Shown here piece by piece: positions 1 through 64,000 of a stretch of 64,000 nt of DNA. The translations under genes were made by a program, and so were the position numbers. Source of the DNA: Asterias amurensis (taxonomy: Eukaryota); assembly GCF_032118995.1 (NCBI RefSeq), contig NC_092653.1:7251031-7315030 (forward strand). Reading direction: 5' to 3'. The notes beneath the pieces were generated by a model. That model worked only from the letters and a program-made list of their open reading frames with translations, had not been told where the DNA came from and made no database searches. Every line of letters begins with the position of its first letter. Within the stretch, counting starts at the first letter, position 1.

Positions 1-676
1 AGTAATACAAATAAATAATAAAGAGAAAATTCATGGATATAATTTTAACATGATGTTTATTTTCAGACCTGCCTTTCTTTTCCATTCCTTTTTTAATATC
101 ATGTTTGTTTTATTTTTTTGTAAACAAAATCATCGATTATCATGTTGTTATTGATACGCATCATAAATTGAATGATCATTTACTTAGCCCGCCTTGTTCA
201 ACAGCCCAACCCAAGAAGTTGTTGGGGCTGTTGTTTTGTTAAATGTTAGGCCTTTGGGCTTTATTAGCATGTTTAGGCTAGGGCCTACTAGCTAAATACC
301 ATGCTTACTGTGTACCTTACTAGTGTCATGTTCGTTATTTATGGGGATTTATGGCTCTCTTTTACTAGTTTTAACATCGGTCATATATAAGCTCCAATCA
401 TAGGCGCCTTATATAAATGTATGATAAGACATATGTAATTGTAAAAAGAGCCATAATCATCATTCCCTGGCAGAGGAAACATCTAACGATTGCCCCACCC
501 TTTCCTTTGTTTAAAGGAGTACAGTACAGCGCCCCAGTTACATGGGTCTCATGCCAGCTCGGGTTGGACTCCTCCAATACTCATCAAATTTTTCGTAAAT
601 TAATATTGTTAAAAATTTTCTCCAAGTCCAGTGTGTCCGTCATTAAGTGAAAGCTCCAGAATACATTGTCAGCAAC

Positions 677-782
677 ATGGCTGCGCGCATTGTGATGTGT
701 GAACCGACAGAACTGTATAACATCCTCCAGCAAGCCACATCATATCCGTGTCTCAGTGATCCTAACTACCTGCTATTGCTCG
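677..782 (+). CDS. STYXL1: STYXL1-like pseudophosphatase exon 1, start codon at 677 ([35 protein letters not shown])
   Basis: ATG in good Kozak context (aacATGG); the ORF runs into a GTAAGT donor at 783; rhodanese-domain-like N-terminus; phase is consistent with exon 2. Confidence 0.7.
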
Positions 783-1392
783 GTAAGTCGACCTCGAAGT
801 TATTTGTGACGCGGGCCTGGAACTACTTGCACGGAGGCCACAGAGGCCCTTGAGGCCTTGGCCTCTGTTGCCCCTGGTCTTGGCCTTTGTGCCCCTGGTC
901 TTGGCCTTTGTGCCCCATCAAAAGTTTTCAATAAACTTTAAGATTTTCCAGGGCAAGTGCCCTTTGCAAATTGAAGGTGGCCTTGCCCTCTCAGTGATGA
1001 AGTCCCAAGCCTGGCGACATACATTTGAAGTTGGTGTAACTCTTAGACCAAAAAATTCTCTGCCAAAAGTCTACTCAATTTGGGAAGCTTGACTGTGTGC
1101 ATAGCCCACTTCAAATGCTACAAAGACACCAAATGAACAACAGATAAATACTGAGTAACTCTTTGCAGATCTTGTATTTGACATACTCAAGCACTTGTAT
1201 TCATTAACTCATTATTGACACGGCTATTGTTAATTGGTAGATAAATAACATTGAGAGAACTGCTACATTAGTGGTTTTTAACCTTTTGTTTATAAAGTGG
1301 ACCCGAAAAAATGTGTACCAATGGTTTTGGCTGTTCACTGCACACCCTATGCATTTTTCATATTTTTATTAATGTTTATGTTTTGTTGACAG

Positions 1393-1454
1393 ATGCCAGG
1401 CAAACAAATGAATACAATGAGAGCCATATCATCACATCAAAGAAAGCTCCAAGG
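1393..1454 (+). CDS. STYXL1: STYXL1-like exon 2 (DARQTNEYNESHIITSKKAPR; rhodanese CDC25-like DxR..EYxxSHI motif)
   Basis: Acceptor ttgacAG at 1391-1392 and donor GTAATT at 1455; the frame carries through from exon 1. Confidence 0.75.
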
Positions 1455-1713
1455 GTAATTCCTTCCCCCTTATTTATCTATCAATGTCTGATACATCCAT
1501 CACCTGCTTATTGTAACCATGGAGCTATTTATAGCTCCATGATGTAACCTTTTGTCAGACTTCTCCATAATGTTCTTTGCTTTGCCGTCCTTGTCCGGTC
1601 ACCCAAGCCATCTTCACGAATATGTCCCTCCATGCTCTTGATTTGAATCTTTTTAATTATTATCATTTCCTTATTTTTTATGCCATGACAAATCTTGTTG
1701 TTCCCACTTGCAG

Positions 1714-1813
1714 TCTCCTTCAGGTGAATTTCTTGTACCGTATGATGGTGAACTGGAGTGCAAGATGCATGTTGTAGTGCTGGACAGCAAGACACACAGT
1801 TTAAAAGATCAAG
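1714..1813 (+). CDS. STYXL1: STYXL1-like exon 3 (SPSGEFLVPYDGELECKMHVVVLDSKTHSLKDQ)
   Basis: Acceptor cttgcAG at 1713 and donor GTATGG at 1814; the alternative acceptor at 1723 gives an in-frame stop and was rejected. Confidence 0.65.
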
Positions 1814-2214
1814 GTATGGACATGACTTATCCATTGACCTGTTAGTCGCCACATCCCATTTCAGTAAAGTCTTCTGTCAATAGTTATCTGGATATATTCT
1901 TATCTTCCAGTATGCGCTAATCCACCAATCAGATGCTCGAACTAGAGGGTGGTTTAAAAAGCTATAACCTACTCCTAGTTTTTATATTGCACTCTGCATA
2001 TTGTGAGTGTCAATGCCTCAGGCTCCACATACCGACAGTGCAAAAATTACATTCTAAACTTTGCGCGTGCATGCTGTTAGTTGCGAAATAATGTTTGGCA
2101 TGCAGAAGCGCTATATTTTTCTGTATTTTATTCGCGCTTGTGTCATAACTTATAATCACTCTTGTTAGAGCCAAACAAGAAGAAAGAACACAATAAATAA
2201 ATTTCAGTGTGAGA

Positions 2215-2360
2215 TGTGGTAGAGGAACCCCAGAGATTTGTTCCAGGGAAAACCCACACAGTCAAGTAGGGGCTGAAAACCCAATCCACATAGTGGCCCC
2301 CAGTGGGATTTGAACCGGGGTCCCCAGAGGTGGAAGGCGAGGCAAGACACCACTACACCA
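2215..2360 (-). mobile_element. tRNA-derived SINE, family A (antisense, T-arm-like GGGATTTGAACCGGGG)
   Basis: tRNA-like box B (GGTTCAAATCC in reverse complement); similar copies at 4530-4665 and 17780-17935. Confidence 0.55.
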
Positions 2361-2419
2361 AAATAGATAAGATGGTAAGAGTCTTGTCATGCAGTGTCCA
2401 TGCTCACTGTGTACAGTAA

Positions 2420-2790
2420 TATTAAAGGAACACCATGCCCTGGATCGGTCGAGTTGGTCTTCGAAAAGCATTTGTAACCATTTGTTATAAAATACATATG
2501 GTTAGAAAGATATTTTAAAAGTAGAATATAATGATCCACAAAAGTATCACTCGAAATTGCATGGTTTTCCTTTAACCTCGTCGACAAACACGGTCGGCCA
2601 TATGATCGACCGTGTTAGCTCGCAAAGTAAAAGGAAAACCACGCAATTTCGAGGCAAATGTGTGTGGATCATTGTATTCTACTTTTAAAACATCTCTCTA
2701 ACCATATACATTTTATAACAAACGGTTATAAATGCTTTTCAAAGACCAACTCGGTCGATCCAGGGCATCGTGTTCCTTTAAATTCTGCAA
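2420..2790. mobile_element. Foldback (hairpin) MITE copy 1 inside STYXL1 intron 3: an approximately 370-bp near-perfect palindrome
   Basis: The left arm 2420-2600 is the reverse complement of the right arm 2610-2790 (...gatcggtcgagttggtcttcgaaaagcatttgtaacc... mirrored); it produces mirror-image ORFs on both strands. Confidence 0.75.
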
Positions 2791-3104
2791 AAGCCAGCTG
2801 GACTGTACTTTCTATCCATGCTCAGTATGGTGTTTTGAGTTTGAACAGAGAGGAAATGAGAAGGCTGGGTTTTGTGAAACTTCGATCCATGGCAAACACC
2901 ATGCTTCTCAACATGCCTCGTTCTTAACACATTGTGGAAGACCATTCCCCTTTTCGCCCCACACCATCACCAGCAGTCACCGAAAGTTTATCTTTAAAGA
3001 TAATTTTAAACTTTGCCCGGTGGAACATGATGTACATGGGTTCACTGAAAATCTTATTAGGAAGTATATTATAACCTTTTAATCTCTTTTAATTATAACT
3101 TCAG

Positions 3105-3387
3105 GATCAGCTGTCGCTTGCGCCCAAGTCATGTCAGAAATGGGAAGTAGGAACCCGGTCAAAATCCTTCGAGGGGGATACGAGGAGTTCTCCGCCCTCT
3201 ACCCATTCCTCCGAACCCAGAAGATCATCTACATGCCGAGGGAGCTGGATGAGCTTGTGCCTTACCCCGTCGAGGTCCTACCGGGACGGTTGTATCTTGG
3301 GGATTGTCGGCAGGCATGCAGGACTTCTGTCAGGAAAGAACTAAAGATCAAGGCAGTGGTGTGCCTGACGACTGAGGCCAATGAACT
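3105..3387 (+). CDS. STYXL1: STYXL1-like exon 4 (end of the rhodanese domain, ...ILRGGYEEFSALYPFL, and start of the DSP fold, LPGRLYLGDCRQA...)
   Basis: Long ORF bounded by acceptor cttcAG and donor GTAAGG; similar to the MKP/DUSP rhodanese-to-catalytic-domain junction; an alternative acceptor 6 nt downstream (3110) is also in frame. Confidence 0.75.
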
Positions 3388-3885
3388 GTAAGGATAAGTT
3401 ACTCTGAAAAGTTATGCTTTTGTGTAAACACTGGGATGTTATTCAGTCAATTTGGAGGTTGAACATAGACAAATTGACTAGAGTGGGATTTGAACCACTG
3501 ACCTAGATTTGAACCAACCGGCAAGACATAATGTTTAGATATGTAGATATACAAATGGTGTACAGCAAACCACACAGTCATGTTTGATCATTACGTTAGA
3601 GGACACCTATTGTACACTGTTTGAAGCAATCCCTATGGGTTTTGTACACAAATGACTAGTGAGGACCCATGAAAACAAAGAACCGACTAGTGAGGACCTA
3701 TTGTCCCTATTGACAAATGTCCTCGGAGTGTAGGCCATACCAACCCACACATACATGTATATACATTGATACCTCACCATGCAATGCGGCTAAACTTATA
3801 CCAACCCACACATACATGTATATACATTGATACCTCACCATGCAATGCCGCCAAACTTTTGATGACTTGTTTTTTTCCCCTCCAG

Positions 3886-3986
3886 AGCCAGTGAGCTGAA
3901 CAGTGATCAGCTTCTTCAAATTCAAGTCTCAGATGATGAAGAGGGTGACTTGGATCCACACTTGAACCCAGCATGCCAATTTTTAG
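3886..3986 (+). CDS. STYXL1: STYXL1-like exon 5 (ASELNSDQLLQIQVSDDEEGDLDPHLNPACQFL)
   Basis: Acceptor ctccAG and donor GTAAAC; phase is consistent; DUSP-fold region preceding the P-loop. Confidence 0.7.
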
Positions 3987-4529
3987 GTAAACAGAGTTTG
4001 CAGACACTTTTCTTTTTCTTGGATTTGTTAAAATTTCTACTTCAGCTGTCCAACATTTATGGGGTTCATCCACTTCAACAAATGGTTTATATATACCAAC
4101 AAAACGGTAATTCCTGAGTCTGAGTTTTAAAGTCATCAAAGCATCCCACTTGAACATTTATTATGGTAGGACTAAATCTTACCTAAACTTCATTTAGTAT
4201 AGGTACCAATATTTTAAAATCCTCAATACAGGAAAAGCATCAACTCTTTATTGAACCAAGGATTTTTTTAATGAATATATATTTTGTATCTCATTTTTAA
4301 AACAAGTGTAACAACTTGTTGCAAACACATGAGAACGTAGAGTTGTTGTTGTAAATCATGTACTTTATTATATAAAAAAATAGAGAGTATATAAATTTAT
4401 GTATTTATTTATTAATATAATTCTGGTTTAGAATTCATTGATTCTATGAAAACTTAACTTAATCACTTTACTAGCCAAGAGCCCAATGGAGAGGAGACAA
4501 GGAAGAAAGTTTTAGTTTTAGACATGGGA

Positions 4530-4665
4530 GAAAAAAAAACCCAGAGAGTTATTTCAGGGAAAACCCATGCCATCAGGTAGGGCCTGAAAACCAATCCATA
4601 TTTAGTGCCCCCTGCGGGATTCGACCAGGGGTCATAGAGGTGGGAGACATGCACTTGACAAATGA
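4530..4665 (-). mobile_element. tRNA-derived SINE, family A copy
   Basis: ...cagggaaaacccatgccatcaggtagggcctgaaaaccaatcc...gggattcgaaccagggg..., homologous to 2215-2360. Confidence 0.55.
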
Positions 4666-4696
4666 TTTAACTGTTTCTTCCCTGTCTCTGTTTCAG

Positions 4697-4809
4697 GTAA
4701 AGTCATCGGTGCAGACCAAGCTGCTTTGGTATGTAGCGATCATGGACTTAGCCGCAGTGTCAGCGTGGTGCTGGCTTACCTCATGGTGTTCTACAAGTGG
4801 TCACTAAAG
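4697..4809 (+). CDS. STYXL1: STYXL1-like exon 6 carrying the degenerate P-loop GKVIGADQAALVCSDHGLSRSVSVVLAYLMVFYKWSLK
   Basis: An active DUSP has VHCxAGxSRS. Here the His is replaced by Cys and the catalytic Cys by Ser (CSDHGLSRS), the hallmark of MK-STYX pseudophosphatases. Acceptor tttcAG and donor GTAAAA. Confidence 0.8.
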
Positions 4810-5530
4810 GTAAAAGTTTCATGTTTTTCTCAACAGATGTCAAAGTAAAAAACAAAATGAAAGCCTTTATTTTTTTTTAAAGGTTTTAAGGCTAGTTCCA
4901 ATTTGAGGTGAACAACAAATTGCGAAGAGTAACAGTTCACAAAACTTAGTGATCACATCTATACATGTACATGTATACGCCAGGGCCGAATTTCAAAGAG
5001 CTGCTTAAGCACTAACAGTAGCAAGCACAACAAAATTGTGCTGATCAGAATAAGGTTAACAGCCAAAATACCATGTCATATTGTACAATTTATTGTGGTA
5101 TCCTGCTCATTCATTTCTACTAAGCAGTAAATTGTTAGCAATATTTTTTGCTTAAGCAGCTCTGTATTATCACAGTGTATTCTGTTTTTATCTAAATCAT
5201 CATTTTGTATGATACCGGCACATGAGATAATAGTGAAATGGAAATAAATGTTGAATTGAATTGAATTATGAAAATGGGCCTTGCAGGGTAATCAGGTTGG
5301 CGTAGTGGTATCTTTCCTCTCTATTCACCTCTTTTTTGGGGTTTCCCTCCCACATTTGAAACTAAAAACTTCATTCTTTGTCTTCCTTCCACGAGGTTCT
5401 CAGCTAGTACAGTGATTAGGCTGACTTTTCTGACAGTCCTTGGCTTCCCAACCAGATTTAAAATAAAAACATAAAATAAATGTACTAAAACAATTTATGA
5501 ACCTGTACAATTTGTTAATTTTTTCAACAG

Positions 5531-5662
5531 GAAGCTCATAAACATCTGCTGGATTGTAAGAGTAACATCCGTCCACATCGATCATTTGTACATCAGCTCT
5601 CCAAATGGGAGAAGACGGTATTTGGCGAGACGCTTACCGATGTTAGCGATCCAAACTTCTAA
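5531..5662 (+). CDS. STYXL1: STYXL1-like terminal exon (EAHKHLLDCKSNIRPHRSFVHQLSKWEKTVFGETLTDVSDPNF*), stop TAA at 5660-5662
   Basis: Acceptor caacAG; C-terminal DUSP-fold motif (RP..SF..QL...E); in-frame stop. Confidence 0.8.
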   Translation, partial: EAHKHLLDCKSNIRPHRSFVHQLSKWEKTVFGETLTDVSDPNF

Positions 5663-5814
5663 ACAGAAATTCAATATTGAGCCACACAACTGATATAATG
5701 CCTTAATAAGGGAAAGGTACATCATTCTAATCAACCAATGGTGTATTTCCATAGTGGTATCTATACGTTGTTGGTGGTTTTAGATTGACCCTCCTACAGT
5801 ATCTCCCTGGCTCA

Positions 5815-5930
5815 AGGACACAAGCGCTACGACCTGGACTCGAACCCACGCTCTTTTGATCAGAAACATCGGAGCTTGAGTTTGGATGCTCTTAATCGCT
5901 TGCCTACAACACACCACCCAAACTATAAAT
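5815..5930 (-). mobile_element. tRNA-derived SINE, family B
   Basis: ggactcgaacccacgctcttttgatcagaaacatcggagcttgag...; similar copies at 17590-17690, 20430-20540, 24615-24735, 26480-26545 and 28215-28270. Confidence 0.5.
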
Positions 5931-6445
5931 TGCACAAGGTACAATATGAAAGAATTTTCTATAACAACATCTTCCCTCTTCATTGGCTTCCTGCTAAAAA
6001 ATGTACAGGCTATGAAATAATACAATAGCCGGTTCCTTTGATGATGTAGCAACACTTAACGTTTTGGCTCAGTGATGTATAAATAGATTTCTAAATATGT
6101 TAAGCATAATGCTTTAGTAAAGGTTTACCGACAAACAGATTCTGATTGTAAGTGAAACTTTACTTAAACCATTATGCAGTTGTTACCCCTGGACTGAAAA
6201 TATCAATGAAGACTTAAGAGGGTGTCTTTTCTACAAAAACAAATACATAATTTATTTATAAACATGATATTTCAGTATTCCGCCCAAATACAATGATTAA
6301 ACTAACACCTAGCTGAACATGCTTGATCAGAATGTGTTGTTAAATGTTTTTGTAAAAACAATTACACCAGTATTTACACTGTTTGTATAGTTATCATGAT
6401 GGCAACAATGAGGCCTGTTATCAGTGTAAGATATTATGAACCTAA

Positions 6446-6451
6446 AATAAA
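6446..6451 (+). other. Candidate polyadenylation signal AATAAA for the STYXL1-like gene
   Basis: AATAAA about 785 nt downstream of the stop; no other obvious AATAAA lies closer. Confidence 0.3.
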
Positions 6452-6736
6452 CCCATTGTATATACTTAACAAGATAATTGTATTAAAATTATTTTGTGCT
6501 TTTTAAGAAATTTCGGAGTGGAGTAAAATTAACAGAAGAGATGACTCTGTGGTTAAGTGGAAACAAGTTGTTTAACCAGCTCTCCAAAACTAGAGTTAAG
6601 ATTACAAAAGGCAGGTCGATTAGCCCCCACCCCCCCCAAAAAAAAAAAAAAGGAGAAAAAAGTTTTGACTATGACTAAAGTCAATACAAACAGTCTATAG
6701 ATACATGCGCAACTATTAGAAATAATACAATTAATA

Positions 6737-7297
6737 TCAGGATACGACAGACCCAGTATATGTCCCTGCAATTGAAAGGACTTCCCTCCCCACCGTCTCC
6801 TCAGACCCACCATCTAAAAACGTCTCGGTCAGTTCCCTGAGCGTAATGGCAAGTCGTCTGGCGATTATTGCCCCTCGACATATTCCATGATTCCAGTCGT
6901 GTCTTGCGGCACCAGATACAACAATCAGACTCCGCGCTGGGAGTGGTATCCTTACAGTCAGGGCGGTTTGGGGGTCATGCTCGGCAGAGGTCGTATCTGA
7001 GGTTGTAACTGGGGTCAGATCTGAGGTCGTAACTGGGGTCATGTCCAGAAAGGTTCCCGACAACAAGTTGATTGTTATTAATCTCTCTCCCCATAACCAG
7101 CTGTCGTCCCTGTGGGGATCAATGGAGGACCCTCTGTCTGGGCGATAGTCAAGATTGCACAGTTCCACGGGGACAAAGTCGCCCAGACCAGGGTGTGAGT
7201 TTATGCGATTCACAAAGGGTTGGATGAACGGAGGCAGCCCTGTAAAACTTCCAGTTTTAAGTTTCCTTCGTTTGAAATTTACTTTTGGTCCGTAGTC
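6737..7297 (-). CDS. ALKBH4: ALKBH4 terminal exon (DYGPKVNFKRRKLKTGSF...VELCNLDYRPDRGSSIDPHRDDSWLWGERLITINLL...RIPLPARSLIVVSGAARHDWNHGI...RRLAITLRE...*)
   Basis: Matches human ALKBH4 block for block, including the Fe(II)/2OG dioxygenase HxD...H motifs (IDPHRDD, ARHDWNH) and RxxxTFR; acceptor ttcacAG on the minus strand at 7299-7298; stop at 6737. Confidence 0.85.
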   Translation of the reverse strand, partial: DYGPKVNFKRRKLKTGSFTGLPPFIQPFVNRINSHPGLGDFVPVELCNLDYRPDRGSSIDPHRDDSWLWGERLITINLLSGTFLDMTPVTTSDLTPVTTSDTTSAEHDPQTALTVRIPLPARSLIVVSGAARHDWNHGICRGAIIARRLAITLRELTETFLDGGSEETVGREVLSIAGTYTGSVVS

Positions 7298-7329
7298 CTG
7301 TGAAACAAAACAGAGATCTATAAACTTGT

Positions 7330-7930
7330 TTTTAATTTAATCTTGGTTTTTATCACAAAGAATGAGAAACACAAATATATGATATCATTTTGTTTGAAAT
7401 ATATTTTTCAAAGAGTTCAATAACTTCAACAATATTGCAAATTAAAAAAGTATATAAATTTTAAGTAATTGGAGAGGTTTACACATTTAATTCTAATTGT
7501 TAATGACCAGTGATTAAAACTAAATTTTTTAAAAGGTTGTTCACAGAGTTTAAAATCTTCAACAAAATTTACAATTAAAAGAATAAGAACCTTTACAAAA
7601 AGAAATAACTAAAATAACACAAAATTGGCAAGGTTTAAACAAACAACTTTATACATTGTTAATGACTGGTGACTAATATAAGTTTGTTTATTAAGATTTT
7701 CCAAAAAGTTAAAAATCTTCAACAAAATTTACAAATAACAAACGTAAGAACTTCAACAACATTGAAAGTTACAAAATAAATCATTGGGCAAATTTTAAAC
7801 AAACAATGCTCAGTTGTTAATGATCAGTGATAAAATAAGTTTGTTTTAAAAAATAAACAAAAGAAGTCATTGGCCAAGTTTTAAACAAATAGTTCTAAAA
7901 ATTGTAATTGAGCAGTGATTTTTTACACTA
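7330..7930. repeat. AT-rich tandem (satellite-like) array of about 125 bp x 4-5 in ALKBH4 intron 2
   Basis: Repeated ...aaaatcttcaacaaaatttacaa.taa.aa..taagaac...ttaaacaaacaa...ttgttaatga.cagtgat... units. Confidence 0.7.
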
Positions 7931-7966
7931 ATAAAGAGTTAACTAAAATAAAATCCTTTGTCTCAC

Positions 7967-8197
7967 CTGTTTCCATCGCCCAGACTGAGACGGTTTCCAT
8001 GGTGACTCATCAATAATCTGGACAATTTCTGCCTCTTCTTCTTCAGACACAAACTCAGGTATGAGAATGACTCCTGGAAAAACAAGACCATTCCCGGAGT
8101 GCTCCTCACAAGTCGACGTTACTATTGACTTCTCTTTAAAACTTTCTGTCTGTTGATACGCTTCATTACACATCCAGCAGTAAATGTACCGCTTCTC
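7967..8197 (-). CDS. ALKBH4: ALKBH4 exon 2 (EKRYIYCWMCNEAYQQTESFKEKSIVTSTCEEHSGNGLVFPGVILIPEFVSEEEEAEIVQIIDESPWKPSQSGRWKQ)
   Basis: Minus-strand acceptor ttttacAG and donor GTGAGA; matches the human YRFIYC...WAFPFPGVMLIEDFVTREEEAELV...PWKLSQSGRRKQ block. Confidence 0.85.
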
Positions 8198-8625
8198 CTG
8201 TAAAAAATAATACAAACACACTTTTCTGAATTTGCTTGTGGTTCATTTTTTTCTACAAATCTGTGTTTTTTTAAGTTTAGTATTGCTTGTGGTTCAGCAC
8301 ATCTTCTTTGTAACAAAAATAAAATATTCTGACCTCTGGAAATTATATTATATTTCCTCTGGCAAAGTCAAGTTTTGGTGTTCAGTTTGCAGTTAGCCTC
8401 ACTGGTATCTATTTCTTGAAAAATTATGCAGAAAACAAACATTTTATATTCATAATTTCTTAAACTCAAACACTTCGGCAGCTGAACAGCAAGGAATTAT
8501 TAGTAAGAATTATTTAACTACTTCTTGAATTGACGTTTCATGGCCCAAATGTTTTTCCTTGAATGAATTTTGACAGATGACACTGTTCAGAAAAAAAAAA
8601 AAACATGATAAAACTTTGGCATATT

Positions 8626-9370
8626 CTAGACCCAGTATTCAGTAACTGGGGCGCTGTACTCCTTTTGTTTGAAGTTTGTCATTATCTATTGTTATTTAGT
8701 GACAAATTTTGAAAAAAGGAATTCAGCGCCCTGGGTCTGAGTTCTACCTCCATGGTCTGGGCTACTCCTAGAACTATGCGGTGTGTTCCCAGACGCGTGT
8801 CCATATGTTTTGTACACAAAGCACAGATCAGGTATTTTTTCTTTCCAGGACGAACGTGTGCAGATAATTCTCCACGTTTGTCCTGGGGGAAAAAAAAAAA
8901 TTCGCACGTACCTCGCAACGCGTCGGGCAATCGGCATTTGTATTGTAGTGGTAAAATGGAGTAGTTGGGGGACTGAATTACGGTAAGAATTTATAATTTT
9001 TAACAATTTTTAAGATTGCGGAGTGGATTCTCTGGACGTCCCCCCAATCAATGAGAGTTTTAAGGACAAATACATAAAGCCTAATTTTGGCGTGATCTAA
9101 ACTTTATACCAGAACCATAAAAAAAGCAGACTCGTTAGTGTCGTGAGAGATGTCAACCTATGAGGTTATGGGAGATGATAGCGGAACGAAATCACATAGT
9201 TCTAGGAGTAGGTCTGAGCATGGAGAGAGAAAAAAAATATATTTCTACCTCACTGGTCTGAGCATATGCCACTGACAATCAAGTGCAATAATTTTACAAC
9301 ATTTAGAAATAGTTCGATTGAGAACGTCAACATTTCTAAAAATGGAGTACAATGCCCAAGTTACGGGTCT
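8626..9370. mobile_element. TIR-bounded element (about 745 bp) in ALKBH4 intron 1, with nested inverted repeats
   Basis: Outer inverted repeats tctagacccagtattcagtaactggggcgctgtactcc (8626-8662) and ggagtacaatgcccaagttacgggtcta (9343-9370); inner inverted repeats at 8735-8780 and 9195-9240. Confidence 0.5.
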
Positions 9371-9692
9371 AATTTTAATTTACTTTTTTGAGATATCCCT
9401 TTTTGTTAAAAATAGTGAAAAAGTAGTGGCGCCATATGGAAAGTTATCCTATCTTTCTTTAAAAATATTCCCTATAAATAAGCATTACGTTCACAAAAAA
9501 CAATAAACTTAGTTTATTTGCAGAGAGTTTCAGACCATGTTGACATACAAAACTCTTGACTGGTGAGGGACAACAGCGCCCTCATCGGCAATTGCCGTTG
9601 AGAAATAAAAGAATGAACACAAATATCTGAACAATTCCGACAAAAGTCACGGGTCGAAGTTGAAAAAAAAAACTTATATAATAGAAACTTAC

Positions 9693-9800
9693 ATGTGGTG
9701 ACTTTGATGTGACAGTACTTTGCGAAACACCACAGCCATTTTCACATAATAAACAAGTTCTTATGCCCTTACACCCACATTTCTCTACCCAATCCACCAT
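9693..9800 (-). CDS. ALKBH4: ALKBH4 exon 1 (MVDWVEKCGCKGIRTCLLCENGCGVSQSTVTSKSPH), start codon at 9800-9798
   Basis: Conserved N-terminal CGCKGIRTCLxCE motif (human ECGCKGIRTCLICE); minus-strand donor GTAAGT after 9693; upstream in-frame Mets at 9833 and 9878 are possible but not supported by homology. Confidence 0.7.
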
Positions 9801-11362
9801 TTTCACACAATATGTGCGTATGGTCCAGTACATGTAGCCCAAATAAACACGACTATGGATGACGATGAACGCGCCCAATAGCCCCCGAATTGGGCTTGGA
9901 TATCGCCCGATTATGGGATATCCTCAAAGAGGGCGCTATACAAATTATACAGCGCCCTCCTCCTTTTCTCTTTGTGACGGCGACGCGGCGGTCACAGGTT
10001 GGCTCATATTTTTCAACGGATCGTCTCAAAAAAGTTTGTCGTTTTGGAAGATCTTGAGGTGTTAGCTTCTGAGAAGGCAAGGAAACATTCATCGACTCGT
10101 AAGTAACCCTTTCGTAAATAAATTATATTAATTCAAACAGTGGATGTTCTCGTTTCATGGGAGTGTCGATCGCGCCACTTTGCTCAATTTTGAGCGACAT
10201 TTTTTTTCCAGGGGCGCGTCGCGACAAGTAACAAATTTTCAAACATGAGATCGCAGTTTTTAGACAATATTTTAATGAATCTTTATTGATTACAATAAAT
10301 CATATTTTACCAGATATTCTAGACGTGCTAAAAATGGAAAAAAGTGAGGTGATCTTGTATGAATTTCGGGTTAAATATCCAATCACTTGCCATGGTCCCA
10401 AAATTATTTTTATATTTTGATGATTTTTTCATCTCGTTTCCGTCTATAGAGGGCGCTGTAAAAGTACAATTTGCATGTTTGTTTTGGTTTCATTCAAAAG
10501 TTTTACTGAGTCATTTATGACTGAAAACAAAATTGCAATGGTACCTCACGGGTTCCCATGAAATTTGAAACAGGATTACTAACAATAACATGAATTTTTA
10601 ATTTAAAAATTTATAATTTGCAAAAACTATAGTAGAGTTGACCTGCACAGGAAATAAAATTACTCAAATAAAAAGTATTATTGATATATATTGGAGTGAA
10701 TGACCAGAGAGAACAGACCAAAGCCAAAGGTTTAGGCATTTTTTTATTTTTCAATTATAATATATCACTGTATCAAATGGTACAACATTATCTGTTCAGT
10801 TCCATTGTGTTGTTAAATTAAATGTTTTGGTCTGAAAATCGTCAAATGTGGTTTACTTTCTCACAGAAAAAACACTTTAAAAATGCCACTCTTTTCATGT
10901 CCTTGAATGTTCTTTCTTTCAATTCAATTCAATTCACTTTATTTCCAAATCCAAACAAATAAACAAAACAATTAGCAGTGAATAAAGAACTATGTTTTAC
11001 AAGCAAATGGAATAATGATAATACATGAAGTAATAATACAACATTTACAAGCAAAAGCAAAATATAAATTACGGAAAACAAAACAAAACCAAAACAGAGC
11101 ACAAGGTGATGGGGTTGTAGGGGCCCATAAAAAGCAATGCTTGTCGAGGATGGACCCCCCCCCCCTCCTTACGGAAGCAAACTAATAGGTGGAAAGAGCG
11201 AGTAAAATGTAGTGGCATAAAAAATCAGTTTACAAGAAGAAACAAACACAATACAGTAGGCGCTATTCTAAATAAATTCTAAGCAATAAATTAAGAGCTT
11301 AACATAAAACATCAACTAAACCATTTGTTTTTTTGCCCACAACTTTAATCCAGTATAGAAAG
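9801..11362. promoter_or_regulatory. Divergent promoter region between ALKBH4 (-) and LRWD1 (+). It contains a 9-bp inverted repeat GAGGGCGCT-N13-AGCGCCCTC at 9929-9959 and further copies of the (C)AGCGCCCTC / GAGGGCGCT(G) motif at 9574-9583 and 10448-10458
   Basis: Head-to-head gene arrangement; the motif recurs three times in about 900 bp (four half-sites); a candidate non-coding LRWD1 first exon ends at the donor GTAAGT at 10098. Confidence 0.45.
10000..10098 (+). other. LRWD1: Candidate non-coding 5' exon of LRWD1 (5' boundary and TSS unknown), spliced to the acceptor at 11352-11353 just upstream of the ATG
   Basis: Strong donor cgactcGTAAGT at 10099; a polypyrimidine tract plus AG (tttgtttttttgcccacaactttaatccAG) at 11353, 9 nt upstream of the start codon. 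Confidence 0.35.
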
Positions 11363-12388
11363 ATGTCAGAAAACGCTAACATCCCCGCTGACCCAACACC
11401 TACAGAGCCCGATCTGGTGCCCCCTGCTGAAGAAGCTGCACCCATTCTCCAAGTCGAGCCTGTCATTTCAGAGGAAGCTCCTGTCCCTGAAGACGATTCC
11501 ACTCCACAACTCCCGGCAGCAGTCGAGCCCGAGCAGACCCTTGACCTCATTCCAGAGGCCCAAGTCGAAAGCGTCCCAGTCCTTCAACCGGAATCAGTGC
11601 CTGAAATCCCAGCAGAGGCGATCCAGAATGCAGCGGAGCTAGCCCAGACCGTGACTTCAGAGAATGTTCTCCAGATCGCCCTTGAGGCGGTCCAAGCCGT
11701 CGCGGAAGCTGTACCCACAGAGGGCATTCCGGAGCAAGTTCCCCAGCTTGCCCCGCAACCCCCAGAAGCAGCCGAACCGACGGTCGAGCAAGTGATGTAT
11801 CCAGTCGCCGATCAGATTATTCCCGTTGAAATCATCAATGCTCCACAAGAGCAGCAAGAGGGAGAGCAAGTCGCTGAACCCGTCCTGGAGGCCGTCCTGG
11901 AACCCGTCATGGAATCTGCCCTGGAACCCGCCATGGAACCTGCCCTGGAACCTGCCATGGAACCTGCCATGGAACCTGTCCTGGAACCCGCCCTGGAACC
12001 CGCCTTGAACGAGGTGGCTCCTGAGCCCCAGGTCGAACAGACCCTAGCTGCCATGCCAACTCTAGAGCCACCATCCATTGTGCAACCCTACAATCCTCAA
12101 CACACCGCCCCGGCCATCTCTCCACCCAAGATCACATCCTACACGGCTGTTCACACGACGACCGGCATCATGCGTTACACCCCGGGGATAATGTCTGCCC
12201 TCGCTGGCAAGTATTCCAACAGCAGTCAGTTGGTGGAGCAGCTGGTACTCAACTGCGCTGGCTGTATCTCCCTGTCGGATATCCGCGTTCTGGACATGTC
12301 CAATCGAAAGATCATGAACCTTGACCCCGCTGTGTTTTCCCGGATGCCGGAGCTGGAAGAACTGGACATTTCCTTCAATAAAATAAAG
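11363..12388 (+). CDS. LRWD1: LRWD1 coding exon 1: a Pro/Glu/Ala-rich low-complexity N-terminus containing an (EPALEPAM)n repeat, then the first LRRs (LDMSNRKIMNLDPAVFSRMPELEELDISFNKIK)
   Basis: 1026-nt uninterrupted ORF from the ATG at 11363 (the annotated ORF start at 11333 is a non-ATG codon); donor GTACTA at 12389; the C-terminal about 50 aa match human LRWD1 LRR1-2 (LDLSGLELL...LDLSNNHLE). Confidence 0.7.
11875..12010 (+). repeat. Coding minisatellite inside LRWD1 exon 1: a 15-bp unit (ctggaacc[ct]gccatggaacc[tc]gcc), about 9 copies, encoding (L/M)EPA(L/M)EPA repeats
   Basis: Directly visible tandem periodicity; the alternate-frame ORFs WNPSWNLPWN and the antisense GSMAGS are by-products of it. 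Confidence 0.85.
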
Positions 12389-12678
12389 GTACTAAGAATA
12401 AATGCTCATTGTAACCCTTGGTGCGACTCTAATAAAATACTTTAAGGCAAGGTATACTTTTGGGAATTGTCAAAGACCACTTTCCTCACTTGGTGTATTC
12501 AACATATACAATACCTGTGAAAATTTGGGCTCAATTGGTCATCGGAAAAAATCCCCTTGTTGCATAGAATTATGTGCTTTCAGTTTGTTTTTTTAGATGC
12601 CTAAGAAACCTATTTAACTCCATGCACCATTTTGTTTGAAATTCTGAGGCCTCGAAATCAAATTCAAATATTTTAGTG

Positions 12679-12830
12679 AGAAATGACTTCTTTCTCGAAA
12701 ACGACGTTCTTCAGAGGGAGCCATTTCTCACAATGTTTTATACTATCAACATCTCTCCATTGATTGCTACCAATTAAGTTTTTGTGCTAACAATTATTTT
12801 GAGTATTTCCAGTGCCTTTGCAATGGTTAC
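12679..12830. mobile_element. Partial copy of the GACACTATTGGTAAT-TIR MITE family (LRWD1 intron 1)
   Basis: Shares the internal ...ttctttctcgaaaac...gagccatttctcacaatgttttatactatcaac...attattttgagta sequence with the copies listed below. Confidence 0.6.
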
Positions 12831-12915
12831 TAAGCCTCAATATCCTTCACTGGAAGGAATTGGGACGGTAAGGTCCTTCGTTATAATTATAAGAGCCATT
12901 GTTTTTTCAAACCAG

Positions 12916-13047
12916 GGTTTTCCAACGCAGCTTGGCCTGAGGAAGCTGAGATACCTGAACCTCAAGAAGAACTCCCTCAAGAGTGTCTTGACACTGGAGC
13001 AGTTCCCCAACCTGGAGGAACTCAATATTGACGAGAATGACCTGAAC
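12916..13047 (+). CDS. LRWD1: LRWD1 exon 2 (GFPTQLGLRKLRYLNLKKNSLKSVLTLEQFPNLEELNIDENDLN), LRRs
   Basis: Matches human TLPDNLGLSHLRVLRCANNQLGDVTALCQFPKLEELSLEGNPF; donor GTAAGT at 13048; an alternative in-frame acceptor lies at 12930. Confidence 0.7.
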
Positions 13048-13713
13048 GTAAGTAGGATTTCAAGCAACCTCAATTCTGGGGGTGATAGACCTCGCAGTGC
13101 CAGTTTATCCCAGTAGGCAACTCGCTTAAAACCCCGGGAATTGGTTCAATTTTTCTGACATCTGGAACATCTTAAGTTATGCCTTTTGCCAATCCACTCA
13201 AGTATGGTAGTCTGCAAAACAGGCATCAAGTCAAAGAGCGACTGGTCTCCTGAGTTTTTCTTTGATTGTTGAAGTGCGAGATTTTATGTCCTCACCTTAA
13301 AGCGATTTCTGTTGGACCCCCAGAGTTCTGCAAAATGTTTCAATGCGAGTGAGGCTTTCACAGTTTATCACAAACAATACATTCCATTTTGTTTGGGCAG
13401 AAGGACCATTTCTTCCAAGGAAATCTTATCCCATACTGAGAAATGTTCATCATTTGAATATTGATCTCTGGGCCTGATAATAAACCATGTTTGACTATTG
13501 TTATTTTTTATTCGGTCAAGATTTAAACAAACATTACAAGATACAATATTACCGATAAAATATAACAGTACAAGAAACAACGAAAGTATACTTTTAAAAT
13601 CTTGGGACACCTTGAACAATATAAAACGAATGTTGAAATGGAAACGGAACACTGGTAGATTCAAAGAAGGAAAAACAAAACCGTATAATTTCTGTTTAAT
13701 TTCTCATGTGTAG

Positions 13714-13827
13714 CCCCCTGATCAGTACATAGCTGTGTACCTGCTACCCAAGCTGAAGAAACTCAATGGTAAAGATGTGGACATCCGGGACACCATTCAG
13801 ACAATGGAGGACACCCTAAGGTCAAAG
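13714..13827 (+). CDS. LRWD1: LRWD1 exon 3 (PPDQYIAVYLLPKLKKLNGKDVDIRDTIQTMEDTLRSK), LRR cap
   Basis: Matches human LKVSFLLPTLRKVNGKDASS; acceptor tgtgtAG and donor GTAAGA. Confidence 0.75.
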
Positions 13828-14157
13828 GTAAGATAATTAGGAGTATGTGAGGTCGTTTGGTGTTAATCCTCATCCAATTTCAATGTCCTTTCCAAAAACA
13901 CCAATTTCAACCAAGTTGGCCCAGTCGTTACTGATTGATGGTAAGTTGAATATCAGCGGTTGCGCTATCATCTGATCACCTCCACTCGCACATTTGTACC
14001 GAAACCAGCGAGAAAGAGCATGCTGTAGCGTAAAAGACGTTAATCGGATAGAGCTTAACTTTAATTTGAGCTTGTTAAGCCAAAATTACCTTTATCCATA
14101 AAGAAGACAACACCTCATTTCAACATCAACAAATGTATATGTCTTTTTCCGTTGTAG

Positions 14158-14310
14158 ATGTTGAAGATCTGGGAGGAGGAGTATGCTGCTCGGAACGAGA
14201 TGCCCCTCAACAAGGCCGAGACGAGATCACTGGAGACGGAGTTTGTTGAACGCCTCAAGGAGTCCATCCAGTACGGACCAGGCTCCCTGGTGGAATTCAC
14301 TCATCACATG
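14158..14310 (+). CDS. LRWD1: LRWD1 exon 4 (MLKIWEEEYAARNEMPLNKAETRSLETEFVERLKESIQYGPGSLVEFTHHM)
   Basis: Matches human ...ADFVKSAVRDVRYGPESLSEFTQW; acceptor gttgtAG and donor GTGAGT. Confidence 0.8.
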
Positions 14311-14732
14311 GTGAGTCAGAGTTTCCTGACGATGCCCATAGCAGGCTCAATGAAAATGACCCCCTCAATTTTCTATCCTCTGCCAAGGTAGTAGTTTATA
14401 AGGAGGACAGTTCTTTTCAGAACTGGAAAAGTTTCCAAACAAATTTGAAAATGGAAGTAGAGAAGTCTCCCAAAATGTACTCCGCAGTTGTAAAATAAAA
14501 ATGTTGAGTCAGACAAGTTCTCAAAAGGAATATAATCTACCCAGCAAGAAGATAAACACACGGTGTTTCCTTGTCATCTTTAACTTGGATCTTTACAAAA
14601 TCAATCAATTACAAAATATCATGAATAAGATTGTAAAAATTAGCTCCGAACAAATTGTCCCTCTACAGTTTATTTTAGTTGTTTGTTGCATCGGATTTAA
14701 GAAAGTGCGCTTCTTTTGTGTACATTTTACAG

Positions 14733-15413
14733 CTGTCGGTACTTGCGGAGAAGCACGTAACCACGCAGACTGCCTACTGGCGCAAGACGGTTCCCGAACT
14801 CATCTCCACTTCAAATCAGAGCCCGTCCGCCAGCAAGATCAGCATCAAACTGCCCATTAAAGCCGAGTCCCCTACGCCAGACGACGTGGAGAAGCCACAG
14901 GGAACTTCAAACTCTCTCGCAGCGAGCCTAGAGGCGGCCGTCAAGGAATCGGACGCAGAGTTGGCAGGCGAAGCCGGACAGGAGACCCCCATGGATGAAA
15001 ATGACGCTCCAGAGGCACCGGCTGACACCCCTGCAACACCAAAGCAGAATTCCCCAGCCCAGGCCGTGACTAAATCTCCAAGGAAGATAACCGTGGTTGC
15101 CGCGGGGAGTAAAAGTCCCGCAAAGACCCCGACGAAAGCCACAACGTTGAAGAGGGCTGCACCCTCTGAAACTAATGCTACGAATGGAGACGAACCAAAT
15201 GCGAAGAAGGCTAAAGAAGGTGACGAGGAGGAGGCGGTCGTTAAGAAAAAGAGGGGCAGGCCGATCGGTTCGGGAGGCAAGTACACCAAGAAAGACCCTG
15301 CTAAGCCAAAGGCCATCAAGACGGAGCCTAAATCAGAGTCTAGAGTCAGGGCAGCCTCTGCTAAGCTAGCCGCTAGTGTTACAAGTGTTAGTAGTGATGC
15401 CAAGAAAGAAAAG
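14733..15413 (+). CDS. LRWD1: LRWD1 exon 5: 227-aa basic/Ser-Thr-Pro-rich linker containing KSPAKTPTK and the AT-hook KKKRGRPIGSGGK
   Basis: Acceptor tttacAG and donor GTAAAA; corresponds to the disordered linker of human LRWD1 (VRMISEELVAASRTQ...); the frame is continuous with its flanking exons. Confidence 0.75.
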
Positions 15414-16059
15414 GTAAAATACAGAGTTTTGGTTGTTTCGAGTTTAAAGACTTCTTGACTGATTTGGGGGGTTTTACCCAAACAATTGGGCTAAGTTTCC
15501 AAACGCTATTATCCCCTTGAAGTTATTGTCTGACAGCATAAACCAAAAGCCATTAAGTTTGGCAAATGAATGTTCAAGTTCATGGTTTTTGTTTCCTCTG
15601 TAAAAACAACCTTATTTTTGTTACCATCATTAGATAAGTGATGATTTTTTGTACTCGGGATGTGGTGCTATTTGTGTGGAAGCTTGGTGTGCTAAAGTCA
15701 CCAATGGTAAAGAAGAGGGGTACGAGTGCAGTCGATGTGTATTGCCCAGCACCTTGAGGAAAGGGTTGCTTGTAAATCATTGCTGTGATGTACATTGTTG
15801 AAATGTATCGGACATTAACCTTACATAGTTAAGCTCTAAAATTGCATCTTTGTGAGGGCAAAGACTTTTTTTTGGTAAAGGACACTTCCATTGAAAAATT
15901 TCAAAGTATTTGGAAAAAGTTTGACGGACACCAATGCCAAGGCAGTGGCTTCTGTGCAACTCCAGGTATAAAATGTATCTAGCGGGAACGATGTAGCTAC
16001 ACATTTTTTATAAACCTCATTTTTTTTTATAAACCTGAACTATTTTTTTGAACTTACAG

Positions 16060-16180
16060 AAAGTGTCGAGTGGATACGAGGTGATTCACATGCTCCGATG
16101 CCACTCCATGGAGAATGACCCGACTGATGCCAAGACCAACGTCTGGAAATGTGCATTCGAGCCTAGCCTAGAGAAACCAG
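16060..16180 (+). CDS. LRWD1: LRWD1 exon 6 (KVSSGYEVIHMLRCHSMENDPTDAKTNVWKCAFEPSLEKP), start of the WD40 domain
   Basis: Matches human LHFLQCHSKNNSPQDLETQLWACAFEPAWEEG; acceptor cttacAG and donor GTCAGT. Confidence 0.85.
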
Positions 16181-16375
16181 GTCAGTATGGCACACCTTTA
16201 TAACTAGAACTGGGAGTCCCCTTTAGGCTTCTGGAAGATTGAGTAAAAACTTTCACAGATTTGTTTTTTGATGCAGTGTCCAGTGCCTTTGACTTGACAG
16301 TTATACCTCTGTAACCCTAACCCTAAAAATCTTAAACTCGTCCATCTTGCTAACTATCTTCTCTTATTCCTATAG

Positions 16376-16482
16376 GTACAAGTAAGTGGACGGTAGCCTC
16401 TTGCGGAGGCAACACGGTGTGTGTCATTGACTGCAGTACAGGGAAAGTGCTCAAGAAATACCAGCATGCTAAAGACAAGGAG
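16376..16482 (+). CDS. LRWD1: LRWD1 exon 7 (GTSKWTVASCGGNTVCVIDCSTGKVLKKYQHAKDKE)
   Basis: Matches human ATSQTVATCGGEAVCVIDCQTGIVLHKYKAPGEE. Confidence 0.85.
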
Positions 16483-17098
16483 GTAGGTCTTATATCATCT
16501 CATAAGGGAGCGTCTCAAAAGTCCGAACTGTAGGAACGTTCTTTTTGGATCGCAAGAGTATCCCCGCCGCTTTACTTGGACCGGTCCTTTGGACCGCCAG
16601 AGCGATCTTTTGGATCGTTCCAAATGCGTCCAATGCGTGACCGCGTCCAATCTCATGTTAGAACGTTCCTAATGTCATGATGTTGCGATCCTGCGGGCAT
16701 ATGCCCGCAGGAACGTTCTTTTGCGCTAGGAACGTGCCCGACTTTTGAGACGCTCCCTAACAAGCATAAGTTCCAATACAAATTTACAATTTTCTCATAG
16801 AAATCCCCCTTCTAAGAGGAAAGCTGCGTTGCCTCTTTAAAACTGGTCCCTCCTTTTTGCAACTCCCTCAATACACAGCTCTGAGTTGTGCCAAACAGAG
16901 CACATGACCCGAAACATTAAGAACAAACTCGCTGAGAACCATCAAGCTTTTCTTCTAAGAATATTGAAGAAAAGATTCAGTATTCTCTCAAGAAAGGAGA
17001 AAAGTATCCCCCAGTAACCAGAATTCAATAATCATGATCAATGATCGATCGACTCATAAAATACTCGTAAATTATCTGTTGATTTCTCGTCTGACTAG

Positions 17099-17312
17099 GA
17101 GTTCTACTGCGTTGCATGGACCACCATCCCGATGGAAGCAGACGAGGAGGGAGCTGAGAAATGTAACATCCTGGCCGTAGCGGGCACCAGGGGCAGCGTC
17201 AAGCTCCTACACACCAGCCAGCTACTATGCTACTCAGAGATCAAGGGAGACAGGCGTCCGAGACCCATCAATTCACTGCTGTTCCATCCGGTTAACTCAA
17301 CCTGGCTCATGT
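17099..17312 (+). CDS. LRWD1: LRWD1 exon 8 (EFYCVAWTTIPMEADEEGAEKCNILAVAGTRGSVKLLHTSQLLCYSEIKGDRRPRPINSLLFHPVNSTWLM)
   Basis: Matches human EFFSVAWTAL...SVLAAAGLRGLVRLLHV...FSPAHETHL; donor GTGAGT at 17313. Confidence 0.85.
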
Positions 17313-17379
17313 GTGAGTTTTCAGATTGGTTTAATTTCGTTTTATTTATTCTTCTTCTTCCTTTCTGGTTGTGCAGCCT

Positions 17380-17530
17380 TCATGATTGAAGATAAACACA
17401 CTGCCAGACACACCGTGGCAAACCCCTTTTCATGATTGAAGATAAACACACTGCCAGACACACCGTGGCAAACCCCTTTTCATTATTGAAGATAAACAAA
17501 CTGCCAGACACACCGTGGCAAACCCCCTTT
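17380..17530. repeat. 50-bp tandem repeat x3 (catgattgaagataaacacactgccagacacaccgtggcaaacccctttt) in LRWD1 intron 8
   Basis: Three near-identical consecutive units. Confidence 0.85.
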
Positions 17531-17779
17531 TCTTTGCAATAAGTGTGTACTGGTTTTTTGGACAAAGAACTAAGCAATGGTTAAAAGGACACAGTGTTAC
17601 GGCTGGGACTTGAGCCCTCTGCTTGCTGATCAAAAACACCAGAGCTTGAGTTCAGTACTCTTATCACATGGGCCACGACACCCCTGGTTGTGAATTTGAA
17701 AGACTATCAGAAAAACAATTAATCACCGCACTAGCCAGGGACCCAAATGGAGAGAAGACAAGGAAGGAAGTTTCAGTCT

Positions 17780-17935
17780 TAGATGTGGGAGGAAAATCTC
17801 AGAGGATTATTCCAGGGAAAAGGCCCACGCAGTCAAGTAGGGACTGAAAACCCAATCCACATAGTGCCCAATGCAATTCAAAATGGGGTTTTATAGGTTG
17901 AAAGTGAGGAAAGAAACCACTCTGCCAACCTGATT
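17780..17935 (-). mobile_element. tRNA-derived SINE, family A copy (diverged)
   Basis: Homologous to 2215-2360. Confidence 0.45.
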
Positions 17936-18110
17936 ACCCTAATGGTTATTAAGTTAATCCTGCAACTTTCAATTACATTTGTTAGTTGACAGCGAATTGG
18001 AAATCATCCAACTGCATTGGTTGCATTGGATAGTACAACTGCGCACAGAAACACAACAACAAGATAACAACATGAAAAATGATTTTTACTTCTTATCGTT
18101 TGTTTTCCAG

Positions 18111-18180
18111 GTGGGTCAGAAGACATCATCATCTGGGACATTGGAATTCCAGAGGGGCCAGACTATAAATGCAAAACAAA
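18111..18180 (+). CDS. LRWD1: LRWD1 exon 9 (CGSEDIIIWDIGIPEGPDYKCKT)
   Basis: Matches human YDKRIILWDIGVPNQDYEFQ; acceptor ttttccAG and donor GTAAGT. Confidence 0.85.
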
Positions 18181-18346
18181 GTAAGTAGACAGGTAGCTTT
18201 TAACTATCATTATCTTTAACCGTGTAATTTTATTGTAAAATTGTGGACGTTTGTGTTTTGTGTCGTACAACAAGTATCCAAACCCTTTAAACTTTGCAAA
18301 GCCACGTCTTCATTTGTGTTTTCCCTTCTGTTTTTAATCTTTGCAG

Positions 18347-18487
18347 AAAGATGTATCACCTGGCCGCCCCCGGTCGTGTGCTCGGCCTTGTTGCCTTGCC
18401 GTCAACTGACTTCATACTGGCAGGATGTGAAAACGGTTGCTACGGATGGAGGATAGATAACAAACAACCCTTCGGCAAGAAGGGAAG
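18347..18487 (+). CDS. LRWD1: LRWD1 exon 10 (KMYHLAAPGRVLGLVALPSTDFILAGCENGCYGWRIDNKQPFGKKG)
   Basis: Matches human ...ARLLAGCEGGCCCWDVRLDQPQKRR; acceptor tttgcAG and donor GTAAAA. Confidence 0.8.
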
Positions 18488-18989
18488 GTAAAAATTCTCT
18501 GCCACGTCTTTGAGCCGGCGGAAACGCTACTACGTACCACAGAGCTCAATACACTACACCCCAAATACTGAATATTTTTTATATCGAAAAACCTATGAAT
18601 AAACTTGATTTATTACAATCGATTTGAATCTATTGTGCTGTTTAGTCATGCGTGCATGAAGTTTGCATATCTCGACCAAATAAGGGAATTTACACTGGAG
18701 TGTTGGGTATTCGAAACTGGGTATGGATTGCGCCTCGTTGTATAAAAAGTATGGATCCCTAGAACGGTCATGATTTGTTAAAAATAGATACCATCATAAG
18801 AACCAAATAAATATATTCACATCAAATTACCAAAGTTATATCAACTGAAAATGCATGCGCAACAGATGAATATCAAATCACATCACAATGAAAGTAAGCC
18901 TTATTTCTCATTTCATAAAAAAAAAAAAACAGAATTCCAATTTTCAGGATTTGATGTTCATAAGTAGTTTTCCCGATTGGTCTTTGCAG

Positions 18990-19120
18990 AGCACACAGCG
19001 TGGAGTTTCTTCTGCCGAGTAAAGCGCGTCTCGCCGAAGCCATCAAAGGTGATGAAGAGGAGGAGGAAGGGGAGGGCGATATGATAGATGGACTGGCTCT
19101 ACTCAACGATAAACTAGTCG
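18990..19120 (+). CDS. LRWD1: LRWD1 exon 11 (RAHSVEFLLPSKARLAEAIKGDEEEEEGEGDMIDGLALLNDKLV)
   Basis: Matches human VEFVFSEGSEASGRRVDGLAFVNEDIV; acceptor tttgcAG and donor GTAAGA. Confidence 0.8.
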
Positions 19121-19928
19121 GTAAGAGACATCGTGGACCAATGGGAGACTTTTTATGTATTTTTTTGTATGCAAGTTTGCCCCAGACAAGGCTGAAAGTC
19201 ACTCTTGGTTGGGGCTACAAGACGAAACATTATTTAAAGTGTATATAGCTCAGGGGAGCTGAAGGTAGTAATTCCTCTCAAACCAGTCTAACTGTAGGAT
19301 GGAGGGAAACATGAACCAGGCGAGGAGTCCCAGTACATGGAATAAAGCTATTGGAATTGCTCCTTGTTCTACATCCCAGCAAAGCAAGAGTGCATGGATG
19401 AGAAGAAGCAGAAAGTCTGGTTTCACACTCAAACTTCTGATATAGTGGATGCCTGTACCAATAAGGAAATCAAGGCACTTGAACAAGCATAACAATTTTG
19501 AGACGGTTTTTGAGTAATGAGACCAGTTAATGTAGCACAAGGTGCTGTGGTGCATTCAACAGCCACTTCCCTGCTGTGCAATCTTGAGCATCCTAACTGG
19601 TTTTATCTTGATATTTTTTTTTCGGATTTGATCTAAAGTAGCAATTTGCTGATTATTTTGTTTGGCATATTATTGGCCGCAATTCGCACGTATCGGCCTG
19701 ATACGCTTAGCTTGTGCATGGGGATATAACCAGGAGTGCGTGTTGGCGACCCCAACCAAAAGCTGTTTCTGACGTCATAACCAATACGGTAACCGAGCTC
19801 ACAACTCGGTTATCGTTCAGTCTGAACAGCAGAACCAACGACCAACAACCGAAACAGTTTTTGGTTGGGGTTCCCCAAACTGCACTCCATGTCCGAGTGT
19901 TACTAAACGCACTTCATTTCCATTGCAG

Positions 19929-20084
19929 CCAGTAAAGTCGCATGTGACGGAGCGATTCACGTATGGAACCTCGTTGATGCTCACAAGAAGAAACCAGTCA
20001 ACAAAGAGGTAGCTGTTACACCTCAGTGCACACTGAAATGGTGTGACTCGGACAGTGTGTATCTAGATATCGGAACATGGCAAG
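19929..20084 (+). CDS. LRWD1: LRWD1 exon 12 (ASKVACDGAIHVWNLVDAHKKKPVNKEVAVTPQCTLKWCDSDSVYLDIGTWQ)
   Basis: Matches human ASKGSGLGTICLWSW... WD repeat; acceptor cattgcAG and donor GTAGGT. Confidence 0.8.
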
Positions 20085-20734
20085 GTAGGTGGCATAATAA
20101 TAGTTGATTCTTAAATAGCGCTCATATTCGTCACTCAGTGACGCTCAAGGCGCTTTAACATACAGTATTTTCCTGCAAGGTATGGTGGACTACGTTTGAG
20201 TTATGAGACCTACTCCTTTTTACATAGCACCATGTAGTGGTTTACATGGTGCGGTAGTGCAACATGCTGCCAATTAGCCCTACTGCCAATTGAACCAGGA
20301 GCACCGGGGTGGACCCCTTCTCTTTTCGATAAGTGCACTGGGTTCTTTTACATGCCTTACACAACACACGGGACCAACGGCTTAACATCAAATCGGAAGA
20401 ATGAAGCAAGAAAGGTAAAGTGTCTTGCCTAAGGACACAGGTGTCAAGGCCGGGGCTTGAACCAACTCTCTGCTGATCAGAAGCACCATAGCTTCCAGAG
20501 TCCAGTGCACTTTAACACTCGGCCACGACACACCTTTACAATTCTCTCTCACAAAATTTCATGCAGTGGAAATATTGTCAACATGAAAACACACTATTTT
20601 CTAATCTACAACAAAGAGTACTGCTGTACAAATAGAGCTGTTAAACAGAATAAATGGAATAATGTTAAAAAAATGAATTACATTCTATTGAATCGGGCAA
20701 GGGTTTATCTATTTCTTCTTTCTACTCCTTTCAG

Positions 20735-20844
20735 GTTGTGGTACGATGGTGAGTGGTGACGATGAAGGCAAGATATGGGTGTATGACACTTCTAAACTAC
20801 CCATTGCTCCAGTCAAAACACCCACAACTAGAAAACCAACACAT
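20735..20844 (+). CDS. LRWD1: LRWD1 exon 13 (GCGTMVSGDDEGKIWVYDTSKLPIAPVKTPTTRKPTH)
   Basis: Matches human IVLCGDEEGNVWLYDVSNILKQPP; acceptor ctttcAG and donor GTAAGT. Confidence 0.85.
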
Positions 20845-21715
20845 GTAAGTATCTTCAGACCTGTTTTTGAAAGGGCAAGGGCACCAAGGCATTTTCTCCT
20901 TGGCAAAGGTAGACTTGATTCAAGTCCCGTTCTCGTGAGAGGGGCCCTAACCATGCCCGCAGTCAAAATGTAGCTATCGTGTTCCCGAGAAAGAGCCTTG
21001 ACCAGGTCTTTTCTCACTCTGCATGTTGTTATCGAAAAATCTCCCCCAAAAAGTGCTGCTCCATCGGTAAAATATTCATTATACTCTGTGACATCACAGT
21101 GCAAGACATTGTAAGTGCACGCGTCTATTGACAAGTCTATGACAAAGGACACCCTATAATTGTGAATTGAAAATTTCTACCAGAGTATTTGAAGGGCACC
21201 AAGGCAATGACCAGGGGGCATGGAGACAATCGCCTTCGTTGGCTCTGTGAAGTGTAAAATCTGTATTTGTGCACTGTACTTTGGGGGTTTTGCCGCTATT
21301 AATCCAAGACAGGTAGTCCGGTAACAATTCTCGGAGGTCAAATATTTGTTTGATTTCCATCGGACTGTATTCCTATGAGAGATATGGTTTTACTCGCTGA
21401 AAGGCACACAGTTTTCCGATGCACTGAAGACATGCCCTATGCCATGGTACACTGCAGTTTGACTGGCTGATTTAATGTAGTGCATGAATACACAATGTGA
21501 TAAAGGCTACTAACAGTATTGCTTCTCAAGAGTCAAAAACTGGGGCAAACAAACTATAACCGCATTACTTTGAAGTGAAATGTTTCTCAAAATGCTCTAT
21601 ACTATCGAATGCTGCTGTAGGCTTCAAACCAATTTTTTGATTGCCATTAATTGATTGAGTGATTACCAAAGCATGCCTTCCCATCAATATGTATTTTTGT
21701 TCTCTTAACCCATAG

Positions 21716-21868
21716 CTACTTTACTGGCCGGATGAGCAACCCAATGACAGTTCATCGACCTCATCAAACGACCACATCATCATCAACGATGTCGCGATCA
21801 GTTCAGATTGTAAATACATTGTATCAGTCACAAACAGAAATGTTATATGCATTTGGAGAAAGCTTTAG
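21716..21868 (+). CDS. LRWD1: LRWD1 terminal exon (LLYWPDEQPNDSSSTSSNDHIIINDVAISSDCKYIVSVTNRNVICIWRKL*), stop TAG at 21866-21868
   Basis: Matches the human C-terminus ...TALTDSNIVAIWGRM*; acceptor cccatAG. Confidence 0.85.
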   Translation, partial: LLYWPDEQPNDSSSTSSNDHIIINDVAISSDCKYIVSVTNRNVICIWRKL

Positions 21869-22259
21869 TCTTTCATGTTCCCCCGCCCTCCCCCCCCCCA
21901 CCCGCTCCCCCAAGTCAAATTAAAAACAACAACAGGAAAAGTCCCCAAATTCCTGTGTATTTTTAAAAACTGTGTTGTGAATACCTTGTGTTTTTTAAAA
22001 GACCTCTTAAAAATGGGTAGAATTTGTAAATTGTTTCTTGGACACTGAAAATGTTGACTTTTTTAAACGATTTTTTTTGTTTTATATTTTAGTTTACCGT
22101 CAATTGCTCTTGTAAAGTTTTTTATTTATTTGTTTGTTTTTATTTTATTTTATTTTTTAAGATACTTTTGTAAATTCGTTTTGTTGTTGTTCAGACTTTC
22201 TGCTGGACTTAAATTTCAAATGAATTTTGTAAAGCTTAAACATGCTTCAAACTAAAGTA

Positions 22260-22265
22260 ATAAAT
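22260..22265 (+). other. Candidate LRWD1 polyadenylation signal AATAAA
   Basis: AATAAA about 390 nt downstream of the stop codon, within an AT-rich 3' region. Confidence 0.3.
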
Positions 22266-22689
22266 TGACTTACAAAAAAAGAATAACAAATGCGATTTTG
22301 AATTTTGGCTGATCAAATATTTAAACAAATTGACACTTGCTTTTTTTTTACTTTTTTTTTTTACTTTAAGAATGGCATGAATGAAATATAATTTAAACAT
22401 TCCGGTTTGCAAATAGGAAAATGGCGCTTGATTTGATATAAAAAACATGTGAGAAAATATTGGCTGAAAATGGTACATTTTCTAAATTTCAGGCTCATAT
22501 TAAATTGGGTCCACGGCCCACGGCCCAATTTCATAGTGCTGCTTGAGGACAGTAAGTAGCTATGCAAAACGCAATTGTGCTTCCCAGAATATGGTTAGCA
22601 GCTAAAATGCCATGTCACATGTACAATCTGTGACTGGTAGCCTCTTTGTTTGTGTTTAGCAGCATTTTCTGCCTGAGCATCTCTATTTA

Positions 22690-23075
22690 AAGAACACGTT
22701 GCCTTGGATCGGTCGAGTTGGTCTTTGAAAAGCGTTTACAACCGTTTATTATAAAATGCATATGGGTAGAAAGATATTTCAAAAGTAGAATACAATGATC
22801 CACACAAACATGCCTCTAAATTGCACGGTTTTCCTTTTACCTTGTCGACTAACACGGTTGGCCATTTATGGGAGTCAAATTTTTGACGCCCATAAATGGC
22901 CGACCGTGTTAGTTCGCACAGCAAAAGAAAAACCACGCAATTTTGAGGCAAATTTGTGTGGATCATTGTATTCTACTTTTAAAACATCTTTCCAATCAAA
23001 TGCATTTTATAAAAAACGGTTACAAACGCTTTTTGTAGACCAACTCGTCCGATCCAAGGCAACCTGTTCCTTTAA
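22690..23075. mobile_element. Foldback MITE copy 2 (same family as 2420-2790) downstream of LRWD1
   Basis: Near-perfect palindrome, about 85-90% identical to copy 1 in both arms. Confidence 0.75.
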
Positions 23076-24359
23076 AATGGGCTAATGTTCTTGGAACGAC
23101 AGAGAAGTTTTTTATCTGTCTGTCCATTGTACTTGGATGTCATATTTCCTGTGCTACCAATTTGTTTTACTTTTACATCGGTTCAGAGTAAGTTGATTTT
23201 GTCACGTGTTTAGATTCGAGATTTGAAAACGTTCTGTGCTTTTTCATGAAATGCATACAGTGGGAAGGCCACTTAAAAACTTGTTTTGTTTCCAAAATAT
23301 TTTTTAGTTTTTTTTTTCCCTCACTATATTATACCTCAGTGTATTAACGTGTATATAGTAAGACATGTAATGTGTAGGCGGGTAGTGTAGTGTAGCGTTG
23401 AGTCAGTTGTACATAAGTTCAGGGCTTGGTTTGGGTTCGTCAGTGTTCATAAACAATTCTGAAATTATCTCAAATCAGCGACTCTTTCTATCACTTGCGA
23501 AATTGGTTTTTATATATGTTCACAAATTTTCTGAAATATCTCGAAGCAGTGACTCTTTATATTACAAACCAAAATTATGGAATTGCTCAACTTTTAAGTT
23601 GTCTAGTTGTCTTTTGAATTGGGTGAGTGGTAATTTGTTTTTTACAGAATCATGTTTAAAGCATGGCTTGAGGGATTTTTTGTTTTGTTACCAAAGTCTT
23701 AACTGTTTTTATCCATTGCTCCTTGTTGCCTTGTCAAATATGCAAATACCTTTTTTGTTAAACTTTGGTGTATGAATCATTATTTTTCTAGATTTCATGT
23801 TATATTGTTTTCAGTAAGTCAGCCAATTTTCCTCCTACCTATCCATCATGTTTTCGCTCTATCGTATAAAACACTTACACCAAAATGTATAATTTTTGGT
23901 GCACTTAATTGACTACCATGTCATGTTTTTATATAATTAGGTTATTCAAGACTGAGAGCTTATGCAGTTACTTGTAGCATTTGTGAAGTTTTTAAACACG
24001 TACATGTTCTGCTTACTTTGGAACAAATTTGTTGGCCGTTTGAATTTTCTTTGAAAAATACATTTTCAAAGCAATTAGGGTTAAAGTGGGAAAGAAACTT
24101 AAATGTACACATTGATAATTAAAATGAACCTTAACCAAGAGTATCACTGAATAACTGTACAAAAATTAAAACCCCAAACCCAAAATGTGTAATTGTAATA
24201 ATTGTAGTTTACCAAGCCAATAAATATACAGATGTTTCGTAAAGAACCACAAGAGATGCTGAGGTTTGGTCATTTGTTTACGATGTAATCAACATTTGGT
24301 TGTTTTTTGTTTGTTTGTTTGTTTATCAACTGCCACCTATCCCTGGGGCTGAAACGGGG

Positions 24360-24740
24360 TTATTCCTTTAAAAGTCAGCAAGAATGTGGACATGAGTATC
24401 TCCATTAGGAGTCCAACCTTCTACGAAGCAATAGACCGATCCAGTAGGCTCCGCCCACAACGCATGTGTAAGCAAGAACGCGTGCAGCTCTCCAATGCCT
24501 TTCTGCTCAACTCTGCCGCGCGCGCCAAGATACGCACACGCATGTCGGACCTTATTTGTCAGACCTTGGTTGCATTGTGATTGGTCAATACGCAATGGGG
24601 ATCGGTCTATTATGATTAAGTGCCTTGCTCAGGCACAAGTGTCGTGGAAGGGATTCGAACCCAGTCTGCTGCTGACCACACCAAAGCTTGGGCTTGGTGA
24701 ACTAGTCTGCTCGGCCAGTGGTTGCAACTGATAAGTAATA
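24360..24740. repeat. Dispersed repeat (a second copy at 33300-33540) with an adjacent family-B SINE
   Basis: ggctctccaatgcctttctgc.caactctgccgcgcgcgccaagatacgcacacgcatgtcgga.cttatttgtc.gacctt.gttgca.tgtgattggtcaata.gcaatgggg is shared between the two loci and generates the paired ORFs 24368-24595 and 33211-33501. Confidence 0.7.
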
Positions 24741-26724
24741 TAGTAGTCCAATGACCCACATTTGGGGTGGCACGGTTGGCTTGTCTCACCAAGGTGCCCC
24801 CTGGTTCGATTTCCGGCCAGAGGCATTATGTGAGTTGAGTTGTGTTTTGGTTCTCCGCTGTGCCATGAGAGTTTTCCAGAACATCCGATTTTCCTCCCTT
24901 GGGAAAAATCCAACACTTTGGCTATGCTCCGTGGTCATAATGGGTTGATGTGGCTGGCAGCCAAAGGCGCCCTTGCATGCCTGCTTCTCGAACACGTTGT
25001 AGCCCGTCCTTGGCAGTTCAGCTCTAGCTGCGAGTTAGGATGATTAGCCACCAAATTGTTATTGTTTTGTCAAAACAAACACAAGTTAAAATAAGGCAAA
25101 CTCAAATCACGACCAATTTTAAAATCCTCCACATTCTCATTTTTATTCATCACTTTTAATTTTTTTTTTCAATCATCATCTCTCAAAACAAGTATTTTGA
25201 AACTCTACATTATTGATGTCATGATTACAATTACAAAGGAAAGTCCAATTATTATCAAACAACGAAAATCCTTCTCCAACAAGAAATAAATAAATGTACG
25301 TAAAGCCTTTAGACTACTTGGATTCTCTACAGCACTACAAAGACAGTAAAAAGCATTTTTTAAATTTGTTTTTATCTTAAAAGATGAAGTTTTGTAGCAA
25401 CCTGAAACCCCAAAACCCCCATTATTCTTGATATACTCTAAAACATCACATATAAACTGATTGTGCTCCAGTGCTTTTTCTCTCATAATTTGTTCATTAT
25501 TTTTCTTTTAATTATCTATGACTATGATACAATAATTACAAATAGATTTTTTAACCCCCAACCACCTAAATGCATATTTCTTCCACAATTTGCAAAGTTT
25601 GTTTTAGAAATTCTTAGGCAAATTTACATATTCAAAAAAGAAAACCTGTTGATCGCCAGAGATGTTTTATTATTCTTTCTTTTTTATGAAAACAAAATTT
25701 AAAATAACCAAAAACAAAACTTGAGTACAGACACAATGTCTACAACTTTAGCACAAATGTTTACGCCTTGAGAAAAATATACAAAAATTGCAGCACACAA
25801 AAAATCTGGTCGTTACTAGTGCACTTAACGTCTCTCTCTTTCTCACTCGCTCATAAAAACAAGAGGAAAAACCCTGGTAAATTAAACTTAAATAAAAAAA
25901 GAAATCAAACAATACGGCAATGGATAATTTGCATAAATAAATACAATGTGATCGATAGCGGAGAATAACTTCTTCAAAAACAATTTTTAAAGTGTTTTTT
26001 TTACTAAAATTACGGAATTGTACACTATGCTTGCATTTGATCTCTGCTATTATCGTAAAAAAAATGGTTTTTCAAAACTGGTGGCCAAATGTTGAAATTT
26101 CGTCTCCAGAAATCAAATGGGGAAAATATTTTGAGAGGGTTTTGAGAGGGCAGTTAAAACATGCAGTGATTCCTTTCTTCCACTCATTAACATCTTATTT
26201 CTCTGTCCAATCGATGCATTGTAGCAATAAACAAAAACAAAGTAGAAATTGTTTGACCTTGTTTTAAAAAAATATTAAATATATATCAACAAATCCACGA
26301 GAGTTCACCTGTGGTCATGCATGATATGGCATAAAGTGAGCAAAATGTACAATGAAAAACGGATACAAAATAACAACAAACATAACCGTTGGTTGTTCAT
26401 TGATAACAAAAAGAGTTGTGCGATTAATTTAGCTGTTTGAACTACAATAAGAGATGAAATAGTTTTTTGTGCATCTTGTCACCAAACCCACAGCTTGAGT
26501 CGAACCCTTGATTGGACTTTAGAAATAGTTTGCACGGCGACTTGAGGCCAGCAGTCGCGTTTATAAAATAAAAATGGGTACAATTAATCATAATTTGTTA
26601 AGAATACCGCTGGTATTTAGGGAACTCGTAACGAAACCCTGTTGAATCTCTTACAGAAAATTCTTGATTACAAGAACTGGGGTCCATTTCACAAAACTCT
26701 TCCTCACTTAGGATCAATCCTGGG

Positions 26725-27105
26725 ACAGTGGACACTATTGGTAATTACTCAAAATAATTATTAGAATAAAACCTTTCGTGGTAACAAGTAATGGGGAGAG
26801 GTTGATAGTATAAAACATTATGAGAAACGGCTTCCTCTTAAGTGACGTAGTTTTCGACAAAGAAGTAATTTTCCACGAATTTGATTTCAAGACCTCAAGT
26901 TTAGAATTTGAGGTCTCGAAATCAAGCATCTGAAAGCACCAAACTTCGTGTGACAAGGGTGTTTTTTTCTTTCATAGTTATCTCGCAACTCCGACGACCA
27001 ATCAAGCTCAAATTTTCACAGGTTTGTAATTTCATGCATATGTTGAGATACACCAAGTGAGAAAAATGGTCTTTGACAATTACCAATAGTGTCCAGTGTC
27101 TTTAA
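26725..27105. mobile_element. MITE, GACACTATTGGTAAT-TIR family, full copy
   Basis: Terminal inverted repeats cagtggacactattggtaattactcaaaataatt ... aattaccaatagtgtccagtgtcttt; internal palindrome tcgagacctcaa..ttgaggtctcga. Confidence 0.75.
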
Positions 27106-27179
27106 GGACAAGTCCAAGCCAATAGGTCGATCCTAAGATTGTTCCTATAGGAAGCGTCCAAAGTTAGGACGAGTTACTC

Positions 27180-27340
27180 TTGTAGGCCCTTTTGGAAACC
27201 ACGGCATCGGCTCCAGATTCAGCTCAGGCTATAGCTTGGCCCCCGAGGTTGTATTAACAATTGCGCAAGCTTTGCGTATGCGCTCAGGGCTTCAGACGAG
27301 AGAACGGAGCCTGAAGCCGAATCCAAAGCCTAAGCCGTGG
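27180..27340. repeat. Short foldback element (related copy at 30940-31095)
   Basis: Each locus is internally palindromic (..gctcaggct....agcctgagc..) and the two are homologous to each other. Confidence 0.5.
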
Positions 27341-27766
27341 ATTCGAAAATAACCATAGTTGAAAGAACAATATGGAGAGGAGGAGAATCAGATTATAGGC
27401 ACTGTTTGTTTTTAGTTATGTAATGCCATGGGGGTTAGGGGTGGTTCCCAATTGTATTTGCACATTCTGCTCATTAAAAATTGACTTGGAACCAGACTAC
27501 TTTGTGGCAACGTATTTTTAAAGCTAGGATATCTAGGGTTTATTTAATCTACAGTACAAAAAAAAAAATGGTCCCTCACGGTTCAAAACATTGTCTCAAT
27601 ATTTGCATATTTTCAAGTCTTTTGAAAAAACTAAGTTGATTCTGCTGACTTTGGGTCATTTTTATTGGAAAAAGCTTGGGTTAACTAAGTGGAAAATGTA
27701 CAGTGGAAGGTTTTTGTTGTTGTTTTTTCGTTTTTTAAGCATAATTACCCTTTTTTACAATACACT

Positions 27767-27795
27767 CATTTATTATTATTATTATTATTATTATT
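27767..27795. repeat. (ATT)n microsatellite, about 9 units
   Basis: attattattatt... visible directly. Confidence 0.9.
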
Positions 27796-30700
27796 TTTTT
27801 ACATCATAATTTAGTTTTGAAAAACACTACCTCACATTCCATCCAAAGAATCCATAATGTTTTGGAAAAAGAAAAAAATTCTCAGTACGCACACACACAT
27901 AACACGGAATGGATTAAACATAAAAACAAAATTGCCATCATTTCTGTATAATAAACACATAATTCAAACTGATTTCCTTTTGTTTGCCGTTCGTATTATG
28001 TGTTGAATAAATATTGAAATAAACTACAATCTACATAGATATTTACAAAGATATGATATATTAGTAAGATTTCTATGCTAGTACATCTGACAAAAATTAC
28101 ATTTAAAGAAGAAAATCTGTTTACCTACACGATGTGTGCTACCCAACTATAAACCGTCATCATATTGTTTGATGGTATTAACTCCATCACCCATTTCCAA
28201 ATCATGAAACACATTTAGTGGGACTCGAACCCACACCACTCCGCATGCATAAATTACATGCACTGCATGAAAATTTCCGTTGTAACTTTTTTTTCCACAA
28301 ACCTAAAACCGTTGATTTGAATTCATATGGGGCTTGGCACATATTGTGTAGATAAGAGAATTCTGAAGTGAATTAAGTAGGTCTCTAATAAAAATGTGAG
28401 GGATTTTACAGCAAACGGGCAAAATAGACTGGCCTGTTTTTTATCTTTCTCTTAAGGACAATGCAGCATTGATTTCTTCTGGGCCGAACAAACTGAATGG
28501 TTTTATCGGCCGACATTCTTCCTCTCCTACACAGCAGCATTGGCAAGGAAGTATTCAAAAACTGCAGCAAAAAAGTTTCCCTTTTTAAAAAATTGCTATG
28601 AAAGTGTTCTCCCATAACACAAAAGAATGAGGCCTTGCATTCCTACTTGGACATTACATTCCTACTTGGGCACTACAGAAAACAAAATGGCTGACTGCAT
28701 ATAGACCAGAACATTTTTGCATCATCTTTGTTTTCCTCCCTTTCTTTCCCTCTTTCAAAAGAGCTCCAACAAGACAATTCACAACACAACCACAAGCCAA
28801 AACACCATGGAAACCCCAAAATATATTTCATTACTGGCAGACCACGCACAAAATCTAACGTCCACGAACAACGTTTCCGCCTCGCCCGAAAAAATACATA
28901 TACAAAGTTTAAAACTGTACAAATTATTCAAATGTCGGTAAAAACGTTGACGTCTGTCTTTATCGCAGAGAAAATCTTAGTATGTCCTCTGTACATTATG
29001 GTCTTCATTTGCACGTTTGGTTAAAATTCAGTCACCTTTTTGTTATATTTTTTGTTCAACGTCTTCACAAATTTCCCAGGAATACCACTGATGTCTTGTC
29101 TCAAACAACAATTGAACTTATGAGTCCATGATTGGAACAAGAAAAGGCTGTCACAGTGGTAAGGGCATCTTGTTCCCCCTCTTCTACCTTCAAAATAATC
29201 CATGCGATCAAGCTGAGGCTAGACTAGAAAAACAGTCTCCCCTTTTGCCATGTTTTGAGAAACAGTTATTGCTTACAAAGGGAATGAGACAAGACTAACC
29301 ACAGCCTGATGAAAGTTTATGGATTATTTTGAATGCCAATGCGGGACAATACAGTACTTCAGCATGGAAATTAGTAAACCCCCCTCTGGGACCAATGAGC
29401 TGGTCTACTCACAACACTAGGAAAATTGATAACATGATCGATACATTGTTTATACGGGGGAGTACAAATGAATTGCAACTCAAAATGTGATGAGGACATT
29501 TTTTGAAACCCACCAAGACCAGAGATGTATTTTTGGAAGCTTTTTACCCGAATAACTTTTCAAGGGGCTTCTGTAGTCAGTGCAGCATATGTAATTTTTT
29601 CAGCCCTTTTCCGCTTTCATTGAAAATTACACATACATATTGTATGAACAAACAATAATTTAGCATGCTAAGTACAAGTAGCCCTAATTGCATTAAAAGT
29701 CCACTGAAAAATGAAAAGGAAAAAAAAAAGGCGATTGTAGCATAAAAGGCTACCATCACCGTGCATTCTCAGACATCGCCCTAGTAAATACGACAAAATC
29801 AACTGGTTACAATCCAGTGGTTGAAATAAGTCCTTAAAAACAATTGCACCGTGAACATTGTATGAAAACAACAAATTTAAACCCCCCAAAAAAACGTAAC
29901 AGTGAAGTATTCAACACTGCATGAGCATGAGATATGCCTCGACTCACACTCACACCCCCGTAACAACACAATGGTATCTTCCATGATAAGTGATAATACG
30001 CAATAATGGACTTCTCCATTCATTAGAGGTAGTTATTTGGGGGGAAAATAGCCTGCATATTATTATTCCAAAAGTTTACGAGTTCTACAGTATCTCCACT
30101 GGACACTAAAGTCAATTGTAATGATTGAACTGGTCACTATGAAAAGAAAGAAAAACCCAAACATTAAAGCTAAAATGTGGATTCACGATGAGCCGCTACT
30201 TAGAAGTTTACTCTAAGGATTGTGTTAACTAGAAAGTTATATGACTTCAATGGTTGTTATTCAAACAAACACATTTGTATTCCCGTGGTAACTGTTATGG
30301 TGGTTACTTAACATGCATCTAAGACCTTTTGAGAGGGTTACTTTAACATCTCTTATAGGGTAACTTTAAAACGACTGGTGTCATAAAAGCAAACTGGCAT
30401 AAGAAATAGTACTTCTTCAAATGGAAATCACTGATGGACAATAATTTGAAAGTCAAAACTGAAAGACTTTTAAAAAAACATCGAAAGAGTTTCCTTCATA
30501 AGCTTTCGAGGATCAGAGCTCAATTTCAAAGAGCTGCAGAAAGTACTGCATACACATTTTCTGCTAAGTACAAAACAGCATGATACCAGTATAAGATTGT
30601 ACCTGTGACACACTATTTTGTCTGGTAACCCTATCCTGGTAAGAATAATTTTGTTGTGCTTACCTAAAAGCAGCTCTATAAAACTAGGCCCGGAATAAGG

Positions 30701-33700
30701 TACTTTAAATGACCCCTCGCACAATGGGCATGTACCTCCACACACCTCCCTCTAGACCTTTATCACGGTGTGGCCATCTTGATTTTACTCCATTCCAATT
30801 CATTGTAACCAAACTGAGGCTGGACGAAATAATAGTCTGGTGCCATGTTTGAGCAATGAGTGTTTGCATTCATACTGTTAGGGAAACAGGGAACATGACC
30901 AAGATGGTGACAGCGTGATAAATAAAGGTCTATACTAGGGGCCTTTCTCAAAGCTCGGCTTGGGCTCCGGCTCAGGCTCCGCGTGCTGATCCGTGCAATA
31001 CGCGCTGCTTCAAAATGCAGGTTAAATGCAAGCTGCGTACACAGCACGCGGAGCCTAAGCCTGAGCCAGAGCCCAAGCCGTGGTTTGAGAAAGGCCCTAG
31101 TAGAACGAGGTTTAACATACATTACTTGTGCCTTGCCAATTAGTGCTTTTCGATCATATCTTCCAAGAAAATACTTATGGGTTCAGAAACTAAAGACGCT
31201 GGGTGGCCCTCATATACATAGAAAGTAAATTCTGCTACGGCAAAGAATTCAGGCAATGGAATTTCTGTCTTAATTCAAGCAATGGGTACTCCAGTGGGGG
31301 GTGCTCAGCACCAGTAATACTGCAACCACGCATCATCATTATTATTTCTCACATAATTATTTCAACTGAAATTGCCAAAAAAAATTATTGTTCGGCAGTA
31401 TATTTGGACTGATTTCAGGTTTAAACTTTGATCATTAGATGTGCAGATAAAAACACAAACTCTTTTTAATTCAGGAATAATAAATTAAAGGCTCAAAACT
31501 ACAATTGGTTTACTCTACAACTTTACGTGCAAAACAAATTCCCCAAAACTTAGCACCATCTTTGGCAAACGAAAAAAACTGTACAAAACTTCCAATCACG
31601 CTTTCCTCTCCCCCCTCCCCCCAAAAAAAGACAATTGACTCTTCTGTAAGCACAAAGCAAGAGAGACTCATTTTTAGAACTGGGGGTGTTACACAGACAC
31701 CATTAATGTAAAAAATTCCCCTCCAAAGAGCCAACTGCCAGTTAAAAAAAACAAAAACACTGGCAGATTACACAAATACCCTTAACTTGCATACTACAAA
31801 ATATCTACCACCTTTTGAAAAAATTTTCTTAACTGTACACTATTTGTTGGGATTATTATTATTTATACAACTCAAGCAACTGGGTCCAATTTCCATAGAG
31901 ATGATACAAATTGCTAAGCAGATTCACACCATGCTTAGCGTTAACAGAATACCAGCTAGAATCTTATGCAATGCATATCTGTTGTGACTGGTTTCCTGCT
32001 ACCCCTTGGTTTGAGGATCATTGGGGAGCATTCATAACCCCAAAGGAGCTTAAAATCCAGGTTTTTGATTGGCAGGATTTCCATAAATCTAACGCAGCCA
32101 AGGATCAATGCTTTTACTTGACGACACTCACAGCTTTCAGTGTTGAGTTTATCCATCGATTCTGACGGATTCCAGAAGACTGTACACGAAACCAATCAAG
32201 AGTTACGAGCAACAACAATCTCTGCCTAAACACCCCTATAACAAACTGAACCCATTTGTTGGTGTACTTAAAATTGCAGCATTGGATATGACGGGTGACG
32301 TAATGCATCACGAGTAACGCATCACAAGTAACAGGAATCACACAGTATTGCTCGTTACCGTCACATTCATCATCGTAATAAATAGGTTTAGGCTATGCAT
32401 AGGGCTGGCTCCACTGAGCCTCACCGCACCTCTGAGGTCCTCCAAGGACCAAGGGTAGGGTGGAAGGAGGGTCACAGAGGGAGTAGCAGAGGGGGGTATG
32501 GGCCCATTGCTCACCACACCCAATGGTTACCCATTTGTGACTGGTTTAGTTACTCCCATGGTTGGGGAGTGGGTGGCAATTCCGAGGCACTAGCTACTGA
32601 CGAGCTGTCAAAACGAAACAAAACAAAAAAACAACGTAAATTTTAAAAGGAAGGGCAAGAAAGACAAATAAAAACCATAAGAAGAATGTTTTGGTTGATC
32701 TTACACCAATGTGTATAAGCCATTGTATACTCGGTACTGTTTCTTTTAAAGGACTCGAGAAATTACTGAGTATACAGAAAAGATCATAAAGAACCAAAGG
32801 TGCAAGATGGGGAACTCTGCATTGGACGCCATTTCAGTAAGCAATCCCTATGATTAAACAATAGATCAGTGCAGACAATGACCAATTCTTCAAATGAAAA
32901 ACAAAACATTTGCTTTGTGAAATGGCAACATGCATATAATTTCACCTTCCAACAATAGATTCAGATTTGTAAGGGCCTGCTTTTGCCCAAAGAATAGCGA
33001 CCCAAACCATAATGCTAAGAGGAATGGTCTGCCATTCATGTGCTGCTCAGGCAAACCTTCATGCCACGAGTCTATAAGCCTTTTTGAGATATGGCGAACA
33101 CAATGCTACAACACTATAAGGTTTGGGTAAATTTGTGTGTATACATTGTACACCCAAACCAAACAGTACCACTCCTATCACGTCCGCCGTACCTCAAAAA
33201 CGCTTATTGCTCATTGCTGGGCCAGAGAGGCTAAAAACATTGTAGGGGATGCAGGCCTTGAACTTCTCTCTAGAAGGGGCACAGCAATTTCCCTCCAGTA
33301 AGGGGTACTTCTATGGGGAAGATGTACATTGGAACCATGCAGAGGGCATAACAGCCCCGCCCACGACACACGTGTGAGCAACAACACCTGGGGCTCTCCA
33401 ATGCCTTTCTGCACAACTCTGCCGCGCGCGCCAAGATACGCACACGCATGTCGGATCTTATTTGTCTGACCTTCGTTGCAATGTGATTGGTCAATATGCA
33501 ATGGGGTGGAGCTCAGTGGATCGGTCTATTGCTGTGGGTGTCAAGGGTTATTTCAAGGCCTGGGCATGGAAGGGGGGGGGGGGCAGGGCGAGTGCTTGGA
33601 TCAAGTCTCACCTTGCAAAACTCTTGAAGGCAGCAGACTGGGGGTTGATGCAAAGGGGTACGCTATTACCCTGGTGTCGGTCTGTAATGAACGTGTGTAA

Positions 33701-34478
33701 TGCCTCTGCAAAAACAAATACCAAACAAAATATTAAGTCAAATTTATCAAATGTGTATTGATGGTCTGGCCTCTGTGTTATAACAGCAGCAACACATACA
33801 CGAGTGGTAGCGTTAAAGCTCGGTGTTCAAATTATTAATTTACAATACATTAACATGTAAATGGCAGATAGTGTCCAAAAAACACTAAGATGAAATAAGT
33901 AAAAAGCCAAATGCTGTGTGGTGCACACTATTTGAGTGGTTCCCTGGTCTATTTTACTTTGTACATTATCTGTACAACTTTTAGCATCTCCTAAACAAAA
34001 TTCAAATAGAGTGTAGCAACCTTGCCACTTGTTCCAGCCTGTGAAACCAAACAAACTTCTCACAATACCATTTGCAGCATCTTTTAACCTGCGACAGTCG
34101 CTCAATACGAAAACTGCATTCAAAACCAAATTTATCGCAAAGACTAAAGCCGGTTCATACTTCCTGCGAATGCCAATGAGATACGAATGTTGACGTCACA
34201 AATTTGCAACGAAAAATTCGCAGCAGTTGCCCATTCGCTCAACTCACTTGCGAATATCGCTGCGAAAGGAGGATTGTGATAAAGTATGAACTGGGCTTAC
34301 AACCCATTTCAAACTTCCTGCAAATGTTTTGTGCGAAGCAAAAGTTGTTGCAACAAAATTTCACATCACATTTGCATTAGCAGGAACTATGAACCGGGCT
34401 TTATGCTACTCCACTGTACCGTCAACAAATTTGACTTCATCAGGTGTGGGTTTTAACTTTTTGACCTTCCAGCCTCAC

Positions 34479-34677
34479 CTTTGACCTCATGGACACTGCA
34501 CAACCCATCCTCAAACTCCGAGGTGAACCTCTGGGGCGCCGCCGGCTCAAAGTCGGAAGTGTATTGCCGCCCGGCTGCCGTGTTATGACAACAGCGACAC
34601 ATACACGTGTGGTAGCGTAACCGCCCTTCCTCTAAGTAGGGGTGGGTGAGGGCATCGGTGCATGAAATACGTTTGTC
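34479..34677 (-). CDS. NLK: NLK exon (DKRISCTDALTHPYLEEGRLRYHTCMCRCCHNTAAGRQYTSDFEPAAPQRFTSEFEDGLCSVHEVK)
   Basis: Matches human NLK SKRISAKDALAHPYLDEGRLRYHTCMCKCCFSTSTGRVYTSDFEPVTNPKFDDTFEKNLSSVRQVK; minus-strand acceptor cacAG and donor GTGAGG; ends in phase 1. Confidence 0.85.
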
Positions 34678-35258
34678 CTGTGAAGATGAGAAAATATAAC
34701 GTCACAGAAGGAAAGGTTGGTGTCTACATGGGCTAGTCCAAATTGTTTAGAAGGGGTTATGGGTGTGGGATTTACTCTTAATAGGGAAATGAAAGTTGTA
34801 GGGTAAAACAGAATGTTACATTTTAGAGATTTACAGACTCTCTACATAATTTCTATCGGATATCTGAAGGTCTGGTCACAAGGAGCAATTATGACAAGTT
34901 TGACTATTTCAAGAAAATGTACAGGTACAGGAAGATCAGTGAAATATCCTGAAACCAGAAAAAAATGTTGAAAAATCACGAGCTTGCATTTCGATGAACT
35001 TGGGACAGGGGTGGATTTCACAAAGAGTTGAGACTAGTCTAATCTCGAATTAGGATGAGTAACTCCTCCTAACTTAGTTTTTAATAACCCCAAAGAGTCC
35101 TAGGACTAGTCCTAAGTTAGGACTCTCTTTGTGAAATCGACCCCTGGGCTCTGATGCCATTTATACTTTCAAAAAGGCACTGGCAAAGCATCAGGAGCCC
35201 ATAGAATCTCTGCTGTTTGATTCTGATGAAATTGCGACAATTGAGTTTAAATACGTAC

Positions 35259-35345
35259 CGGATTAAAGACGAGCATCCGACTCAAGAGATGGACAGCTTC
35301 ATGGGTAGCCTGGGCAGACAGACTATATAATGCTGACAGGCAAGG
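35259..35345 (-). CDS. NLK: NLK exon (PCLSALYSLSAQATHEAVHLLSRMLVFNP)
   Basis: Matches human PSLPVLYTLSSQATHEAVHLLCRMLVFDP; donor GTACG. Confidence 0.8.
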
Positions 35346-35894
35346 CTGTGGATACAAATAAATCAAACCATTGCATTCAAATAGTCTGGACATTCAAGCT
35401 ATATAAAAAAATATAATTGCTTTAATGTTGTCTATGAGATTTACAAATGAAAAATTAATCTTAACAAACAATTAACATACACTACAGCTATTGAGGCTTT
35501 CTTAAATAAAGCGATATTTACAACAACTGTTGTTAGGTAACATGGAAATATCTGTATTTGAAAGATGTATTGTTTGGCTGCAGATTGCGCCACATCACCT
35601 TGAAAGCTGTTAGCTGTTACATGGTGTTATGTAAATAAATGGGTCTTAGATATTGAACATACCCATGCATACTTTAAAGACACAATACTGAGCGCTTTGA
35701 GATGCTCTTGTGTGTGAAAAACCACTATTTAGGCCTATGAACTGTGTATTTCTACTATAATTAGCACTATATTACAGATGGGCAAACAAAGATACAATTA
35801 ACAACACATTACAACATCAATAAAGATTAAATAGATGTTAAATTTGCATCGGGGATAAAAAATATTCATTTGGGTTTTTACCCATTAGACCGAT

Positions 35895-36065
35895 GTGTGT
35901 TAGCACTGTATACTCAGTACTTACCCGAGTTCTGTGAAAAAAATCACAGGCATATTTGCTCGGGTGGGATTCGAACCCACGACCTTTGCAATTCTAGAGC
36001 AGTGTCTTACCAACTAGACTACCGAGGTTGCCCAGTAGCTAGAGGCAGTTCGAATCCTATGTTTA
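35895..36065 (-). mobile_element. tRNA-like SINE head (family C) inserted between 45-bp direct repeats of a palindromic element (35825-35880 and 36092-36135)
   Basis: The reverse complement reads GGGCAACCTCGGTAGTCTAGTTGGTAAGAC...GGTCGTGGGTTCGAATCCCACC, with tRNA box A and box B; the flanking aatagatgttaaatttgcatcRgggataaaRatattcatttgg is duplicated, then repeated in inverted orientation at 36120-36175. Confidence 0.5.
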
Positions 36066-36573
36066 AGCAGCGGGTACTGCAAATGATTTAATAGATGTTA
36101 AATTTGCATCAGGGATAAAGATATTCATTTGGTGAATGAGTATTCTATCCCGATGCAAATTTAACAGCTATTAACAATAAAGATTATGAAGATTTCAAAG
36201 TCGAAAATCAATGAAATCATACTCTGATTGTACATTTTAGGCCTAAATAGTTACACATTAAAACAAATATACAATTCTGGAGAAGAACAAGCAAAATGGT
36301 TAGAGAAATGGTAAGTTAACAAAAGGGAAATTTCCTCATGGACCTCAGTGAGGAGGCTGTTCGGTATGATTAAAGCGCTGTGATGCACTTTGCATAAGAA
36401 TGCTATACAAATAGTGCTATTATCAATATTATTAAAATTATCACGAAATGATAAAAACACTTGGTATGTACAATCATTTAAATCACAACAGTTTTAACAT
36501 TATACACACAATTATACAGCGTTCCATACACCTGGGGTCCAGTCAGAATTCACTCCAAGTGGTCCAGCTACTT

Positions 36574-36957
36574 AAAGACACTGGACACTAATGGTAATTG
36601 CCAAAGACAAGTCTTCTCACTTGGTGTATCTCAACATATGCATAAAATAACAAACCCATGAAAATTTAAGCTTGATTGGTCGTCGGAGTTGCGACATAAC
36701 TATGAAAGAAAAAAACACCAATGTCACACCAAGATGTGTGCTTTCAGATGCTTGATTTTGAGACCTCAAATTCTAAATCTGAGGTATCAAAATCCAATTT
36801 GTGGAAAATAACTTCTTTCTCGAAAACTACGTCACTCAAGAGAGAGCCGTTTCTCACAATGTCTTATACTATCAACCTCTCCCCATTACTCGTTACCAAG
36901 TGAGGTTTTATTCTAATAATTATTTTGAGTAATTACCAATAGTGTCCACTGCCTTTA
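36574..36957. mobile_element. MITE, same family (NLK intron)
   Basis: TIRs aaagacactggacactaatggtaattg ... aattaccaatagtgtccactgccttt. Confidence 0.75.
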
Positions 36958-37336
36958 AAATATTGACTAGTGAAAAAGCTGACGGACCAGTGAAATGACA
37001 AGCTTACTGGTCCTGCTGACCAGTCATTAGAAAAGTTAATGGGCAAACCCCGACATACAAATATTTTCGCCACATTATTCTCCTACTCATCAGCAGAATT
37101 TACAACTGTTACAACTCATAACATGCCTGATACTTCACGGAGGCAACAAAGGCGATTGCCTCCATGCCCCCTGGTCATTAGCTTGGTGCCCTTGAAATGC
37201 TCCAATTCACAAATTCCTCATATAGGGCGCCTTTTACCAAGGAGAAAATGCCTTGGTGCCCCTGCCCATGTTACAAAAAACGAAGCATACAGGACTGTCA
37301 TAACACATCATCAGATTCTGGACTTGTTTTACTTAC

Positions 37337-37438
37337 AGGTTTGTGGGGTGATCTGAGCAAGTGTGCTTTCGCACCGTCGCATGCGTATTTCATGTCTTCC
37401 ATACTCGGTGTACCAAGAAGATCGGTGATCAAATTGAG
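37337..37438 (-). CDS. NLK: NLK exon (LNLITDLLGTPSMEDMKYACDGAKAHLLRSPHKP)
   Basis: Matches human LDLITDLLGTPSLEAMRTACEGAKAHILRGPHKQ; acceptor ttacAG and donor GTAAGT. Confidence 0.85.
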
Positions 37439-38306
37439 CTGTAACCAAAAGAAGAAAAACAAATTGTGTTTAAAATTTGGGTTTTACTATTTTGAAATTT
37501 AATAATAAAACAAATAATAAACAGATGATCATGGCGCTTTACAATATGAAATCCAAATGATTAAATTTGTGTTTGATCAAAAGTTAGTTGCAAAAGAAAA
37601 AAGGCACATGAAAAGACAATTTTTTTATTAGGCTGTTGGGCCAAGTATATAAAGGACTTTTATAAAAATGATGGAACATGTCTGCCATCTTGCCAACTCA
37701 AATACAAGTTGCAGGCCGGTAAGCTTTTTCTGGTAAGCATACTTTTGTTGTGCTTAGCTAATTTTTCTTTAAAGCAGCCCTATGACATGGGGCCGGGCTG
37801 AAAGATATGAGATCATCTTGTTTGAGCATAAAAGCATACGCCATGTTTTTAAATAGTGCTTCAAGAATGACCACCTTATTCAACAATTGTATTTTCTTCC
37901 CCAAGGAAAATCCACTTAATATGAGATAAGCTGATGGTCGTCCTTAGTTACCGATCAGCAAAATCCCCACTTTCCCCACACTGTACAGAGAAAAGTAAAA
38001 TGTGCTGATACACGTTTCACACAAGTCACGTACAGACACTACAAGTTGATGGTTCAGACCTCATAAGGGATCCTTTGCCACACAACAAACCTTGAGCCCC
38101 CCCCCCCCCCCCAATTTTGTTTTTGTCAGAAACAAAGTGTGCGTTGTCGTTGCTAATGAGCAGCAACTAAAGGACTGAATGATGCTCAAAGAGGGTGTTG
38201 TATGTTATCCATTCATGGTATTGATTGGGTATCACTGGAGAGGGGACCTCCGGAGATAAAGTGACCTTTTGCTTAAATTTTTACGGAAGTAAACTTTTTA
38301 ATTTGA

Positions 38307-38596
38307 AAGACACTGGACACCTTTGGTAATTGTCAAAGACCAGTATTCTTGCTTGGTGTATCTCAACATTTAACAACAAACCTGAACAAATTTAGATTCA
38401 ATTGGTCGTCGAAGTTGCGGGGGAATAGTGGAAGCAAAACACCCTTATCGCACAAGTTGTGTTCGAGACCTCAGCTGAGGTCTCTTATTCAATTCAAATA
38501 TTTAAGTGAGAAATTGCCTCTTTCTCAAAAACTATGTTACTTCAGCGGGAGCCGTTTCTCAAAATGTTATAATAACCAATAGTGTCAAGTGCCTTG
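38307..38596. mobile_element. MITE, same family, internally shortened
   Basis: TIR plus internal homology. Confidence 0.65.
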
Positions 38597-38639
38597 AAAC
38601 CCGCTATTTCTCATCCGACACGAGCAATTTCCCCGTGGG

Positions 38640-39180
38640 TTTTTAACTTCTGTGCTAAACACACATCAGCGTTAAGGGTAAAAACAAATTATATTCTTCA
38701 TCCCCCGATTCAAAATTAAAACCCATCCAAACCGTTGCAGTACCCACTTCTAACACATGGATTCGAACGGACTCTAACCACTCAGTGGTCTAGTGGTTAA
38801 ACATCTGCTCTAGCAATGCAAAGGTTGTGGGTTTGAATCCCACCAGAGTGATTTGACTGTGGGCTTTTTATTTCACAGAACTCTGGTAAGTACCGAGTAT
38901 ACAGTGCTCAATATACATCGGTGTAAGGGTTAAATCAAATTTTATTCTTCATCCGAGACACAAATTTAACATCTCTATAATCCCAGTAAGCTATAATGGG
39001 GTTGTTGGTTCAAATCTCACGCGAGTGATTTGCCCGTAGGATGTTATAATTCACTAAAACTTGGGAAAGTACTCGGGAGTAAACAGTGCTCAATACAAAT
39101 CGGTGTAAGGGTGTACAAAATTATATTATTTATCCAAGACACAAATTTATCTCAGTTCCCAGTTAGCTTTGGGTATAAAT
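38640..39180 (+). mobile_element. Tandem array of 2-3 family-C tRNA-derived SINE units
   Basis: Repeated ...cagtggtctagtggttaaac...gcaaaggttgtgggtttgaatcccacc..., plus a shared 3' part catcggtgtaagggt.aaa.caaatt.tattcttcatcc. Confidence 0.5.
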
Positions 39181-39469
39181 GCACACTATTTTGCACCATA
39201 CTTGAACAACATGATGAAGACCCATATCTATCTATTGTTATGATAACCTTTTGCAGTCATGTCTGGAAGGCGAGTCATTCGTATTCAATGACCTTTGTAC
39301 CTCAGCTGACCTACCCAAAGGCCATGATGACCTTCCAAATGTTATTTACATAAACAGGGACAAAGGGCCAAACATGACCATGCCCTTCAAATGATCAACA
39401 CCCAGACATGACGGCACCGACAGGCACGCTTTAACCTCATAATTATACTCCTTTAATTTGTTTTTCTAA

Positions 39470-39900
39470 ATCTTTCCTATTGCTTTTGCAATCGGCAAAA
39501 GAAAGAATGAACTGCACTCATCTCTGTGACTTCTCTTGGTTCATGCGATTCCTCCGCAAGGCTTTAAGTTTTATGCCTCATCTTCCCGCACCCAAATATC
39601 TTATTTGTTTTCTCTTAAATCTTTCCTCTGTTTTTACAATCGGCAAAACAAAAATTAATCGCACTCATCTCTGTGACTTCTCATGTGAAAATCGTACGAT
39701 TCCTCCGCGAGGTTTAAAGTTTTAAGCCTCACCTTCCCATAATTTATTTGTTTTCTTTTAAATCTTTCCTTCTGTTTTAACAATTGGCAAACAAAAATTA
39801 ACTGCACTTATCTCTGTGACTACTCATGGAGGAAACCGTACGATTCCTCCGCAAGGGTTTTCAGTTTTAAGCCTCACATCCACATATCTAATGAGCACTC
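39470..39900. repeat. Tandem repeat of about 120-140 bp x3 in an NLK intron
   Basis: Repeated ...tcttaaatctttcct..tg.ttt.acaatcggcaaaa.aaa.aat.aa.tgcact.atctctgtgact.ctc.tg...cgattcctccgc.agg.tttaagttttaagcctca... units. Confidence 0.75.
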
Positions 39901-39902
39901 TT

Positions 39903-40285
39903 AAAGACACTGGACACTATTGGTAATAGTCAAAGACCAGTCTTCTCACTCGGTGTATCGCAACATGTGCACAAAATAACAAACCTGTGGAAATTTGAGC
40001 TCAATCTGTCGTCGAAGTTACGAGATAATAATGAAAGAAAAAAACACCCTTGTCACACGAAGTTGTGTGCTTTCAGATGCTTGATTTCGAGACCTCACAT
40101 TCTAAAACTGCGGTCTCGAAATCAAATTCGTGGAAAATTACTTCTTTCTTAAAAACTACATTACTTCAGAGGGAGCCATTTCTCACAATGTTTTATACTA
40201 TCAATCTCTCCCCATTACTCGCTACTAAGTAAGGTTTATGCAAAACATTATTTTGAGTAATTACCAATAGCGTCCATTGCCTTTA
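39903..40285. mobile_element. MITE, same family
   Basis: TIRs aaagacactggacactattggtaatag ... attaccaatagcgtccattgccttt. Confidence 0.75.
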
Positions 40286-40988
40286 ACCGGTACAGATTGA
40301 GAAAAATAAAAATAAGAAAATAAATAAAAAATCAGTTGCTGCAAAAAGTCCCCAAGGCCTTTTCACTGTCTCCGTAATTGAGTTAGGCCTTCAAGTAAGT
40401 CAAGGTTTATCCATCGACCATGATAAATCAAGCATAATTTCATTTTATGGCATCGTGAAATTGGCGCAAAAAATACAGAACAAATCAGAGCGGCGGAAAG
40501 ACACATTTTTTCCTGAAGCAAAGCAAATCGGCATTTCAAGAGTGAGAAAGCATCATTACAACAAGGATAATGACCCCCCCCCAAAAAAACCCCTTTAAAA
40601 CCGTCACTTCACAAAGAACTACTAAATACAAATTGTTTTGCTAAGCACAGAAAAAGAAACAGGTTAGCGGTCAACGCTTCATAAGCTTTATACTGTTGCC
40701 ACTGGTGCCCTTCTTTCTCAGCAAAAGAAATTTGCTTTTGCGATGCAGTATTTTCTGCTAAACAGCTTCATGAAAATAACTGGGCACTTGTCTTTGGCCT
40801 CACCTGTGTGACTGTAGTGCATGAGATAAATAATTCTAAGGTTGACATCGTCATCGAGTTTCATTTTCGATCTCAGTTTATTCAAATTGCTAATTAGTAC
40901 TAATTTCTTGCTTCTTATGTTACTTTGGGGACATGTTAGGCAGGGCAACATGGCCGCCACCACGTCAACCTCATCTAGATGGCCTCAC

Positions 40989-41198
40989 CTGTGTGACTGG
41001 ACTCTGGGCCTGAAACAGAATCCTCCTCCCCAGTAGCTCAGCGAAGATGCAGCCCACCGACCAGACGTCAACCGACGACCCATAATGCTTACTGCCGACC
41101 AGGATCTCCGGCGCTCGGTAGTACTGTGTGATGACCTCTTGGGTCATGTGTTTGTTTGTGTCTGGTTCCTCCAAGCGGGCCAGCCCAAAATCACATAT
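40989..41198 (-). CDS. NLK: NLK exon, kinase subdomains VII-IX (ICDFGLARLEEPDTNKHMTQEVITQYYRAPEILVGSKHYGSSVDVWSVGCIFAELLGRRILFQAQSPVTQ)
   Basis: Near-identical to human NLK ICDFGLARVEELDESRHMTQEVVTQYYRAPEILMGSRHYSNAIDIWSVGCIFAELLGRRILFQAQSPIQQ (activation loop T-Q-Y); donor GTGAGG. Confidence 0.9.
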
Positions 41199-42027
41199 CT
41201 AGTGGGAATGATTGAAAAAAGAGAATGGGTCCAGTTATGTACAAGTTGTGTGTATTTTTCATGGAATTTGTTTGTGGCCTGTTTCTGAAGGTAGGTAAGC
41301 CTACCCAAGATGTGGATACACATAAATTGTTAAACTTCCTGGAATTTACAGCTGATAAAAATCGCCAAGTGTCGAGCCAAGGCAAGGCCACCGCAAGCAC
41401 ACATGGTATTTTGTGCATCCCTGTGAAGACATCTTTTGTTCTTTTCTTTGTCCCAGTACATGTACATGTAGTTAAGAACCTCCAATAGAATTTGTATGCA
41501 AAATTCCTTGTGAATCACCCCAGTCTTATGACCCTTTGTTTTTCCTTTTCTGTTATGTCCTCGGGCTTCCATAAGGTAGTACATATTAAACCACAATAAT
41601 TAACACTATACATGCAAACATCCACCCGCTATACCAGTGGAAGAATTTACGCACAAAATCAATTCTGTTAAGTTTAGACACCAACAGCCTTGATGGTAGT
41701 CTATCAATGATTCTTATCTACAAAGGCAGACTGATCTCTGATGAACTTGACTGGTGTTAATTTCATTGTTGTCTTTTTATGTGGGCGGTGTAGAATCAGA
41801 AAGAGAGAGAGAGAGACTGGGATTGTACTTTTTTGGAAGGGAATTTTTTGTTGTTGGTAATTCAGTGAATTCAAACTCACAAAGTATTCTTATATTACAG
41901 ATAGAATTGATTCCTAAAATTATGCAGACTGATATAGGGGTGCTTACTAAATAAATGGAATAACTCACTGGCATCTCTGTAAAAGTCTTTTTGAACGACA
42001 ATTCGCAAAATGCATGAGCAGGATTAA

Positions 42028-42770
42028 AGCCACCGGACGCCTTTGGTAGTTTTTAAAGACCAGTATTCTCAACATACAAGTATGCATAAAATAACTAATC
42101 TGTGAAAATCTGGACTCAATTTGTCAAGAGAATAATGAAAGAAAAACACCCTTGTTGCACAAATTGTTGTGCTTACAGATGCTTTTAAAAACAAAGCCTT
42201 CGGGCATAAAGTCTTTTAACATTTGAGTGAGAAATTACCTCTCTCTCAAAAGTTATGTTATTTCAGAGGGGGCCATTTCTCACAATGTTTTATACAACAG
42301 CTCTCCATTGCTCATTACCAAGTAAGTCAGTAAGTTTTTACATTACTAATTATTTTGAGTAATTACCAATAGTGTCCAGACCCTTAAAGGCAGTGGACAC
42401 TATTGGTAATTGTCAAAGACTAGTCTTCACAGTTGGTGTATCTCAACATATACATAAAATAACAAACATGTGAAAATTTGAGCTCAATCGGTCATCAAAC
42501 TTGCGAGATAAGAATGAAAGAAAAAACACCCTTATCACACGAAGTTGTGCGCGTTTAGATGCTTGATTTCGAGACCTCAAGTTCTAAACTTGAGGTCTCG
42601 AAATCAAAGTCGTGGAAAATTACTTCTTTCTCGAAAACTATGGCACTTCAGAGGGAGCCGTTTCTCACAATGTTTTATTCCATCAACCTCTCCCCATTAC
42701 TCGTCACCAAAAAAGGTTTTATGCTAATAATTATTTTGAGTAATTATCAATAGTGTCCCCTGCCCTTAAA
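42028..42770. mobile_element. Two tandem or nested MITE copies of the same family (42028-42386 and 42388-42770)
   Basis: Abutting TIRs ...aattaccaatagtgtccagaccc ttaaaggcagtggacactattggtaat... Confidence 0.7.
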
Positions 42771-43554
42771 AAATGACTGCAACTATTTAGTTTAGTTTTT
42801 GCCCTTGATGACTTGTTTGTCGTAACCTAAGAAACTTAGAGAGGCCATGTTCAATGGTCTCTAATTCAATATGGAACAGCAAGCGACCTCCTAGTACACC
42901 GATTAACATCAATATACGTTTTAGGGGGGGGGACTCTTGCGTCACGTAAACTATACCCAGACCAACTGCCGTGATATGGCCGAGTACACTTGGAGTCAAC
43001 CGTCAAACTACATGTATCAATGTTGCCTGCGAGTGCAGTGTAGAACCAAGCAGAGTTCAAAGTCTCTGTCTGTAGTAAGGGTCGTGTACTTCTTTTAAAC
43101 AATTGAGTTATAACATGAACTTTGGCTGTTACAGTCCGTTGGAAGTGGATTTTTTGTGATCATAAATGGCGGTTTCATACGAATTTAGACATATTGGCAC
43201 TTTGATTAACTTCAAGAATGCTTTATAGTAGTTTTTGAGGGTGATTTTTATCTGATGAGCCTATTCACGTCATCGTCAATTTTAATCCGAAAATTGTTGA
43301 CTTTATTTCAGAACTATACTGCAACATTTCTATATTGAATTGCAAATTTTGAACACTTTTGAACACTGAAATTTATTTGTGTATTGAAATAAAATTTTCA
43401 CAGTCTGGTTAATTTTGTCTTGATACATGTATATTTTTCTGAAGGGTCAACATTAAATTTTAAAAATGGTTAGAGAAATACATTTTCAAGATGTACCATT
43501 GCATTCCCAGCTTTTTATTCAACTTTGGTTGATTTTGGCGCTCTATAAATTCCC

Positions 43555-43556
43555 TC

Positions 43557-43607
<51 letters not shown>
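43555..43607. repeat. (ATTG)n microsatellite, about 13 units
   Basis: gattgattgattg... visible directly. Confidence 0.95.
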
Positions 43608-43700
43608 CCCGAGCATCTGGTTTTTTGTTTTTTTATTCAGACAGGTTCAAACATTCTTTCCCTGTGGGGACATCTTTTGATCTTTCCTTTGTCCCTGTAG

Positions 43701-43827
43701 TTAAAGACACTGGACACTATTGGTAAATGTTTTATACTATAAACCTCTCCCCATTACTCGTTACCAAGTGAGGTTTTATGCTGATAATTATTTTGAGTAA
43801 TTACCAATAGTGTCCACTGTCTTTAAG
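43701..43827. mobile_element. MITE, same family, internally deleted (about 125 bp)
   Basis: Both TIRs present, core deleted. Confidence 0.65.
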
Positions 43828-44448
43828 AATCTCCCTTAGACTTTGTACTAAAACTTCCTTGTGGAGCGCCCAGGTCTTTAGAATTCCCCTATGGAGTCCC
43901 TTTGTATTTCCCCTTTTCTGTTTTGTTCTCAGTCTCCATACGTTAGTGAATATGAAACCATACACACTGCAAATAATACCAGAAGTCCTGTGTATCAAAT
44001 ACAGCTTGACGTTGGCCCAATTCCTATGGCTCTGTTTACTGTAGGCGAAAAAATCTGTGCTTAGCCAAATGCATGGTAGCCGCTAACTAAGAAATTTTCG
44101 CTTGTGCACATTCGTTGCTTTCTGAAAATTATTACAGAATATTTTTAATCGCAAGGGGACACTTTGCCGCTAGAATTAGGCACTTTAGGCTATGAAAAGC
44201 AAATGTATAAAATGATTATGGTTGGAAAGACAAAAAAATCCCTTTAAATTGTGTTGTTTTGGTTAATTTCACGAAAGAACGCGGCCCGCTAATTTGTAGA
44301 ACCAAATGTTTGACTTCTTTTTTGTGTGTTTTCTCAACAAATCAACAAATACTGTATTCAACTGAATCTTTCACCGGTGACTTTTACTGATCTTTCTTAA
44401 TGTTTTTGCCTTTACGTTAACCAAAACTAGTCCGTGAACCTATCTCTA

Positions 44449-44820
44449 AAGGCAGTGGACACTATTGGAAATTACTCAAAATAATTGTTAGAAAAAAAAC
44501 TAACTTGGTAACAAGCAATGGAGAGCTGTTGATAGTATAAAACATTGCGAGAAACGGCTCCCTCTTAAGTATCGTGGTTTTTGGGAAAGTAAGTAATTTC
44601 TCAGTAAAATATTTGAATTGATTTCAAGACCTCATGCGTGAGGCCTCGAAATCAAGCATCTGAAAGCACACAACTTCATGTACTGTGACAAGGGTGTTTT
44701 TTTCTCCCATTATTATCTCGCAACTTCAATAACCAATCGAGCTCAAATTTTCACAGGTTTGTTATTTTGTGCATTTGTTGAGATACACCAAGTGAGAAGA
44801 ACAGCATTCCAGTGTCTTTA
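44449..44820. mobile_element. MITE, same family (NLK intron, abutting exon 44920-45005)
   Basis: TIR ggcagtggacactattggaaattactcaaaataatt plus internal homology. Confidence 0.7.
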
Positions 44821-44826
44821 AGTTCA

Positions 44827-45210
<384 letters not shown>

Positions 45211-46429
45211 TCACTGAATGACAACCATAGGTTCACTACGACTGGTACACACAAACAGCGAAATATGGTAATCAGCATTTTTCTCCTTTCCAAACAGAAA
45301 ACATTTTTCAGTAGTATTTTTTCACAGCGCATTATTAACTTATTTCAATTTTAGAACATGTTCTGACAAAATCATTCAAAATCACTGAGTATTGGCTCTT
45401 GGCAAAGATCGTACAGATAAGCATGGTCTCAAAATGGTCACTAAACTTAATATAAAATACTGTACGTTATGGTGAAGGACTAAAATAAGGACTATAAATG
45501 TGTTAAATAATCCATTAAGCAATTTTCACTCCCTCTGTTTTATTTTTATCAATAAAGTTTAGGATGTCTTTTGAGTTTTGCCTTAACAACAGTACAACAT
45601 AGTGAGTGTCTTTGACATGACTTTTCTAGAATTTTGTTTTAACATAACTTTTATGTAACAAACCAGAAAATTGTACGTAAAAGACAGTAAGAGAAAAGCT
45701 CCATACCAGACGAACTAAAGAAAAAACACAACTAAACAGCTAATTACATCTATAGCCTAAATTGAGGAAGAATAACCCGTATTCTTTATTATCGTCTGTC
45801 ATACCCCTTATCAATCACTCACATGTCAAAAAAAAACATTAAAAAAAAAAAAAAAACCTATGATTTCCTATGATTCAAAGAATCTTAAAAACCTGTCTCA
45901 ATAAATTTCCCGTTCAATTTTTTTGGGATGTGACCTCAAAATCAATTAATAAAATCCCTCTCACATATCGGTTACCAAATTTCAATGTCTTGTCGGCGCC
46001 GTGTGGTTTTTATTTTATTTTGTAGGTCAGTTTTGGTTGATGTTGGTTTTGAAGTGAGTGTTAAAACTCACAAACAGATTAAAAACAGAGTCACCTACAA
46101 AAAAATAAAACCCAAGCCACGGAAACGTGAGCTGCCCCAATCAATTTCTCCCGTAATTTACTGTAGTTTGACCTCAAATCAATTAATGAAAAAACCCTTT
46201 CCCGTTAGTCCAAGACCTCCCCAAGTTTGGGCGTCTCATCACAAAGCAGCGACGAACCGCCACGTCTTAAACTCAAGAAGGAAAAAAAATCTCATTACTC
46301 TGGCTGTGTATCTATTAACAAGAGAATAATTTCTACTTGAAACTCTGGAGAGCTGCATTATGCATTCGAGCGATCAAGGTCTTCCCCAGAACAAAGATGA
46401 CAGCTTTGAAGGTTTTTTTTTTTTCTTTA

Positions 46430-46696
<267 letters not shown>

Positions 46697-46796
46697 TTAG
46701 GATTGGTGGTTACATTATACATTAACTTTAAAGCAAGTTTCTGTTCCTGTAAAATGTTCAAATCTTAGGATTTGTGGTTATAAAAGCATGAACTTA

Positions 46797-47178
46797 AGCA
46801 CTGGACACTATTGGTGTTTGTCTAAGACCAGTATTCTCACTTGGTGTATCTCAACATATGCACAAAATAACAACCCTGTGAAAATTTGAACTTAATTGGT
46901 CATCGAAGTTGAGAGATAATAATGGAAGAAAAAAACACCCTTGTCACACGACGTTGTGTGCTTTCAGATGCTTGATTTCGGGACCTCAAAATCTAATTCT
47001 GAGGTCTCGAAACCAAATGTGGGAAAATTACTTCTTTCTTGAAAACTACGTTACTTCAGAGGGAGCCGGTTCTCACAATGTTTTATACTATCAACATTTC
47101 TCCATTGCTTGTTACCAAGTAAATTTTTATGCAAACAATTATTTTGAGTAATTACCAATAGTGTTCTGTGCCCTTAAA
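46797..47178. mobile_element. MITE, same family
   Basis: TIRs plus internal homology. Confidence 0.7.
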
Positions 47179-47919
47179 GAAGCTTATGTTCCTTATCATT
47201 CTAAAGGAAGTTCGACCATTAAGGGCCAATGTCCTATATTCAATTTCCAAAGTGAAGGATGCAGAAGGACTGGGGCTGGTAGACCCATATAAAAAGTGCT
47301 TAGCATGCTAATCGTATGTAAGTCCAAACAATTTGCACTCCAGCAAGGGGTAACTATCTCCTGAGAATTGCTAATTTCACGAGAAATGGTTATTTCCCTG
47401 GAGTCTTCCAGGGTTAGAAAATAAAGTGGAAAAACGTCAACCAAATTTTTCTCAAATGTTGCAAATTTCATTTATGGTGAACAAATGGAAACAAATGTAT
47501 GAAGAAAAAGGTTGATGCTCTTTCACAAAATACATTTTTTTTGCCACTGACACAAAAACAACAAACGTCCCACTATGCAACTAATTGTTAACGTGATGCG
47601 TCATGGAACAGCCAGCTGCTGCTTGACAACCCCCCCCCCCCCCCACACACACACACACCAGTGAAGTGATCAGGGTTCACTGACGCTCAGCTGCAGATGG
47701 GTCAAACTCAGACCGGTCAATTGCTTAAAAACCTGGGCTGGGCGGATGATGAATGTATCATATTTAAGTTCAGAGCTTCCTGTGAACACGTCGTAAAACA
47801 TACAGGCCACCACCGTTCTCCAATTAACCAATAATGACTTTCCCTTTTGGCTGGAAACGTATCATTTCTTTTTGCTGTTGAGAACAGAAGTGTATTCCAA
47901 TGCATGAATGAAAAATGAA

Positions 47920-48152
47920 AGAAAAAAACACCACTGTTGCACAAATTTGTGTGCTTTAAGATGCCCCAAAAAAGAAATGAGGCCTGAAGTCTTTTAATAT
48001 TTGAGTGGGAAATTAATTATTACCTCTTTATCAAAAACTACATTACTTCAGAAGGAGCCATTCCTCACAATGTTTTCTCCATTGCTCATTACCAAGTAAG
48101 TTTTTATGCTAACAACAATTTTGAATAATTATCAATAGCGTCCAGTGCTTTG
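47920..48152. mobile_element. MITE, same family, 5'-truncated
   Basis: Internal homology plus the right TIR. Confidence 0.55.
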
Positions 48153-49516
48153 AAATGACAGGAAAACATACATGTTCAGAACATCTTTACCAAGTAGAAA
48201 CTATCTTGATTTATGAAACACGCCAGTCAATGAGGGGGACTATGACCCAAGAAAAAAGTCTCCAGCCCTATGGAAACATGACATGTTAAGGCCATTCGAC
48301 ATACCAGACAACAAGACCACAGATGTGCATGTCAGAGTACAGTTAGGATGTATAAATGCACCTGCCTTCTTATGCATTGGGGGAACTCTGTGTCTGGACT
48401 CACTGCCAGAAGGCCTGATACTTCACGGAGGCAATTAAGGTGATTGCCTCCATGCCTTCTGGTCATCTTGGTGCCCTTGAAATGCTCCAGTAGAAATTAA
48501 CAATTTCTTCATAGGGTGCCGTTTACCGAGGAGAAAGTGCATTTGTGCCCTTGCCCTTTCAAAAAACGAAGCATACAGACCTGCACTGCACTATTTCCAG
48601 ATAATCATAACATACTTGTGCAATGTGGGAATACACTGGTATTATATGTTAATCGAAACCCACTAAATGATGGATATCTTTCCCGAAAGACCCCAAACAC
48701 AAAACCGTGATGCTGTAATCCTAGGAAAAATGTCTCGTACAATCACACCTCAAGTACGTTGTCCGCACTCCCTGGACATGGCTTCTGACGTTGGCGACAC
48801 CCTTATCGGAAAGCAGTGACTATCTAAGCTTACTTAGAGAGAGGAGGGGGGGGGGGGGGGCGGATTCACAACTAGATGAAACAGAATCACCTAAAATCAC
48901 TGACAGGAAATGTGAATTGGACGACAGCAGAGGAAAAAACAACTCACTAGCCAGACAAGGGAGGGGGGTGGAAGTGGGTGGACGACAAGAAAAAAAAGAA
49001 AACATTTGGCCCCAGAAAGCTGAGACATGTGAAATCAATCACCAAAAGCGGTCAGATAACGTTTAAGACGAAACGACTAGATTATAGAGATGTTAGATGC
49101 GAAGATGATGGTCGGACAGAATAGGATGGGGGGCGGGGGGGCTGGATTAGACTTGTAAGCTGAATGTCAGGGTAGGGTCTTTCTAATTCCCCGCCCGGCC
49201 CTGCAGGATTATCAATCATTTTCTCGTTTAAAAAGGAGCATTTAGGGAGGCATGGCAGTAATGCCGAAAACAGTACAGCAGCGCATTTTGTTTAGTATTT
49301 CCTTCTTTAAAAAAAAAAAATTAGTTTTATGGACAGACCGACTACAGAGATAAATGTATGTCTCAGCGGTCTCACGAGATGTACTAGTCGTACAAATCCA
49401 GTAATGATTGGCAGCATAATGCATCCAGCACATTCGTAAAGCAATTTGACATTTGGTCATCAAGAATTTGTGACAGACTTTTATATTATTATTATTTTTT
49501 TTTCTTCAAAGGATAC

Positions 49517-49572
49517 ATCTCTTCAAAGAAGTCTAGATGAGGAGGTTGAAGAATATCCAGCGCTCTGAGGAC
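49517..49572 (-). CDS. NLK: NLK micro-exon (VLRALDILQPPHLDFFEE + 2 nt)
   Basis: Matches human VLSALDILQPPHIDYFEE(I); acceptor tttgcAG and donor GTATCC; the phase bridges the neighbouring exons. Confidence 0.8.
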
Positions 49573-50869
49573 CTGCAAAGAGACAAAAACAAATGGAAGA
49601 TGTTTTTTAAAAAAATGTGTAAAACACGCTTATTTGCCAACAGTGTTCTGCACAGATCTAATTTCACACCCATGTAGTGTTTGATTCTCTTACGATTTTT
49701 GGGGTCGGTCCTCGAACAATTGATTTTATATCAACAATGAAAAGGCAAAAGCTGTTGGGTATAGACAAGTAGGAGCCAATGAGTCGTGCTTCATCTCCGA
49801 GGACTGCATCGAGGGCAATGAGCAGGGAAAGACAGTTCACTAACGTCAACGTCATGTATGTGTAGAGGAAACTTTTCTGCCTCTGAGTCCAACGAGAATG
49901 TGTGCACAGCATTCTTGCGTTCTAAAAGGTGTGCACACTGCAGCTCGGAGATAGTAATTACTAGCTTATGAATTAGATGAGTGTATTGAATGATAAATAC
50001 GAGGCACAATGGGGCATAAAAATACCCTCATGGACTACTGGCTAATATTCAGTCGTATTGGCACTCACTCAGTCACCCTTAAAACAGAACAAGTCTTAGT
50101 GCAACAAAACCATTGTACATTTATACAATTTCTGAAGGTTTTCATTTTGTCATTCGAAACCTCCACCTTGGGTTAAAGTCCTAACGTAAAATAAATTTAA
50201 AATGTTTTGTTAAAAAATATTTCTGGTCCAGTGGAAGGTTCTTAAAATCAAGACCTTAGGTCTAGCCACGAGTCTGCAATTCTAGCCCAATGTGGGAACA
50301 TTTTATTGAGAAAGTAAGGGCAGACCTACATGAACATGTACATTAGGTTTATGTGGATTTATAGACTTTTTACGCTACTCTTTTTGCTAATTTTTTTAAG
50401 GGCGAACAACAAAAATCAGAAATCAGATCTAAGTACTGTAGGAAGAATATTATCCCTGATATATAAGACCCTTCGGAGACTACTATGTACCATATTTTCC
50501 TGCGTAAAGATCTGCCTTATCTGTCTTCCTACATACAGAAAACATCACTGTGGTTTATCTTACGCCTACGGTACGCCTTATCTGGTGTAGCTTGAAATCA
50601 AAGATGATGATTACTGTATGAAATCTAGCATTATACTGTAAAATAATCCTTTCACTCCTACATGAGTGATCAGACCTGTTATCATTTTATTGAAATAAAA
50701 CCTATAGCTGTAATAGTTTTTGCTGAGGAACAGTGCAAACATGTAGCCGACCATGTCCAAGGCTCAAATCAGTGATGACCCTTGCTGTTCATGGTTTTAG
50801 CATACTACATATGTAGCTCTTTATATTTCTGGGAAATTTGTTTTAAAAGAGCATGTGCAGATAAGTAAT

Positions 50870-51430
50870 CATTCGTTCTCAAGTCGTTTACACAAATTTT
50901 TAAAAGCATAATGCATTACTATATTTCATCAATAGAGAGGCTTTTGTGACAGCGCCCGTTAGTATTGACAAGTTTTTGCATGTTTTGTAGCATGCAAAAA
51001 ATAGCGAGAACACAAAGACAAGCAGTCTGTTTATTGGAAACGATGGGACCATGTGCGCGCCGTGCTCATTTCAGGTACCTTACATGGAGACCAAGGACAG
51101 TGATGACCCTTGCTGTTCATGGTTTAAGCATACTACATATGTAGCTACAGCGAGTGTACCAGTGATAGTTAAATTTCTTAAGTCGTTTACACAAGTTTTT
51201 TAAAAGCATAATGCATTGCTATAATATTTCATCAATAGAGAGCATGCTCTCTTTTTAATGTGCTTTTGTGACAGCGCCCGTTAGCATTCACATGTTTATG
51301 CCTGTATTGTAGCATGCAAAAAATAGAGAGAAAACATAGACTAGCAGTCTGTTTATTGGAAACGATGGGACCATGTGCGCGCCGCAATAATTTTGGGTAC
51401 CTTACATGGAGACCAAGGACAAAACAAAAA
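50870..51430. repeat. Approximately 300-bp tandem duplication in an NLK intron
   Basis: 50880-51105 is near-identical to 51180-51425 (gtcgtttacacaa.tttttaaaagcataatgcatt.ctata...agcatgcaaaaaatag.gaga..a.a.agac.agcagtctgtttattggaaacgatgggaccatgtgcgcgccg...). Confidence 0.8.
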
Positions 51431-54400
51431 TGGGAACACAAAAGGACTCCATAGGGGACTTCTAAAGATTGGGGTGCTACACGAGGAAGTTTGAGTCCAA
51501 AGTCTATTGGAAACTGTTTAGTGCAGGGCAAAGGACAGGACAAAAGATTGCTCCACAAAAAATAAGGATGCATTTTTGATATTTTAGCGTGTGGTGTGTC
51601 TGTGTTGTGTAAAAAAGAAACATAAATTTGTTGAACTTTAAAAAATAAAAAAAAATAAAAAAGCTTATTACAGCTCTACATACTTAATATTCTTTTATAT
51701 TCAGGAAACCAAAACTGTTCCGAACAAACTCAATATCTTTTGATTTACAAATCCCTAAGAACAGAATGGTTTTTAAACTGGAATATTGGTACTAATCATT
51801 GTTCAACATGAAGAGGAAAGCACACGTAGACTCCTCACCATTATTCAAAACCACAGAGCTTGTTAAAAAAAACTTACAACGTGCACAGTGCGTACTCGGC
51901 AGATGTGAATGAATTATTCCTACTGGGAAATTGCCCACATCTGTGTAAGTCGTACTTGTCCCTACACCAGTGCACACACAGCATTGAATGCACCCCCAGG
52001 GCTGCCTACATAATGTGCTTCATGTGAACTGCCCATTCGTGTTTTTGTCCTTTTTTGATAAATACAAATTTTTGTTGTTGAGTAAGAATATGAAATTGGA
52101 GTGTAACAAGAATTTTAATCGATATTGTGAGTGTATAATTTGCATTCGGAATTAAAACCAAATTGGAAGATAGCATTTCAATGCAAAACTTTCGGAAGAT
52201 TTAAAAGTGTGTGTACATGTACTTGTACGTAGTGACATTCAGTACATTCTAGGGCCTACAACAAAAGGAACAATAGGTTGCTTTCACCATATAGCTCCAT
52301 GCTTTCACAAAGGAAAACAATTGGCTCTATGTTTGTCAGGTGAAAGAGTTGAACGAAGGAGGGTCCATCTACGATTGGACTCGGTTAGACACTTGGGTGT
52401 TTAGTTCACTCATCTGGGCCCAATTCCATAAAGCTGTTTTATTTAGCAGAAAATACTGCTTGACAAATTTGTCTTTGCTAGGTAAAAGTGGAGGGCACCA
52501 GCCACAAACAATGCAAACTTAATGTTATTTGGGCTGGTAACCTGTTCCTGCTAAGCAATACTATTCTGTGCTTGACAAGTTTTTGTGCTTACAGGCTTTA
52601 TGAAATTTGGCCCTGCAACAGCCTGTGTTAGCATGCTTTTTGCTTTGCTGTCATACGCAATGGTTGTAAGTAAAAACGATGCTAAAAGACCATCTTCTTG
52701 CAGGCTATACAGAACTGGCCCTAGGGGATTGACTTTGGAAATGTTAAAGAAAATTTCGGTTGAATCAAACATGTACGCACGTGTACATGTATGCATTCAG
52801 CAATTTATGATAAATCTGGGTATTGTGTATCACCCAAGTTGATCAGCCTTGGCTTTGATTCATTTACTTGGTTCAAAAACCAATTTTAGATATCGAGCGT
52901 CCTCGTGCAAGAATCTCCGAGGAACAACAATACGATAGTATTTATACTTCACGTAACAGCTCTAGGCCTTGGTCTATTTGTAGGCAACTGACCTTAATTG
53001 TTCTTGCATTGCAATCAGCAAAATATTTCCCAAAAAATCCAATATTTCGTCCACATTTGTCAATACACTAGTAAATACATTCCACAATTTTTATTCCGAC
53101 ATGTATGTTCATCCGCAAAGAAAATTAGATTGCAACTTTTCACTATTAAATTTTACCTAAAATCAGCCCATCCTTCCACATCTCGAATAAATTTGGAATA
53201 AAAAAACGTAGAAGCAGAAAAATTATTTTAAAAAATTACTTTATAAAGAATGGAATGGGTGAAGTTCTCTCTGGATGCTCATCTTCTGTAAAAGCTTATT
53301 TTTTCTTGACCGAAATTTTCTTCCCAGGGCTGATACTTCACGGAGGCAACGAAGGCGATTGCCTCCATGCCCCTTAGTCATTACTTCCGTGACATTGAAA
53401 GACAGTAGAAATTTACAATTTACTCATAGGGTGCCCTTTACCAAGGAGAAAATGCCTTAAGTGCCCTTGCCCTTTTCAAAAATTTGAAGCATACAGACCT
53501 ACCTTCCATCGATTTGTGATTCAAACCAGGGCAGGAATGCATGCTTCTATCTAAGAGAGGGGAACACCATTTCAAGTGGGCAATCACTGGGAATCCAACA
53601 TGGCCACTCGACACTCCGATGGTCCTCTTCAACCCAATACCCTCCTAATCCCCGACAAGAAAATGAAAATCTTCACTTTTCTACACCACTAACCCTTTCT
53701 CCTCACTTCTTTATCTCCCTAGACCCTTGCATGAGTATAGACACCTTCTAAGTCTTATAGTTGAATACATTTAGGGGCCTACAGAAGGCGGCAAACAAAA
53801 TGGCAATAAAGGTAGAGACCAGGTTACATCATTTGGTTATGACCCTGACAAAAAGTTATGCAATTACACAATCTGAAAGCTTATTTGTTATAAAAATGGT
53901 AATGATAGTAAGCATCCTGTGAAATTATTTCTTCTGACTTGCCCCCCTGTTGATTAGAAATGAAAACATTTGAATCTGAGACACGATTCACTGTATTTAA
54001 AAAGAATTTCAAAAACTTTGTTTCAGGGAATGATTTCGTAAATTTTGCACAGTGAAATATTTGGACTGAACATGTGTTGTGCATATTGAATGCTAATATT
54101 GAGTAGCAAATGGTAATTTTCAGAAGCAACTGATCTATACATCTTGTGTAGTGCGATGTAATCAATCATTCAATGTGGTTTGTTTCTCATGAGTTCTATT
54201 TTCTATGCCTTTTCACCACAAAAGTCAACACTACAATGTTGCCGGAATTCTGAGCAAACTGCCGTACAATAGTCCTTTAAAAAAGATATTTTATGTCCTT
54301 CCAAAAAGAATGACAACACTTAATTGCAGATCTAAGCAATTCAGCATTTTTATCTACTTTCTGTTTTCCATGAAATCAAGACATTTAATTCCCCCCGGGA

Positions 54401-54615
54401 TAACCGGCTCCTTCTTCCACCGAGAAGACCGAATGAATGCCAGGGGATATTTGGAGATGTTTTCCCAGAGAAACACCTCTCGATTCCAGTCAAATTTGTG
54501 GTGGGATGTTGGTTGGGGGGTGGAGGCAGATGAATAAAGAGATTGGCTGTATCAAATAGAAAATCAATGTAATGAGCACAGTCCCAACGTCATTACCATA
54601 CGTGTACTGTGGTTT

Positions 54616-55018
54616 AAAGGCACTGGACACTATTGGTAATTGTCAAAGACCAGTCTTCTCACTTGGTGTATCTCAACATATATTGCATAAATAACAAACC
54701 TGTGAAAATTTGAGCTCAATCGGTCGTGGAATTTTGCGAGATAATAATGAAAGAACAAAACACCCAAGTTTTATGTCACACGAAGCCGTGTATTTCAGAT
54801 ACTTGATTTCGAGACCTCAAAGTTTAATTCTGTGGTCTCGAAATAAAATTCGTGGAAAATTACTTCTTTCCTTGAAAACTTACTACATGTACGTTACTTC
54901 AAAGGAAGCCGTTTCTCACAAGTGACAATGTTTAATAACCTCTCCCCATTACTCGTTACCAAGTAAGGTTTTATGACAATACTATTTTGAGTAATTACCA
55001 ATATTGTCCACTGCCTTT
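54616..55018. mobile_element. MITE, same family
   Basis: TIRs aaaggcactggacactattggtaat ... attaccaatattgtccactgccttt. Confidence 0.75.
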
Positions 55019-56306
55019 ATAACTGCCTTCTAGTGAGATCTGGTGGTGTGTTTACAAAATTGCGTAAAGGCAACTTTTCTGCCTCCAAGTTCGAGAGTTT
55101 GTGCACACTGCAGCAGCTCAGAAACACTAATTACTAGCCTATAAATTAGATGAGTGTATTGAATGATAAATACGAGGCACAGTGTGGCATCAAATACCCT
55201 CATGGACCGCTGGCTAATATACAGTCATTTTATCACTCGCTCAGTAACTCCCAAATAGTGGTCTGATGCAACATTGGGCAATTACATGTAATTTTTAAAA
55301 ATAATAACAAAACTGTTACTACATGGTTCTAACCTTAAAACATCTCAAACACAACATGTGATGGATTGGAATTGTAAAACAGGTTGTCTGAATTTTTCAA
55401 TGACATGTAAAAAAAAATGAAAAAGGTTTTCAGTTTATTAAGGATTCAATGAGACTAAAACCTCTGGCTAAAGCCACAGACCACTGCTACGGCTTGTGCC
55501 ACTGGCAAGGGGTCACAGAGGTCAGTGACCTGTCAGCCTGAACACTGAAACCATGTGCGGGGGAACAGCAATACCGCAGCTACTAGCAGTGGAGACAATA
55601 ACAACTATTCAAGGAATTTTATGTTTATTTCTCCGGCCTTTAATTAATCATTGAAAACACAGAGGCAGGTAGAGCTGATTAAAAAATTGTCTCTGTGTAC
55701 TCTGTGGCTCTAGTCTTTTGTTTCGGCCGTGCCTTAAAATATTTCAAAAGAAAGATACATTTTACTAATTTAATTCCTTTTCCTACATGAAAGAAATTGC
55801 TTTGAATCGTCCAGAAGAAGCTTATGGACCCCAAGAGAGATTACATACACACAGTGTTGCCCTTTAAAATAGAAATGTATTCATTTTCTGAGTTTTGTTT
55901 ACAGCAGCAACGGGCTACCAGTCGAAAAGGCATTTGATGAGCAGAATATTCAATTTCCTCCCACGATGGTTCCCCACCAATAGTTGTTGAGTAAGATTTA
56001 GGTTTAGAGCAGCAGTCTCTGCTCTGGGACCCTACCCTGGGCTCCTTGGCATTACAAATTATTATATAATACTTCATCACACTGTAAGAAATAAAATGCA
56101 GCCTGCAAGTTAATTTACGAGTATACATTGTAAATTAGTTGTTACTATTGGTATGTGCATAATAGCATCATCCTGGTGCAAAGTTATCAATTTGTAATGC
56201 ATTGTAATTAGTTGTTTTCCTCATCAAAGCAATTTTTGTAGCCAAAACAGAAATCAAAAATCGTCAAGAATAAATTTTCTGATTGACGCAAGCAGGAGGT
56301 ACTCAC

Positions 56307-56436
56307 ATTATCATGATTGAAGAAAAAGAGCATCTTAAGTTCCCGATAGACTCTCTTGCATGAGATGAGATTCTGGAAGACATGGGGCATCTTCTTAAGA
56401 GCCACCCGCTTACCGTCTCGCGGATCTGTCACCGAC
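56307..56436 (-). CDS. NLK: NLK exon ((W)SVTDPRDGKRVALKKMPHVFQNLISCKRVYRELKMLFFFNHDN)
   Basis: Matches human (W)SVTDPRDGKRVALKKMPNVFQNLVSCKRVFRELKMLCFFKHDN; acceptor tctgtAG and donor GTGAGT. The exon begins in phase 2, so an upstream exon encoding ...GYGAFGVVW must exist; I did not find it in the window and it probably lies beyond position 64000. Confidence 0.85.
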
Positions 56437-59400
56437 CTACAGAGGGTGGAGAAAAGAAAAACGACAAGAAAATTGAGAAATGGCCGACTGCATCTTTCTC
56501 CAGTTTATTTAGAGAGCAAACCACAAGCTAAGAATCAAGATATTGGCGCGACACATTGTAGGCAATGATCCAACAACGTGCCCCCCCCCCAATCTTCTGA
56601 TTTATAATTAGAGTTGATTTATGGCAGGGTTTGGGGTAATCCGTCAAACCTGTGTACTTTAACGAGTTTGGCTGGTGTTTGATGTTTTTTTCTTAACGCA
56701 TAATACAAAACAATTTTCTTGCAAAATTTACACTGTTGATGACTATATCAGCTAGAAACAGTGGATTTGGAAACCTTAGTTTACATAATTTGGTGCCAAA
56801 CAAAAGTCAGGAAACAATTTTGTTGTCGAGCAATTTTGCACAGCAACCTATTTTAACTGAATATTTTGTTGTACACCCTGAATGCTAATATTGAGTAGGA
56901 ATTGATGATTCTTGAGAACAGCAATACATTTTTGTAGCACTCTGCTTGGCTATGAAAGGAAATCGTTCACTGCATGCCTGCCATCAGAGAAATAAGATTG
57001 ATGAGTTTTGTCTGTAATTTCTGTTCAGAAACAACTTTACTGTAAAAACATAAAAAGACACTACACAGATTTCCAGGCTGAATCACTGACTGTGCCTGGC
57101 TGCACTGCCATTTGTTGACTGCATAATGAAGCTCTGTATAAGATTAAGGATATAAACTTTCCCTGGATTGTACGATGGCCTTTAGTACTTGCTGCGCTGG
57201 AACGTCAAGCCAAACATGAGTAACAGGACGAAACTACTGCTGTCGGTCGGTACAAGTGTTATTTTTCTGGGCATACATGATTATTTGATTTGATGCAGGA
57301 GGAAACATTTCATAAATCATACATAAGTGTTGGCACTGCTGGGAGAAAAGTTTACGCTGTCGGATTTCTTGTTCTTGTCCCAGCAAGGGAAATGTCACCT
57401 ACTGCATATCACCACCGATTTGTTTATGGAGAGTATTGTTTGATTTTGCCTTTTGTTTCCCTCCAAAGAAACGTTTGTTCATTTTTTTGTATTCTTTCAC
57501 TTCTTATTCTTAACTCCTGTTTGCACTACAAGTACATTAGTTGATAAACTACTTGTGTAACTAAACCCTGTATAAACATGTACAAAATAACTTGCGTACA
57601 AAGTATAGGTCTACAACTAGTACTTGTATTACCAGAGAAGTCACGTGTTCCATGACACTGACATTCACCGAACAGAAAAGGTCTAGTCTGGATATTAATT
57701 TGCCGATTTTGATAATTTCTGAACAACACATTCACTCTGCAGAACCATATTCCGAGTCAAGTTATAATAATGTAAAACTGTGATTTCTATTTACGCCATG
57801 TGAGATTACTTGCAGCGTCGAGGGGGATTTACTTTGGATGCTCAATTATACACTGAATTATAACGCCACCGCTCCAGAGATCACTTGCCGTCGAAATGAG
57901 ATACGCACTGCGCACCTGTTAAATCCTCCAGGTGCATTGTTTTACAATACTCAATCCCCATTAGCGACTTTAGTGTAAGAGACCCAACCACCTCATGGAT
58001 GGGAACGTCATCTTGGCCAGAGGGTGTTCGCTCAACGGACTGGGGATGAGGGGGGAGAGTAAAGAGGAACCGAGGCCAACGTGCTCTCATGTTTTGAAGA
58101 CGTGGAGACTGACGCCCACTTGGTGACATTTTTAGTGGAATGGTAAGCTACTCTGAACTTATCATTGGAGGGGGGGGGTTTGGGTGAATGCTAGTGTTAG
58201 CATTCCAGTGAGAAAAGAAGTTCTAAGAGAAGTGTGCACTTTGGGAAAATGTTTTTAAGGCTATTATTCTGATAATTTCACAAAGGGCGAATACCAAAAG
58301 TACATTATCCTTATAGGTCTTTACATTCAAGTGATGTAACTCTCATGAATAGAATTACATCATTTTTGCCATTTACCAAATTTGGCTTACACTTATCATG
58401 ATTTCGCATGTTTTTTTGAAGGGCAAACTATGAATAGTGTGAAATTGCATGACACAAGCTGCTTGAAATTGATGAATGGTGCTTTTAAGGAGAATGGTGA
58501 AAGAATAGGGGGATCTTGTTCATGCCGGAATCCATTGTTTATGAGTTTGAAATGAATCTTTATGCCCGTCACATTCCATGCTCAACACAACATTGATCAA
58601 CTGTAAGTCCGATGAGCGAATTAAAGATACAGCTCCAGGGAATAAGTTTCAGCAAAATATCCAGACTGCACATGTTTTGAATGCACAACATGATGAATTT
58701 TGAGCAGCAATTTCTAGGCTGTACAAATCTAAATCATTCACTGCGATCAACTATGGCTTGACAACACATAAACTGGTCGAAACTAAGTGCTGACTTAAAC
58801 TCCTAAGTCCTAAGGTTAGGTGCCTTCACATGATGATTTCGCAAATCTCTCTCCCTAACTTTTGCTTGTGGAAGATTTTGTCCGGATCTTCGACAAGATT
58901 TTGAGAATATTTCATACGTCGTTGTCCTTGCTATAATGTGCAATTTGTAAAATTTCACAACCATGCTAAAATAAAGCATGGGACCCTTGCTAAATTAAAT
59001 TGCTGTCATGTGAATAGTGTTGAGCCACAGGCAGTGACAATTGATCTATCAAATTGGATTGTGATGCTAAAAATTACAACAGTATTTTAATTTGCCGTCG
59101 TTGAACTGAGGAAATTTTGTCAGGAGTTACTTCAAACTGCTGCATCAAAGTGACAGCAAACGACTGGACAGAAAAAGCAAATACGAAGACCAAGAATGAT
59201 GACCTGTTTTTTTTTTTTAATCATCCAAACAAACCTAAACTTAAGTGTAGACACACACATAGGTTCAGTGTATCAATCAATACAGTGTTCCTAGACACGT
59301 GTCCCCACAAAATGGTCCAGTATTCCTATAATATCACCTGACATGTTTTGAAATATTCTAGATTCCAACGAATTAAAATGTTTCATCTTCATCATAGTAC

Positions 59401-62400
59401 TACAATGCCGTACGCAGAGGGTCTGAGACTGTACACCGATGGATGGCGTCCATGATGTGTGCATCAAACACCACAGTCTAATCAACCAACGTGGCTACGG
59501 ACTGCCTGGCCTAGACGTGACCCTAAAAGCTGGGTCGAGGGTAGATGCGTTCATTCATATTGTTCATAGAAGCATCCACCGCAAGATGACCCGGAATTAG
59601 ATAGTGCTTCTCTGGTCCTTGCAACATGGAACACAGTCCGAGCTAATTACGGACCAATATAGCTGAGTCAATGTTTGACTATCACCAAGCCTTGAGATGG
59701 AACTGTACTAGTCTAGTGCTACTGGGCTTCGTCGGCGCTTCATAAACGCAGATATCGAATTGTAATGATTAATCAGAGAAGTGGAGGACTGACCGAGTGG
59801 GGCGAAAATACTACACAAACATTTAATTATTTATTGTACCGGTAGTGGTAAGGATTGGTTATCAATTACACTCAACTTGGATACAATTGGTTGGTGGGGT
59901 TTTTTGGAATACAGATTCATACGACTGGTGAACTTTGCATGGCCTAGATGTTTGGGGAACTGGTTCAATTAAAATTAAATGACTGTACCACATGTGTGGC
60001 CATGCGGTACATGTACATGTAAGATTCATCTTTATTTTGAACAAGCGGCAACATTTAATGCTAACTAGTCTTCTTTTATTTGGAATCTTATTTACTTTTT
60101 TGCAACCTCGTTTTTTAAGGGGAAAACTTGAAAAATTATGCTCTAAATTAATTTATTTCTTTGTACAGGAAATTTCGTTTTATGAAAGAAGTGAAATATT
60201 TGTTCACAGTTCACATACAATTAGCTTTCAGGTTTTCTGTGACTACGGCTTCTCGCTTGACGGCTGAACACTGAACATTAAACTTCCATTCAATGGAAGT
60301 GCCCTTTGCATGAAAGAAATGGCCTTGCCCTCTCAAAAGATAAAATTCTACACACCAGTGCACATTTTGTTCCTAGATAAAAACTGATAATTAAAAAAAA
60401 TTGTGCGCACTAAGCACAGTGTGTACTATGTGCAACACAAAGGAGATAATTACAGTTCACCATTCACCAAGGTCCTCCATGGTTGCACTGTATCCATTCA
60501 TAGAAGAGCAATTACACTTCTGACCCCTTTTACACTATACAGAAGATCCTGAACCTCTCTGTCCAGTCTTTAAACACCTGATCCTGTACCCTTAATCTAG
60601 GTGTGAAGCCACACAGCACAACAAAAAACTGCCTGGGAAATTTTCCTCACACCTGGGCCCGGCAAACACTGTGTATATGCAAGTCTTGCCCAAGTGGCTT
60701 AGTTCAATATTTACGCTATTGGTTCTCCAGCATTGGTGAACTGAACAATGCCCCCATCAGTCATGCTGGGCGTATTCTCAAAGGCTCGGGACTAAACAAC
60801 AAAAAGTTAATTCTTAGGCTCTTTTTGGAGGCTCCCACTTTGCTCTGGTGCTGGTTCAGCGTCCTTTTCACGTTTACTACAGATTAGTACTAAATGTTGT
60901 TAGACTTAGAATGGACTTAGATACACCATAGTTCTCTGTGGATACGCTGAACAGTGTATAGTTTGTAAGTTTTGTGCCTGGTCTTGAAAAACCTTTCCAA
61001 TGCATTGTGTTATCATGGTGAAAGGAAATAAACCACACTTCAAATCAATAGGTTTTTTTGGTGTCCTTCATGTACTTAACATTCACAGTTTCAGTCACAA
61101 TTTAGCATTTAAGTTACACCACCACAGGTAATTTTGGTTGGTCATTAGATGTTTGCAATCAGCATTTTCCTTTGTTTCCATAAGAATCAATTCTGGTTTG
61201 GATCAATTCACACTGTACATGCCTTTACTTTTAGATTAGCGTTTTTTTTCCTTCTGCCTAAAATGTGGGTTCAGTAAAGTCTATCAATCAGGCATTATTT
61301 GGTCTTGGGGAAAAAAGTAGGAACACTTTATGGAGTGCAGTGCAAGGGCTGACCAACAGAGGTGTAGGCCTTAGACTTTTCACTTCAGGCCTTAATAGCG
61401 AGAAATTTTTCTTATTTTTCCAAGAGTAAAAAAAAATTGGAAAACAGACTAACGTGGGAGGAATAACCAGCCTGGTCTATTGACCCAAATCCTGACGTCA
61501 TCACCAGCGCCAACTCTTTATGCCATTTTGGTTAAATGCCATTTTGAGAGTCGCATTCCACGTGTGTTCTATTCAGTGCTCACGTGTGTGCATGCATGGT
61601 TAAGACACATGGTCTTTACATGCAAAATGGCACACCATGGACAGACAGTAGCCTACTAGTTTGACATCAGTGCACGGTGTCCATGCATAAAAACAAACAA
61701 AAAAAAACAATAGAATCAGGTACTGTATAAATTTCCATTTTAACACTGCCATGCAACATCCAAATGTCAGATTGTTCAGTTTTATGCTTGCCTCATGGCC
61801 TACCTGAACACCAGGCTGTTGAGCTCTTTGGCAAACGTGACGTCAAGAGTCACATTATTGTTACTTGATGCAGTTTGTACATTGCGCCTCTTGTGGTTAA
61901 AAAAAAAAAGCATTTTAACACTAACACATGCCTCACAAGCTTTTCTTGTGCACTGTCTGGCCTGACTAAAAGGTAATTGGTGTGATAAGGTTACATAACT
62001 TGGCACTTTAACCAAAATGCACTGCTTAACACCAGACCTCCAGCAGGCATCACGCCTTTGTTCCGAACAAACACTGACTGCTGACTGAGTGTAAAAGTAT
62101 AATAGTACACTTAATACAACCAGATACAACCATCCATATAGTCCTACATTTTCAAAGAAAAAAAGAAAAAAAGAAAAAAAGAAAAGAAACATGCAGATTT
62201 AACCCATGATGGGAAATTATCCTTCCAGACACATTTAAATCAATAGTGTGGGCCTAATCAATATCAGTCAATACTCTAATAAAGTTCTCTCATGCGTCCC
62301 ATGCTTTGATTCTAAATGTTAATGGTTTGAAAAGCAAATTTGGCTAGCTCTACAAAAGTCAAAGTAGAAACAAACAGCCCCTAAAAAAAATTGTTTTCAA

Positions 62401-64000
62401 TCCCAACCTACAGATATCCTGTTTTCTTGAAGATCAGGACGCGTAAACACGTTCAAAATAACATGATTTCTGAGAAACTTTATTTCCTTGATGTCAATGT
62501 GTTCCCTTTATACCACCATGGTCTTCATAAAGTTGGGGTTTTTCAAAAAAATATCATCATACACCATGCTCGTACCTAAATGAAAGTAAAAATGACAGTG
62601 TAAAACATTTCTGGAAGGTTTTCCTGCTAATTGTCCGGCTACCAATCTAAAACAATCTTTCGTGGGAATGTCAATGGAAAGTAGCTCATGTATATAATCC
62701 ATATCCAGGAAAGGGGGGGGGGGTATGGAAATTGATAGATCCAACAGGTACATAATTGTTCAAATTTACCTCCTTGCTATACATCACGCAAAAAAGTCAC
62801 CATGAAAGTAAAAATGACATTGAGAACATTTCTGGAAGATATTCAGGCTGCTAATTGTCCAGGTAGCATTAATTACAGATCCACAATCATTTTTGTGGGA
62901 GGAGTATCAATGGGAAATGTTGTAGCTAAAAATAGAATCAGGGGGGGTCCCAATTGAAATGGACAGATCCAACAGGTACATTTTTGTTCGAATTTACCTT
63001 CTGGCTGTACACATTACGCGAAGGAATGCCCTCAGGCTGAGCAAATTGGACCCCACAACAAATCGCCAATAAAGGGAGTAAAACGCCAGCGGTATTGTGC
63101 ACATTAAAAACCTTGTCACCCCATTCATTCTCTCCACTTTCCAAATCAAAGAGTATCCATCAATGATCTGCAAGTGGACACAGGCATTGAGTTACACAGA
63201 GCAAGAAACGGTCCATGCTCTACGGCGGGTCTACGGGTCTTCAGCACACTTTACCTAAATTAAGTACAGTGCACTCATTTCTGCTCATACAACAATTCCC
63301 ATTTTTTTTGACATTTGAATGACCTGCCCCAGATATATCTGAATTTCATTTCCCAGGCCAGTTCGGCAAAACTTTACTCTACTAATAAATTAATTAATTA
63401 ATTAACACCATTCATGCAACTCTTTGCTTGCAACAAGTCAGTACTGGTGTTGGAGCCGATGACAAAGGATAGCAAATTAGCAAGCGAGCCACGATGAGGA
63501 GGAGAGAATGAAGGACACAGTCAAGCTTTACTGATGCAATTCAGTCACCGATGAACGAGCATTCTCATCCCTGTGAGTGTGAATGCTTTGTTCTCGGTTC
63601 TCCCGTGGAGTACAAGGTTCTTCCCCCTAGCTAGCTGTAAAATGAAACCCCACCCTGGTGTGAATACACTGCTACTTTAGCTACATTCTCTAACATGTAC
63701 GACAAATCTTTCAATATTGTGAGTATTTTTGGTAATTACTGCCCAGTCTTTATCATGATGCAGTTTCCCTTGACTTTCTCCCAGTCAAATCAATGAAAGA
63801 AACCAAAAACTGGGGTTGGAAGGACAAATTAGTCAGGCCCCATTTTGTGTAGATGAGAACCACTAATCACAATAATAATTGATAATGCACAGGGGACATG
63901 GCAGCCAACCCCCCCCCCCACACCACAACCACCAGTATCACACAAACCTTGTATGAACAATGAGGGTGTACTGTACTGTGCAAGATTTTTTAAATGGACT

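What the first reader, a model, noticed from the sequence alone, without database searches (positions are those of the whole stretch)
6737..21868. ALKBH4 and LRWD1 are arranged head-to-head as in human 7q22.1, with the start codons only about 1.5 kb apart
ALKBH4 (-) starts at 9800. LRWD1 (+) starts translation at 11363 and probably has a non-coding first exon ending at 10098. That puts the two TSSs within a few hundred bp of each other, a classic bidirectional promoter. As I recall, the human orthologues are also immediate divergent neighbours on chromosome 7q22.1. If this is an invertebrate, the gene pair has stayed together since the bilaterian ancestor, which suggests selection on shared regulation. 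ALKBH4 demethylates actin and histones and LRWD1/ORCA is an origin/heterochromatin factor, so both are chromatin- and cell-cycle-linked. STYXL1 (human 7q11.23) is the third gene in the window whose human orthologue is on chromosome 7, hinting at an ancient linkage group.
Basis: partly seen in the sequence, partly recalled or inferred. Interest (0 to 1): 0.6.

Follow-up and report, generated by a model that had tools for sequence, protein, structure and literature searches.

The report
Ancient ALKBH4–LRWD1 head-to-head gene pair
In this sea-star genome piece the genes ALKBH4 and LRWD1 sit back-to-back and very probably share one short promoter; a sea anemone, a chiton and an elephant have the same layout, so it is a well-preserved but ordinary example of a known kind of gene pair.

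Summary
ALKBH4 lies on the minus strand (3 coding exons, ATG at 9800, stop at 6737, 299 aa). LRWD1 lies on the plus strand (14 coding exons, ATG at 11363, stop at 21868, 1102 aa). Both Pfam LRWD1 domains score far above their cut-offs. The start codons are 1,563 bp apart, head-to-head.

The window is collinear with the sea star Acanthaster planci. Between the two genes only one stretch of non-coding DNA is conserved with that species, at about 9832-10053. It is CpG-rich. In both species a GTAAGT donor follows it (10099 here) and a pyrimidine-CAG acceptor sits 8-9 nt before the LRWD1 ATG. This supports the proposed non-coding first exon and places both transcription start sites (TSSs) within about 300 bp. 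No transcript data could be checked.

The head-to-head pair also occurs in Nematostella (ATGs 361 bp apart), a chiton (6.8 kb) and the elephant (227 bp), so it predates the bilaterians. It is adjacent but tandem in a tarpon. It is broken in a scorpion, an annelid, an acorn worm and probably Aplysia, and it is absent in a choanoflagellate.

STYXL1 is confirmed next to ALKBH4. In A. planci the block continues into MDH2, matching the human STYXL1-MDH2 neighbours.

This is a new member of the known class of conserved divergent gene pairs, of modest interest.

The parts
677..5662 (+). STYXL1 orthologue (pseudophosphatase). Approximate coding span; exons lie near 677-787, 1386-1460, 1711-1815, 3089-3388, 3869-3997, 4678-4812 and 5528-5662. 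It is tail-to-tail with ALKBH4.
   Evidence: The exons are collinear with the A. planci Rhodanese+DSPc gene at 67-94% amino-acid identity. The active site reads LVCSDHGLSRS, so the catalytic Cys is replaced by Ser. The best solved-structure match is STYXL1, 9fqr_Xs, E=1.2e-77 over the full length; the next non-STYXL1 phosphatase scores 4.7e-14.
6737..7297 (-). ALKBH4 coding exon 3, including the stop codon. It holds the 2OG/Fe(II) oxygenase core with the HxD motif (IDPHRDD), the distal His (HDWNH) and RLAITLR.
   Evidence: tblastn to ten ALKBH4 proteins gives E down to 7e-78. The acceptor TTTCACAG|GAC was mapped.
7967..8197 (-). ALKBH4 coding exon 2.
   Evidence: tblastn hits. Acceptor TTTTACAG|GAG and donor CAG|GTGAGA were mapped.
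9693..9800 (-). ALKBH4 coding exon 1 (MVDWVEKCGCKGIRTCLLCE...). The ATG is at 9800 and the donor is CAT|GTAAGT.
   Evidence: The CGCKGIRTCL(L/I)CE motif is shared with elephant, tarpon, Nematostella and chiton exon 1. It aligns to A. planci at 85% nucleotide identity.
9832..10053 (.). Conserved, CpG-rich non-coding block between the two genes; the proposed shared (bidirectional) promoter. It contains:
- a CCAAT box at 9875-9879 and an inverted CCAAT (ATTGG) at 9889-9893;
- the conserved run CCGATTATGGGAT at about 9907-9919;
- an inverted repeat, AGAGGGCGCT (9928-9937) and CAGCGCCCTCCT (9950-9961);
- the palindrome GTGAC...GTCAC at 9974-9995;
- AACGGAT...AAGATC at about 10016-10053.
   Evidence: Between ALKBH4 exon 1 and the LRWD1 ATG, blastn against A. 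planci found only one non-coding match, the core of this block at 9907-9996 (82% over 98 nt); the MAFFT alignment extends the similarity over the whole block. CpG o/e is 1.16 for 9801-10098 against 0.58 for the whole window. The block is single-copy in the window.
9914..10098 (+). Putative non-coding first exon of LRWD1. The 5' end (TSS) is not determined; the 3' end is at the donor CGACTC|GTAAGT.
   Evidence: The GTAAGTA donor aligns column for column with a GTAAGTA in A. planci (invariant columns 70-76). No ATG occurs between 9914 and 10098. No transcript evidence was available.
10099..11353 (+). Putative 5'UTR intron of LRWD1 (1,255 nt). Its first ~400 nt carry further conserved blocks: CTCAATTT..CGACATTTTTT..AGGGGCGCGTC at about 10183-10225, and TTTCCG.CT.TAGRKGGCGCTGT at about 10437-10461.
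   Evidence: The acceptor is TTTGTTTTTTTGCCC...AATCCAG|TATAGAAAGATG here and TTTTTCTTTGTCCAG|CTTAAAAGATG in A. planci. CpG o/e is 1.42 for 10099-10500 and 0.35 for 10501-11352.
11363..21868 (+). LRWD1 coding region, 14 exons: 11363-12388, 12916-13047, 13714-13827, 14158-14310, 14733-15413, 16060-16180, 16376-16482, 17099-17312, 18111-18180, 18347-18487, 18990-19120, 19929-20084, 20735-20844 and 21716-21868 (stop included). The product is 1102 aa: a long acidic, proline-rich N-terminus, the LRR domain, a basic linker and the WD40 propeller.
   Evidence: Splice-junction enumeration is; assembly with AG/GT at every junction is. Pfam gives WD_LRWD1 229.9 bits and LRR_LRWD1 83.8 bits. 77 LRWD1 homologues were found, E down to 4e-76. 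The A. planci LRWD1 exons are 70-92% identical.

Best explanation
The region holds two unrelated housekeeping-type genes, ALKBH4 (minus strand) and LRWD1/ORCA (plus strand). They are transcribed divergently from one short, CpG-rich, TATA-less promoter at about 9.83-10.1 kb. The conserved elements continue to about 10.46 kb.

ALKBH4 starts translation about 30-100 nt from this promoter. LRWD1 starts with a short non-coding exon that ends at 10098. That exon is spliced over a 1.25-kb 5'UTR intron to an acceptor 9 nt before its ATG at 11363. The TSSs are therefore at most about 300 bp apart, although the ATGs are 1.56 kb apart.

The divergent arrangement is inherited from at least the cnidarian-bilaterian ancestor.

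**Shown here**
- the gene identities, exon structures and orientation;
- the conserved non-coding block and its CpG enrichment;
- the aligned donor and acceptor sites in two sea stars;
- the same divergent adjacency in a cnidarian, a mollusc and a mammal.

**Inferred**
- the TSS positions;
- that the block works as a promoter in both directions;
- that sharing it has helped to keep the genes together.
For: **Gene identities**
- ALKBH4.
- LRWD1.

**Collinearity with A. planci.** The locus reads LRWD1(-), ALKBH4(+), STYXL1-like(-), MDH(+).

**Conserved block.** Between ALKBH4 exon 1 and the LRWD1 ATG, blastn finds a single non-coding match, at 9907-9996 (82% identity). MAFFT alignments extend it to 9832-10053 and show further islands up to about 10461.

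**Splice sites.** The GTAAGTA donor aligns in both species. A pyrimidine-CAG acceptor lies 8-9 nt before the ATG in both.

**CpG o/e**

| Region | Window | A. planci |
|---|---|---|
| Around the block | 1.16-1.42 | 1.16-1.47 |
| Rest of the putative intron | 0.35 | 0.45 |
| Genomic background | 0.58 | 0.47 |

**Specific motif.** AGRKGGCGCT occurs only at 9928 and 10448 in the 64-kb window (0.03 expected), and only at the orthologous sites in A. planci.

**Head-to-head pair elsewhere**
- Nematostella: ATGs at L002 9606(-) and 9968(+), with several CCAAT boxes between them.
- Loxodonta: ATGs at L006 9773(-) and 10001(+).
- Liolophura (chiton).

**Human promoter.** The LRWD1 TSS was mapped 139 nt upstream of its ATG, and the core promoter, -198 to +1, is TATA-less (PMC3565286). 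With an elephant-like spacing this fragment would reach into ALKBH4 exon 1 (inference).
Against: - No RNA evidence (RNA-seq, CAGE or cDNA) could be consulted, so both TSSs are inferred.
- Conserved blocks continue about 360 nt past the proposed donor. An alternative or additional first exon inside 10.1-10.5 kb therefore cannot be excluded.
- Only two sea stars were compared, so the motif conservation rests on a single pairwise comparison.
- The pair is not inviolable:
  - tandem in Megalops;
  - separated in Centruroides, Owenia and Glandiceps;
  - on contigs of different length in Aplysia.

  This weakens any claim of strong selective constraint.
- The motif content of the elephant intergenic region looks different from that of the sea star.
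Confidence: 0.75

Rival explanations
1. Neutral persistence. The two genes are ancient divergent neighbours, but nothing selects for the linkage. With only about 200-400 bp between the TSSs, rearrangement breakpoints rarely fall between them, so the pair survives in slowly rearranging lineages and is lost in others. Each gene may have its own core promoter inside the block.
For: - The pair is broken or re-oriented in the tarpon, scorpion, annelid and acorn worm, and probably in Aplysia (contig lengths), with both genes retained.
- The lineages that keep it (cnidarian, echinoderm, chiton, mammal) are known for conservative gene order (general knowledge; Irimia et al. 2012, PMC3514665).
- Intergenic distances are very short where measured: 227 and 361 bp.
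Against: - Irimia et al. report that 5'-5' pairs are over-represented among conserved pairs and keep their orientation preferentially. They read this as a sign of co-regulation (PMC3514665).
- In the sea stars and the chiton the ATG-to-ATG distance has grown to 1.6-6.8 kb. In the two sea stars the extra distance looks like a 5'UTR intron, so their promoters stay close.
- The block contains inverted-repeat motifs that suit a two-way promoter.
Confidence: 0.3
2. No upstream exon. LRWD1 transcription starts just upstream of its ATG, at about 11.1-11.35 kb. The conserved block at 9.8-10.1 kb is then the ALKBH4 promoter alone, so the genes are divergent neighbours 1.5 kb apart without a shared promoter.
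For: - No transcript data are available to exclude it.
- The distance between ATGs (1,563 bp) exceeds the usual 1-kb criterion for bidirectional promoters.
- The A. planci annotation shows only coding sequence, starting at the ATG.
Against: - The 850 bp before the ATG are AT-rich and CpG-depleted (o/e 0.35), which is unlike a promoter in this genome. They show no similarity to A. planci.
- Both species have a pyrimidine tract plus CAG 8-9 nt before the ATG, and an aligned GTAAGTA donor after the conserved block.
- In Nematostella and the elephant the LRWD1 ATG lies within 230-360 bp of the ALKBH4 ATG.
Confidence: 0.12
3. Coincidence or convergence. The adjacency arose independently in sea stars and vertebrates and has no historical continuity.
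For: Several bilaterian lineages lack the adjacency.
Against: - The same two genes, in the same divergent orientation, are immediate neighbours in a cnidarian, two echinoderms, a mollusc and a mammal.
- They are also adjacent in a teleost, and gene lists place them side by side in human and chicken.
- Repeated independent assembly of one specific pair out of roughly 20,000 genes is extremely improbable (inference).
Confidence: 0.01

Closest known systems
Conserved ancestral microsyntenic pairs (CAMPs) of the co-regulated, 5'-5' type (Irimia et al. 2012, Genome Res, PMC3514665). The textbook example is HSPD1-HSPE1.
   Same: - Two non-paralogous genes are immediate neighbours in divergent orientation across distant animal phyla.
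- The intergenic distance is very short (227-361 bp between ATGs in the elephant and Nematostella).
- The intergenic sequence is conserved between related species.
   Different: - I could not check whether ALKBH4-LRWD1 is on the published CAMP list, because the supplements are not held.
- Unlike HSPD1-HSPE1, the two products have no known shared complex or pathway.
- The pair is absent in the one choanoflagellate examined.
- Co-expression was not tested here.
Mammalian CpG-island bidirectional promoters (Adachi & Lieber 2002; Trinklein et al. 2004, cited from memory), including the human ALKBH4/LRWD1 promoter region at 7q22.1.
   Same: - The genes are divergent, and the promoter is TATA-less and CpG-rich.
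- CCAAT boxes are present in the sea star and in Nematostella.
- The human LRWD1 core promoter (-198 to +1, TSS 139 nt before the ATG) is TATA-less (PMC3565286).
   Different: - In the sea stars LRWD1 appears to have gained, or kept, a 1.25-kb 5'UTR intron, so the ATGs are 1.56 kb apart. In the elephant they are 227 bp apart.
- The conserved sea-star motifs (AGAGGGCGCT inverted repeat, GTGAC..GTCAC) are not evident in the elephant intergenic sequence.
- The human promoter paper does not use the word 'bidirectional' and is not among the nine library papers that mention both genes.
The STYXL1-MDH2 neighbour pair at human 7q11.23.
   Same: - In A. planci a STYXL1-type gene and a mitochondrial-type MDH gene are divergent neighbours directly beside ALKBH4.
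- The window carries the STYXL1 orthologue in the same position.
- Human gene lists give the order POR, TMEM120A, STYXL1, MDH2, SRRM3 (PMC7442816 and PMC9036355).
   Different: - MDH2 itself lies outside the window.
- In human the two pairs are on the same chromosome, but in the separate bands 7q22.1 and 7q11.23.
- In chicken the two segments are listed contiguously. Cattle coordinates put ALKBH4 about 85 kb from DTX2, a gene of the other segment; MDH2 is not in that passage.
- Nematostella has tropomyosin, not STYXL1, downstream of ALKBH4.

Membership tests
ALKBH4 (AlkB homologue 4, 2OG/Fe(II) dioxygenase) | The closest relatives across animals are proteins annotated as ALKBH4, aligned over the full length. 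| tested here: met
   One search returned 111 hits. All named ones are ALKBH4, from sea star, primates, fish, molluscs, cnidarians and a choanoflagellate. tblastn is collinear over three exons.
ALKBH4 (AlkB homologue 4, 2OG/Fe(II) dioxygenase) | 2OG-Fe(II) oxygenase fold with an intact HxD...H iron triad and the 2OG-binding Arg. | tested here: met
   The motifs IDPHRDD, HDWNH and RRLAITLR are present in the translation. The Pfam 2OG-FeII_Oxy_2 match is only 22.2 bits, below the 31.2 cut-off. Where the look-ups list a Pfam hit for ALKBH4 of other species, it is likewise only 'weak' or 'faint'.
ALKBH4 (AlkB homologue 4, 2OG/Fe(II) dioxygenase) | N-terminal Cys-rich motif CxCKGIRxCxxC, encoded by a separate first exon. 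| tested here: met
   The window has CGCKGIRTCLLCE. The elephant has CGCKGIRTCLICE and the tarpon CGCKGIRSCLICE. Nematostella has CGCTGIRSCLFCK.
LRWD1 / ORCA | An N-terminal LRWD1-type LRR domain and a C-terminal LRWD1-type WD40 propeller in one protein. | tested here: met
   Pfam LRR_LRWD1 gives 83.8 bits (cut-off 28) over residues 304-475. WD_LRWD1 gives 229.9 bits (cut-off 30.7) over residues 708-1100. Named LRWD1 homologues reach E=4e-76.
Bidirectional promoter (divergent genes with TSSs less than 1 kb apart) | The genes lie on opposite strands, 5' ends facing, with nothing between them. | tested here: met
   No Rfam family or tRNA lies in 9.8-11.4 kb, and the ORF list shows nothing gene-like there.
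Bidirectional promoter (divergent genes with TSSs less than 1 kb apart) | Transcription start sites less than 1 kb apart. | tested here: inconclusive
   The ATGs are 1,563 bp apart. A distance of at most about 300 bp follows only if the non-coding exon ending at 10098 is real. That exon is supported by aligned donor and acceptor sites and by the CpG profile in two species, but not by transcripts.
Bidirectional promoter (divergent genes with TSSs less than 1 kb apart) | CpG-island-like, TATA-less sequence with conserved elements. | tested here: met
   CpG o/e is 1.16-1.42 against 0.58 for the window. The block is 82% identical to A. planci over 98 nt. I saw no TATAAA in 9801-10098 when reading the sequence.
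Bidirectional promoter (divergent genes with TSSs less than 1 kb apart) | Promoter activity in both orientations. | not testable with these tools
   This needs a reporter assay, or CAGE or ATAC data.
Conserved ancestral microsyntenic pair (Irimia et al. 2012) | Non-paralogous genes that are adjacent in several distantly related metazoan lineages. | tested here: met
   The genes are adjacent in Cnidaria, Echinodermata (the window), Mollusca and Chordata. Gene lists place them side by side in human and chicken.
Conserved ancestral microsyntenic pair (Irimia et al. 2012) | Correlated expression of the two genes. | not tested
   No expression data were accessible. Both genes have reported roles in mammalian spermatogenesis (PMC4143218, PMC3565286). 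This is suggestive only.
STYXL1 (MK-STYX pseudophosphatase) | Rhodanese plus DSP domains, with the catalytic Cys replaced by Ser, and the closest match to STYXL1 rather than to active DUSPs. | tested here: met
   The active site reads LVCSDHGLSRS. PDB STYXL1 chain 9fqr_Xs matches at E=1.2e-77 over residues 5-298; DUSP6 matches at 4.7e-14.

The most novel reading that the evidence does not exclude
The short ALKBH4-LRWD1 promoter would be a regulatory unit kept for more than 600 million years because the two genes must be co-expressed, for example in dividing and germ-line cells. In sea stars it would be organised around a conserved, oppositely oriented pair of AGRKGGCGCT (CTCF-like) sites, with a third site 350 nt into the LRWD1 5'UTR intron. 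Together with the neighbouring STYXL1-MDH2 divergent pair it would form an ancient four-gene neighbourhood. Vertebrates would still keep that neighbourhood on one chromosome segment (chicken chr19, cattle chr25, human chr7).
Probability: 0.12. Interest if true: 0.5.

Novelty: new member of a known kind. Interest (0 to 1): 0.3.

Why it matters
It adds one well-documented case to the catalogue of divergent gene pairs that have survived since before the cnidarian-bilaterian split. It also supplies a compact candidate promoter, about 300-650 bp long with sharply defined conserved motifs, that could be tested in sea-star embryos.

For human biology, the published 198-bp LRWD1 'core promoter' probably overlaps the start of ALKBH4. 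Promoter methylation or NF-kB effects reported for LRWD1 may therefore also act on ALKBH4.

The finding does not reveal a new mechanism. Conserved head-to-head pairs and bidirectional CpG promoters are well described.

Tried and rejected
- **Wasted look-ups.** Three synteny look-ups found nothing on record: two 'isoform X2' proteins and the Hymenochirus protein.
- **First LRWD1 search.** A rough concatenation of ORF pieces returned only six weak molluscan hits. A proper exon model was needed.
- **First splice-junction pass.** It missed the donors at 17312 and 19120 and two whole exons. These were corrected with A. planci ORF matches and a second pass.
- **CAMP list.** The supplementary tables of Irimia et al. 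2012 are not held, so I could not check whether this pair is listed.
- **Literature.** Nine papers mention both genes, all within gene lists; none discusses the arrangement.
- **Rfam and tRNA scans.** They found nothing in the region.
- **Repeat hypothesis.** The conserved block is not a dispersed repeat: it is single-copy in the window.
- **POLR2J.** It neighbours the pair in the elephant and the tarpon but is not in the window.
- **Bacterial-type promoter/terminator scanner.** Not used, because it does not apply to an animal genome.

Full report
**1. What is in the sequence**

The window is animal DNA (39% G+C, genes with introns). ORF fragments in 6.7-9.9 kb on the minus strand and in 11.3-21.9 kb on the plus strand gave weak Pfam matches to 2OG-Fe(II) oxygenase, LRR_LRWD1 and WD_LRWD1.

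*ALKBH4.*
- A database search with the large minus-strand ORF returned 111 proteins. All named ones are ALKBH4. The best is Acanthaster planci (61% identity, E=5e-53).
- tblastn with ten of these proteins placed three collinear exons.
- Reading the splice sites gave 9800-9693, 8197-7967 and 7297-6737, a 299-aa product.
- The product carries the N-terminal CGCKGIRTCLLCE motif and an intact HxD...H/R set.
An in-frame ATG at 9833 exists but is not conserved in A. planci.

*LRWD1.*
- A first homology search with rough ORF pieces was poor, but it placed the WD-domain exons.
- Junction enumeration and A. planci ORF matches gave a 14-exon coding model, 11363-21868, 1102 aa, with AG/GT at every exon boundary.
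- The model scores 229.9 bits on WD_LRWD1 and 83.8 bits on LRR_LRWD1. Both are far above the Pfam cut-offs.
- It finds 77 LRWD1 homologues.
- The two start codons are 1,563 bp apart and divergent.

**2. Origin and local context**

The public locus that carries A. planci ALKBH4 reads LRWD1(-), ALKBH4(+), a Rhodanese+DSPc gene(-), and a malate/lactate dehydrogenase-type gene (Pfam Ldh_1_N and Ldh_1_C)(+). The window is collinear with it exon by exon:

| Gene | Amino-acid identity to A. planci, per matched exon |
|---|---|
| STYXL1-like | 67-94% |
| ALKBH4 | about 64% |
| LRWD1, conserved exons | 70-92% |

The window is therefore most likely from another sea star (inference).

The gene at about 677-5662 (+) is a true STYXL1 orthologue. 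Its catalytic Cys is replaced by Ser. Its best solved-structure match is STYXL1 at E=1e-77, against 5e-14 for the nearest active phosphatase. The A. planci dehydrogenase is of the mitochondrial MDH2 type.

**3. The intergenic region**

- *Conservation.* Between ALKBH4 exon 1 and the LRWD1 ATG, blastn against A. planci finds a single non-coding match, 9907-9996, at 82% identity. MAFFT extends it to about 9832-10053.
- *Elements in the block.* They are:
  - a CCAAT and an inverted CCAAT;
  - the run CCGATTATGGGAT;
  - an inverted repeat AGAGGGCGCT / AGCGCCCTC with an unconserved spacer;
  - a GTGAC..GTCAC palindrome, which reads GTGAA..TTCAC in A. planci, so both arms changed together;
  - AACGGAT...AAGATC.
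- *Donor.* A GTAAGTA donor follows about 45-60 nt downstream and aligns in both species (window 10099).
- *Acceptor.* Both species have a pyrimidine tract plus CAG 8-9 nt before the LRWD1 ATG.
- *Further islands.* Conserved islands also lie at about 10183-10225 and 10437-10461.
- *CpG content.* CpG o/e is 1.16 for 9801-10098 and 1.42 for 10099-10500. It is 0.35 for the remaining 850 bp before the ATG and 0.58 for the whole window. A. planci shows the same pattern.
- *Copy number.* The block is single-copy in the window.
- *Motif specificity.* AGRKGGCGCT occurs only at 9928 and 10448 in 64 kb (0.03 expected), and only at the orthologous sites in the A. planci locus.

Together these results place the promoter at 9.8-10.1 kb, perhaps extending to 10.5 kb. 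No transcript data could be consulted, so the TSSs remain inferred.

| Species (group) | Arrangement |
|---|---|
| Nematostella vectensis (cnidarian) | Divergent; ATGs at L002 9606(-) and 9968(+), 361 bp between them, several CCAAT boxes |
| A. planci (sea star) | Divergent; ATGs about 1.8 kb apart |
| Liolophura sinensis (chiton) | Divergent; coding starts 6.8 kb apart; ALKBH4 identity confirmed by tblastn |
| Loxodonta africana (elephant) | Divergent; ATGs 227 bp apart; POLR2J downstream of LRWD1 |
| Megalops (tarpon) | Adjacent, but POLR2J, ALKBH4 and LRWD1 all lie on one strand |
| Centruroides (scorpion) | Not adjacent |
| Owenia (annelid) | Not adjacent |
| Glandiceps (acorn worm) | Not adjacent; no ALKBH4 in the 7.4 kb upstream |
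| Aplysia (gastropod) | Probably not adjacent; the two genes lie on contigs of different length |
| Salpingoeca (choanoflagellate) | Not adjacent |

Published gene lists add the following:
- Human 7q22.1 reads ORAI2, ALKBH4, LRWD1, POLR2J (PMC4263743).
- Chicken chromosome 19 reads ...ORAI3, ALKBH4, LRWD1, RASA4B, UPK3B, DTX2, SSC4D, YWHAG, HSPB1, SRRM3, MDH2, TMEM120A, POR (PMC11507135).
- Cattle chromosome 25 coordinates place ALKBH4 about 85 kb from DTX2 (PMC5398616).
- Human 7q11.23 reads POR, TMEM120A, STYXL1, MDH2, SRRM3.

The divergent pair therefore dates at least to the cnidarian-bilaterian ancestor. In sea stars two divergent pairs, LRWD1/ALKBH4 and STYXL1/MDH2, lie tail-to-tail. In the chicken list their two regions are still contiguous. 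The cattle coordinates fit this, although MDH2 and STYXL1 are not in the passage read.

**5. Mechanism and rivals**

*Best explanation.* The genes share a TATA-less, CpG-rich bidirectional promoter inherited from early animals. In sea stars LRWD1 has a 5'UTR intron that stretches the ATG distance while the TSSs stay close.

*Main rival.* The linkage may persist neutrally, because the break target is tiny. The losses and the tarpon re-orientation show that the constraint is not absolute.

*Published framework.* Irimia et al. (PMC3514665) found that conserved pairs are enriched for the 5'-5' orientation and for very short intergenic regions. They read this as evidence of co-regulation. The present pair fits that class.

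*Other rivals.* A start of LRWD1 transcription at 11.3 kb is unlikely, because that region is CpG-poor, unconserved and preceded by an acceptor in both species. Convergent origin is effectively excluded.

**6. Comparison with what is known, and novelty**

Conserved divergent pairs and bidirectional CpG promoters are well described. The human LRWD1 core promoter (-198 to +1, TSS 139 nt before the ATG, TATA-less) has been studied (PMC3565286). That paper is not among the nine in the library that mention both genes. None of those nine discusses the arrangement.

I could not check the CAMP supplementary list.

I therefore rate this a new, well-supported member of a known kind. Its value is modest: a compact, testable ancient promoter, and a reminder that human LRWD1 promoter findings probably also concern ALKBH4.

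Noticed in passing
window 9928-9937 (+), 9950-9961 (inverted), 10448-10457 (+); L001 8817-8826 and 8286-8295: The motif AGRKGGCGCT occurs only in the ALKBH4/LRWD1 promoter-proximal region of the 64-kb window (2 exact matches, 0.03 expected), and only at the orthologous sites in A. planci. From memory it resembles the 3' core of the CTCF motif. The A. planci intronic copy, CCGCCTGTAGGTGGCGCTG, is close to the full consensus.
   Followed up: partly
window 677-5662 (+); L001 12458-21159: A STYXL1 orthologue (catalytic Cys replaced by Ser) lies tail-to-tail with ALKBH4. In A. planci it is head-to-head with a mitochondrial-type MDH gene. This matches the human STYXL1-MDH2 neighbours at 7q11.23 and gives a four-gene block in sea stars. 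MDH2 should lie just beyond the left end of the window.
   Followed up: partly
L004 8118-21237 (Megalops cyprinoides): In the tarpon, POLR2J, ALKBH4 and LRWD1 are all on the same strand. Adjacency is kept but the head-to-head arrangement is lost, which suggests a local inversion in the fish lineage.
   Followed up: no
window 9833 (-): An in-frame ATG lies 11 codons upstream of the ALKBH4 start (MYWTIRTYCVK-MVDW...). It is not conserved in A. planci. Whether it is used depends on where the TSS lies.
   Followed up: partly
window 35956-36028 (-) and 38779-38851 (+): Two tRNA genes, tRNA-Ser(AGA) and tRNA-Ala(AGC), were found by both Rfam and ARAGORN.
   Followed up: no
window ~44824-45207 (-): A protein-kinase exon reads [28 protein letters not shown]. 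From memory it looks like Nemo-like kinase (NLK). If so, its human orthologue would not be on chromosome 7.
   Followed up: no
window 11363-12200 (+): The first LRWD1 coding exon encodes about 290 residues of acidic, Pro/Glu/Ala-rich low-complexity sequence, with imperfect repeats such as (A/V)(L/M)EP(A/V). This tail makes the sea-star proteins (1102 and 1073 aa) much longer than vertebrate LRWD1 (about 650 aa).
   Followed up: no
L008 7382-19166 (Glandiceps talaboti); gastropod LRWD1 proteins P0112-P0117: The acorn-worm annotation splits LRWD1 into separate LRR and WD genes. The gastropod LRWD1 proteins are WD-only (about 400-430 aa). The LRR domain may have been lost, or the genes may have been split in annotation, in some lineages.
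   Followed up: no

Follow-up and report, generated by a model that had tools for sequence, protein, structure and literature searches.

What is encoded by the long first exon of the LRWD1-like gene in the sea star Asterias amurensis? In the window analysed here, a 64,000-nucleotide stretch of contig NC_092653.1, a reading frame stays open far ahead of the leucine-rich repeats (LRRs), and it could be read either as an additional N-terminal part of the protein or as a 5' untranslated leader that precedes a downstream start codon. LRWD1, also called ORCA, connects the origin recognition complex with heterochromatin; of its domains, the N-terminal LRR domain has been understood least. The evidence set out below makes it highly probable that positions 11,363 to 12,169 encode a translated acidic N-terminal extension, which starts at ATG 11363 and which, among the echinoderms sampled, is found in sea stars only.

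The gene at 11363-21868 is LRWD1/ORCA, as the original prediction had named it. A coding model assembled via tblastn with echinoderm LRWD1 proteins as guide comprises 14 exons and 1102 aa, all introns being GT-AG (Table 1), and its translation equals XP_071790662.1/XP_071790663.1 ("LRWD1-like", 1102 aa) residue for residue. Pfam PF23211 (LRR_LRWD1) matched residues 304-475 (E = 1.7e-23; 83.8 bits with a cut-off of 28), entering the profile at its position 15, and PF23215 (WD_LRWD1) matched residues 708-1100 (E = 6.7e-68). The best matches among solved structures were likewise LRWD1 (PDB 8siy, E = 1.9e-91; 8siu, E = 1.8e-65), as were 20 of the 20 best protein matches of the conserved pieces, with identities of 65% to brittle star, 57% to sea cucumber and 47% to crinoids, and with vertebrates and molluscs next. 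The DNA of the locus is collinear with that of related sea stars, and its upstream neighbours (a DSPc/rhodanese gene followed by a gene for a 2OG-Fe(II) oxygenase, the latter on the opposite strand) are common to A. amurensis, Asterias rubens and Acanthaster. The A. amurensis protein shares a protein cluster with A. rubens XP_033627098.1 (1088 aa) and was found on genome contigs only in an exact look-up.

Table 1. Features of the LRWD1 locus of A. amurensis, numbered from the first letter of the window; a slash in a sequence marks the candidate splice junction
Feature	Position	Strand	Remarks
Candidate non-coding first exon	9960..10098	+	GTAAGT donor at 10099; would join the acceptor at 11353; inferred
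Polypyrimidine tract and CAG, candidate splice acceptor	11330..11353	+	9 nt before the ATG; tttgtttttttgcccacaactttaatccag/tatagaaagATG; inferred
Start codon of the long protein	11363..11365	+	Context gaaagATGt, A at -3; first ATG after TAA 11300-11302
N-terminal extension, codons 1-269	11363..12169	+	Acidic, Pro/Glu/Ala/Val-rich, probably disordered
Conserved segment, codons 57-120	11531..11722	+	LIPE...VPVLQ.E.VP..P.EA...; present twice in Acanthaster
In-frame tandem array	11876..12010	+	E-[PAS]-[AV]-[LM]; TRF: period 12 bp, 11.3 copies
Conserved junction block, codons 226-269	12038..12169	+	AMPTLEPP..V..YNPQ...P.ISPPKITSYTAVHTTTGI
Ancestral part of the exon	12170..12388	+	Met270, Met277 and first LRR up to donor 12389; tblastn of Amphiura and Holothuria LRWD1
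LRWD1 exons 1-5	11363-12388, 12916-13047, 13714-13827, 14158-14310, 14733-15413	+	GT-AG introns
LRWD1 exons 6-10	16060-16180, 16376-16482, 17099-17312, 18111-18180, 18347-18487	+	GT-AG introns
LRWD1 exons 11-14	18990-19120, 19929-20084, 20735-20844, 21716-21868	+	GT-AG introns

A single open frame of 342 codons runs from ATG 11363 to the GT donor, and the extension, the ancestral start codon and the first LRR all lie in this one exon. The extension amounts to 269 codons ahead of Met270 (ATG 12170), or about 290 aa ahead of the LRR domain, and between 11363 and the LRR there is no in-frame stop, the nearest one upstream being TAA 11300-11302. The predicted frame of roughly 290 uninterrupted residues before the LRR is therefore present, and so is its low-complexity composition (P 17%, E 16%, A 14%, V 10%), with three aromatic residues and no cysteine, as would fit an intrinsically disordered region. 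Asp and Glu number 49 and Lys and Arg one, which gives a net charge of -48; no Lys or Arg occurs in the first 225 residues, and the first one in the protein is K256. The Acanthaster tail has a net charge of -31. Elsewhere in the Asterias protein the linker between the domains is basic (+9) and contains an AT-hook-like KKKRGRPIGSGGKY with an RGRP motif, and the remainder of the protein is about neutral.

Residues 1-269 matched no Pfam or PDB entry, and an HP1-binding PxVxL motif was absent from both the Asterias and the Acanthaster tail. A word-indexed protein search with exon 1 returned a single weak low-complexity match, and the same search with exon 1 of Acanthaster returned none. AlphaFold, run on the single sequence with no alignment, gave a pLDDT of 46.6 throughout, the LRR part being equally low, so that the model does not tell folded from disordered parts.

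The exon structure ahead of this frame was placed from the sequence and from the NCBI predicted models, and both are also the basis for regarding the extension as intron-free. An acceptor-like ...ttaatccag stands just before ATG 11363, and the layout of acceptor and ATG in Acanthaster matches it (tttttctttgtccag/cttaaaagATG). The Acanthaster start ATG is homologous and is preceded by a TAA two codons upstream, which itself lies downstream of the acceptor-like CAG. The candidate first exon contains no ATG, and the adjoining element at 9907-9996 is 82% conserved with Acanthaster, where its spacing to the ATG is similar. A coding exon further upstream, spliced to acceptor 11353, was considered and rejected, given the TAA before the Acanthaster ATG and the lack of an ATG in the candidate 5' exon of Asterias. 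With an upstream exon that is ATG-free and likely non-coding, ATG 11363 would be the first AUG past the probable splice acceptor, and the ribosome would read 269 additional codons before coming to the old start.

Several properties of the extension are those of coding DNA. The probability that the frame lacks a stop by chance is 3.5e-4 over the 269 codons, or 1e-3 when the repeat is excluded, and the remaining five frames of the region carry 6-10 stops each. The G+C fraction is about 0.28-0.36 in the flanks and climbs to 0.58-0.61 within 11363-12388, and base usage is strongly periodic: in Asterias, codon position 1 has 77% G+C and 5% T, position 2 has 1% G, and position 3 is even. Acanthaster has 6% G at position 2, and T at position 1 is 5-6% in both species. 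A codon model trained on the remainder of LRWD1 was positive in the frame of the extension only. The region also holds 10 AUGs, seven of them in frame, the first of which is in good context with A at -3.

The comparison with A. rubens, whose LRWD1-like protein has the same single-exon tail and is 99% identical overall, bears on the same point. Only two indels separate the extensions of the two species, of 6 bp and 36 bp, and both are in frame, whereas 13 indels occur in the 1 kb upstream, of which 1 is a multiple of three. Six synonymous and six non-synonymous differences were counted in the extension (dN/dS 0.34), a marginal departure from neutrality with a one-sided p of 0.056. The corresponding counts are 9 and 0 in the LRR (dN/dS 0), 22 and 7-9 in the linker (dN/dS about 0.10) and 20 and 0 in the WD40 domain (dN/dS 0), and in the ancestral part of exon 1 there are 4 synonymous and no non-synonymous differences.

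A more distant comparison was provided by Acanthaster planci XP_022093308.1, found by a full HMMER search of cluster representatives. Its LRWD1 has a homologous extension of 236 codons in the same exon, with a chance of 1.4e-3 that such a frame is open, and synonymous sites between Asterias and Acanthaster are saturated (pS 0.58-0.69, dS 1.1-1.9). Conservation nevertheless extends to the reading frame, to the position of the start and to the two ends of the extension. At the start, residues 1-30 are 53% identical (M..N....PTEP.LVP.AEEAAP.L). At the other end, the 44 codons directly before Met270, codons 226-269, are 75% identical with a dN/dS of 0.086 at a pS of 0.66, and the junction block ISPPKITSYTAVHTTTGIMRYTPGIMSALAGKYSNSS is invariant. 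The ancestral part of the exon that follows is 96% identical with a dN/dS of 0.027. Over the whole tail, identity is 43% and the aligned dN/dS is 0.30.

Between these two ends, the segment of codons 57-120 aligns locally with two copies in Acanthaster at scores of 75 and 97, which 0 of 500 shuffles matched; the copies lie 46 aa (138 nt) apart and represent an internal duplication. In the mid-extension, from about codon 120 to codon 225, similarity to Acanthaster is not significant (p = 0.13), and there the constraint is on frame and composition only. A retained intron in the mid-tail was also considered and rejected, as frame and codon periodicity are kept in both lineages.

The original prediction had left room for a downstream start, with part of the region as 5'UTR. 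The protein would then begin at Met270 or at Met277, the further Met seven codons past it (ATG 12191), and the long frame would be an artefact of prediction programs that take the longest frame. The position of Met270 (MRYTPG) fits this reading, since it aligns exactly with Met1 of the Amphiura protein (MQTSPG) and every non-asteroid orthologue begins at the equivalent position, and the sea-star models in public databases were predicted computationally. A leader would nevertheless have had to remain free of stops over 236-269 codons in each of two lineages whose synonymous divergence is saturated, to accept indels in frame only, to show strong codon periodicity and to come under purifying selection as protein directly before Met270. 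Ten AUGs in a would-be leader of 807 nt, the first in good context, would moreover block scanning to Met270. With both ends of the tail under protein-level selection and the whole tail held in frame, the 5'UTR reading is very unlikely, and the view of the extension as translated sequence is supported by the open frame, the codon periodicity, the in-frame indels and the constraint seen in Acanthaster.

It is improbable, if less so, that two forms are made, a long one from ATG 11363 and a short one from Met270 or Met277 by an internal promoter, alternative splicing or leaky scanning, with the tail as an isoform-specific module. Both methionines are conserved in Asterias and Acanthaster, and for each species the NCBI records contain two or three transcript models of one protein, which implies that 5' ends vary. 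Every listed variant encodes the same long protein, however, and leaky scanning beyond 10 AUGs is unlikely. The conservation of Met270 and Met277 may equally be due to constraint on the protein, as the block ISPPKITSYTAVHTTTGIMRYTPGIMSALAGKYSNSS is invariant throughout.

The single long protein that we prefer has a practical consequence for proteomics. Peptides that always start near the LRR region had been put forward as a result that would speak against the extension, but with K256 as the first Lys or Arg a tryptic digest yields a 256-residue N-terminal peptide and no usable tail peptide, and the test done with trypsin would yield a false negative. Tryptic proteomics is, in other words, blind to the tail.

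A comparison with LRWD1 from related species had been suggested as a check, and it places the tail in A. rubens and Acanthaster and in none of the other echinoderm classes sampled. The orthologues of Amphiura filiformis (P0002), Holothuria leucospilota (P0003), Anneissia and Antedon (P0005 and P0006) and Diadema (P0083) resemble the sea-star proteins over the LRR and WD parts (47-65% identity) and in the start motif M-x-x-[ST]-P-G / LVE+LVL. In the models of Amphiura, Holothuria, Diadema and Anneissia the start lies 13-33 aa ahead of the conserved LVE+LVL motif, and the DNA upstream of their ATG is AT-rich, the in-frame stop being 3, 55, 9 and 13 codons away, respectively. A holothurian protein derived from transcripts (P0004) begins at the short position too. 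The extension is thus absent from the brittle-star, sea-cucumber, sea-urchin and crinoid LRWD1 sampled, and the tail is sea-star-specific among the echinoderms sampled. The sea stars sampled belong to two orders, Forcipulatida and Valvatida, and both have it. The split between these orders is deep, for which the saturated dS is direct evidence.

Vertebrate LRWD1/ORCA (647 aa in human) has the same order of an N-terminal LRR, a disordered linker and a C-terminal WD40 propeller, but it begins at the LRR domain and lacks the acidic N-terminal tail of the sea-star protein. That human LRWD1 begins essentially with the LRRs, as stated in the original prediction, is in line with the use of residues 1-127 as the ORCA LRR fragment (PMC4442312). 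In the human protein it is the WD40 domain that binds ORC and repressive histone marks (PMC4442312).

Part of the tail is repetitive. A coding tandem repeat had been predicted as a 15-bp minisatellite with about nine copies of EPALEPAM; the array is real, but its period is not 15 bp, which was rejected by both TRF and the register table in favour of 12, 24 or 36 bp, it does not consist of nine EPALEPAM copies, and its unit is the tetrapeptide E-P-[AV]-[LM]. The consensus unit is GAACCCGTCCTG (E-P-V-L), with 83% matches and 0% indels, and the alternatives given by TRF for the same array are 24 bp x 5.3 and 36 bp x 2.5, with scores ranging from 130 to 163. Read in register, the 11 units are EPVL EAVL EPVM ESAL EPAM EPAL EPAM EPAM EPVL EPAL EPAL, flanked by the degenerate units QQEG and EQVA before and NEVA after. 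Differences between units are synonymous (GAA/GAG, CCC/CCT, CTG/TTG) or conservative (V/A, L/M, P/S/A/T).

The variation in array length that had been anticipated is borne out between species, where the array changes by whole units. A. amurensis has 11.3 copies and A. rubens 8.3, and the 36-bp difference is exactly three 12-bp units; besides these three units, A. rubens lacks one Pro-Pro pair relative to A. amurensis. Acanthaster, unlike Asterias, has no 12-bp array and has instead the 46-aa duplication. The head-to-tail units, the lack of frame-breaking indels and the whole-unit difference in copy number between sister species are features shared with in-frame coding micro- and minisatellites, the 12-bp unit of the LRWD1 array standing at the border of the two classes.

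Such turnover raises the question of how much of the translated tail is selected. Proteins in the search of representatives, among them P0057, which is Cys/His-rich and has (ESALEPAM)n, and P0058, with (NPILDPVL)n, matched residues of about 165-225; homology was rejected, as these are unrelated proteins with similar tetrapeptide repeats. A substantial, though less likely, alternative is that most of the tail, including the 12-bp array, is neutral filler and that only the two conserved ends are under selection. The near-identical repeat in the unrelated P0057 indicates that such arrays arise easily, and both the three-unit difference between sister species and the missing array in Acanthaster would be expected of filler, as would a core that is unalignable between the orders (p = 0.13). 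The acidic core is, on the other hand, almost free of Lys and Arg in both species (net -48 and -31) and contains about 17% Pro. Composition is thus conserved where sequence is not, which suggests selection on charge and disorder.

We therefore favour a translated tail of three parts: about 30 conserved residues at the start; a core that is variable, very acidic and free of Lys and Arg, and that changes by in-frame duplication and slippage, as in the 46-aa Acanthaster duplication and the 12-bp Asterias array; and a strongly conserved Thr/Pro-rich junction beside the LRR. As to function, the tail may act as a flexible polyanionic arm that modulates contacts with chromatin or with the linker. A segment with a net charge of -48 could contact basic partners electrostatically, either the protein's own RGRP linker or histone tails, and could in this way tune the engagement of chromatin by LRWD1.

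The junction may in addition be phospho-regulated. It contains S-P-P-K (residues 253-256) in both Asterias and Acanthaster, a putative CDK site by its fit to the consensus [ST]-P-x-[KR], and the junction T-P of Asterias corresponds to S-P in Amphiura.

Acidic disordered tails occur in chromatin proteins, for example in the C-terminus of HMGB1 and in stretches of histone chaperones. By analogy, the sea-star tail would be a further long Lys/Arg-free polyanionic segment on a chromatin-binding protein, one that has in addition a basic segment of the DNA-binding type, the RGRP of the linker. It differs from HMGB1-type tails in being Pro/Ala/Val-rich instead of pure Asp/Glu and has no sequence relationship with them.

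A more specific account, which we regard as unlikely, is that the tail arose de novo in the sea-star stem lineage from a non-coding leader or intron by repeated in-frame expansion of short Glu/Pro-rich units free of stops and is now a functional regulatory module that masks the linker or mimics nucleic acid or histone partners. Were this so, the invariant S-P-P-K/T-P junction would be a cell-cycle phospho-switch, and sea-star ORCA would be regulated unlike all other animal LRWD1.

Whatever its origin, a tail of 270 residues of polyanionic character, placed on the LRR domain and kept for as long as living sea stars have existed, amounts to a natural experiment in modifying the N-terminus of the protein. 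It exemplifies an N-terminus shifted upstream of a retained ancestral start codon and a probably disordered region whose charge and frame, but not whose sequence, are conserved, and its array exemplifies a change of in-frame repeat copy number between sister species.

For three sea stars the long LRWD1 protein is already among the models predicted by NCBI, and disordered extensions confined to one lineage are common. The interest of the finding is therefore modest: sea-star LRWD1 is a known protein in a form particular to its lineage, a tidy evolutionary case that is unsurprising in kind. Among the ten best-ranked of 3,540 literature matches, none mentioned LRWD1, and no paper linking it to sea stars was found there. 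Acidic low-complexity sequence is present in the LRWD1 of other echinoderms as well, in that Diadema and Holothuria have insertions of this kind near the C-terminus instead of an N-terminal tail.

The acidic N-terminal extension of LRWD1 has diverged from A. rubens about threefold less at synonymous sites than the remainder of the CDS, with differences at 6/191 and 51/563 sites, respectively (Fisher p = 0.007). The neighbouring intron and upstream DNA diverge from A. rubens by 1.5-3%, which is equally low. One possible cause of the low synonymous divergence of the extension is that mutation is locally less frequent close to the promoter; another is an added constraint at the nucleotide level.

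Charged disordered segments have been gained at different ends of LRWD1 in different echinoderm classes, as the insertions seen in a sea urchin and in Holothuria lie in the last WD40 region. In the sea urchin Diadema (P0083/P0204, 1071-1107 aa), the insertion is a low-complexity segment of about 330 aa, first acidic and then basic, which is placed inside this region between ...LLPWPENNEQ and DRIIVNDVAISSDCKF. In LRWD1 of Holothuria leucospilota (P0003), the insertion at this position is acidic and shorter.

The repeat region of the extension also matched two unrelated proteins with long arrays whose tetra- or octapeptide units are near-identical, (ESALEPAM)n in a Cys/His-rich protein (P0057) and (NPILDPVL)n in P0058. 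Homology of these arrays was rejected, and the likeness is read as convergent low complexity. No sea-star LRWD1 was among the hits of the word-indexed protein search, despite the presence of the A. rubens and Acanthaster proteins in the collection searched; these were found only via exact look-up and the full HMMER representative search. The "no hit" results of the word-indexed search therefore carry limited meaning here.

Upstream of LRWD1, gene order and orientation are kept in all three sea stars (A. amurensis, A. rubens, and Acanthaster). About 1.4 kb 5' of the LRWD1 ATG lies a non-coding element in which Asterias and Acanthaster share 82% identity, even though synonymous sites between them are saturated. 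The element contains the palindrome GAGGGCGCTATACAAATTATACAGCGCCCTC, the arm of which may resemble a CTCF-type core, and an extra GAGGGCGCT copy occurs at about 10449 of the window. Since LRWD1 and the 2OG-Fe(II) oxygenase gene are oriented divergently on either side of the element, it is probably a promoter or insulator element common to both genes. A separate poly-C run (about 11-12 C) is located 200 bp 5' of the ATG; in A. rubens, the run is shorter by 2 bp.

Features of LRWD1 and its upstream region in the window and at the A. rubens (L001) and Acanthaster planci (L002) loci
Feature	Strand	Window	L001	L002	Remarks
Neighbour region		about 1-9850	1-8442	1-3333	
Dual-specificity phosphatase/rhodanese-domain gene	+				upstream of LRWD1 in three sea stars
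2OG-Fe(II) oxygenase (ALKBH-like) gene	-				upstream of LRWD1 in three sea stars
Conserved non-coding element		9907-9996 (also 10159-10220)		4487-4583	
Poly-C run		11154-11165			
N-terminal extension	+	11363-12169			
AT-hook-like motif KKKRGRPIGSGGKY		15243-15284			exon 5, residues 646-659, basic linker
Tandem repeat		17379-17532			LRWD1 intron 8; 50-bp unit, 3.1 copies, 97% matches

The AT-hook-like motif in the linker is conserved in Acanthaster, where its counterpart is KRKRGRPLGSGGKY. RGRP motifs are present too in the linkers of crinoid LRWD1 and in the C-terminal insertion of Diadema LRWD1.
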